Assembly: GCA_000934665.2 (NCBI GenBank) | Contig: KZ538203.1 | Location: 62,001-101,098 of the forward strand | Length of the DNA stretch: 39,098 nucleotides | DNA from: Catajapyx aquilonaris | Taxonomy: Eukaryota | Direction of reading: 5' to 3' | In this document: one piece after another, positions 1 through 39,098 of the stretch | How positions within the stretch are numbered: position 1 is the first letter of the stretch | How the letters are laid out: every line of letters begins with the position of its first letter | Position numbers and translations under genes: made by a program | Notes under the pieces: model-generated | The model's input: only the letters and a program-made list of their open reading frames with translations | The model's database searches: none | What the model was told of the DNA's origin: nothing

Positions 1-1298
1 CCAATGGGCCTAAATCAATCAAATGGGCCTAAATGTTGCTAGACCATCTCGGATTTTTCCGAAAATAATCACAGCCTATCACACCTATGCCGTAACACTC
101 CATATCAAGTTTCAGCCAAATTGCGAAATACCGTGGGGAGGGAAAAAATCGCGAAATCTTGAAAATTTGGCCTTTTTTGGATATTTTTTTTCGGTTATTG
201 GAAGGGGTCAAAACACAATCAACATACACATCAAATGAAAGAGAAACGCGAGTATAATGAGCCTGTGGAATGTTTTTCTCGAAAAGGCACTCAGGAAAAT
301 ATGTATGGCATTCCATTGGTCCCTGGACAAAAAAAGTCAAATATTTTTGCATAGTGTTATTAAATTAAATACTCGTACATCTTTCATTCTTCCATTTCCA
401 TTGGAGTGTCGCAAATGGTTAAAACATTCCCATTTTGGGAGATACCCTATTTTCCTAAGTTGTTTTCAGCTGCTTTTAAAAATAATGACCAGGGTCAGGG
501 AGCACTGAACTTAATGTCAGTAAAACAAATCTGCCTGGATTGCACTGGAATTAATAAATAATTAATGCTCAATGCAATCTACACAATTATTGTTGGTTAG
601 GTTTTGTTCAACAATTAAGAGCAACTGCAATCTGGCCAGATTGATGTTGCTGAGTTCGGTGCTCCCCACCCTAAGTACTGGAAACAGCTTGTCACAGACA
701 TCTGGGAATGGAATTAACAAGTGATGGATTATGTGTGGTGATATTACAACCCACTTTTGGCATGGGTTGGTATTTAATATGAGTAGGTCTTTCAGAATTG
801 ATGATAATAGCTTCGTCTTTTCAACTTCATCCCAGTTACAATATCTTTTAGTATGGGAAATATCGAAGCAAAGTGTATGCACTACTATTCAAGGCAGCAT
901 TAGATTCTCCTTCGGATTCTCCTTGCTTACCCCCTACCTCTTTGGTGTCCTTTTGGAGCAGCATAAGGATACATTGGCAAATATTTTATCAGTACAGGTC
1001 AACATTGCAGTGATGTAGGAGGGAATAAGAAATGAGTGTTAAAAAGAAATTGTTTGTTGATGTGTAGTGATACTTGATTACATGTGGACTGTTTGGTCAC
1101 TTGCATCTAACGTTGAGTCAGGGTTTTTCATTGTTTGTGCAACGTGACTGCAAATTTTGCAAAACTCATCCAGTATGCTTGGAAACTAGTGAGTAGTGAC
1201 ATGTGAGATATGCACCAGGAAATTGTGCAGTGATGATATTTAATTAGGCTACTGATGAAAATGTGCAGATTATGATTTGTGACATTATTGCATTGCAG

Positions 1299-4200
1299 AA
1301 ATGAAGCAAGAGCTGGAAGATCTCATGGCCGATATTAAGAAAACTGCCAACAAAGTCCGTGCCAAGTTAAAGGGTAAGTGCAGAACTTGAATTTTAGGAA
1401 GGAACAGTCATAACATCAATAGGTCTCTATCTGACATGTGCTCTCAACAGTTATTGAGCAGAACATAGAGCAGGAAGAACACACCAACAAATCGTCAGCT
1501 GACTTGAGGATACGAAAGACCCAGCATTCGACATTGTCCCGGAAGTTTGTGGAGGTGATGACAGAGTACAATCGAACACAAACAGACTACAGAGAGAGGT
1601 GTAAGGGCAGAATTCAGCGGCAGTTGGAAATCAGTAAGTTTGGCCCATTATGCATGTAGATGGTCAGAGGATAGAAGATCAAATCTAACAAAAGTGGAAT
1701 GTTTTAGCTGGAAGAACAACCACGAATGAGGAGTTAGAAGAGATGTTAGAGCAAGGAAATCCAGCCGTTTTTACGCAAGGTGTAAGGAATCATTTTGGGA
1801 TTTTTATAAGAGAGCAGAAGTAGACCAGGAACTTGTAATGATGTAGCACTTACCTGCAGATCATAATGGACACGCAACAAGCAAGGCAAACACTAGCTGA
1901 CATTGAAGCAAGGCATGCTGACATCCTGAAGCTTGAAACGTCGATTAGGGAGCTACATGATATGTTCATGGATATGGCCATGTTGGTAGAAAGTCAGGTA
2001 AGTGACAAACATTATTATGAGAATTTTTACATAAACAAAATTCTGAGTAATACTTATTCAAAGATAAAATTTGTTTCAGTAATATTTAAGCTTAACGCAA
2101 AAAAAACTTGTCTTCATGAAAATCTATATAGATTAAGATATGGTTATTATTGATTTAAATGACAAAGTGCAAAGTACGTGTGTCCTGAGTTGTGTTGGTC
2201 TGAAATTTTTACGAAGGGTAATCCATGAAGATATATTTCATTGTTCGGAGAACAGCTTCATTAAAATACGCATGGCAATTCCAACCATTGGAAAATAAGT
2301 TGTTTTTTTTCCCCAAGAAATAATTTTGGGTGAGAAATAGATTTGACGAGAAACTTGTCTGGCAGCTCAGTATGTGGAAATCAATTTTTAACTCATCCTG
2401 TCCTGTCCGTATGAGAATTTTTCTGCTGGAGGCTCTTCGGTGTAATCTATATGAAATGATTTTTGAACGCATTTTGAAACCCCTATCCCCTGCATTTTAA
2501 CATTGTGTAGCTTTATTGCCCCTTCCCATCTCACACCAACCCCCAAAATTAATGAATTGGAAAGGCATAATTTGATGTTTTGAAGTGTTCTGATGGGGCA
2601 TGCAGTGGGTTTGACAGTTTGTTGTTTGTCATGGGAACATGTGTGAGCTTGAGGGTGTACTTACAGGAATATTAATACATCAGTATTTCTGCCTTATCCA
2701 ACATATTCGTGTCTAAAACAGACGAACCTGATTGTCTCTTCTTAGCAAGAACTGCCCTCTGGTACTGTACATGCAGAGTATGTCAACAGTGCCCACCCCT
2801 GATGTCTCCCAAACATATTTCCTGTATTTTTTTCTCCCTCAACTTGGTGGAATGGCTTTCTTGCATGAAGAGTCAAAGGAATTGCCGATTTCAAAAGAGT
2901 TGCTTTTGAAGCTTGCAAAGAAACCAAACTCTGCCTCCCAACTGTTTGGGTCATGTTACTAACTGAGATGTGTGCACCAAGTAACATAATTATTATCTAA
3001 TGTGGTGGTGGGTGTTGTTTTGCTACCAAATAAAATATGTGACTTGCAGTATTGAAATTTCTGCTTAAGCTTGGGTTGTCAAGTTATATGACAATGCATT
3101 TAGCTGCTTCCATTTATTGACAGTATGGAGGAAGTGAAAATGTGCACACATCTCTCGTTCTTCCTTCTCGCAGCTTTCATGCCTGGATGGCTGAGGTCTC
3201 ATGGTCATGTTTTCATGTACCAAGTAATTGTATGTTGTTTCCTCTCTTAATTCCCTTCCTGGCTGCCAGGGAGAAATGATAGATCGTATCGAGTATCACG
3301 TAGAGCACGCCGTAGACTATGTACAGACTGCAACTCAAGACACCAAGAAGGCACTCAAATATCAAAGTAAAGCTAGGCGGGTAAGTCATGATGCTCCAAG
3401 AGCTTTGTTTGGCTAACATTTTTTTCCCCCCTCTTTTTTGTTTCTCCTTTTCCGGAATTTTCCACTTCCACCTTGACACCACACTCTCACCAATGTCTCC
3501 ACTATTTGCACAACCTAATTGTTCCAACTCCAAACCTTCCATGGTTTTTCTGTGCCGCATTAATGTTTCTCTAAATGTTGTTTCTTCAACATGTGTCGTA
3601 CAATCCCATACTTTTGCACGTTGGGGGTAATTTTTTACTCTCTTGTGTGGGTTAATGTTTCCTTCCACATGTGATCAATGTGAATGTGTGTGGAACTGGT
3701 TTGTGTACCTGTGTGTGTACTTGTTAACAATGTTCTCCGTGTGTACCTGCATATGTATGAATGGTGTGACTGCCTTCTGGGTTGTTATGTTGTCTGCTGT
3801 GCAATCTGTCCTTCTTATCTCTCTGACCCAAACCCACTTGTACCCCCTCCACAAATTCCAAAATCCTCCAATGAACCCAAAACAACACCACAATTGGCCC
3901 AAATGGTTGTTTCCTGTCAACCCTGTATCCATAAATCCCCAAAAATACACAGGGAGAAATGATTGACAGGATAGAATATAATGTGGAGCAGTCAGTGGAT
4001 TACGTGGCATCTGCTAAGCAGAATACGAGAAAGGCTGTTAGATATCAAAGCAAAGCAAGGAAGGTAAGTTGATCAGCGAGGTGGAGGATTGGGTATTAAC
4101 CAGCTCATCTGTTGCGGTTATGGGATTCTTTAACATCAGCAGTGGTTCAACTTTAGGTTAAATGCTGTCCTATGCTTGTAGATGGTTGGGGATGAGTCAT

Positions 4201-7200
4201 GACAGATAAAATAATATGCTTGTGGCATGTGAAAATTTTTTTCTCTCATTTAGAATGACTATTGAGGCTCTATTTACCAATAATACGTGAGTTAAACTAA
4301 ATGTGACACAAGATTACTTGGAAACCATGACATTGCATGTAATCGTTATTGGGTTGTACATTTTGTCAATTGATGTGATTACGGTAGGAGTGAAATTCGG
4401 CTACAATTTATCTTCGAGACTCAGTGAGGTTGGAATTGTGTTACTTTCCAAGTTTACTACTGTGATACTGGTAGCATACTGAAAATGATGAGTACATACA
4501 AATAATGGAAGTGAATATTTACACAGCATAGTATGACTAGCCAGTTAACATGCATTGCGTCTTTGATTTCTTCTGATATTTTTGTTACCATTGACATCTT
4601 TGCGCCACCTGCAAAATACTTTTAAAATTCCCTAGCAATTCCAGATTTTACCATATGATTTTAGGATTAAAATGAATAAATCAGCCTCTGAAGATGAATC
4701 ATCACTAGGGGACTAATGAGACAGCTGAACATGCCATGTGTCATTGTTTATATGCTGTTGTAATATAATTCTGCAAGGGGATTTGCACATTTCTGCAGAG
4801 TTGACAAAAAATGCAGCGGTGACGCAAATTATATGGAAAAGTGAAGAAAGCAATGCAAAGGATCTTTTATTGGATTGGTTTTGTCACTGTGCACCATAAA
4901 GGCCCATTCACACAGGCCGTCGACGGTTTTGGTTTTTGGTCACGTTGACACCGTGGACCAATCATGACCCATGTAAACAAGCTCTAAACAATGGGTTGTG
5001 CTTGTTTACATGATTCACGATTGGTCCGCAGTGTCAACGCGACCAAAAACCAAAACTGTCGACGGCCTGTGTGAATGGGCCTTAATATATTGTTAATGGA
5101 GATCCTTTAACTCTCTGCTGTGTGATACTTGCTGGTAACAATTCATCTTTCTTGACATGACTCTTAATAATCTACAAAAGAGTAACTTGTCTTTCCATCA
5201 AGTGCAGCTTCAATTGTTGAGTAGGATAAAATGACAGAATGTCCTTGTCTGGCTGTCCTGAGACATCCAGCCAGTAGACCATGTTGTTGCAGTTCAGATG
5301 TTTTGTAATTTTACAAGCACTGCAGAAGTCAGTTTTAAAGTAAAAATTGCGAAAATATACCAGATTTTAAAATCATATGCTCAATATATCGCTGATGAAC
5401 TTGTAAATTAAAACATAATTAAAAAGTAGGTTTAGTTTTGGTTTAGGATCGACAGACCAAGTTCAGAAATTAAATCAAAAGTAACACAATTTTTTTACAA
5501 ATTGATCCAAATGATTCAATTTTGTGAAATATTTCTCCAGGTATTCCTTCAGGTTACAGCCAAACTCGACTGGAATTACCTGAAAGGTCTGAAGGTGACT
5601 TATAGGAAACCTAACTAAATTTTACATGCCCTTTACATATTTTGTGAAAGAGCATTTGCTATATCATGAAATTGATGGTTTCATTACATTGTTTTTCCAG
5701 TTTTATTGATTCATCCCCAACAAACTACTTTTAATAATGTAATAACAAATCCTCATCACCAAATAACTGTGCTTTCCTAACCATCTATAAGTCCTGAAAC
5801 TTTTGTAGCTTTAAAGACTTCTTGAAGTATATATGTATATGAATTACTGTATACTTACATACCTTTAAGGGTTCTGTTACTGACTGTAGCTTGTAACATC
5901 GCTATCCGTACTGTTGTCAAAGCATGTCGGTGTCACCAAGTGTTCTTCACTTTCACTGTTCATTGTTTGATGGGGTTCACCAATCTGGAAAAAGAAATGG
6001 GAGTGATAATATTACTGGTGTATGTGACCTGCAATAATATTTTAACAACATGGATGTTGACTTTGAAAAAAAAATAATTAATGTTTCCTTTGTATTTGAT
6101 TTTTTTGGAGGTATTCTCGATGATTTTGTTGGTACTGCAATATTACCTGATTGAATTGATGAGATTATAAAGGCTTTGATCAGTCCTGTGCTGAAATTTC
6201 CTCTTGAACATTATCGATTCAGTTGAGCCTTACTTTGTAGACTTTTCTTATTGCACAAATAGTAGTTATTATTGTGTTTATGATTGGTTTTGCAAAATTA
6301 ATATGAACCTGATAAGCAACACATTGGATCAAAATCAATATTAGCAGGCATTTACATTAACTGCATGCTTTCATCTGCTGCTTATTATTCTGCTTTGCAT
6401 GCTCAGCTGTAGAAGCTGGGCCACTTCGCAGCTAATTAGCAATTTGCGGTCTTAACTCATGCAGTTTATATTTTCTACTTGCAGAAAAAGATACTACTCA
6501 TTCTGTGCTTAGTGATTGTTCTGGCCATAATAGCAGTAGTAGTGGCAGTAAAATGTGCAAATGGATGCTAGTTAAAGCCACTCCTGACCATTATTGCATG
6601 AGTGCATGATATGGACCTTAGTGTTCACGGACTATTTGGTTTGTTCTTCTCCTTCCTTTATTTTTCGGAGTAAGTGTAAGGTAATTGAAAATTAGTTTTT
6701 CAACATGTAATGCAAAAGCCAAGGTGTAGAGAGATTCTTAACATGACTAAATATGCATGGCAAATAACACAGTACAGTTTGGTAATTAGTTGGAAAGTAT
6801 ATTTTGTTTTCTTGGTTTTAATTATGTTTTGTTTAATATCTTTTCTTTCCACAGAAAAAGATAATCATCATAATCTGCGTGCTGATTCTTGCCATCGTTA
6901 TAGTTTTGGCATTAGCCTTTGGCCTAAGCTAGCCCAAGACACCTGTGACATTTCCACTGGACACTCTTGCCAGAAGCAGTGTATCCATTCTTATCACTTG
7001 TCCAGGCAAAGGATGCATTGTTAAGAAAGACAACAAACATGTTCCCCAATCATATCAGAAGCGATTTATTGTCAGAATAATTTGCAGAATGTGTAATATT
7101 TCCCCCTTTGAGTAATTGGAATTTTGGCTGAAATGTAATGGGAATATTTATTATCTTTTATTTTTTACCCCACACAGAGCGTGGATTCAAAAATCCTTAT

Positions 7201-10200
7201 ATGAACTGTGAAAGTGCTGTTTTGCGATGAAAGCGATGATCAGAGTTTTGCTGCGTGTTAATGTTGGTATGACCCAAGTGATTGTTGTGTTGTAGATATT
7301 GTGTATTGCAAAAAGTAAGTTAATTCCTTATTCCCTTGTAGTATTACAGTTCAAACCCCCCCATGTTGCACATGGTTATGGTTTATTTTCCATAACTAGT
7401 GATCACTCCTTTAAGCCTGTGTCATTAATTCAATTGTGTTGGACCATCCGGATTCATCCTATCTTCATTGTTCCTGCAGGATATCGAAATATTGTGGTTG
7501 CAGAGAGCAGATAATTAGAGTTGGGTGGTCAGCATTATTCCTGTTATTTTTTAGCACATCCATATATTGCTGGTCAAGTATAGTGTATAAGCCCAGTTCT
7601 AATTACTGCTTGAGATTACTAAAGTTAACCATCCCTTGGCACTGAGGTCATTGTCTAGTCAGTGGTTTTGCGACGCGTCAATATTGCTTCTTCCGTGGAG
7701 CAAGTAATTTTGTCAGGTCTGGTGTAATTTCTTTGTGTCAACACTTTTAGGACATCAATAATATTAACATTATTACATGTGCAATCTTGAAGGAATCATG
7801 GTGTGGTAGCATTTAAAGGCAACTGCCCTTAAATGTTACCACATCATGATTCCTTCAAGATTGCACATGTAATACTGGATTTTTCGGTTTAATCAAATTC
7901 ATCAAGTTTTTGTATTTGAATATTGAGCCCTTGTGTACGTACTGTGTCATATTTAGAGCTGTACATGTTTTATGATTGCTGGCTTCTGAGGAGAAAATTT
8001 ATTGTCAGATATTGGCGCTGACCAGGTACCAGCATCGATGTTGTTAGCTTAGTAATCAATTTTGTTACAAACCATATTTTTTTCCCCTTCATTATAGTGC
8101 CTTGCTTCAATTGTTTACTTCTGAAAATATTCATTATGTGGTGGCTGAGCTGTTTTATAATAAGCTTAATTGAATGTTAAGTGGCATTACTGGACATCAT
8201 AGTAGACTGATCTAAACTCAATTTAAAGGCATTACTCTTATGTTGTGTAATACACAGCTGTCTGAGAAAGAGATTGTGAGATTTGCGTAATCAAAAGTAC
8301 AAAAAGAATTGAAAAGAATGATGCACTCATCATGCAGAAAATTATGAAGTGCAGAGAGTTATCCAGCTACTTGAGTTGCATCCCTTTTACAGATGGGGAT
8401 TAATGTGTCATTTCTTACATTGGGTTTGCATCAGAGAGAAAATTAACCAGCAGAAGCTAATTTTCAGATTGTAATATCATAGGAAAAGTATAACATGTGG
8501 GTGATGGCATGATGGGAGTTGCAGATGCAGTTTCTTCCACATTGATCTGCATAATTGGCTCTAGCAGTGCATAAAAAAGCTCTCTAAAAGCTATTGTAGC
8601 ATGAAAGAGAGGAGCATGTCATGTGAATTATCATCTTGAGCAGTCTAAATAAAATTCAGATGTTATTACTGGAGGTCCTTCAATGTATGTCAGTTGAGAC
8701 CTTCCGGAGGTGCTTCCCATGACTTGATAGGTGCTAAACGTGGATAGAGATCAATGCTTGTGAACTTGAGAAACAACCGTTTAAGAACATGTCAGATGTT
8801 TATCTAATGTGAAATAAGATTGGTCCTGGGAATATTTTCTTGAACATACATATACAATGCCCTTTTAGAGCCTTACATTCTGGCATGATTGTGTGGCTTG
8901 GATTTAAAAGTCATGGCAGTGCATGCTTTGAGGCACAAGTTTATTTTGCTAATTCACTGACGCATATTCCACCTTTCATGTACGATAAGTAGCATTACTG
9001 TAGATTAAAAACAAGAATAATGAAAAGGGGAAATAGTTGCTTATGTGTAAGCAGCTAATAATTCAATATCACCTTGTCCAGGCTGTTAGTAAACCAGTTC
9101 CAGTATGTTTAAAAAGTATGATTCAAAGAATTTCTCAGACGTCCAGAAGAATATAACCAAAAATAGGCCATTAAAATATATTAAGTTATCATTTCGAATG
9201 AATGATACAAATTGTAATGTACTGCATGACACAAAAGTCAGCTAAGATCCAGATTGCCTGTAATTCAGTATTTTATCCTGACTCAATTGTACCCAGAGTA
9301 AGAGAGCATCCTCTTTGCTGATTACATTCCATGTGCATGGATCCACTATGCACGTCACTTGTAGCAATGTTGCCTACTCGAATTATGAATGGACACACAA
9401 GTCTGCTGATTAGGATCTGAGGTAACTTTTGGGAGATCTGGTACTTTGTTATGGAGCAAGGAACATAATGCCTTAATAATAACATTACCATTAATAATAT
9501 CATGACGCATTTCAACGAAACCACCACATGAGGGAAAAATTAAACGAGAGGTTTACCAAAGAAGTATGGAGTAACGTGACACTGGCACAGACTATGAGCA
9601 AGTGCTTTTGCAGCAGATATGATATCTATAATGGGGAAAGCCTGTTAAAATACATAATGTAAATTAGTCTATCTTGNNNNNNNNNNNNNNNNGGGGGGGG
9701 GACTTTCTCAATAGTCTTTACAAATATGGTTGAACTATTCTAAACTACTTTGATCTGCATAGGGTTTCAAGTGTAGTGGAAGATATGCACCATCACATAC
9801 TAATGCTGATTTTTGTGGGAAAATTCTTAACAATGTTACGACCGAATAGTACTTTTGGAATGCAGTCATATGTTATGCAGTGGTTGTGTTGAGCAGTTTT
9901 CTGTCACTCCTCCTTCACCTAGAATGTCATCTGAGTGCTTACTGCCACACCATATAGATATCATATTGCAACTATACATTTTCAACTCGTGATGATAACT
10001 CAGAAAATTTGTCAGGATTTTCTGAAGTGTCACTGGAACCTTGGAGCTGCCATGTGTACAGTATTAATTCCGTGTCCAATGCACATTCCTAGCCCAGTCT
10101 CAGATATGTCTTAGGATCTGCAAATCAGGTTACTGTACCATTCCTTGTGGCCCTGTACTTACTGACGTGTGTGGTAATATACTGTGGACTAAGCTGCAGA

Positions 10201-12421
10201 CCAAAGGTTTGGTTCCTGGAAGCCAAAGACTGAGGCCAAGAGCTGCCATTAGTGATTAGTGGACAAGAATCCAAGAGATGAGACCTCAAGGGTAGCACAA
10301 AAAGAAAAACAATTTTAAGTAAGTTCAGAAGTGACCATACATTGATTAACATTTGTTTGCGAGTCGTCTAATGTATACTATGGGATGTACACATTACTAC
10401 TTTTGATTTCCTCAACTTCATTTATCTTGAGTGTTTGGCTTAATTGCTGTGCCATAGATGTTTCTCATCTGCGGCTGAATTTGGATGGTTACCTAGTTTT
10501 GGCGGCTTCAACAGTCTGCTTTTTTTTCCTGTATGGTTTTCCCCTTGTTCCCTCCCCAAACCCAACTCAATAAATGTACATGTGTATTCATATCAGTGCC
10601 ATTCCTTGTTGTTAAGTGTTAAGCGCTGCCACCTGTTTGCTCTACATTCACCTTCGTGTTGATTAATTTTAATCACCTGGCCGGCACCTGAAAACCTATT
10701 ACCAAGCGTGATTGTGTATGTGTGTGTGAGAATGAGAATATGTGGAAGGATCACATCCTTATAATGTATCTTTCTTCACAACTGTAGACATTGTCTTCCC
10801 TTCAAGTGATGTCAACGTGCTGCAGTGCATGAATATCAGCGTAACTTATTGTTTTTATTTGGGAGCTTATTGTGTATTAGGCTTTAATGTGGGGTTCCTG
10901 TACAGTACAGCATTTGAAGTGTACTAACAACACCTTTTCTTTCTTGATGTGTAAGTGTACTAACATATTGCATTGATGTCATTGTTCACCCTTCCAAAAC
11001 ACCTGCAATGCTAACCTGTAGAAGAAAATCATGATCATGGTCTGCCTCACAGTCTTGGGAATTGTTTTGGCCTCAACAATTGGAGGTTACCTCGGGTTAT
11101 TTTAAGTAAGTTCAGCAGCAACCACATCGTGATTGACATTTGCTTTAAATTATAGTGTAGATCAGCTATCTAAAAAATCATGATAAATTTTTATCAGCAT
11201 GATCTGCCTTTTTTTTCTGGTGGGTTTGAATACTGCATGTCGTTTATCCCACCTAAGCCCAATAAATTTAATAAGTTGAAGGGCTCTCAGTTAATTGGGA
11301 TTTGCTAATTAACATGGTGAGTGATAATACTTTTCATGATGTTCTGAAGAGTTGGTAAAAATTTTTGATCGCACAGATACAGAATTAATCCGACTATCCC
11401 TGCTAGTTTCGCTTGTATAATTATGCTTTCTAAAATATAATGCTTCCTGTATTTATTGTGCACAATGAGATGCTTTCTTTGTGCCTGGATTGGACCCATT
11501 TTTATGGATTGGGGTCTGCTTGTTTGCATGAATATGTCGTGTATATCTCTTCTCCAGTAATTCGATATGGAATCATGAGTGTTAAAGCATGCGCAATGTT
11601 GTCGTGTAATAGCCCTTGTCACTCGTTGTGCTCTGATCTTCATGTGAGGACTAATGTTTTTCTACTTTCACTACCATTACCTACTTTACCTCCTTTTATC
11701 AAAGAATGTGTAACCAGACCATGCGTGAATGTGCGAGAGAAAGAGAAAATTATGAATGGATTGACCCATTCAGGCTGCATGTGTTTAGACATTTATAGCG
11801 TATATTTAAGGTGGTATAAAAATGTCACAAAATAAGCATATGGATGACCTCTTGCCACAAGAAGAAAATGTGACAGTTTCTAACCAGTGCTTTCAAGCAC
11901 TGGATATTCTGGTATTGCGTAGGCACCAATTTATTTAACACCACAAGAAGTTAATAAAGCGATAAATTTTAAGTGGATCATTATACTTGATGCCTGAACT
12001 GCCAGTTACCTTGAGGGAAATTATCAAAACAATTTCATCTTTTGGTAGATTTGTGACATTTTTATTCACCCTAAGAAATTAATAAGTTTATTGTAGATTT
12101 TGCCTTTTTTTTTAACCAAGTTACTTGAACTTCAAGCAATGCATGTTCGACTTTTTTCTACTCTGATCCTTTCTTTATTGATAGTGTAGCCTGGATTAGT
12201 AGGATTTTAGATTCATGAAGAATACAGTTTTGAAACATATACTAACAAAACTGCTTCTTTGAAATGTGATGTATGATTAACCTTACTAACATACTGTATT
12301 GGTGTTGCTGTCCTCCAAAACCTGCAATGCTAACCTGTAGAAGAAAATCATGATCATGGTCTGCCTCGCAGTCTTGGGAGTTGTTTTGGCCTCAACAATC
12401 GGGGGTTACTTCGGGTTGTGA
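1299..12421 (+). CDS. Syx1A: Syntaxin-1A (plasma-membrane Qa-SNARE), 5'-partial, alternatively spliced. Constitutive exons 1299-1373, 1451-1633, 1708-1781, 1860-1997; then exon A 3270-3380 or exon B 3953-4063; then one TM exon (6485-6571, 6855-6932, 11022-11105 or 12341-12421)
   Basis: The spliced translation [165 protein letters not shown]...YQSKARR-KKIM... matches the syntaxin-1 Habc/SNARE/TM architecture. All junctions are GT-AG with consistent phase. The N-terminal exons lie upstream of the window. Confidence 0.97.
3270..3380 (+). CDS. Syx1A: Syntaxin alternative exon A, C-terminal half of SNARE motif: [37 protein letters not shown]
   Basis: 111 nt, phase 0/0, acceptor ...ggctgccag, donor gtaagt. 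The peptide resembles the canonical insect Syx1A sequence. Confidence 0.95.
3953..4063 (+). CDS. Syx1A: Syntaxin alternative exon B, duplicate of exon [38 protein letters not shown]
   Basis: Same length (111 nt) and phase as exon A, acceptor ...tacacag, donor gtaagt, open frame, 26/37 aa identical to exon A. Confidence 0.9.
4900..5082. mobile_element. Palindromic MITE, PIF/Harbinger (Tourist)-like, intronic
   Basis: 183-bp element that is almost entirely an inverted repeat (AGGCCCATTCACACAGGCCGTCGAC ... GTCGACGGCCTGTGTGAATGGGCCT), flanked by TAA at 4897-4899 and 5083-5085, the 3-bp TSD typical of Harbinger. Confidence 0.8.
6485..6571 (+). CDS. Syx1A: Syntaxin alternative TM exon T1: [28 protein letters not shown]
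   Basis: Polypyrimidine acceptor ttttctacttgcag, phase 0, starts KKI like syntaxin TM exons, hydrophobic helix, then stop. Confidence 0.85.
   Translation, partial: KKILLILCLVIVLAIIAVVVAVKCANGC
6855..6932 (+). CDS. Syx1A: Syntaxin alternative TM exon T2: [25 protein letters not shown]
   Basis: Strong acceptor cttttctttccacag, phase 0, KKI plus hydrophobic helix plus stop. Confidence 0.88.
   Translation, partial: KKIIIIICVLILAIVIVLALAFGLS
7771..7874. repeat. Near-perfect inverted repeat (two 51-nt arms, 2-nt spacer)
   Basis: Arm 7771-7821 is the reverse complement of 7824-7874 with only 3 differences. Confidence 0.92.
11022..11105 (+). CDS. Syx1A: Syntaxin alternative TM exon T3: [27 protein letters not shown]
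   Basis: Acceptor ctaacctgtag, phase 0. The peptide resembles the syntaxin-1 type TM (KKIMI..C..VLGIV.AST.GG). Confidence 0.92.
   Translation, partial: KKIMIMVCLTVLGIVLASTIGGYLGLF
12341..12421 (+). CDS. Syx1A: Syntaxin alternative TM exon T4: [26 protein letters not shown]
   Basis: Close duplicate of T3, including the upstream acceptor region (cctgcaatgctaacctgtag). Open frame to stop. Confidence 0.92.
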   Translation, partial: KKIMIMVCLAVLGVVLASTIGGYFGL

Positions 12422-14375
12422 GTCGACAACTATTTTTCTCCTGGATTCAGGTGCAGTGTCTCTGCTTTGTCTGCATGCATGTAGAGGTCAACATTTGACC
12501 ATGTCACTTTATAATTATCATATTATTATTCCAAAGTAAGGATTGTTTCTAGAAAAAAAAAGTTGGCAAAGTTTTACCCAAAAACTAATATAACCGCATG
12601 ATAGCACAGATCTCTAGCTACTAATTGACACAAACATGCTGTAGTATTAATCAGCATATACAGGGTCATCGAAAATGAACGCCTGGATTTTTAAATCCTA
12701 TTACTCGACCACTTGTGAACATATTTAAACGATTTAAGTTTTGAAATGCCAAGAAATGTTTGAAGTTTTGCTCTTACCTTAGTTTGTTTCAATATGGACT
12801 CCACAAAGAGGTAGATGTCTGTGGCTCCAACCACTACACTGCTGTGCCTTCAATTGGCTTACACAACTGCTTTGATCAACATGATGTTAGTGTGGAGCAG
12901 AAGATAAAGATCAGTGTAATAATGTGGCTATGTTGACATTTGAGGAAAAAGAATTCAAAAATTTTAAGTGGTCAAACAGTACTTACTATTGGAATGTGGT
13001 AATATAATTATTATCATACAAATCATGAATGGCAAAACAGGGAAAGGTGGAACAAGTAACAGGTTCTACAACAAAGTCTTAATATTGAAGTAATGTTGAG
13101 ATATGGCTGTAATGTCACGGGACACCAGTTAAAGGCAAAGTGGTCCGCAACTGGTAGTCTGTGCACTTGTGCTGAGATATACTTCGGGTAGATAGGTTTA
13201 TGAGTTTTAGTTTATTTAGTTTTAGAATACTCAACTTTCCCTGATTTGCACACATTTATGGTAAATAAGCTGACAAGATATTACTTCAGAATATGATAAT
13301 TCTAATATTTCTTGTGCATTAATTTTTACTATGTGCACTATAGTGAGCACAAAGACTTAGACAACTGGTTGCAGGTATGTCTTGTTTTACTGGATGAGCC
13401 AAGGTAACTAAGGCCGTCAGGCATAAGTGGTGTTCAGGTGCGACATTGGCTCCCACCTGCTGCTGATATTTTTTGATGTACCATCCTTGTGACTATCTTT
13501 TTGCTCATTATAGTACACTTTTAGGAAACTGGAATATTAAAATTTAAATGCATTTTTATTTTCCATGTGCTCTCCAACTGCATGATTACAAGTGTTGAAA
13601 AAAATTTGACACAGCTTCCAAAACAATTTATTGAATTAGCATGGTTTAAGTTCTTACTAGAAACTAAAGTAGCTGCATGCCCACATAGTCTCTCTGGTTT
13701 TCGCAGAGTGTGTTACAAAAACTAACTATGCTTTTCTCCTTCCAGTTTATGTACTTATTACAAGATATCACTGGACTTATTACCTCCTGTGGTTTTCTTA
13801 GTGTCCATGAAGCAGCCAAGCCTATTTCATCACATCAGTAGCTAGGGGAAAATAATTATAAGAAAAAATATGGGCTTTTAGCCCTTGTATCAAAGGGCTG
13901 TGTCCAGCAGTTTCTTGCTTATTTATCTCATCATCATCAAGGCAGACTTGGTTGCAAGCCTACCAGCAAGAAAGAAAATAACACACACAAAAAAAAATTG
14001 TTTGGCCAACTGTCGCATTGCAATAGTCATTTGACCCCAAATGTGTCTGCTAACATAGAAAATGATTTTGTAGCCTTGGACTCATAAATTTGGTGTTCAT
14101 TGCGGTGAGAATCTATACTTATTAAGTTCCAACATGCCAGGAATTGGATAATACTCTTTCATGAGGTGCAGTTATTCATTGTGTGTATGAGCAGAAGGTA
14201 CATAAATATAAATATTATATATAATATACATATACATAGGTGTCTACCTTTAAGTTGTTTCCAACATCATGAACCATGTAAATTTTATTATATGTATTAT
14301 AATGTGCAGTCCTATTGTATGTGATAAGAAAAAAATGAAGTAGGTTTATTTTAGTGGTGGTGTTGGGGACTATTG

Positions 14376-14399
14376 TGCGTGTGTGTGTGTGTGTGTGTG
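14376..14399. repeat. (GT)n microsatellite
   Basis: gtgcgtgtgtgtgtgtgtgtgtgtg seen directly. Confidence 0.85.
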
Positions 14400-17300
14400 A
14401 ATAACTCAGCTTTAAAACAGCTTCTTTGAAAATGCAATTTCAAACTTTTTCCACAAAAAGGATATGTATTGGTCTTAGTAACCAGAGCTGACTAAAATGG
14501 CTTGAAGTGTGGGAAAAGAACTCCCAACCTTCTCAACATGTCCAGTTTGGGGGGGGNNNNNNNNNGGGGGGGGGAGAGACCTTCAATATCATTTGACTTA
14601 TGGCCACAATATTCTAGTCACCATCATGCCAAAGTGGTAACTGGACTGTTGACAATGGAACATTAGAAAATCGAAGTTTGAAATTTTAATGCAATATGTA
14701 AACTAGTGTAATATGCTAATGTGGTCATCTAATGTTCCAAGCTGTTGTAAAGAATTCATATTTTAAGGATCCAATGTACTCACTTGTAGAGACTTGAATG
14801 TAAGCTTTCTCTAGTCATTGGCAAGCATATCTGAAGAAGAAAAAAAAAACTACTGAGGAGGATTGCTGTCACAATAATTTTCCATTCTGCAAGTGAGTAG
14901 TGGATTTACACTATTATGTGTGTGGTCATGCAGCATGTATGTGGTGAAAGAATTTTTGTAGGATTGAGAGGAAAGGTGCAGATTTTTTCCCCCACCACTC
15001 CTCGAGCAAAAAAGAAAAAAGAAAAAAAAATGCAATTGTTTGTTTAGTTTGAATGTTGCAAAGCTGTAGGAGGAATTTGGGTGTTGCATTCTAATCCGTA
15101 GCAATAACAAATTATACATATGTTAGAGTCAAGGTTGACATTAAAAGACAGACAAAAATGCTGTAGAGTTGCACATTGAATTCTCTTTTGTTATTGTTTG
15201 AACCGTTAAGAGATTGTTATTACTAGACATACGCGTTGTATGTATAAATACCTACGTCTTGGATAACTTTGTACTGTTAGGGGGATCATGAAGTACTGTA
15301 GATATTTATTCTCCTGAACCTGTCTTTCAGTTAGGCTACAAGTGTATAAATCATCCCAGCCCTTGTGCAACTTATGCATAGAAATGCCTCTTCATGTCGT
15401 TCATAACCTGCAGTATATAACGGGGGATTTGCAAAAGGGGATGAAGTGCACTGCATTTCCAAACAAAAGGGATAATAAACAGGAGACAATCTGCTTGGAA
15501 ATTCAGTTTGGGCATGAAATATAGCCTCCACAGTTTACTGTGCTGAAACGACCAATTTTAGGATCATCGAACTTATGCAAATCTTCCAAGTGTCAGAACA
15601 TGGCCCCCTTCTCCCAAGTCGTTGTGTGATTAAAAAATGAAAAAGCGAAAAAAATATACATTGCTACAAGTGACATTGTTTCATGTTATCAATTGTCACT
15701 AATCAGATAAGTATAATAATATATACAGTATATGCTAGGCACGTGTTGGTTGCTTGGTCAATTTTGAAAGAAGATTAAAAAGTGCGCTTTCGTTACCATT
15801 GGGAACTCATAGTGAGCATTGCCCCGAGTGCTTTTACTGTGGACTGTTGCATTACAACTTTCTTCATGTATTGAGGAAGTATTAGAAGAAAAAGTTCTGA
15901 AGAGAAGGGAAACGGATCAGAAGAAACAGAAGAGTCCAGGAGTCGAGAGGATAACTACTGCACGAATAATTATGGTGTCCTATACTTTTTGTCTTTTACC
16001 AGTTGGATTATAGATATGTAGTGAGAACTGTTGTACACCAGGCATCCACTTTTAGCCCATCCCCCCCCAAAGAATTTTTGAGTCTTGGTGTTGTTGAAAA
16101 AAAAATAAGACAGAGACAACTTATACTCCATAGTGCTTGAAACATTGCAGGCATGTGCCCGGAGCACTTCTGATATCTAAGATGGAAATAAAAAAGGAAG
16201 GAAAATCCGTATCTAAACCGATAGGAAGTGGTTAGCGCCTGAGTGCAGCTTGAGATACGCACGTTTTTGGGCGCATCTTCTTGTATCACTCTCACCTGTA
16301 ATTAAGCCGGTTTCCCAAATCTAGGTGAGGGTGAGGTAACAAATTACAGTGAATGAATTTTTGAGAAAAATAATAAAACAAAAAAAAATATATACATAAA
16401 TTTTCTCTCACTGCACTGCTCTAGTTCTCAGTGGTCAATGCGTGGGCTTTTTGTAAAGTTTGTTGGAAAAACTGCCAAGAGATTTGTGATGTTAGGATGC
16501 ACATATTCCACATGGGTTTGTATAAAGACAAATCTCCAGTAGCAGATAACTGAACTAAATAAGCACAATTCACATCCAAGTCTTTGTTGTTTAATACACA
16601 ATAGTTTTTCAGTGCTTATTAGCACAATCTGGGAAGGATTAACCAAATGAAAAGAGTGGAAGATTTTGTACACGGTTTTGTTATGTGTAATAATTTTTCA
16701 TTTGCTAGAGGTGCAGGATTCCCACTAAAACCTTGGCAATTCCAATACTGTAAACAATGAAGCAGTAAAAAGTGAAATTGATGTTCGCCTACTTGGAAGA
16801 GCAAAGGGAACTTGGCAGAGTTTTTATAATTAATGAAACTCTTGAATCGTCTTATGTGTGTAACAAAGTATATAAGTGTGAGCACAAGCCTTCAGAAAAA
16901 AATAAATAAAAATAAATAAGTGGGTTTGGGAAGCAGTGCCCAAGTCCACTTTGTTACCAGATTGAATCACGACGGGAGGTGTGAAAAAGATTGAGATAAA
17001 AACAAAAATGGTGTAGAAAAGGGGCCAATCTGAAGGTCTGGCCAATCACTGAGACCCAGAGTCAGTTTAGCAGCAGTATCACCATGCAATAATGATGATA
17101 ATAAATAGTGATATGTGTGCTATTAAATAAGGGAACAGCGTGCACTAGTTGAAAATTAAATTGGTGCACTGAGAAACAACAGAGGTCGATGACAATATTT
17201 TATTGGTTCAACATGCTTTAGTAAATGTTGAGGCTTTGTAAATCCAGATTGTGTGCATTTTTTAATACTTGAGTGGCCTTGAAATATTTTTTCCCCCATT

Positions 17301-20057
17301 TAATTGAGCCAAAAAATTATGCAAGAATAATACCAGTAATAATAATAATAATAATTTCATTTTTTCTCCCAAAGGATGTAATACACCAAAGGACAGATTG
17401 CATTTTACACTGTGTGGTTATTGGAGATGGCAAATAATTTTTAAAAGACATAGTCAGCAAATATGTGGCAACAAAAGATGGAATTTTTGAAGGAATTGCA
17501 TGGTTATTTTCGAAAGTCAATATTGAACCTCCATGCTTCCAAATGAGTGGCCACGATATTTTTAACTAGTGTACCATTTGTCTTTACAATCACCAATGAC
17601 TTTTTCACTGCATTTAAAAGAGTACAACCATGGGGTGCGTGAGAGAGCGTGAGAGTGTGAGAGAGTCACGTGTTTTTTGAATTTTGAACAAACAAAGACG
17701 TATGCAAAGCAGCACAAGTTTTATCTGTTAATTTCTCGATTATTGTAATTTGTTTTTGTGTAAGGGCAGGGGTCACCTCAACTGCTGAAACAAAAGTAAA
17801 TTGTTGTGGTTCGCTTTCTGGGACTCTATGATTGGTTGGGCCACAGAGTAGAACCCCAATCTCACTCAATGCGTTGTGATCACTTTTAGCAAGAAAAAAC
17901 TAAAAAAAGCAATGTTGGTGTTCCTTGTATAGTGAGAGGGAAGGCAGTAAAGGCAAAAGACCTTAATTGTTTTGTTGGTCTGGCATGGAAACTAAAAATG
18001 CGTAAATCCCTTCAACTGCCTCTTCCTTCCATGACGCGCACTAGTCTAGCTGTATAATACAGTAGTAGCAAAAGCGCATGGACTGTGTGCTGCTAGACCA
18101 ATAATAACACTGTGTTTGTTTCAATAATAATGTAATAATAATGATAATAAAAGTGCAGCTTTTTTGCTGTAGAACATGTGTGCATTGTGGAAGGAAGGCC
18201 AGCTGGCAGTATCATGTGGCAGGGATTGAAACTTGCAAAAATAATTTTAACTCTACGTGAGAATCATTCCAGTCGTGTACAGTTTTATCTCTTTAAAAAC
18301 CCCAACAAGTATGGAGTAATAAAACGAACGTAATGGGAAAATACGCCTTTTATTGCATACTTTGCTTCGTCACAAGGGTGTCTTTTGCACATAGAACATT
18401 GCTTCAGTTTACAATGTACAGTACACGACATTTAGGTATAATTTGAAACATTGCACAGATAAAGGGAGAATACAAGATGTGTTTTGTATATTCAACTCCA
18501 GTTTTGCACCTGTACCTTTTTTTTTTTGGCCTATGCTGTGGTGTTTTTATGCACTGTGCTCACAATACATTTCTCTTTGTGGGTAACTAGAATTTTTAAC
18601 TACATGGTTCACATTATTATAAATATATTATACTTTTTTTGTTCTTGCAAAGGGCCTAATGTCTCAATTTTTTGAATAGATCGCCCCCCAAAAAATCCCA
18701 GGAAGCAAAAAAATAAATAAAGTGGAGTTTTACGCCTTCCATGTGACAATACTACATAACTCAGGATTTTTCTGTGTGTAATTAATATTTCACTCTCGTG
18801 TCTCATAAAAACAGCTTTATAATGCACCTTATTGTTGTTTTTCTTCGACCAGTCACGTTTCTGATTAATTGCAGTATTCTACAATAGACATTTGGTTTAC
18901 CAACACAACATTATCATAATAATCACATTTCGGTCATTTATTTGGTTTTCATATGTTGCAGTCTTTCATTTGCAACATAATTTTTTGAAATAACACACCA
19001 GCATGTATTCAGTTTTTGAAAGTTTCTTTGTGACCACATCCCGTTTTGGACAGTTACATGTGAGCCATCTGGCACCAGTCTGCAAGAGATGGCTAGTTTC
19101 GTCACCTTTTCTGCAGTGTCTGTTGATAGTTAGTACTGGATAGTTGTTCTGGCTAGTTGAAGTTAACATGGAGCAGATGAAGATAGAAAGAAGGCCCAAA
19201 GACCTTTCTGGCTTGGGTTACCCTACCAGTAGAGGAACCAGGTCTGATACATCTCTTGAGGTCACAAGTAACACAAGCCTCCCCCCACTGCAAGGTGGAG
19301 ATACCATGGGGGTGATGAAAGGGGAAACATCAAGCAGCAGTCATGGACAATGCATTGATAAAATCAGGTGTGAGCATTTAATGTACGAGTCAGATGTGAG
19401 GCAACCTTGCATAAGTTCTCAATTTATCATATGAATGCATGTTAGGTGGCATTTTGATGGGACAGCCTGGGAAAGTGTGTTTAAAAAAAAAATCATAGCA
19501 TAATGGGAAAATAACTGAGCATTTATTTTATAGCACGTATCTTCTTTCATTTCATGCATACAGAGAGCAAGACAATATCATTATTCAAATATTGCACAGA
19601 CAAAGAAATCGGAGACTACTCTTACTCGGTAGAATGATATCCCAGTTTTGTACAAGTTTTCTCCTTACACGGCATTCCTTTTCTTACAGAGTAGGTGACT
19701 AGCATAAATAATAACATTAATTTAAAATCAGTAAGAATTATTTGATACCACTTTGTCATAAGTGCTTCAATATTCTTTGGGACATCAATTTTGAGGGATT
19801 TTTTTACAATCTTTCCCAGTAAATCAAATTGTACATCCACAATGCAACAGTAGAAGGGCTGTAACAATCAGCAGTATAAAGGCTATAAATGCAAAAGGCA
19901 ATAATACTATTAATAAATTATGAACAATTCGATACATCAAAGCCTCCACAGCACCTGTTTGTTGTAGTCAGGTTTACCGTTGGCATGTTCATTGGAAACA
20001 TGTACTCAGAAAACATTCTTTACAAATTTTACTCGTTAAATGAGACTTTACTCAGAT

Positions 20058-21886
20058 TTATGATGAGTGGGATGGGCATATGAAGCTGTCCATAAAGTCT
20101 GATCCTGGAGGTGGCTTTGCCAGTTTCAGAAGGCCTGAATCATATTGACCTTCCTTAGCATACCTTCCTTCAGGTCCTTTCAGTGCATGTGAAGTTATAA
20201 AATCGGTCACTGCTTCTGTGTCCACTGTAGACATCAAGAGGCGGCATCCCCAAGCAACCAGAGCCAGAGGCTGCAAATATTTAACATCTATGCTATACCA
20301 TTTGGTTCATTCCTCTTTCAAAATAATAATTTTAAAAAATGGTTTTATAAATGTAAGGACTTGAGTCGATATCATTAACAATCATAAAACATGCCTTTGA
20401 TAGTTATGCATATTGAAATATAGTGATGACTAACCCTCTCAGATGTCAGAAGTGTGTAGGGAGTGATGATATGTTTGCGGATGCAGCTTCGGATTACTTT
20501 GCTTAGGCGGCGTATCTCAAGTGGATGGGCACAGGGATGATACAGCATAACTATGGCACCATGCTGCAACATACAAATGTGTCGCTCACAGTGAATAATG
20601 AAGCACAACCAGAATGATTCTAAAAATTTCTCCTTACTTCAATGTTGTGTAACCAGCGTTGCACTGGGACGAATTTGTATTCCCCAAATTTTGGCCACAG
20701 AGGTCGGTGATCACCACTGTAAAAAGTCGTTGCCATTTACCAATTTGCTCACATATCAAGAAGCAATGACTTACTGTGTTGGGACGGCATCCTTATATGA
20801 GATGCTTTGGTTCATGCAGAAGTGAAGTGGCTGCAATATAGTGACAAAGTAACACATGCTGTATAAAAGTGTGTGGATTCTAGACACTTACAATGTAGTC
20901 TTTTGGCAGATGTTCACACTCCAGACTCGGTTCTAAGTCAGGTCTAACACGGTATGGTCTGGGTGAGTAGCAAGTGTAGTTGACAGGTGACATGTCCCAA
21001 TCCATAGTTAAATTTGTCTGAAAAATAGGTACACAATGTAAGTAATTCAATGATGTACTTCCACTACGCATTTATGGTAATATACCTTGGCGTCGTCACA
21101 ATGAGGACTAGAAACTCCCATCTTGATTCCATGTTTTGCATCTTTTAAATTCTCATGCGCTGTGTGTGCATCCTCCGGAAACCACTTGCCAGTCCACGAC
21201 TTCTCTGGATCGGAGAATGGTGACTGCCGCCTGTGCATGCAAAGTGGTTGTAAACTCAATGTTAAATGAACTTAAAATGCGCATGGGCTATTATGCCTTG
21301 GCTTCCGAACCATATTTTCAACCCATTCTATGCAAATCATTGCTGAATTTTGTTACAGTTCCCCCTTGCATATTACCATACTTCGAATTTGACGTACGCA
21401 GCAATTCTGGTTGTCTCAAGAAGCCCATCACCAAGGCACAGGGACTTATTCCGTGACACATACTATTATTACCTAAAAAGAAAGCCGAGAATTTTACATT
21501 CTACAGGCAACAGCCATGCCATGGTTATCAATAAGCTAAAAATAGTCCATCCTGTTCTAGCAAGTAGCACATATGGCACAATGCAAGCAATAAAAATGAG
21601 CTCAAATTTTTCTCTCTCTTCTACCGTACCAGCATAAGAACTCCCATAAGAATGAGCTACTTGTTCTGCTTGAGTGAACAACCCCACCGACTTGCCTGTG
21701 CAAAATCCTGCTATTGATGTGGTCCTCTAGTGAAACCGGCGCTTCATCCAGATCATTAGGGGTTACAGAGGGGTCCTCCAGTATGTATCGGTCATACATA
21801 TCATCCACGCTTGGCCTGTCATCCTCCCAGCGGCAAAACGCAAGCTCCAGCATCAAAGCAAATGTCAAACTTTGTACAACCCACAT
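20058..21886 (-). CDS. DUF3105-domain protein with predicted signal peptide, TP53I13-like, about 312 aa. Exons 21886-21696, 21230-21086, 21017-20892, 20830-20775, 20716-20638, 20563-20435, 20270-20058
   Basis: The exons sum to 939 nt in one open frame. Hydrophobic N-terminus [18 protein letters not shown]. Motifs [41 protein letters not shown] and [11 protein letters not shown] match my recollection of DUF3105/TP53I13-family motifs (PTSG.H, HNLEHGA, ALVAWG). Intron 1 has a GC donor. Confidence 0.85.
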
Positions 21887-22761
21887 TCTTCCTGCTCCTG
21901 TAAATGCCCCAACTCTATGAGGTCAACCTCCCCTTCTCCAATTGCTAGCTTGACTCCAATGGGAAGTGTAACTAGATGTCACTGGCACAGGATATGAATT
22001 ATTGACACAATATGGATAGATTTGAGTGGATGCAGCAGGATGTCTGGTCCTATCCTCACTCAAGGGCTCTCAGGCCACACCCCTAGTCTCACCCTCCACG
22101 TGGAGGCTAATTTGAAACTAGAAGATATAATCAGCTTCTGGTCTCAGCAATGCTAATATTTTACGTAAGATTGTACTAACCGTTGGATATCATGTGGAAT
22201 GTGCAACTTGTGCCGAAAGAGTTATGAATCAGACGTGCTAAAGGCAACGTTGTGATAACTTATGGCACACACATTGTTTGTACGGCAATAAATGAGCAGT
22301 TATTGCTACTGAGAAATGCTTTACAGATGTAGAGGAAAATATTGCAATCGGTGAAAGATTAACCAACTGATCATGCTTTGCCGTAACTCCTACTGTACAG
22401 CTGAAATGGTCTGATTTGTTTTTGCCGCTTTGTTACAAACTTAGAACTGCCTTTGAAATTACTTGTAACATTGCATATCAAACCTGAGATAGTTGTCACA
22501 AAATATTGCATAACTATAAAACCATAATTAAGAATTCTTAAAATCATTATTTGAAACACTGGAAAATGTCAGTTAAAGTATGCTTCTACATGTTTGCCGT
22601 GTTTAGTGATAAAAACTTCAGTTCTAGAACACACTTTATTTCTAAACTTGTAAGACAGCATGGAGAAGATGACAAAAAAATGCATTTACCTGTGCAGTGA
22701 GACTATTTCCTCAAGTACTTGCAGTAGCACATACACTTTATTTTCACACATGATCAAAATA

Positions 22762-23801
22762 TTATGCCTGTATCAAGGCTGCCAGGTGCTGACAAATGTC
22801 TTTAGCTGATGGCCTCTCATCTGGAACCTCACTAGTACAGCAGTAGAACAGCTCAATGACAGGCTTGTAGCTATCATCAAAAGAGTGGTCTGGAAGGGCT
22901 GGCCTTGTCCCAATCCTCTTCTCAAACTCTTGCTCCTCAACCTCCAGCCTCTCAGTGATTGACTCCTCAGTGGCCGATTCCCAACTCATATCATCATTGT
23001 TCACATGTGGTGGATTCAGCGACATCATCTCCCACAGGACCAACCCATACGAAAATATATCCGTCTTGTGAGTGACAACGCCATTTTCGCTCACCGCCTC
23101 CTTAGCTGACCAGCAACGAGTTCCAATGTAGATCTCAGTCGGATCACTCACAATACCCTTCTCATTGAGTTGCAGACTAACCCCAAAGTCACACAACTTG
23201 GCCGCCTCAAACTCGCCTGCAATCAGTATGTTAGCACTCTTGATATCACCATGCAGCAAGCGCTTCTCATCATGCAGGTAGCTAAGCGCCAACGCAACAT
23301 CATATGCCACTTTTAGGATGTATCCTGCCAGGAATGGCCCGCCATCCTCCTCATTGCGCTTCTCGACCAGATCACCCAGGGAAACATGCCCATGCTCCAT
23401 AGCGAGACAGGCATCACCTGATATGTTCTTCCCAAATGCCCGGAAGCCAATTATGTTTGGATGCTTGAGCTCCTTCAGAATTTCAGCCTCCAAGCGCAGA
23501 CGAGATGCAGCTGAGCGGCTGCACTGATACTTGGAGTTCACCTTCTTCAAAGCCCACGGGGATTTGTACTGGCAGGGGGAGCGGGGAGACCGCTCCATCA
23601 GGAACACATCCACACCTGTAAAAGTATACATGAAGGTAGAGTCCAGCTCATTGTTGCAGCAAATCGGGTCATACCAGTTCCATATCCTATTTTCTTCAGG
23701 AAAGGTGTTGGCGGCAGACGCATAATGGGCGTCGATGGAGGCTTGTCAGACACATCGCGACGTCGGTTGGTCGGTTCAGGGCTCTGGAACACATCCGCCA
23801 T
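22762..23801 (-). CDS. PBK: PBK/TOPK (PDZ-binding, lymphokine-activated killer T-cell-originated) mitotic kinase, about 326 aa. Exons 23801-23675 and 23615-22762
   Basis: A 59-nt GT-AG intron joins MADVFQSP...PPTPFLKKIGYGTG to VDVFLMERSPR...SPWALKK, the PBK-type N-lobe. Kinase motifs HGDIKSANIL, LCDFGVS, YIGT..W..KE and DIFSYGLVLWEM are present. Candidate polyA signals are TTTATT on + at 22635-22640 and 22737-22742. Confidence 0.93.
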
Positions 23802-23899
23802 GGTCTCCTCCGAAACACACCCAGACACGTCAGCAGTACAAGACCGGCAACGAAAACGAACTTGTAACGAAAACGAAACGTCAACCGCCACCGGAATTC

Positions 23900-24200
23900 T
23901 GTCGCCTGATTCGTGGATTAATATTTTAAACTCTAGGCTCTGATTGGGTCCAGTATTGTTAGCCAATAAGACCGCCAATTCAACAGAACAGATGACGATC
24001 ACAGGGCGCGGCGTTCGGCTTTTTGAGTTGCACGTGCAAACTGTGAGGGTCAACCTTTGTATGATGCTTCCTGGATCCGTCCGTTGATTGTACTGTACTG
24101 TACTGTACCAATCAAGGTGAAACGGGCGCAACTGGTGGTTGGCGGGTAAGAAGATGGCAGGTTGTAGGGTTAAGTCAATATGTAAAGGGTGTTTGAATGA
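23900..24200. promoter_or_regulatory. Probable divergent promoter region between PBK (-) and glucuronidase 1 (+)
   Basis: CpG-rich relative to the flanks. CCAAT boxes at 23943-23947 (minus), 23963-23967 and 23975-23979. CHR-like TTTAAA at 23925-23930 lies downstream of CCAAT on the PBK strand. E2F-like TTGGCGGG near 24139. A + strand donor CAG|GTAAGG near 24295 and an acceptor at 24583 suggest a 5'UTR exon of the glucuronidase. Confidence 0.5.
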
Positions 24201-24611
24201 CAACGGTATCAGCTGGATGGGAGATTAGATATTTGGAGCATTGCAGTGTGACCTCAAACAGAATGCTGTAGAATTTGGTACCGCAAATACACAGGTAAGG
24301 CAGATGTAGTACGCAGGTGTTGATAGGCAAGTCATACCGTGGGGGTATTAACCTAAATGTCGCATGTTTACATAGAGATTTTGATAATAGAGGACCCACT
24401 TTAAGGGCCTTAATAACCGCACCGTTGACTACAAGCCGTTCACAGGCTACTCTATCACACTATTACACCCATATCAGGTACCCCTAAGGCCAACTGTTGC
24501 AAGGTGCAACCAGCATGTATTAATGATATTACTAACCAGCATTGTGTGCTGATGATATTTACATGTATCACTTTCCATCAACAGGAACGAGTGGTGACAG
24601 GCAGTCCAACC

Positions 24612-27600
24612 ATGCTGCTTTTGTTTGCACTACTTGTCCCAGCGTCGTCCCAGCAGTTGACGGGAGGGATGCTGTACCCAAGAGCATCTGAGTCTAGAGA
24701 ACTTGTGTCCCTAGATGGAGTTTGGGACTTCAGGGCCAGTCCTGACAATGACCAATCCGAGGGTTTTAGGGAATCGTGGTTCAAAAAAAGATTGGCTCAG
24801 ACAGGTGAAGTTCAGCCTATGCCAGTGCCTTCTAGTTACAATGATGTGACCCAAAATGCCAGTCTGCGTGACTACATTGGTTGGGTGTGGTATGATCGAG
24901 AGTTCTACATTCCTGCTAGGTGGAAGCAAGATGGGAGGGTTGTCTTGCGCTTTGGAAGTGTTCATTACTACACCATGGTGGTAAGTGCTGGTGTATGCAG
25001 GGGTAGTTTAGATGTCAAATACCCCCTTGGTTTTCTTGCAGTGGGTGAATGGAATATCAGCAGTGAACCACAGTGGAGGCCACTTGCCTTTTGAGGCAGA
25101 TGTAACCAAACTTCTGCATGCGAATTGTAGCAACTTGGTCACAGTAGCTGTCAACAACACTCTCACCACCTACACCATACCCCAAGGAGAGACAATTACT
25201 CATCCGAACAGTTCAAGGTACAGTATCAGTAATAATTTTGAACTGCTGAAACCCTACATGCCTGACCGTGTTAATACGACTGAGAATCCTATGGCATTAA
25301 TTCCTCATTCCCTGTGCTTAATTTCCTGCAGATATCCGCCAGGTTTTCATGCGCAAGAATACAGCTTTGACTTTTTCAATTATGCTGGAATTCATCGTCC
25401 TGTGCACCTGTACACCACACCCAACACCTACATTGAAGATATTACTGTCACAACTGAAATTCTGGGCGAAACCGCAGGTAATTCTGAATCATTGAGCACA
25501 CTTACAGTTGGTATTGTTTTTGGCCAGGTGTTATTCATTATAGAGTGGATTACAAGTCTGAATCAGCAGAGCAGCAAGTTGTTTGTTATGTCGAGCTGTT
25601 CAACAAGAAACGAATCATGGTGGGAACTGCAAAAGGATGCAAGAGTTTGGTTAAGGTGGCAAATGCCACTTTTTGGTGGCCATTTCAGATGAGTGAAGAG
25701 CCAGGATATTTGTATACTTTGAAGGTAAATAATTAAATTGGGGATAAGAATCTTATTTCTTCAGGTGCTGGGAACAGGCTTGTATTGTTACATCAGGAGA
25801 AGAAAAGCCTCAGGTCATTGTGATTCCGTGTTTGAAATTTCTTGACATTAATCCAAGTTTCAGTATTTCCATCGACTTTATTTTTGCTTGATTGGGGCCA
25901 TGGTAAATTTTACTTATGTCATGACTTGCTCATGCTGTGTAATGCAGGATGCACATTTTCACATTTACTTGAACAAGGGTAAGCCATCAGTACACTTGGG
26001 GTGAAAACATAAATTTTCTTCGTCTTGCAGGTTAATGTGGTGAGCTCCAATGGCATGGATGTGTACAGACTGCCAGTTGGGATTCGGTATGTCAGTTGGA
26101 ATAAAACTGGGATTTACATCAATTCAAGGCCTTTCTATTTTCGTGGATTTGGACGCCATGAGGACTCAGATGTGAGTATTTTTCTTGGGTAATTGATGTT
26201 GATATATGATAACCTGGAGGGGCGACACGGTGGCAGAGTGGTTATCGCCACAGCCTACCATCTCTAAGGTCCCGAGTTCGATCCCCGGGTCGAGCAGAGG
26301 ATACTTATGTGGATAGAGTTTCAATGTGTTCTCTCCGTGTTCGAGTGGGTTTTCTCGGGGTTCTCCCTTTTCCTCCCGCAATCAAAATCCATCACGTGCA
26401 GGCAATGATTAAAGTCGGTTCACAAAAAGAAGATCCCCTAAGAGGCCCAAGGTCTATCACGGGGTATCCATTATTATATGATTGCTACTTGATCCAATTC
26501 TAATAATTTTTGAAAATCACATTACAGATCAGAGGCAAAGGATTAGACCTCCCATTAGTTATCAAAGACTACAACCTCATCAAGTGGGTAGGAGCTAATT
26601 CCTACCGTACCTCACACTACCCATACGCAGAAGAAATCATGGATCAGGCAGACCAGCAAGGGATAGTCATAATTGATGAGTGCCCTGCTGTTGACCTCAG
26701 GTAATGAACACCATAATAATGTTGAACAGGATTTGAGTCACAATGTCGCTGACCAAAACATAATCTTCCCATCCTTACAATGGGCATCATTACAGTCTGG
26801 ATTGAATTTTTTAGTGTCTTCGATCAAAAGATGCTGAAGAACCACGTCCATGTGATGACTGAGTTAATTCAAAGGGACAAGAATAGGCCAAGTGTGGTAA
26901 TGTGGTCATTAGCAAATGAACCTAGGTCATCTAAAAAGGAGGCCAAGGATTATTTCAGGTAAAATCAGTATCAGCAATCACTGCCTAGCACAACCACTAA
27001 CAAGCACTTCTCACTAGTAACCTGACTTCTGTGGTGAGGAGTTTAGATCACACCAGAATTGTTTCACTGGTCATCAATGCTGATGTTTCTACTGATCAAG
27101 CAGTAGGTTGCTGCATGTTTTTAAATTTATTTTTTAATGTCCGTATTGCTTGCGCTAGGCATACTCCACCCTGCATGATCTGTGTTTAATGGGCTGTCTT
27201 CCTGTAGTCAGCTCGTTTCATATGTACACCAACTGGATTCAGGTCGTCCTGTGACTGCTGCACTGTCTGGTGGTGTTAGTTCTGACAATGCTGTATGTAC
27301 TGCATGTGCACTTCTCTGAAATGAATTAGTGTTGAACAAAGCTTCATAATGGTGTGGAACAAACAAATGTCTTTTTTTTTTCCAGGCAGCCTTTGTTGAC
27401 ATAATATGTGTGAATAGGTACTTTTCATGGTACAGTGACACAGGCCATCTGGAAGTAGTAAGGAGGCAGGTTGTCAGTGAATATACTGAATGGCATGAAA
27501 AGCATGGAAAACTTGTCATGATCTCAGAATATGGAGCTGACACCCTAGCTGGGATGCACATGGTGAGTTGGGTATTTATTTTTATTATCTTCACGAGTAA

Positions 27601-28053
27601 TAATTCTATGTATTTGTATTTTAGGACCCACCATTTGTTTGGACTGAGGACTATCAGGTGGCAATGATGTCAGAGTATTTCCAAGCATTTGATGAGCTGC
27701 GTCATGCAGGATTTTTTGTTGGGGAGATGATCTGGAATTTTGCGGACTTTGCTACAGCTCAAGGTAATTTAATTTTGATACAAATTTATTCAGTTCATAT
27801 TATTTCTTTTGTGCACTTATTAATTTTTTGTTATTTTTATTTCCAATTTTTCCTCCCTGTTTCTTGCTCTCATTTATTATTTTTGAAAGCTGTTACACGT
27901 GTAGTGGGAAACAAAAAGGGTATATTTACAAGGCAACGGCAGCCCAAAGCTTCGGCTCATTTCTTACGAGCTCGGTATCACCAGCTGGCTGAAGAGATAG
28001 ATGGGTTTAAGGACCTGAAATACCGCAGCAGAGTTTATTGCCCCAGAGTGTAA
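24612..28053 (+). CDS. GUSB: Beta-glucuronidase (GH2) paralog 1, about 636 aa. Exons 24612-24980, 25042-25217, 25332-25477, 25528-25724, 26031-26171, 26528-26700, 26815-26958, [27018-27102 or 27208-27292], 27386-27562, 27625-27763, 27890-28053
   Basis: Signal peptide, then [60 protein letters not shown], acid/base WSLANEP, NRYFSWY, nucleophile SEYGAD, WNFADF and [14 protein letters not shown]. With one copy of exon 8 the exons sum to 1911 nt. AATAAA at 28088-28093. Confidence 0.96.
26219..26475 (+). mobile_element. tRNA-derived SINE with V-domain-like core, in glucuronidase 1 intron 5
   Basis: Pol III A box TGGCAGAGTGG (26231-26241) and B box GTTCGATCC (26276-26284), followed by ...GTGTTCTCTCCGTGTTCGAGTGGGTTTTCTCGGGGTTCTCCCTTTTCCTCCC, which resembles the V-SINE central domain. 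The 3' end is approximate. Confidence 0.75.
27018..27102 (+). CDS. GUSB: Glucuronidase 1 alternative exon 8a: (S)[28 protein letters not shown]
   Basis: 85 nt, acceptor cttctcactag, donor gtaggt, phase 2/0. Homologous to the GH2 segment ...LDPSRPVTFV...D. Confidence 0.85.
27208..27292 (+). CDS. GUSB: Glucuronidase 1 alternative exon 8b: (S)[28 protein letters not shown]
   Basis: 85 nt, acceptor gtcttcctgtag, donor gtatgt, same phase as 8a, contains LD..RPVT. Confidence 0.88.
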
Positions 28054-28744
28054 TCTAAAGTTTGATATGTTATCAAACAAATGTATGAATAAATGTTTGG
28101 GACTACTGATTGCAACTGATTCAAACAAATGTGACCTCCACTCCTAGTAGTCGGTATCTGCAAAATCATATGGCGACAGAGCTTCAAAAAAATGCAAGTA
28201 TTTCATTTAATACAAAGGCAGGATTTCATGACACTTGCTTTTATGAGTGAGGCACAATCATAATTAACATTCGCGCCTGTTCGCGCACTCTAACATTATC
28301 AGCAATGTCTGAATTCTTTAAATGCTAGTGCACTTGTGCCCATGTTTGTTTTGCCATTAAGTAAAGTAGTGAATTAATTAAATCTCTGTTTTCTAGAATG
28401 CATGCTTAACTTGATCTTGATGACCTTTGCTATTGGTATGATACCAGTCCAAGTCAGTGCTCAGGTAAAGGTATACTGCCATTAATGTGTCAGTATCTGC
28501 CTGTCAATCTGTGTTACAGTTGTTGATGTATGGTGTCATTGACAAGAGAAAAAAAAAAGAGCCATGCATCACTGTGGTAAATAGCCTGACCTTCATCCGA
28601 AAGGGGAAGTTGTCATTTGCCATGCAATCATTGTCCTGCAGACCCGGAGAGAAAAAAAGGAGTCGCAGAGAAGGTTGTGTTATCTTTCTGATAGGACATC
28701 AGAACTTGATAAAATACATGGAAGTGTCAGCAGTTCATCTCAAG

Positions 28745-31700
28745 ATGTTGTGGTTAACACTTCTGCTGCTGGTTGCGTCTTGCAGTGCAGAACTGACTGG
28801 TGGGATACTGTACCCAAGGGAATCTGAGTCTAGGGAGGTCCGCTCTTTGGATGGAATATGGGATTTCAGACTGGCAGACAGGCAGCATCCACAGGTTGGA
28901 TTCAGGGAGAAGTGGTACAAACAGAGGCTGGCTGAGGTGAGATAGACTTTTAGGAATTTGGTTGGAAGAGATGGAAATGTCTGTTTGTTTGTTTGTAGAC
29001 TGGTCCAGTGCAGGGCATGCCAGTGCCTAGCAGTTACAACGATGTGACACAAGATGCAAGCATCCGAGACCACATTGGCTGGGCTTGGTATGATAGAGAA
29101 TTTTTTGTGCCACAGCGATGGTCTCAGGACAAGCAGAGAGTATTCTTACGTTTTGGAAGTGCCCACTACAATACTGAAGTAGTAAGTAGAGCACAATGCA
29201 ATATTCATATTATTTGACAATATTTACCTCAAATATTTCCTGCAGTGGGTCAACTCAGTGTCAGCTGTGAATCACACAGGCGGACACCTCCCATTTGTGG
29301 CGGAAGTGACGAAGCTGCTTAACTATGGTTCAAACAACAGAATTACTGTGGCCATCAACAATACACTAACACCGCACACAGTGCCTCAAGGTCATATTGT
29401 GCATGAGAGCAACACAAAACGGTATGGAAAATTTTATTTTAAAAATGTAATCACAGCTATGTGTGGCTAATTATTTTGGAATTCACTTTGTTGAAGGTAT
29501 CCACCAGGATATTTTGTACAAACGCTGAACTTTGACTTCTTCAACTATGCTGGAATCCACCGACCTGTCTACCTGTACACTACACCTGAGAATTATATTG
29601 ATGACATAACTGTCACCACAGACATTCTCAATGCAACCACAGCTGTGATCAACTACCATATGTCAGTAAAAGGTCCTGGAAGAAATTCTGTTCACCAACC
29701 AGGCTGCCAGGTGACCATCTATGATCGAGACATGAGATTAGTTGCAGAGAGCAATTTAGCACCAGAAGGTAAGATAGTGGTCACCAATGCTCATTTCTGG
29801 TGGCCTTATCAAATGCATCATGAGCCTGCCTACCTCTACACGATGGAAGTAAGAATCATGGTGTTATAAATCGCAACATTAAATTTTGACTTACAACATT
29901 TGTTTCAGTTTCGTGTGATTACCTCAGTTACTAGTGATGTCTACCGGATGCCAGTTGGCATTAGAACAGTAAGCTGGACATCAACTGAATTCTTCATAAA
30001 TGGGCAACCATTTTACTTCAGAGGATTTGGACGTCATGAGGATTCTGATGTAAGTTTTTGTGAAACAGCTACTTCATTATGAAATGTTGCGCAACACTTT
30101 TCCGGTTATTGTCAACACATTATTCGAGGACATTGTTGACTGTGAAGAGTTGTCTGGGAGTCGGTGCGCCGCATCACCAAAAAGTGGTTCCTGGAGGGCC
30201 TGGAGAGGTTAACTAGTACCAGTGCCAGTGCTTTCGGCTCCAGGAGGATTCTATATACAATATGTGCCTATTTTTCGACCTGCACGGGGGCTGTGTCTGT
30301 GGCAAAAAACAAACTGTCAAATCATTTTGGTACCGTCCTCGTATTAGGAACACACTGGGGCCTGCAAATTGGCTTATACCAAAGGAAGGAAACACAGAAG
30401 ATATAATTATGTATTTTGCAGATGTTCCTGTAGTGGAACATGGGTTACTTTTTTAAATGCCTTATGTGAGTCATTTTTCCGCAGATTCGGGGTAAAGGTG
30501 TGGATAATGCGTTGCTAATTAAGGACTACAATTTGCTGAAATGGATTGGTGCTAACTCCTATCGAACTTCACATTACCCATATGCAGAAGAGATTTTAGA
30601 TCAGGCTGATAAACAAGGGATTGTCATTATCAATGAAAGTCCTGCCATTGGTCTGGAGTATGTTGTGATGACTGAATCCATAGGGATATCACAAAATAAA
30701 ATGCTACTTTCTTTTGCAGTGGATTTGATGACCTTCTATTGAAACAACACAAGCGAGTGATGGCAGAGTTTGTGCGGAGGGACAAGAACAGGCCTAGTGT
30801 TGTCATGTGGTCTATTGGAAATGAGCCGCAATCACAGAAGAATGCATCAGGACCTTATTTCAAGTAGGACAATAAGAAAGCTTTTTTCTCCCTTACTCAA
30901 TATTCAGAGTTCATCATTGGCACCATCTGTTGTGCTCTAGTCACGCCTTTTCAAAAATGTTATGCCAGGGCGGAAGGGAGTGACAATTCATACACTCTTG
31001 ACCTGTGTTTATTTTTAACTAGAAATCTATACAGTATATTTGCCCAGCATGGCCAATTTTTCCCTAGGGATAGAAACAGTGCGCCATGCAAAGTAGCACT
31101 GAGTAACACTTATTACTACTCATTCCTATCCTTGTTAGGTCTGTGGTTGAATACACCAAGACACTTGACACAACACGACCTGTGACTCTTGTCATCAGTG
31201 CGGGATACCAAGTGGACCATGGTGTAAGCTGCATGAGGGTCCTTTCTGGTAGAATTTTCAATGTAAATTTACAACATTTCAGGCACAATATATGGATGTA
31301 GTTAGCATCAACCGTTATTTCTCATGGTATTCTGACACAGGCCATTTAGAAGTCATACAGCCCCAAACGTTGGATGAAGTTCACCAGTGGCATCATAAGT
31401 TTGGCAAGCCTGTCATTATGACAGAATATGGAGCTGGTACAGTGGCTGGAATGCATATGGTAATGAAGACCTAGTTGATTTTGATATCCAATGTTAGCTT
31501 GCCTGTCTGTTGTTAGGACCCGCCGTTTGTGTGGACGGAAGATTACGAAGTGGCACTGCTTCTGGAGAACTTCAAGGCATTTGATGTGCTGCGACACAAC
31601 TCATCATCTGGATTCATTGGGGAGATGATTTGGAATTTTGCAGATTTTGCAGTGCCGCAAGGTTTGTTGTTATCAGGAGGTTGGAAGGAGGGAGTAGAGT

Positions 31701-31938
31701 TTATTTTTTCTCAAAGGATTTTATAATTCTGCTATCTGTAAAGTTCTGAACTTAATTCTTTTGTCACTCCCATGTAACAGAGTACATTCGTCCATGGGGT
31801 TGCATGAAAGGTGTGTTCACACGGCAGAGGCAACCCAAAGCTGCTGCCCATGTTGTGCGCTGGCGATACTGGAGTGTTGCTAACGAGACTCTTGGAAGTG
31901 GATTCCCAGCTGACGTTAGAATGTGGGGTTACTTTTAG
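28745..31938 (+). CDS. GUSB: Beta-glucuronidase-like (GH2) paralog 2, about 641 aa. Exons 28745-28936, 28999-29181, 29246-29421, 29497-29848, 29909-30049, 30485-30657, 30720-30863, 31139-31223, 31283-31459, 31517-31661, 31781-31938
   Basis: Signal peptide [15 protein letters not shown] and the same GH2 motifs as paralog 1 (WSIGNEP, NRYFSWY, TEYGAG, WNFADF). The exons sum to 1926 nt in one frame. The C-terminal motif reads [17 protein letters not shown]. Confidence 0.95.
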
Positions 31939-32774
31939 TATTGGTTGTATTGCTAAATTGTCACTAAAACAATTCAGTGATATTTTAATTCTGGTCCTCA
32001 ATGTGTTAATACAACCCACTTGTTGCATTGTTGACTTACAGTTAGTGTTCATTTGGAAAGAAATGTTTCAGTTTTGGCAATCTGCCTGTCAAAGGCAATT
32101 AAGCATTATAAGGACATTGTTTAAGTTGAGAAAAAGTTTCATTAAATTGGTTTCCAAATATCGTGATTTTGTGTGCTGTTAGAGTACCATGACATTTGGA
32201 TATGATGAAGCTTGATTACAAAGTGCAACAAATCTGCGAAATACATATTACTTATGTTATTTCTGACTTTGTCACGATTTTCATAGATGTTCCCAGACAG
32301 TCCCGGAAGACAGTGCATATTTAATGAGATTCTGGGAATATTAAAACTGTTTATTCTTGGCGCATGGATATTACAGTACTGGAGTCATACATGAGATATG
32401 CACTTACTTAGACATGTTATTAATACTGGATAGCAAACAGCGTTGCTTCTCCATAATAGATGAAACCCCATAAAACCATTCCGTATACTGTACAATACCC
32501 ATACCGTATATCTGTTGCTGGAAGTTCAGAGCACAGAAATAATTAATTACAATATGAAATAATGATTCATGAAATATTGTCATTGCAAATATATCGGTTT
32601 ATTTATGCCCTCAAACACATTCAATCCGTACACAATAATTATAAAATGAGGTGGTAACAAAAGCAATGGCGATCACATTAATGGAAGATTTTTTTTGTCA
32701 CACTAAATAACAACTTGGCATAAATGCTGAGTAACGGACTCTTTGCAGTAACTCAAAATGTTCAGATTCATTAA

Positions 32775-33883
32775 CCCCTTCGGCCCCAGCCGCCTAGAAT
32801 CTAGGGATGAGAACTCGACCGCCAGGTACCAGATATACCTCCATCGCCTAGATTCTTTTTGCTTCCGTTCCACTTGCAAATAAGGACAAGAGATTTAATA
32901 ATTAATAAAAAAATAATTCATACCCCGTTATCAGCCATCGGCTCTTTAGGGGGGAAGTTTGTTTTGCCTGGAACTCCTTGCTTTCATTTTACTGTGCTCA
33001 TTGGGATAGGATAGGAATGGAAGGAAGCAGCTGTGGCCTATTAATTACGGAAGCAACCCCGGAATTTCCCTGGAAGGGCCGTGGGAAACCACAGAAAACC
33101 ACGGTCAGAGTTGCCGACCCCGGGATTCGAACCCAGGACCTCCCGATTAGCAGTCGGACGCCTTATCCACTATGCCAACCTGCTTCGGTAAATAAGGACA
33201 AGAGATTTTACAAATAATAATAGCTATACTTTTATATTCATGCTCTACAGTCTACACAACGCATGTGTTGGAAACAATTTTACTCATATGTAGAAGCCAG
33301 TAAATTAATTTCTAATAAGATCGCTGGAAAAGATGAAAATCCAAGTACTACCGGCCAGCTGCTAGGCTGATTTATTTACGAAATAAGTTAAATTATACGG
33401 AATTGCAATCTTGAGAACCATGCCAGAAGACTTTGTTGAAATCGCTGTACTTTCCGAGAAATAAATTAATACTTTTCTGTGACTTGCCTGTCCCTTCGGA
33501 TAACTCCCATTTACTTATTTCTCGAAAAGTACGAATATTTCAGCAAATTCATCTGGCATCCTTCTCAAGATTGTTGTTCAGTATATTTTAACGTATTTCA
33601 GAATTAAATCAGCCTAGCAGTTGGCCAGTAGTACTTGAATTTTCATCTCTTACACCGATCTTTTTGGAAATTAATTTAGGGACTTCTATGGGAGGAAAAT
33701 GGTTTCCACCACTTTCATAGTGTTTTCCACGAACGAGTAAGTGTAGCTGTTACTATTTGTAAAATATCTCATTCATGTCTTCAGTGCACGCGTAAGCGTA
33801 ACACTAGGCAATGGCTGGTACTGCTCGGTCGAGTTCTCATCGCCTATAGAAGCCTAGATTCTAGGTGGCTGGGGCAGAATGGG
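32775..33883. mobile_element. Non-autonomous piggyBac-like foldback DNA transposon
   Basis: TTAA at 32771-32774 and 33884-33887. TIRs are CCCCTTCGGCCCCAGCCGCCTAGAATCTAGG and CCTAGATTCTAGGTGGCTGGGGCAGAATGGG, with a subterminal GATGAGAACTCGACCG / CGGTCGAGTTCTCATC pair. A long degenerate internal inverted repeat runs about 33210-33470 versus about 33510-33770. Confidence 0.85.
32897..33189 (-). mobile_element. tRNA-derived SINE nested in the piggyBac-like element
   Basis: On the minus strand: A box TGGCATAGTGG, B box GGTTCGAATCCC and an AT-rich tail. Flanked by a 19-bp direct repeat AAATAAGGACAAGAGATTT at 32878-32896 and 33190-33208 (TSD). Confidence 0.88.
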
Positions 33884-33970
33884 TTAAACGAATCCCCGAC
33901 TGCAGAACGATGATGAACTCTGCTAACCTTCTAAACCATGCACACTTCTGCAATACAGGAATATTACTGC

Positions 33971-34460
33971 CTAGTAAATATGTATTTGCTGGCGTCTTAC
34001 ATTGACTTGGCTCAGCTCAACCTCAACAACAGCTGTCCCAACTGTAAAACTCGTACTCACCAACAAATGTGAGACGTCTTTCTCAAATGTCACCTTCCTA
34101 ACCTCACTCCACTTGAGACGGTCACCAGTTGCAGTAGTAATTGTTGCTGGTATTGTCCTAATGCATGGTCGCCAATCCTTGAAATCAGTGTGTTCCAGTT
34201 CCATGACGCGAACGTTGTACGGCTTGAAATTTTTCTGGGCATTACGTATAACTGTCGCCCATTCGGATGGCACCCAGACCCATACTGTGTGATGCTTCAC
34301 AGATCTCTCGATGCATGCGTGCATACTATCCGCGGGCATGTAAGTATGTCCAGGTAGCAGGAAATGATATGTGGCAATATCGTGACAGCGTATTGCAGCA
34401 TTCCATAGACAAAGTTATAGCGGTTTTGACCGGGGCAGCAGTCGCAATATAGTATGATGT
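33971..34460 (-). mobile_element. Degenerate DDD/E transposase fragment (Sola-like)
   Basis: Minus-strand pieces IILYCDCCPGQNRYNFVYGMLQY and YHFLLPGHTYMPADSMHACIERS...VPSEW.TVIRNA....PYNV.......FKDW lie in different frames. They match the D.C.GQN / GH.....D motif pair I recall from Sola-type transposases. The superfamily call is from memory. Confidence 0.65.
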
Positions 34461-36484
34461 GCTCCGCAAGTTTTCTGTCCCGCGATCAGAAAATTTTTGA
34501 ACCAAAAAAAGCGGAATCGGCAAACATGGCGGTTGTCTGCTTTTTACAGTTAGGAATCGATATTGTCAAACTCTGTGATATTGTTGTCAACACATCGCTA
34601 TGCAGCGTCATATGGTAATCAGTGGCCGTAGATGAGGCAACAATATGAAAAACGGGGGGGGGGGGGGGGGNACTTATTTTTGGCATTTAGACTGAAAAAA
34701 TAAGCTGTTTACAGACTTTGACCTGAATAAGGGAATGCAAAATACGAGTAGGGCCTATACATTCAATGTGCCAAGTTTCAGCTCTCTCAGAGGTGTGGAT
34801 GAAGTACGTAGGTTATTAATAAGGCCGCCGGACATGCATTGCATACCAACAATAATATTGTTTTATTAATATAAGGAAGGATGAGGCTTTCCTTACAGTT
34901 TCTGTATAGTTTGCCAGCCTGATTAGAAAATAACAAAAAATTAGAATGACCAATGCAATGCAATGGTGGGAATATGATGCACATGCTGGGCCGTCATTGT
35001 GCACGACCTTACCAAAAAAGAGATGAATAACCTACTCAAGCCCGAAAGGTACAGTAGGCCTACTCTATATTATGTATAGTATTAGGCTATTAGGGCACAT
35101 CATTGTTGGTAAACCTTAATGGAGTGATAACCCCATGGGAGCAGGAGGGGGGGGGGGGGTATTATGATATGGACTATTGCGCAAGACCCAATTAATTATT
35201 ATGTCCATTTTAGTGTGCACAAATTTTAACTTTATACTGATAATTAATGTAGATTGTATTCTTCCTCTAGTAATAATACATGTATATTTTCTTATGTAGG
35301 TCCTAATTAGCATACCTACCTTCTTCTGATGGGAAGTCCAGAGTTTCCATTTTGCAAATGTGAAGACCACAATTGATATTTTGTGATCAAATTTGGACCG
35401 AATTTCATCCTGACTGGTATGCAACCGCACCCTTGTACAGCCGGCAGTATAGCTTGCAGGATATGAATAGCCATGGGTAAGCCAAGGTCATGACGTAATC
35501 AGAATGCGTAAATTTGCAATTGCGGGTAATTTACTAATGTGAAAGCGCTAAATGGGCCATAATGCGCAGTGCCTACAAATTGAGGTCGGATTCGATTATT
35601 TTCTCTGCCAGATGATTTTTGATCTACGGGCAATCCAACCGCAACCGACTTACAACTTGTCATACAGCGTACGGATCTAGCTAAGTAGAATGCTTGCGAA
35701 TTTAAGGAATATACGATATTCTTCCACAAATTTTCATCGGAAGAGGAGCAGCTACCTACGAGTATATTTGGTGCAATTCCAGTGAACCCTTCTCCCTAAA
35801 TCAGAGTAGGCATACTTAGTAAAATTAATTCCATTCGTTCCTTCTGACCAAACTCACGGGCTCTTTGTTGATGTTCCCAAGGAAGAACTTTTTAATTTAT
35901 AGTTAAGAATGTAAAAACGTAAGAACGTAGCTAGATCTTTGTAAATGTTGTAAAACTTCATACTGTGTAGGACCTACCATTTTATTTCTTTTTGTACCCA
36001 GAGCGGTCCCCTTAAAATCACGGGGCTAACATAAATAAAATAAATAGGTAATAAGAAGTGCATTAAGAGTGAAATAACTTACTGTAACTTATATGATTTT
36101 TATTCATAACATTCATAACAAAATTAATAATGCAAACACATTGTCATTTGGCAAAAACGAAAGTAGTAGTTCCTTTAAAAACACAATTTATAAAAACTCA
36201 TAATCTAGTTTCTGTAGCTTGTCCTGGTGTTGACACGAATCCATTCTGCAAGCCGGGCGAGCAAGATTCCTTCTTCTGTCGCTTCCGAAAACTCAGGCCT
36301 ATATAGCCCAGTTTGGAACCCACCTCCTCATGTAGGCTACAGACATGGGACCGGCAGTACGTTGCAAGCGAAACACAAGCGCAGTAACGTTGCGAGCGAA
36401 ACACAATAAGCGCAGTAGGACCTACGTTGTAAGAACTCAATTCCGCCAGAAGGGCAGAATCATCTGCACGCAGCAAGTGAGTAG

Positions 36485-36633
36485 CTAACTAACCCATCAC
36501 CAAACAGCAACTCCTACACCTTCGACAATTGCTTATTCCCCAACACATGACTAACTAACCCATCACCAAACAGCAACTCCTACACCTTCGACAATGGCTT
36601 ATTCTCTAACACATGACTAACTAACCCATCACC
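36485..36633. repeat. 66-bp tandem repeat (about 2.3 copies)
   Basis: A unit beginning CTAACTAACCCATCACC recurs at 36485, 36551 and 36617. Confidence 0.9.
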
Positions 36634-36719
36634 ATGTAGTACAGCAGGTTTCCTAGTGAGAACACTGTAGCTTCGGGCCCGCTGTATGGTCTCCCATCGA
36701 GTGACTCCGGGGGGGGGGN

Positions 36720-37075
36720 GGCACATCCAGTAGCTCCAAAAAAAACCATAATATTTGGCCCCTTTGAGGTACTCTTTGGCCAACCCGAAGTCGATGAGGG
36801 TCAACTTCTTGGTTTCCGAGTTGACCAGCACATTGTCCGTCTTCACGTCAAAGTGGATCACTCCAATACGCTCCAGGTTGATGGTTCACAATCTGCTTGA
36901 AAAAACCTTCGACACAGCTTCTTGTAGTCCCTGGCCGTCGTTGAGTAGGCCTACTTCGCCCATGTAGTCATTGAGGGTGATGGCTCCCTCGGGCTTCTCC
37001 ATCACCAGGACCACCTCGTCCCCGACCTGTTACACATTGTACGACAGTTTCACAACGCCCTCCACGTTGGCACTT
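36720..37075 (-). pseudogene. Intronless, disrupted PIM-like Ser/Thr kinase fragment
   Basis: NVEGVVKL...*...VVLVMEKPEG..LNDY, a frameshift, FFKQIV, another frameshift, then GVIHFDVKTDNVLVNSETKKLTLIDFGLAK. This covers kinase subdomains IV-VII with one in-frame stop and frameshifts. Confidence 0.75.
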
Positions 37076-38026
37076 CCATATACGTATTTTTAATTCCAAT
37101 CAATGTTGTAGGCCTACATTTTTATGGAACGACCCTCGTCCACTCATAATACAATATCACAGAGGTTCAACTTTTGAATAATTATTAACTAAACAAAAAA
37201 TTATACAAATCGATCAAACGGTGTGTCCGCTGGCATCTGGTAGAAAAACATAATTATGCATCTCATTTATCGTCACCCTAAATAAGTATAGCACCTGCAA
37301 TATGTACTGCTGTTTTGAATGATACGTGCAGGAAAAATGTTTTTCCTGAATTATACCGTCATATGTTTGATACCCACCTGAAAACAATCATGTACATCGG
37401 TTGGTCAAAGTTATAGCAGAAGGACATGCAGTCTGCACAACATTGCTGCTACAATCAAAACGCATAAGGAAGAACTGGTCAAAGTTGATTTCATTTCAGC
37501 ACCAGTAATTATATTTATGTTCAATGTTCATGAAGTGGTTTTCATTATGGAAGACTTTGTAATATTTCCTTTTGTATGACTATACCATAAAATCTCTTAC
37601 CTTCCATTACACAAGTGTTTCCGTTACTGTAGTTCTAACAATGAGGCTTGCAGAATTTCATTTGACAGGAATTGCTCCGTACATTCATCTATGGCAAAAT
37701 GCTTTTCATTTCACTGTTTAGTATTTACCTGGCTTTTCACGTTGGGGGATCAAGGTGTGCACATCAGGAGGATCGGGGATTTTACGAGACAATTATCTGT
37801 GGTCGCGAACGGAAAAAATTACGCTCATTTTGAAAAGCGGTGAAGCCATTTTGTAAAAATTTTGTTGCCATCTCGAGTGACACCAAGTTTGAGGAACGCT
37901 GAGATGTCGAAGCTGGAGTGCTCAATGGAATCGCGGGTGAAAATTTAACACGTGAAAACGAAGCCGGAAGCATAATTACGTCTGAATTGCTGACTTTGAA
38001 TGTCCGCGCTACTCCTCCGGCAACAT

Positions 38027-38364
38027 GGGTAGAGGCAGGCCGTAAAGCGTAAAGGTCGGACATCTTTGAAGCAAAATGGCGGCCATCGGGCGGCCATGCC
38101 ACTTCACGGCAAGAACTTTGAAATTGTAGTATCGCTAACCCTGTTCTCCTCTCCTGCCTCCTGGCGGGACTAGGAAGAAAAGGCAGTCTGGTGCGTTCGA
38201 GGGTGCGTTGCACCAGACTGCCTTTTCTTCCTAGTCCCGCCAGGAGGCAGGAGTGTAGACAGAGGAGAACAGGGTTAGAAATACGGCAATTTCAAATGAG
38301 CGCAAGTTCTTGCCGTGAAGTGGCATGGCCGCCAAAGATCACGTGACCTTTACGGCCTCTACCC
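38027..38364. mobile_element. GC-rich foldback/MITE-like inverted repeat
   Basis: Perfect 44-bp arms at 38151-38194 and 38210-38253 with a 15-nt loop. Interrupted complementarity extends out to GGGTAGAGGC (38027) and GCCTCTACCC (38364). Confidence 0.8.
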
Positions 38365-38663
38365 TATTCTATCTCGTTGCATGGAACTGTGCTTTATTCT
38401 TCTTTTCTGGCTTTCGGACATTCAATTCGGGATTTGAACAGCCCTTTGCCTTGGTATTGCTGTATGGCATTTTGTTACCGCAACAGTACTGTACATTATT
38501 GTGGCCCTGCCAGGCACGGTACATCGCCCAGACTTCAGAAATGCCGAAAACCAGTAGGATCGGCTTTGTATTAGCGGTCACTAACCCTTACAATCCCAAA
38601 TGGAGGATTCCTACAACTCAGGGACATTTACTGACAATAGGATTTCTCGTGAAGTAAAGGACA

Positions 38664-38744
38664 CCTAACTGTCTAGAGTCTAGACAGTTAGGGGAGGGAT
38701 AGTAAAGCTAAAAGTATAGTCTAGACTCTAGACTATACTTTTAG
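38664..38744. repeat. Two adjacent perfect palindromes, each centred on TCTAGA-N-TCTAGA
   Basis: 38664-38692 (14-bp arms) and 38708-38744 (18-bp arms), each with a 1-nt spacer. Confidence 0.9.
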
Positions 38745-39098
38745 GGGGCACGGCAGTGCCCCCGCCAAGTTCTCGCCGCACTGCCGGACCACCTTTACCC
38801 GACACAACTCACGTCATTTTCACCCCCTCGAATCTTCGCACTGGTGAACACACGTGGCTTAAAAATTTTTATTTGGGTAGATAAAAATCGATTAAAAATA
38901 ATGCCCCCTTACTTCCATGTTCATATCTCTTTTCATTTCCGACTTAAAAAATCCTAAAAACTCCCGAAACGACCGAAATATGACACTGACTGACTGACTC
39001 ACTCACTCACTCACTCACTGACTCACTGATCATCAAAATTATACGGCACTTCCAGTGGTCCTAGGATGCTGAAATTTGGTATGCTGGTAGATCTTGTC
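38745..39098 (+). mobile_element. Helentron/DINE-1 (HINE)-like non-autonomous element, truncated by the window end
   Basis: Begins after a T-run with the hairpin GGGGCAC-GGCA-GTGCCCC. Contains an (ACTG)n/(ACTC)n microsatellite at about 38985-39029 followed by ...CCTAGGATGCTGAAATTTGGTATG, an arrangement I recognise from arthropod DINE/Helitron-like repeats. Confidence 0.55.

Follow-up and report, generated by a model that had tools for sequence, protein, structure and literature searches.

Neurotransmitter release depends centrally on syntaxin-1 as its target-membrane SNARE, and both the final zippering of the SNARE complex and the action of fusion regulators involve the C-terminal half of its helix. 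Most invertebrate work is done in Drosophila, whose Syx1A coding region has, to our knowledge, no alternative exon of the kind described below, and outside vertebrate STX3 little attention has been paid to isoforms that differ in this part of syntaxin. Three systems have been described in papers: i) vertebrate STX3A and STX3B which, in the accessible text of the source, have exons 1-8 in common and differ in exons 9-10, encoding the SNARE motif's C-terminal half and the transmembrane segment (PMC11476516); ii) SNAP-25a and SNAP-25b where, as far as the accessible part of the paper goes, the tandem duplicated exons 5a and 5b of a neuronal SNARE are subject to an obligate choice, differ at 9 of 39 residues in the end of the SNARE motif and the linker, and alter complex stability and physiology when swapped (PMC2581893); and iii) C. 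elegans unc-64 where, in the portion of the paper at hand, the CELF protein UNC-75 binds a UG-rich intron site between the alternative exons 8a and 8b and controls the choice between them (PMC4946901).

The locus described here carries two copies, A and B, of the exon for the C-terminal SNARE half, and resembles each of these systems in part. The boundaries of A and B are those of STX3 exons 9A and 9B; the likeness to the syntaxin-3A/3B swap proposed in an earlier sequence-only reading is borne out by the common exons 1-8 and alternative exons 9-10 of STX3, as given in the accessible text; STX3 is nevertheless a different paralogue, whose C-half and transmembrane exons are described there as switching together (PMC11476516). 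Fish STX3 models P0127 and P0129 likewise have two 37-residue units right after the zero-layer Gln (...ENQ/ESQ). SNAP-25 is a Qbc SNARE with a vertebrate-specific exon pair that also changes the palmitoylated Cys cluster, unlike syntaxin A and B. The unc-64 exons 8a/8b and the mammalian syntaxin-2 variants are alternative last exons that change the anchor, like the four anchor exons found here; among the unc-64 variants that the accessible part of the paper describes (PMC4946901) the SNARE motif is not alternatively encoded, unlike A/B, and the UG-rich unc-64 intron parallels the UG-rich A-B intron as a lead only. Finally, pancrustacean Syx1A gene models (Cimex X1/X2, Penaeus japonicus X3/X4/X5, Gryllus longicercus, Ostrinia furnacalis X1/X3, and Procambarus clarkii) have the same boundary after ...ESQ and the same 37 codons, and in the other pancrustacean Syx1A loci for which the DNA was read a second copy lies a few hundred nucleotides downstream and is followed by alternative anchor exons, as here.

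The window, the whole 39,098-nt stretch of contig KZ538203.1 that was analysed, begins within the gene, with syntaxin residues 1-75 falling outside it, and appears to hold the 3′ two thirds of the syntaxin-1A gene of a pancrustacean, most likely a hexapod (Table 1). The features of a syntaxin-1 gene are present, namely a SNARE domain with zero-layer glutamine, an N-terminal syntaxin alignment, and membrane anchors. In tblastn searches with 11 syntaxin-1A proteins as queries, exon boundaries being read from the DNA, the window exons match residues ~76-231 of the insect and crustacean syntaxin-1A proteins tested with 79-98% identity; these insect and crustacean queries bear PF00804 (N-terminal Habc region). 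Other open reading frames across the region, two on the opposite strand and one in another forward frame, gave no Pfam match. Downstream of the A/B pair lie four alternative last exons, each encoding KK and a hydrophobic stretch, so that 2 x 4 combinations are possible; the sequence-only reading had overlooked these anchor exons.

Table 1. Features of the putative syntaxin-1A gene, numbered from the first nucleotide of the window
Feature	Position	Strand	Basis or comment
Constitutive syntaxin-1 exon, ~residues 76-99 of insect Syx1A	1299..1373	+	tblastn, boundaries read
Constitutive exon for residues ~100-160, with 98% identity to Syx1A of Anabrus and Cimex	1451..1633	+	tblastn
Constitutive exon, linker ahead of SNARE motif, 3′ end ...FTQG	1708..1781	+	tblastn
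Exon upstream of the pair, 3′ end ...MLVESQ	1860..1997	+	read, tblastn, Stx1A alignment
Exon A, encoding SNARE layers +1 to +8 and the linker	3270..3380	+	read, translated, Pfam
UG-rich cluster with five TGTGTG in the A-B intron	3644..3717	+	candidate splicing-regulator site
Predicted local hairpin at exon B acceptor	3912..3971	+	folding; weak lead
Exon B, second copy of the 37 codons of exon A	3953..4063	+	read, translated, Pfam
Alternative membrane-anchor exon 1 of non-GGY type, encoding KK and a hydrophobic stretch, then stop	6485..6571	+	acceptor/ORF scan
Alternative membrane-anchor exon 2, non-GGY type	6855..6932	+	acceptor/ORF scan
Alternative membrane-anchor exon 3, GGY-type	11022..11105	+	tblastn, acceptor/ORF scan
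Alternative membrane-anchor exon 4, GGY-type	12341..12421	+	tblastn, acceptor/ORF scan

A and B are evidently true tandem duplicates. Each is 111 nt long (37 codons without a stop), in phase 0, preceded by ag and followed by gtaagt; 26 of the 37 encoded residues are identical, and 16 of these 26 are written with different codons; the nucleotide differences number 37/111 (33%), falling 8/5/24 on codon positions 1/2/3. The equal length and phase, intact splice sites, 26/37 identity, and many synonymous changes reported in the sequence-only reading are thus all confirmed by reading and translation. Both exons match the Pfam SNARE domain PF05739, A with 54.0 bits and B with 52.7 bits (cut-off 26.8); exon A is 37/37 identical to hexapod Syx1A; and the flanking introns of A and B do not align past the splice signals.

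The first residue of the exon aligns with residue 227 of syntaxin-1A chains (9ojz_G, 227-263; 6mdm_I, 227-256), so that the Gln ending the upstream exon corresponds to Q226 of syntaxin-1A; the upstream exon does end exactly at the zero-layer Gln (ESQ), and A and B do cover layers +1 to +8 plus the linker, as had been proposed. The 11 differences between A and B fall at syntaxin-1A positions 236, 239, 240, 245, 246, 248, 250, 252, 255, 256, and 263. In the register which we take from the SNARE crystal-structure literature (layers +1 to +8 = 230, 233, 237, 240, 244, 247, 251, and 254), the sole core-layer difference is at 240 (+4, Ala to Ser) and the other 10 lie outside the core, again in agreement with the earlier claim; in the same register, the differences at 236, 248, 250, and 255 occupy flanking e/g heptad positions. 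All eight canonical core-layer residues are kept in B, whose core layers (IIVSVATA) are those of a sea urchin, of a mammalian STX1B-named protein, and of shrimp exon 1. Ser at +4 is commoner than Ala among the syntaxin proteins compared, and Ala versus Ser at this layer also divides STX1A chains from STX1B-named proteins. Replacing A by B would have virtually no effect on the core layers; it is at surface or flanking positions that 10 residues are altered, two His are lost, and two net positive charges are gained. The labels 'neuronal-type' for A and 'alternative' for B, which the sequence-only reading had attached to the pair, found no support in this comparison: the B core is canonical, its Ser at +4 is the state of STX1B-named proteins, and the echinoderm/hemichordate exon is 30/37 identical to B and likewise 30/37 to A.

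An either/or choice between A and B is supported by the gene models of five other pancrustaceans and by the same layout in hexapod-type metagenome loci. In all five species (Penaeus japonicus, Procambarus clarkii, Gryllus longicercus, Cimex lectularius, and Ostrinia furnacalis, as named in the source records) there are models that are identical up to ...MLVESQGE and have differing 37-residue exons thereafter, each paired model bearing one exon only; the models are themselves predicted, and species that are related do not count as independent cases. The exon-2 form is complete in a 1185-nt assembled contig (P0049). In one Cimex model (P0107) an anchor exon follows ESQ immediately, with neither A nor the second exon between them, so that in the annotations the choice is not strictly one of two. 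Among 42 complete models, rotifer P0004 and paralogue P0059 being left out of the count, true exon-2 forms have 18 non-GGY anchors and 1 GGY anchor, and A-like forms 15 GGY and 6 other anchors.

A second exon was also looked for in metagenome loci, where 6 of the 8 genomic hexapod-type loci (exon A 37/37 identical, with AG...GT borders) have a second 111-nt AG...GT exon 428-461 nt 3′ of A. These six represent three distinct sequences (L049; L051/53/54; L052/55), and in five of the six loci one or more anchor exons were identified downstream, L049 having a non-GGY anchor ahead of a GGY-type one, the same order as in the window. In another hexapod-type locus, L076, no second exon was found within 809 nt. 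Clean tandem pairs occur in 14 of 80 metagenome loci, and in a further locus the contig stops within the second copy. The copies of the non-arthropod pairs are 44-83 nt apart, the extra copy lying upstream in some and downstream in others. Introns of 44-83 nt are short enough for steric exclusion.

The picture as a whole, to which we assign a probability of roughly 0.7, is of a syntaxin-1A gene in which each transcript, after the exon ending at the zero-layer Gln, would take A or B as alternatives, and one of four alternative last exons would then supply the membrane anchor. In addition, B may be paired with the proximal anchor exons, and the choice between A and B may be regulated through the UG-rich intron element and the hairpin at the exon B acceptor. 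On this evidence we regard the pair as a real further case of the known tandem alternative SNARE exons, through which a single gene can probably produce variants of a core synaptic fusion protein.

B is placed like the pancrustacean exon 2, 572 nt after the canonical exon and before a non-GGY anchor, yet it is by its sequence close to the general bilaterian form and unusually conservative. The second exon of insect Syx1A is strongly diverged (13-21 of 37 residues identical to A or B) and usually has Gly at +6 and Leu/Ile at +7, whereas B keeps 26/37 identity to A and the canonical core layers, and lacks the insect exon 2 residues Leu3, His10, Gly at +6, and Leu/Ile at +7. At five positions B differs from hexapod exon A and matches the general bilaterian residue; since B has these residues, and no nucleotide tract in common with A, it is not a recent copy of A. 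In a tree of the exon peptides (37 columns) B falls into an unresolved basal bush, apart from the other exon 2 sequences; AU tests on 37 columns rejected none of the groupings tried, giving p 0.30 with B grouped with insect exon 2, p 0.33 with all exon 2 sequences, and p 0.13 with arthropod exon 1; and a tree including vertebrate STX3 put both STX3 exons on long branches and was unresolved. It is conceivable, if rather unlikely, that B is a real alternative exon from a separate duplication that shares its position with the pancrustacean exon 2 by coincidence or convergence. Repeated duplication of this exon, as seen in the 14 metagenome pairs, would favor such an origin, as would the missing insect residues and the best tree, in which B is not joined to exon 2; but the same order and similar spacing recur in three distinct hexapod-type loci, B is not a recent copy of A, and a grouping of B with exon 2 is compatible with the AU tests (p 0.30-0.33).

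The likeness of A and B is far beyond chance. Synonymous sites are saturated (23.0 differences at 22.3 sites, a proportion of about 1.0), and the nonsynonymous proportion is 0.158 (dN 0.18). Random placement of 37 substitutions on exon A gave a mean of 22.7 residue changes and a minimum of 14, compared with 11 observed, so that none of the 100,000 random sets came down to 11; because random sets were never so similar in protein, B has been maintained as coding sequence. Exon A has no nonsynonymous change in any of six pairwise comparisons and exon 2/B is fast (pN 0.30-0.42), a pattern consistent with a constant exon beside a variable alternative. These figures also bear on whether B could be an unused relic, a duplicate that was long functional and is now unspliced in this lineage. 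One might suspect as much from its weaker pyrimidine tract (45% pyrimidines at -23..-4, compared with 75%, a strong tract, for exon A), from the predicted hairpin over its acceptor, and from its lack of a close counterpart in the protein collection searched: a word-based search, for which exon B and the three codons upstream of it served as a 40-residue reference, found no B-like protein closer than 31/37 among 100 longer and 24 similar-length candidates in a collection of 5.8 billion proteins. We nevertheless consider a relic improbable, because the frame of B is open, both splice signals are intact, and the SNARE match scores 52.7 bits, and because synonymous saturation with only 11 residue differences and eight intact core-layer residues is not what decay over such an age would be expected to leave, very recent disuse aside.

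None of the known mechanisms that enforce an exclusive choice (frame shift with decay, a too-short intron, or competing RNA pairings) was found at the locus. Since 111 is a multiple of 3, the reading frame cannot impose strict exclusivity, a point that the sequence-only reading had overlooked; a transcript with both exons or with neither would stay in frame, so that nonsense-mediated decay cannot enforce it; and the length of the A-B intron, 572 nt in the window, rules out steric exclusion. An ungapped stem scan for long-range pairing among the three introns found nothing above dinucleotide shuffles, the best stems being equalled by 5, 18, and 3 of 20 shuffles. The best pair bridging A (2939-2953 with 3895-3909, -20.4 kcal/mol), although placed like a selector of a docking/selector system, was discarded, 5 of 20 shuffles being as good. 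The UG-rich cluster lies 264-337 nt 3′ of the exon A donor, and the matching intron of L049, L051, and L052 has the same UG enrichment. The hairpin is predicted to pair the exon B pyrimidine tract and acceptor AG with the first exon B codons (-26 kcal/mol, z -2.35; equalled by 2 of 200 shuffles), and the equivalent region of exon A is unstructured in prediction; the corresponding hairpin is significant in L051 (z -2.62) but not in L052 (z 0.69) or L049 (z -0.64), and given this mixed result we keep it only as a lead.

Because the frame is kept, A and B could in principle both be included as a repeated half-helix, and both exons do stand in series in models of other species, P0036, P0082, P0073, and P0032, which may be prediction errors, and in fish STX3 P0127. 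As the normal state this is very unlikely: 37 extra residues would move the heptad register by two positions and repeat layers +1 to +8 in the stretch that separates the zero layer from the anchor, the paired models in five species have one exon each, and spliced, cDNA-like metagenome loci continue directly from exon A (AG...AA). An origin of the second copy in faulty assembly, such as a mis-join or a collapsed haplotype, might be suspected from four N stretches in the window (27 bases in total) and from two suspiciously similar GGY-type anchor exons, but has next to no probability, as A and B differ at 33% of bases with unrelated flanks, positions 1 to 9676 are free of N, and in other species the two-exon layout recurs on independent contigs.

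If A and B are taken as alternatives, the locus is a natural minimal experiment, with the same core, ten differing surface residues (including two His and two charges), and four anchors. Should the two forms serve different cells or stages, swaps between them would reveal which surface positions set release properties, and the series from conservative (here) to strongly diverged (moths and bugs) would trace a duplicated helix drifting to a new role. In practice the gain is modest: automated annotations of other species already contain the layout, and expression of B here is a prediction. Pancrustacean second-exon isoforms seem to be barely described in papers, though present as database models; a literature search, judged by titles and the starts of abstracts, found none on invertebrate syntaxin-1 isoforms for this SNARE-half exon. 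More tentatively, the exon for the SNARE C-terminal half might be a repeated hotspot of tandem duplication across animals (STX3, Syx1A, and several invertebrate lineages), with at least two modes of separation, by introns of 44-83 nt or by a long regulated arthropod intron; the near-original pair here might then offer two helices, both fully canonical and fusion-competent, one with an arthropod-derived and one with an ancestral bilaterian surface, the choice between them being coupled to that of the anchor and steered by a conserved UG-rich element.

Anchor exons 3 and 4 are near-identical, the upstream intron included over about 30 nt, and in anchor exon 3 a gtaagt stands directly 3′ of the stop codon.

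In its first 12.4 kb the window carries, on the plus strand, a syntaxin-1A gene without its 5′ end, the window itself starting within the gene. Four upstream exons (1299-1997) encode residues ~76-231, with up to 98% identity to Anabrus and Cimex proteins by tblastn. They are followed by the tandem exons A and B, both matched by Pfam SNARE with almost equal scores, and by four candidate alternative last exons encoding the membrane anchor, located with a scan that required an acceptor and, after it, KK, a hydrophobic run, and a stop.

Exons of the syntaxin-1A gene in the window
Feature	Position	Strand	Basis or detail
Syntaxin-1A exon	1299-1373	+	tblastn with 11 arthropod syntaxin-1A proteins, boundaries read in sequence
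Syntaxin-1A exon	1451-1633	+	tblastn with 11 arthropod syntaxin-1A proteins, boundaries read in sequence
Syntaxin-1A exon	1708-1781	+	tblastn with 11 arthropod syntaxin-1A proteins, boundaries read in sequence
Syntaxin-1A exon, ending ...MLVESQ, then gtaagt	1860-1997	+	tblastn with 11 arthropod syntaxin-1A proteins
Exon A	3270-3380	+	ag before, gtaagt after; 37 residues, no stop
Exon B	3953-4063	+	ag before, gtaagt after; 37 residues, no stop
Anchor exon 1, non-GGY type	6485-6571	+	acceptor/KK/hydrophobic/stop scan
Anchor exon 2, non-GGY type	6855-6932	+	acceptor/KK/hydrophobic/stop scan
Anchor exon 3, GGY(L/F)GL-type tail, stop directly followed by gtaagt	11022-11105	+	acceptor/KK/hydrophobic/stop scan
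Anchor exon 4, GGY(L/F)GL-type tail	12341-12421	+	acceptor/KK/hydrophobic/stop scan

The A/B pair is real and was correctly described in the sequence-only reading (equal length of 111 nt, intact splice sites, 26/37 protein identity, upstream exon ending in ESQ); its use in Catajapyx aquilonaris is predicted. The many synonymous changes claimed for it are also present, with different codons at 16 of the 26 residues conserved between A and B. The exons differ at 37 of 111 bases (24 at third codon positions), and similarity between their flanking introns is limited to the splice signals. By the Nei-Gojobori method, 23.0 synonymous differences over 22.3 synonymous sites amount to saturation, and 14.0 non-synonymous differences fall on 88.7 sites (dN 0.18). 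When 37 substitutions were placed at random on exon A 100,000 times, residue changes averaged 22.7 with a minimum of 14, and the 11 changes observed were reached in 0 of 100,000 placements. Given this saturation, and a number of residue changes never reached at random, we conclude that the A/B duplication is old and that coding sequence has been maintained in both copies.

Residue 1 of the exon aligns with residue 227 in fully numbered syntaxin-1A chains, so that the Gln just before the exon is Q226, and the 11 A/B differences lie at positions 236, 239, 240, 245, 246, 248, 250, 252, 255, 256, and 263. In the layer register of SNARE structures, the sole core-layer position among these is 240 (+4, Ala to Ser), in agreement with the single core-layer change proposed earlier. 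The change is a mild one; in alignments, position 240 is Ala in Protein Data Bank STX1A chains, and Ser in syntaxin-1B-named proteins and in echinoderm, hemichordate, and shrimp syntaxins. Relative to A, exon B has two fewer His and two more net positive charges.

A search of other arthropod Syx1 loci, as the earlier reading had proposed, found the second exon to be widespread in the data covered, in both gene models and genomic contigs. In five species, named per source annotation, gene models share an identical prefix to ...MLVESQGE and then continue into different 37-residue exons: Penaeus japonicus (X3 versus X4/X5), Procambarus clarkii, Gryllus longicercus, Cimex lectularius (X1 versus X2), and Ostrinia furnacalis (X1 versus X3). 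When metagenome contigs were scanned with an A/B alignment, 80 loci were kept, 13 of which carry hexapod exon A at 37/37, 8 of them genomic (AG...GT). Six of these 8 have a second 111-nt AG...GT exon 428-461 nt downstream of A, representing three distinct sequences; of the other two, L075 has a flank too short to judge (450 nt), and L076 has no such exon within 809 nt. An anchor exon lies further downstream in 5 of the 6, and one of them (L049) has a non-GGY anchor followed by a GGY-type anchor, the order found in the window.

Judged by its position, B corresponds to this pancrustacean second exon (exon 2). Exon A matches the exon of Lepidoptera, Orthoptera, Collembola, and Cimex at 37/37, and shows 0 amino-acid changes in six pairwise comparisons despite synonymous proportions of 0.53-1.05; the non-synonymous proportions for exon 2/B are 0.30-0.42. 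No close counterpart of B was found in the protein collection, the best match being 31/37 among the 100 longer and 24 similar-length candidates scored. The sea urchin and acorn worm exon is 30/37 identical to B and likewise to A, and at the 11 A/B difference sites the echinoderm/hemichordate exon matches A at five and B at five. Exon B is similar to the general bilaterian exon, and thus was not copied recently from hexapod-type A. Since B retains IIVSVATA while insect exon 2 usually has Gly at +6 and Leu/Ile at +7, it appears to be an unusually conservative member among second exons. Trees of the exon peptides (37 columns) support only the insect and malacostracan exon 2 groups and leave the placement of B unsupported; AU tests on the same 37 columns allow B to group either with exon 2 (p 0.30-0.33) or with arthropod exon 1 (p 0.13), rejecting neither.

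The SNARE C-half exon seems duplication-prone. Clean tandem pairs occur in 14 of the 80 metagenome loci, and in a fifteenth locus the contig end cuts the second copy. In the non-arthropod pairs (L031, L032, L035, L036, L038, L069, L070, and L072, with L027 cut by the contig end) both copies have intact AG...GT, the extra copy can be on either side, depending on the pair, and the intervals are just 44-83 nt, so small that steric effects may make the copies mutually exclusive. In L036 the flanks of both copies are identical. Fish STX3 models have a two-unit arrangement like these pairs.

Most likely, transcripts of the Catajapyx gene would carry either A or B together with one of the four anchors, making as many as eight protein forms possible. 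By analogy with other species, B would be joined chiefly to one of the proximal anchors (6485 or 6855). Among 42 complete models from other species, which are related predictions rather than independent observations, exon 2 forms have a non-GGY anchor in 18 and a GGY anchor in 1, and A-like forms split 15 GGY to 6 other. Against an either/or choice, some database models carry both exons, one Cimex model carries neither, and gene models are predictions. In P0107 (Cimex lectularius syntaxin-1A isoform X4 per its source) ...MLVESQ is joined directly to an anchor exon, skipping both C-half exons, and the SNARE motif as modelled would stop at the zero layer.

None of three known means of enforcing such a choice was found: either exon keeps the frame, the A-B intron is long, and no long-range intron pairing rose above shuffled controls. 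Two leads bear on its control. i) UGUGUG occurs in the A-B intron of the window and the three distinct hexapod-type loci at 4.3-8.8 per kb, versus 0.3-1.7 in the rest of the locus, and the proportions of equal-length sliding windows (intron itself included) reaching the intron count are 0.027, 0.096, 0.080, and 0.047. In C. elegans unc-64, anchor exon choice is decided by a CELF protein on UG-rich intron sites (PMC4946901). ii) In a putative hairpin (z -2.35), the opening codons of B would pair with its weak pyrimidine tract and acceptor AG; the prediction recurs in 1 of 3 other loci.

The closest described cases are vertebrate STX3A/3B (PMC11476516), SNAP-25 exons 5a/5b (PMC2581893), and the unc-64 anchor variants (PMC4946901). 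A literature search of titles and abstract starts gave no description of a comparable pair for invertebrate syntaxin-1; the pair is known from automated annotations only.

Anchor exons 3 and 4, both GGY-type, hardly differ from each other, even over ~30 nt of upstream intron with a TACTAAC-like branch-point motif (10990-11105 and 12310-12421), and sequence farther away does not align, a pattern that points to a recent duplication or to gene conversion. Downstream of exon B, the intron holds an 87-nt inverted repeat (4896-4982/5000-5086, 91% complementary, 17-nt spacer) resembling a small foldback or a transposon-like element. Elsewhere in the window are a (TG)n microsatellite (14380-14399) and four N stretches totalling 27 bases (9677-9692, 14557-14565, 34671, and 36719), none within the A/B region. 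A long open frame on the minus strand (22765-23745), in a stretch of higher G+C (~0.50), encodes a protein kinase domain (Pfam PF00069, E 8e-37). Two glycosyl hydrolase family 2 exon sets lie near each other on the plus strand (~24430-28050 and ~28800-29870); they include sugar-binding, immunoglobulin-like, and TIM-barrel parts and resemble a tandem of beta-glucuronidase-like genes.

Follow-up and report, generated by a model that had tools for sequence, protein, structure and literature searches.

Two putative alternative SNARE exons and four putative alternative membrane-anchor exons in a syntaxin-1A gene of Catajapyx aquilonaris

Syntaxin-1 is a core plasma-membrane SNARE of exocytosis. In vertebrates, alternative exons are known to swap the C-terminal half of the SNARE motif and/or the membrane anchor, as in the STX3A/3B and STX2 splice forms and in exons 5a/5b of SNAP-25; these are paralogous genes with two forms each. 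How many such choices a single arthropod gene may hold is the question raised by a stretch of 39,098 nt from Catajapyx aquilonaris (hereafter the window), in which an initial annotation had read two alternative SNARE exons followed by four alternative transmembrane (TM) exons. Judged from the sequence, this reading is likely to be correct: two alternative exons for the SNARE C-half (A and B) and four alternative anchor exons (T1-T4) appear to belong to one syntaxin-1A gene (Table 1).

Table 1. Exons and acceptor regions mapped in the window.
Feature	Position	Strand	Remarks
Constitutive syntaxin exon	1299..1373	+	AG acceptor, GTAAGT donor; PF00804 weak, 14.3 bits, below cutoff
Constitutive exon, part of Habc domain, ending RIQRQLEI	1451..1633	+	PF00804 60.7 bits, cutoff 26.7
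Constitutive exon	1708..1781	+	Donor GTAAGG; PF00804 17.5 bits, below cutoff
Constitutive exon, N-terminal half of SNARE motif, ending ..MLVESQ	1860..1997	+	Similarity to arthropod syntaxin-1A
Putative alternative SNARE C-half exon A	3270..3380	+	111 nt, phase 0-0, GTAAGT donor; PF05739 54 bits, cutoff 26.8
Putative alternative SNARE C-half exon B	3953..4063	+	111 nt, phase 0-0, GTAAGT donor; PF05739 52.7 bits, cutoff 26.8
T1, aliphatic TM anchor, luminal tail KCANGC, stop	6485..6571	+	AG-preceded, phase 0, Cys at residue 8
T2, aliphatic TM anchor ending ..AFGLS, stop	6855..6932	+	AG-preceded, phase 0, Cys at residue 8
T3 acceptor region	10958..11021	+	TACTAAC at 10958-10964, 66-nt AG-free stretch, ..ctaacctgtag; homologous to that of T4
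T3, neuronal-type TM anchor, stop	11022..11105	+	AG-preceded, phase 0, Cys at residue 8
T4 acceptor region	12284..12340	+	TACTAAC at 12284-12290; 98 nt before the acceptor free of AG
T4, neuronal-type TM anchor, stop	12341..12421	+	AG-preceded, phase 0, Cys at residue 8

By homology, the + strand of the window carries the 3' half of a syntaxin-1A (Qa-SNARE) gene of arthropod type. The Habc domain is recognised by PF00804 in exon 1451-1633, with weak matches in the adjoining exons, and orthology with syntaxin-1A is indicated by identity over two stretches: 98-100% to insect syntaxin-1A for a 61-aa query from the same exon (its 60 aa plus one flanking codon), and 91-96% to arthropod syntaxin-1A for the 46 aa of exon 1860-1997, whose closest matches were a spider and contigs (96%). 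The last Gln of this 46-aa exon we take to be the zero-layer Gln. An AG acceptor was found at all ten mapped exons and a GTAAG donor at each of the six non-terminal ones. The N-terminal exons and the first part of the Habc domain lie upstream of the window.

The constitutive exons are followed by A and B, which are equal in length and phase, both bounded by AG and GTAAGT, and identical to each other at 74 of 111 nt and 26 of 37 aa. PF05739 recognises the SNARE motif in each, and both donors are in phase 0, with ..AGG CGG preceding GTAAGT at 3380 for A and ..AGG AAG preceding it at 4063 for B. Exon A is identical to hexapod exon A. A second tandem SNARE exon is also present in crustacean and insect gene models, and the RefSeq X-isoforms of these relatives contain A or B; six automatic models (P0123, P0021, P0043, P0041, P0049 and P0284) join both. 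With about 80% identity to the single exon of echinoderms and hemichordates, versus 64% to the Armadillidium model, exon B of the window stands near the non-arthropod single exon, whereas insect B exons are strongly diverged. Scans for inverted repeats that might provide docking/selector-type RNA pairing, and so an exclusive choice, gave nothing convincing; the sole pairing candidate was a hairpin over the acceptor of exon B (z -2.18, with 4 of 200 shuffles folding equally well).

Further downstream, the peptides quoted in the initial annotation for four phase-0 exons that start with KKI, carry a Cys at position 8 and end in a stop were recovered on the + strand as given. The same annotation had found none of them in its coding frame in the list of open reading frames; all four are present in the stop-to-stop listing, at 43, 31, 27 and 26 aa. 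Each is in phase with the donors of both SNARE exons, and the architecture of a tail anchor recurs four times, ..KARR or ..KARK being followed by KK, 20-24 uncharged residues and a stop. An alternative-anchor gene calls for at least two exons that encode a whole anchor plus stop and are phase-compatible with an upstream donor, and the window has four. The motif of KKI plus at least three hydrophobic residues has five matches in the six frames, of which four are T1-T4; the remaining one, at 5496 on the - strand, runs into a stop after 8 residues.

T3 and T4 had been likened to the neuronal STX1A/B anchors, and this STX1-like class is borne out by the matches of T4, which agrees with the anchor of Penaeus japonicus in 24 of 26 residues and shares 19 of 26 (counted by hand from the alignment output) with the tail of vertebrate STX1B (P0199). 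Among the 202 tails compared, T3 is identical at 22 of 26 residues to an annotated arthropod anchor. As far as sequence can tell, T3 and T4 represent a deeply conserved neuronal-type (N-type) anchor; in a comparison between species, numerous sites of the N-type exon vary, by eye mostly third-codon positions. T3 and T4 are identical at 72 of 77 coding bases and also share an acceptor region of about 65 nt that includes TACTAAC, the common stretch amounting to about 170 nt in all, beyond which their sequences cannot be aligned. Six codons differ between them, three non-synonymously and three synonymously, a split that cannot show selection on both exons. A GTAAGT, one of 16 on the + strand of the whole window, starts at 11106, the first base past the T3 stop. 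T4 is without a donor after its stop, poly(A) hexamers occur from 13536 onwards, and T4 is probably the last exon. A local repeat at 10312-10358 matches only the last 7 bases of T3 and the 40 nt downstream; it was considered as a third N-type copy and ruled out, since no TM coding precedes it.

The description of T1 and T2 as aliphatic proved accurate, and both belong to a fast-evolving aliphatic class. Their best matches among the 202 tails reach 13 of 25 (T1) and 15 of 25 (T2) residues, with no close match, so that what is conserved in them is class and position rather than sequence. The tail of T2 resembles the ..AFGLS of Octopus and the ..GLSVGLS of nemerteans and hemichordates; the KCANGC tail of T1 has no counterpart in 329 proteins. 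Strings specific to the window had no carriers in these 329 proteins, a set containing no protein of the same species. The exon order in locus L033 suggests that T1 corresponds to the insect anchor 'M' and T2 to the insect anchor 'L', though identities of about 11-13 of 25 do not settle this assignment. T1 and T2 are separated by 283 nt that contain neither AATAAA nor ATTAAA, and a GTAAGT lies at 6670, 99 nt past the T1 stop. T2 has the strongest pyrimidine tract of the four anchors (0.80), and the first poly(A) hexamers 3' of it are at 8648, 9004 and 9170.

The combinatorial layout proposed for this locus is annotated in the gene models of its relatives. In RefSeq, bees, ants, bugs, thrips and shrimps are modelled with two SNARE exons and up to three TM exons; the layout is already annotated across arthropods, and by sequence the window holds the same alternative-exon system as the pancrustacean models. 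Annotated pairings are A+N, A+M and B+M in Bombus, A+M, A+N and A+L in Temnothorax, A+N, A+L and B+L in Eufriesea, and A+N, B+N and B+aliphatic in Penaeus japonicus, although RefSeq X-isoforms are computed, and where alternative exons lie far apart their pairing in a model may have been inferred without being observed. The coupling that had been suggested, of A with T3/T4 and of B with T1/T2, is contradicted by models that join A to an aliphatic anchor (Bombus, Temnothorax, Cimex, Frankliniella) or B to an N-type anchor (Penaeus japonicus X4). As for the count of up to eight isoforms, the underlying layout of two SNARE by four anchor exons is present in the sequence, and eight would be an upper bound only.

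The classes and their order are conserved as well, with aliphatic exons first and the N-type exon last in one ant-like and one branchiopod-like contig: M-, L- and N-type exons follow one another at 2451, 4979 and 8453 in L033, and a SNARE exon is followed by an aliphatic and then an N-type exon in L029. The conservation of the TM exons in other genomes, put forward as a check on the initial annotation, holds in sequence for the N-type (24/26 and 22/26) and as a class for the aliphatic exons (13-15/25). Tandem exon B, a neuronal-type anchor and one or more aliphatic anchors are common to the window and to the models of Bombus, Apis, Temnothorax, Eufriesea, Cimex, Frankliniella and Penaeus japonicus. 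In those models, A and B are joined to different anchors, and the aliphatic ones number one or two, whereas the window has two tandem N-type exons with a donor right after the stop of the first. What is new here is this tandem pair with its common TACTAAC branch region and the GTAAGT that abuts the T3 stop.

Could T1-T4 be chance hydrophobic frames within introns or the 3' UTR? With 25-28 codons each exon is short, and DNA rich in AT codes for many Ile, Leu and Phe. Yet a generic tail-anchor filter (17 uncharged hydrophobic residues between a basic start and a stop), applied to the whole window in six frames, returned four matches, all of them T1-T4 and all AG-preceded, compared with a mean of 0.025 and a maximum of 1 in 200 dinucleotide-preserving shuffles, none of which gave an AG-preceded match. 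All four lie on the coding strand, 3' of the SNARE exons and in phase, and their classes and order are those of other species. We give chance frames practically no probability, and this reading is effectively refuted.

It may also be that only part of the set works, namely T4 and one aliphatic exon, with T3 (as a young duplicate of T4) and/or T1 being pseudo-exons that are rarely or never spliced. A second N-type exon was found in none of ten related metagenome loci with at least 1.4 kb on both flanks, which represent only about two lineages, so T3 may be a young, little-used copy. Of 77 aligned coding bases, only 5 differ between the two N-type exons, and synonymous and non-synonymous codon changes are equal in number; T3 looks like a patchwork in that its last 7 bases and the 40 nt downstream belong to the separate local repeat, and the T1 tail stands isolated among the 329 proteins. 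Against this, the frame and the Cys8 of T3 are intact, its AG acceptor, its TACTAAC and an AG-free zone of 66 nt are kept amid unalignable surroundings, and a perfect GTAAGT follows exactly after its stop; the acceptor of T1 is good and its anchor complete; and the three TM classes annotated in Hymenoptera and decapods imply that more than two working anchors are normal. We consider a partly silent set unlikely. Much less probable still is an assembly artefact in which mis-joined haplotypes or reads doubled one exon into T3 and T4. The run of N at 9677-9692 indicates that the region was scaffolded, but no N lies between T3 and T4, and the copies have only about 170 nt in common, with five substitutions, different stop contexts and unrelated flanks, where duplication of a haplotype would give long, near-identical flanks. 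Two SNARE and four anchor exons, each available as an alternative, remain our preferred reading.

Alternative TM exons of syntaxin-1 in Caenorhabditis elegans unc-64, cited in the initial annotation as a precedent, are indeed published: exons 8a and 8b are alternative last exons that swap the C-terminal hydrophobic anchor between neuronal and non-neuronal forms, and their choice is under the RNA-binding protein UNC-75/CELF (PMC4946901). In the portion of that paper drawn on here, the two anchors are distinguished only by their final 14 residues and no alternative SNARE exon is mentioned (PMC4946901), whereas the window has four whole-anchor exons behind two alternative SNARE C-half exons. Several TM isoforms per gene, similar to the set predicted for the window, are modelled by RefSeq for syntaxin-1-like genes of echinoderms, hemichordates, molluscs and nemerteans. 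Among their anchors are an STX1-like one of the form '..GG.FG' and an aliphatic one of the form '..GLSVGL/..AFGLS', for instance in Ptychodera X1/X2, Octopus, Lineus and, with three anchors, Diadema. Unlike the window, these models have one SNARE C-half in all isoforms and no choice between A and B. Keyword searches of the literature found no paper on alternative anchor or SNARE exons in arthropod syntaxin; one paper on a sweat bee names syntaxin 1a solely among its differentiated genes (PMC12853126), and 'Syntaxin 3b (splice form of STX3 gene)' is an entry in Table 1 of PMC11536687.

We propose that, after the exon ending in ..VESQ, the pre-mRNA would take either A or B as the SNARE C-half and then one of four phase-0 acceptors, which would add KK, a Cys of the palmitoylatable type, a TM helix and a stop. 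The anchor would be chosen through regulated 3' splice-site selection. Pyrimidine tracts are stronger at T1, T2 and A and weak at T3, T4 and B; the latter three have long AG-free zones, with a distal TACTAAC at T3 and T4. By analogy with unc-64, the neuronal-type anchors may serve neurons and the aliphatic ones non-neuronal secretion. The four anchors may form two modules, T1 to T2 and T3 to T4, each with a terminal exon that would carry the 3' UTR, preceded by an optional cassette that has a stop and a GTAAGT donor of its own; the idea draws on the GTAAGT abutting the T3 stop, the GTAAGT past the T1 stop and the T1-T2 gap free of AATAAA/ATTAAA. Rbfox-type TGCATG sites are concentrated between 6.3 and 13.7 kb (17 of 35 sites, binomial 7e-5, for a region picked after looking), and none lies within 400 nt of the N-type exon in the ant-like locus or in L026, L029, L054 and L001. 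We regard this clustering as a lead only.

In evolutionary terms, the syntaxin-1 gene of a bilaterian ancestor may already have combined an exon of the STX1-like '..STIGG.FG' class with one of the aliphatic '..GLS' class. Both anchor classes would have been kept as splice choices in arthropods, hemichordates, molluscs and nemerteans, and would have passed to paralogues in vertebrates. In the present lineage, the terminal anchor exon of each module would be overridden by a cassette upstream of it that has a stop and donor of its own, and four anchors and two 3' UTRs, combined with SNARE A or B, would tune fusion and membrane sorting per cell type. This joint reading, of an ancestral gene with two anchor classes that was extended here to two nested modules tuning fusion and sorting, is offered tentatively, and we hold it to be possible rather than probable.

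In summary, our results are mostly confirmatory: a conserved layout was correctly read at this locus, and it had been annotated in other animals before. They also carry a warning for annotation, as several public models wrongly join both SNARE exons or miss the small anchor exons. A single arthropod gene in which the fusion-driving SNARE half and the membrane anchor are both exchanged would constitute a compact natural experiment on both parts.

We confirmed that the reported set of four membrane-anchor exon sequences T1 to T4 (aliphatic T1/T2, neuronal-type T3/T4) is real, far beyond what chance would yield. All four peptides claimed by the initial annotation are present on the + strand where it had placed them; each exon lies directly 3' of an AG and is in phase 0, its first two codons encode Lys, residue 8 is Cys, as claimed, and 20-24 uncharged residues precede the stop. 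When all six frames of the 39,098 bases were searched with a generic tail-anchor filter, T1-T4 were matched and no others, and 200 dinucleotide-preserving shuffles gave a mean of 0.025 matches, with an AG-preceded match in 0/200. The anchors follow four constitutive exons and the homologous alternative SNARE exons A and B (26 of 37 residues identical), in that order on the + strand, in a syntaxin-1A gene truncated by the window, its N-terminal exons falling outside. A 61-residue query (the 60-residue exon 1451-1633 plus one flanking codon) was 98-100% identical to insect syntaxin-1A, and the 46-residue exon 1860-1997 was 91-96% identical to arthropod syntaxin-1A. We take the final Gln of the latter to be the zero layer of syntaxin-1; layers +1 to +8 and the beginning of the polybasic linker would then fall to each of A and B. 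AG acceptors precede all ten mapped exons and GTAAG donors follow all six non-terminal ones. As far as its sequence goes, the gene demonstrably offers a choice between two SNARE C-halves and among four anchors, and every one of them is phase-compatible and has plausible splice signals.

Mapped exons of the syntaxin-1A gene, with acceptor properties of the alternative exons
Feature	Position	Strand	Remarks	Pyrimidine fraction (-22..-3)	AG-free stretch (nt)
Constitutive exon	1299-1373	+
Constitutive exon	1451-1633	+	Pfam Syntaxin domain, 60.7 bits
Constitutive exon	1708-1781	+
Constitutive exon	1860-1997	+	ends ..MLVESQ; directly before A/B
SNARE exon A	3270-3380	+	111 nt; Pfam SNARE domain, 54 bits	0.75	45
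SNARE exon B	3953-4063	+	111 nt; Pfam SNARE domain, 52.7 bits	0.45	>98
TM anchor exon T1	6485-6571	+	incl. stop	0.70	20
TM anchor exon T2	6855-6932	+	incl. stop	0.80	57
TM anchor exon T3	11022-11105	+	incl. stop	0.60	66
TM anchor exon T4	12341-12421	+	incl. stop	0.55	>98

T3 and T4 are identical at 72 of 77 aligned coding bases and also have ~65 nt of upstream intron in common, including the acceptor and a TACTAAC 52-59 nt 5' of each exon. That one of them is an assembly duplication is nonetheless unlikely, because no N intervenes and their flanks outside the common block do not align. Six codons differ, three non-synonymously (T/A, I/V, L/F) and three synonymously, as do the last residues and the stop. 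The end of T3 recurs in a 47-nt direct repeat (10312-10358 and 11099-11145, 81%) spanning its last 7 bases, the GTAAGT donor and the next 34 intronic nt. The copy at 10312-10358 also reads TTTTAA|GTAAGT with no TM frame before it, and may derive from an older copy of the exon or represent an additional non-coding exon end. The region has thus undergone more than one duplication.

The window's + strand contains GTAAGT 16 times, 10 of them within the first 13 kb, and five of these are mapped donors. Others lie at 6670 (99 nt past the T1 stop), 7315 (383 nt past the T2 stop) and 11106, the very first base past the T3 stop. The 283 nt that separate T1 from T2 contain no AATAAA/ATTAAA, which first appears 3' of T2 at 8648-9170, and lies 3' of T3 at 11261 and 11953 and 3' of T4 from 13536 onward. 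Because of these donor and hexamer positions, it is possible, if somewhat doubtful, that the four exons are organised into two modules, T1→T2 and T3→T4. In each module the upstream member would be a cassette with a stop that takes precedence over the terminal exon, yielding four anchors on two 3' UTRs. The proximal pyrimidine-rich acceptors of T1/T2 would be the default choice, and the weak distal ones would be used only when activated or when their proximal counterparts are repressed. By analogy with C. elegans unc-64, neurons would select T3/T4 and other cells the aliphatic anchors. In unc-64 (PMC4946901), neurons use exon 8a and non-neuronal cells 8b, UNC-75/CELF bound within the intervening intron decides between them, and with respect to locomotion the two anchors are not equivalent.

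Sites of the Rbfox-type motif TGCATG are concentrated around the anchor exons: 6362-13674, which is 19% of the window, contains 17 of the 35, among them 6595 and 6603 just past the T1 stop and a double site at 12472 and 12476, 51 nt past the T4 stop. The conservation of this motif near the neuronal-type exon of related loci was not consistent. At 3907-3976 the intron just 5' of B can pair with the B acceptor and the first 24 nt of B (-20.4 kcal/mol, z -2.18; 4/200 shuffles fold as well), a hairpin that could mask this weak acceptor. Two almost perfect intronic inverted repeats of hairpin form, at 4896-5086 (87-nt arms, 91%, 17-nt loop) and 7768-7877 (54-nt arms, 93%, 2-nt loop), look like small foldback (MITE-like) insertions. 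The window's 27 N fall at 9677-9692, in the intron between T2 and T3, and at 14557-14565, 34671 and 36719. Its most GC-rich part (~50%) holds a single 327-codon open frame on the - strand (22765-23745) with a protein kinase domain (PF00069, 127.5 bits), and two tandem multi-exon glycoside hydrolase family 2 genes lie on the + strand (~24429-28050 and ~28800-31471), both beta-glucuronidase-like with PF02837, PF00703 and PF02836 matches on successive exons.

In metagenome contigs, 76 loci matched the eight codons that open the neuronal-type anchor, and 23 of these have the anchor exon: 19 AG-preceded, three intronless after SNARE coding (cDNA-like) and one AA-preceded. Eighteen of the 23 were examined, five short ones being left out. 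A locus with ant-like anchors (L033) has M-type (2451), L-type (4979) and N-type (8453) anchors, M and L being the insect aliphatic classes and N the neuronal type; another (L029) has one exon for the SNARE N-half, one for the C-half, then an aliphatic and finally an N-type anchor. Both follow the order in the window, and anchor classes and order are conserved. Ten loci have 1.4 kb or more of flank on either side (only about two lineages by peptide), and none of them has a second N-type exon or a donor directly past the N-type stop. Between species many positions of the N-type exon vary, mostly third-codon ones as judged by eye, which would fit selection on the peptide. The same insect-type exon occurs on 12 contigs (L005, L015, L018, L019, L031, L038, L045, L047, L051, L056, L065, L070), which are animal DNA within metagenome assemblies; their branch region 5' of the exon, mostly ..TTTTACTAACATAATG.. 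and in three ..TTTTACTGACATAATG.., resembles TACTAACATA upstream of T3 and T4.

Among 202 C-terminal tails from 329 proteins found in protein searches, T4 matched a Penaeus japonicus X3/X4 anchor at 24/26 residues and T3 an Odontomachus X2 anchor at 22/26, whereas the best matches of T1 and T2 reached only 13/25 and 15/25; the aliphatic class is fast-evolving. The layout of A/B with multiple anchors is widespread in RefSeq models: Bombus vosnesenskii (A+N, A+M, B+M), Bombus impatiens (A+L), Temnothorax nylanderi (A+M, A+N, A+L), Eufriesea mexicana (A+N, A+L, B+L), Cimex lectularius (A+N, A+aliphatic, B+aliphatic, one form without either SNARE exon), Frankliniella and Gryllus (A or B with the same aliphatic anchor) and Penaeus japonicus (A+N, B+N, B+aliphatic). 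The suggested coupling of A with T3/T4 and B with T1/T2 is contradicted by these mixed pairings, A+aliphatic and B+N, so A is not tied to the neuronal-type anchor nor B to the aliphatic one. Non-arthropod models, in contrast, have a single SNARE C-half with several anchors per gene: three in Diadema antillarum, '..GGVFGGK' and '..GLSVGLA' in Ptychodera flava, '..GGVFGG' and '..GLAFGLS' in Octopus, and two in Lineus; T2, ending ..LAFGLS, resembles their aliphatic class. Public models of Armadillidium, Ephemera, Ladona, Bemisia, Acromyrmex, Dendroctonus and Amphibalanus string A and B together in one protein, and one of Strigamia fuses two syntaxin units (retrieved proteins P0123, P0021, P0043, P0041, P0049, P0124, P0284, P0002); the exon layout described here has probably misled the annotation in these cases.

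Comparable vertebrate cases include STX3A/B and SNAP-25 exon 5a/5b. Alternative syntaxin-1 anchors are published for C. elegans in PMC4946901, which also mentions syntaxin-2 isoforms with different anchors, and PMC11536687 lists syntaxin 3b as a splice form of STX3. For alternative anchor or SNARE exons of arthropod syntaxin we found only database models, the literature searches yielding no paper. Four features are new at this locus: its two neuronal-type exons in tandem, a donor directly past the T3 stop, the Cys-containing luminal tail of T1 and an exon B unusually close to non-arthropod sequence. The locus draws attention to a mode of splicing that is widespread but unstudied in arthropods and whose gene models are often mis-annotated.

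Follow-up and report, generated by a model that had tools for sequence, protein, structure and literature searches.

Two beta-glucuronidase genes in tandem

The window, i.e., the whole stretch of 39,098 nucleotides of Catajapyx aquilonaris DNA that was analyzed (GCA_000934665.2 KZ538203.1:62001-101098), contains two beta-glucuronidase (GUSB) genes in tandem, both on the plus strand, to which all coordinates below refer unless stated otherwise. The exon models were built from the joints of spliced RNA contigs in combination with open reading frames, and all introns of both models are of the GT..AG type. Paralog 1 (24612..28060, based on RNA joints and translation) comprises 11 exon positions, and paralog 2 (28745..31938), the model of which is partly derived from RNA joints, has 11 exons and encodes 641 amino acids. 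The two paralogs share 60% identity and are sisters in the GUSB tree (support 90, not starred), where they are placed loosely among pancrustacean sequences. Next to the GUSB genes, an ORF for a PBK/TOPK kinase is located on the minus strand (22765-23745), with best matches in malacostracan crustaceans (50-56%). The kinase matches and the tree position would by themselves suggest that the animal is probably a crustacean.

Judged by its domains and motifs, paralog 1 is a GH2 beta-glucuronidase. The sugar-binding domain PF02837 (GH2_N) was detected in exon 1 with 36.7 bits and the TIM barrel PF02836 (GH2_C) in exons 6, 7, 9, and 10 with 31-73 bits, and the homologs bear PF02837, PF00703, and PF02836. 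Both the NEP and the EYG motif are present in the spliced translation; we take their glutamates to be the acid/base and the nucleophile, respectively. N447, E448, and E537-Y538 (shrimp numbering) are invariant in an alignment of 44 sequences. The carboxylate-recognition motif of paralog 1 is GNKKG, which includes Asn-x-Lys, and is replaced by GCMKG in paralog 2, with the motif Asn absent. An excerpt of a study on bacterial GUS lists the Asn and the Lys that correspond to this motif among the sugar-binding residues (PMC6219552). Within the collection searched, the closest proteins reach 58-69% identity for single exons (exon 1 and exon 9) and at best 52-58% over the full length.

The region of interest lies between two constitutive exons. 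Exon 7 (26815..26958; joints 26698>26813 and 26956>27016, both cut +2) carries the NEP acid/base motif, matches positions 103-140 of the Pfam GH2_C profile, and ends with two bases that are part of a split codon. Exon 9 (27386..27562), which follows after either alternative exon and is supported by RNA joints, matches positions 166-221 of the same profile.

Two homologous exons at one position of paralog 1

Between exons 7 and 9 there are two candidates for the eighth exon, the alternative exon 8A (27018..27102, in the following exon A), which is part of a spliced RNA contig, and the alternative exon 8B (27208..27292, exon B), which has an open frame and AG/GT borders and is presumably used as well. 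Both are 85 nt long and are separated by an intron of 105 nt (27103..27207). Each has an AG before its first and a GT after its last base, contains a single open frame, and is read in the same phase, in which one base closes the split codon and 28 whole codons follow. In paralog 2 the position is occupied by a single counterpart of 85 nt, exon C (31139..31223; joints 30863>31139 and 31223>31283). The sequence-only reading had described A and B as equally long, open exons of the same phase with intact AG/GT borders, homologous to exon C and strongly diverged from each other, and all of this is borne out by the sequence. A and B share 12/29 amino acids and 36/85 nucleotides, and the corresponding values are 10/29 and 35/85 for A and C and 11/29 and 40/85 for B and C. 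Only the split codon before exon C, which had been given as Arg, has to be corrected, as it reads Lys.

The homology of the three exons was quantified with a profile of the 29-residue segment, built from 95 homologs, none of them from the window, and run on the 1757 six-frame ORFs of the window. Exon C scored 43.7 bits, exon B 31.5, and exon A 22.9, and the next ORF reached 7.8 bits. The profile thus gives exactly three matches, which argues for three copies in the window and no more; in the 275-nt intron before exon C no further exon copy or relic was found above 7.8 bits. Pfam searches with the A and B ORFs alone, which are too short for this purpose, gave no GH2 match. The search with the alternative-exon ORFs returned one sub-threshold zinc-ribbon match on intronic residues, which was disregarded.

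Several features are informative about the age of the duplication and about selection on exon B. The 30-base intron flanks of the two exons match no better than random sequence (6/30 and 9/30), which indicates that the duplication is old. Within the exons, A and B match at 11, 15, and 9 of the 28 first, second, and third codon positions, so that the third position is the least conserved, and the other exon pairs have the same pattern, as predicted by coding constraint. The RPVT motif of the segment has its Pro in 90/97 and its Thr in 89/97 homologs. Exon B has both residues and keeps the canonical RPVT, followed by the triplet S-G-G at the positions discussed below as loop 5. Exon A reads RIVS, with an Ile at the Pro position (0/97 homologs) and a Ser at the Thr position (2/97), and has the triplet N-A-D; the triplet of exon C is S-A-G. 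The copy without RNA evidence is therefore the more canonical one, which fits poorly with an exon that has been dead for long, and from the sequence exon B looks long conserved.

Splicing and reading frame

RNA evidence comes from the single public run with the gene (run X1; 0.40 of words found), a small run available as contigs. As these contigs bear at least 15 GT..AG joints on the window, they are derived from spliced RNA. One contig (record 2; 1248 nt, depth 13.9, 0 other letters in the listed pieces) covers the region and contains the joints 26956>27016 (cut +2), which corresponds to 26958>27018, and 27102>27386. It follows that exon A is used and exon B is skipped in this transcript. The depths of 4.52 and 6.13 in the bins around exon B correspond to this contig alone (13.9 x 87/267 and 13.9 x 118/267). 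Hence, of the junctions that the sequence-only reading had proposed as a check, those of exon A were found and those of exon B were absent among the contigs of this one small run; exon B itself has no cover there, and contigs lose rare variants. Neither an A-to-B joint nor a double skip from exon 7 to exon 9 is among the 15 joints listed for these contigs, which have four more beyond the list.

The frame argument made previously, according to which only one of the two exons can be included productively, turned out to be correct. With exon A or exon B alone, the product of paralog 1 has 636 amino acids. If both are spliced in, translation ends within exon B after 500 residues, and if neither is included, a stop follows after 454 residues, 6 codons into exon 9. 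Both stops are located well upstream of the last exon junction, and on general grounds such transcripts would be expected to enter nonsense-mediated decay. This frame shift with subsequent decay is the only safeguard of exclusivity that is visible in the sequence. Steric exclusion seems unlikely, since the A-B intron, with 105 nt, is longer than the shortest introns of paralog 1 (50-62 nt). A weak lead is an inverted repeat (I1) of 18 nt with 83% complementarity, the candidate pairing arms of which are located upstream of exon A (26982..26999) and downstream of it in the A-B intron (27144..27161). Pairing of the arms would loop out exon A, but the predicted duplex is marginal (duplex energy -30.2 against an average of -23.7 for shuffled sequences, z -1.65; 4.7% of the 300 shuffles reached an equally low energy). 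The duplexes of the other intron pairs were no better than shuffles.

The alternative segment maps onto loop 5 of the active site

The placement of the segment was examined in an AlphaFold model of the shrimp isoform X1 (44-sequence alignment, mean pLDDT 88.5), which contains a helix at residues 456-470, a strand at 476-480, and a loop at 481-489. The segment, residues 461-489, accordingly comprises the end of the helix, the strand, and the loop in this shrimp homolog, which agrees with the helix, RPVT strand, and loop previously assigned to it from sequence. The proposal that the loop borders the active site is likewise supported, as it aligns with loop 5 of the aglycone-binding site in bacterial GUS. 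Positions 8-10 counted from the Arg of RPVT align with Y446, L447, and M448 of Clostridium perfringens GUS; this mapping is based on the alignment of P0100 with chain 4JKM_A and the gap-free alignment of P0100 with both window isoforms.

In the excerpt of the bacterial study mentioned above, the aglycone-binding site is formed by loops 3, 5, and 6, of which loops 3 and 5 are variable and account for substrate preference, and loop 5 is represented by V446 and M447 in Escherichia coli GUS and by Y446 and L447 in C. perfringens GUS (PMC6219552). Replacement of the C. perfringens triplet YLM 446-448 by that of another species decreased the activity on three substrates and increased it on glycyrrhizin, as described in the same excerpt (PMC6219552).

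The best solved match of the shrimp homolog is human GUSB (PDB 1BHG and 3HN3, E 1.9e-201). The segment aligns to it without gaps, and the Asn of the Asn-type variants described below corresponds to chain index 464 of 1BHG, which is presumably Asn484 if the Glu of NEP is numbered 451. A literature search for Asn484/N484 of human GUSB returned nothing relevant, and we know of no exon duplication in human GUSB.

Annotated counterparts of the switch in other invertebrates

To our survey of isoforms 20 homolog clusters contributed, in which RefSeq pairs of the same length, i.e., database models, were compared. In 4/20 clusters examined, we identified pairs or triplets whose differences are confined to the 28 homologous residues. 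These are Penaeus monodon X1/X2/X3, P. indicus X1/X2/X3, and P. japonicus X1/X2 (residues 461-488 of 646), Homarus americanus X1/X2 and X3/X4 (residues 488-515), Daphnia pulex X3/X4 (residues 482-509), and the abalones Haliotis asinina X1/X3 and H. rufescens X1/X2 (residues 461-478 of 625, with 6 differences). The GenBank model of the lobster gene contains an apparent third exon copy. Same-length pairs of Mytilus, barnacles, and a tick were rejected, because their differences are scattered single residues outside the segment. The comparison of the segment was confined to such same-length pairs; the same-species isoforms listed were unequal in length, or no pair was listed, for Schistocerca, Cryptotermes, Neocloeon, Anabrus, Anastrepha, Daktulosphaira, Priapulus, Ptychodera, and a Haliotis rubra paralog.

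The earlier remark that no such cassette was known in an animal GUSB is thus outdated with respect to annotation, as the RefSeq models of seven species have it, and holds with respect to the literature, in which our search found no paper on such an exon switch in any beta-glucuronidase. The switch is already present in the annotations of other species, yet we found no paper that describes it.

Within-taxon comparison of the variants in the window, P. monodon, H. americanus, D. pulex, and H. asinina revealed differences at segment positions 9, 21, 22, 23, and 26 in 5/5 taxa. Of these, positions 21-23 make up the loop-5 triplet, which comes after the RPVT strand. No taxon (0/5) has a difference at the conserved core residues Asp, Arg, and Val. 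Position 21 follows a simple rule, with Asn in one variant and Ser or Ala in the others in each of the five taxa; among 97 homologs, N occurs 25, S 24, and A 18 times at this position. One Asn per pair in four independent lineages would be expected by chance with a probability of a few percent, which is a rough estimate and not a formal test.

The variants themselves are conserved, as decapod variant types are shared between Penaeus and Homarus (16-21/29), and each of the two Daphnia types was seen both in D. pulex or D. pulicaria and in D. magna or D. carinata. Assignment of exon A or exon B to a particular variant elsewhere as its ortholog is unsupported (6-13/29). As A and B lack a clear orthology elsewhere, the parallel with the other taxa may be convergence. 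The abalone variants are nearly identical, which points to a separate or homogenized duplication in at least one case. The switch may go back to shared ancestry or to repeated origin.

Interpretation and alternatives

Taken together, we consider it probable that A and B are mutually exclusive exons that arose by tandem duplication and that both are used, the use of exon B being inferred. According to this model, one exon of a gene for a lysosomal-type GH2 beta-glucuronidase was duplicated in tandem long ago, which would have given rise to A and B. An mRNA with exactly one of them would yield the 636-aa enzyme, and inclusion of both or neither would shift the frame to an early stop, with nonsense-mediated decay as the expected outcome. 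The 29 exchanged residues would extend from the last part of a barrel helix through the RPVT strand to loop 5 in the lining of the aglycone pocket. The choice between N-A-D and S-G-G in loop 5 would then shape the pocket differently and leave the catalytic machinery the same. As A and B differ in the loop-5 triplet, one gene would make two enzymes; by analogy to the bacterial enzymes, chances are roughly balanced that the isoforms differ in aglycone preference. We also infer that the use of exon B is regulated.

The main alternative is that exon B is an unused relic that merely looks intact and that only exon A is ever spliced in. The sole RNA contig, which uses A and joins across B, is in line with this, and an open frame of 28 codons is weak evidence when taken alone, as about a quarter of random frames would be open over that length (an estimate, not a computed value). 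Nevertheless, we regard a relic as unlikely, because exon B scores with 31.5 bits above the expressed exon A, because RPVT and both splice sites have been kept although the flanks have decayed to random identity, and because four other lineages have retained homologous pairs or triplets of exons in the form of alternative isoforms. In a variant of this explanation, the use of exon B may have been lost very recently.

Alternatively, the pair could serve mainly for dosage control, with regulated inclusion of both or neither exon leading to degraded transcripts and isoform diversity being incidental. The stops in exon B and in exon 9, respectively, would be suited to this purpose, and the 105-nt intron physically allows joining of A to B. 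Against this, no A-B or double-skip joint is among the joints listed, and the differences centered on loop 5 in 5/5 taxa point to selection on the protein, which makes dosage control as the main role improbable. That the duplication is an assembly artefact, or represents alleles collapsed side by side, can be practically dismissed despite four short N runs, and thus assembly gaps, elsewhere in the window, given that the copies share only 36/85 bases with unrelated flanks and that in the pieces listed for this gene the RNA contigs contain 0 other letters, with splice joints that coincide with the borders of exon A.

Returning to the tandem-duplicated, mutually exclusive pair, a broader and more tentative extension, which we rate slightly below an even chance, is that invertebrate GUSB contains a splicing module, conserved or repeatedly evolved, that swaps loop 5 between an Asn form and a Ser/Ala form in each lineage. 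In the lobster, this module together with alternative last exons carrying GNKKG or GACMKG would generate a combinatorial set of glycosidases with different aglycone and perhaps sugar-acid specificity. In the window, the repertoire would be split between the tandem paralogs and exons A and B, both used depending on tissue or condition.

Mutually exclusive exons that survive for a long time usually mark a spot where a protein needs two versions. Here, this spot is loop 5 of a glycosidase active site, a determinant of the accepted glucuronides in bacterial studies. Should both isoforms be produced, the substrate range of a lysosomal or digestive enzyme would be adjusted in crustaceans and abalone through splicing and not through gene duplication. 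Two natural isoforms that are only 17 residues apart also have a bearing on enzyme engineering, and mollusc beta-glucuronidases are used for the hydrolysis of drug glucuronides. For annotation, the exon-B form should be modeled and exon B should not be dropped as intron.

Comparison with known systems

Classic examples of mutually exclusive exons are exons 9 and 10 of PKM and those of insect Mhc. The pair in the window resembles mutually exclusive exons that arose by tandem duplication, as A and B are adjacent, homologous, and equal in length and phase, and inclusion of one of the two keeps the frame. In an excerpt of a study on such exons, equal length, same phase, conserved splice sites, and exon homology are given as the criteria for their recognition (PMC3228551). 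A difference from mutually exclusive exons in general is that no convincing selector/docking RNA pairing was found among the intron pairs.

The closest counterparts are the RefSeq isoform sets, which share with the window that the forms are of the same length, that the difference is confined to the 28 residues homologous to A and B, and that at the first position of loop 5 an Asn variant is paired with a Ser or Ala variant. They differ in detail: Penaeus has three variants versus two in the window, and in Haliotis only 6 residues differ, so that the duplication looks younger or homogenized. In Homarus the exon switch is combined with two alternative last exons; in the window no lobster-like alternative last exons were found, and each paralog has one last exon.

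With respect to function, the closest parallel is the exchange of residues 446-448 in C. perfringens GUS, as the same three aligned positions differ between A and B. The bacterial loop-5 work, as far as the excerpt describes it, was done by laboratory mutation and on enzymes that have a long loop 3 in addition (PMC6219552). In the window, by contrast, the swap is natural, would be brought about by splicing, and changes the helix and the strand as well, and by analogy to the bacterial enzymes it may alter the function of the beta-glucuronidase.

Genomic surroundings of the paralogs

On their common strand, the two tandem GUSB genes are only about 685 bases apart (28061-28744), measured from the stop codon of paralog 1 to the initiation codon of paralog 2, which makes transcriptional read-through or chimeric mRNAs conceivable. 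The depth of run X1, a public sequencing run, is nearly nil across this stretch (0-0.9). Four short runs of N, at 9677, 14557, 34671 and 36719 and with a total of 27 bases, mark assembly gaps, and all of them are located outside the glucuronidase genes.

Directly upstream, paralog 1 is adjoined by an intron-less open reading frame of 327 amino acids on the minus strand (22765-23745), which encodes a PBK/TOPK-like protein kinase and is matched best by proteins of malacostracan crustaceans (50-56% identity). A fragment of an open reading frame at 1842-2153 looks similar, on inspection of its translation by eye, to the SNARE region of syntaxins.

Intron 5 of paralog 1 (26172-26527) looks like a high-copy repeat: the word depth in run X1 is 467.7 in the bin 26169-26435, and numerous contigs of this run align here only in part or end loosely. 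It includes a motif similar to a tRNA T-arm (26268-26288), although ARAGORN returned no tRNA gene. The element is probably a tRNA-derived SINE.

Carboxylate recognition and alternative C-termini

The motif that binds the carboxylate of glucuronate reads GNKKG in paralog 1 (27890-28060, plus strand) and GCMKG in paralog 2 (31781-31938, plus strand), which means that the Asn is absent from the latter. Judged from this replacement, paralog 2 may prefer a sugar acid other than glucuronate. The Cys-Met-Lys form of the motif is also present in proteins of lobster, shrimp and krill.

Each paralog in the window possesses a single last exon, whereas the isoforms of the lobster Homarus americanus use two alternative ones, encoding either GNKKG or GACMKG, in addition to two variants of the loop-5 exon, which encodes loop 5 of the aglycone pocket. 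All four combinations of loop-5 variant and last exon are annotated in this species, and part of a third loop-5 exon copy is included in a GenBank model of that gene. In Haliotis asinina, a second alternative region is located near the C-terminus (residues 588-623, three differences) and is freely combined with the loop-5 variants; this region possibly represents a duplicated last exon.
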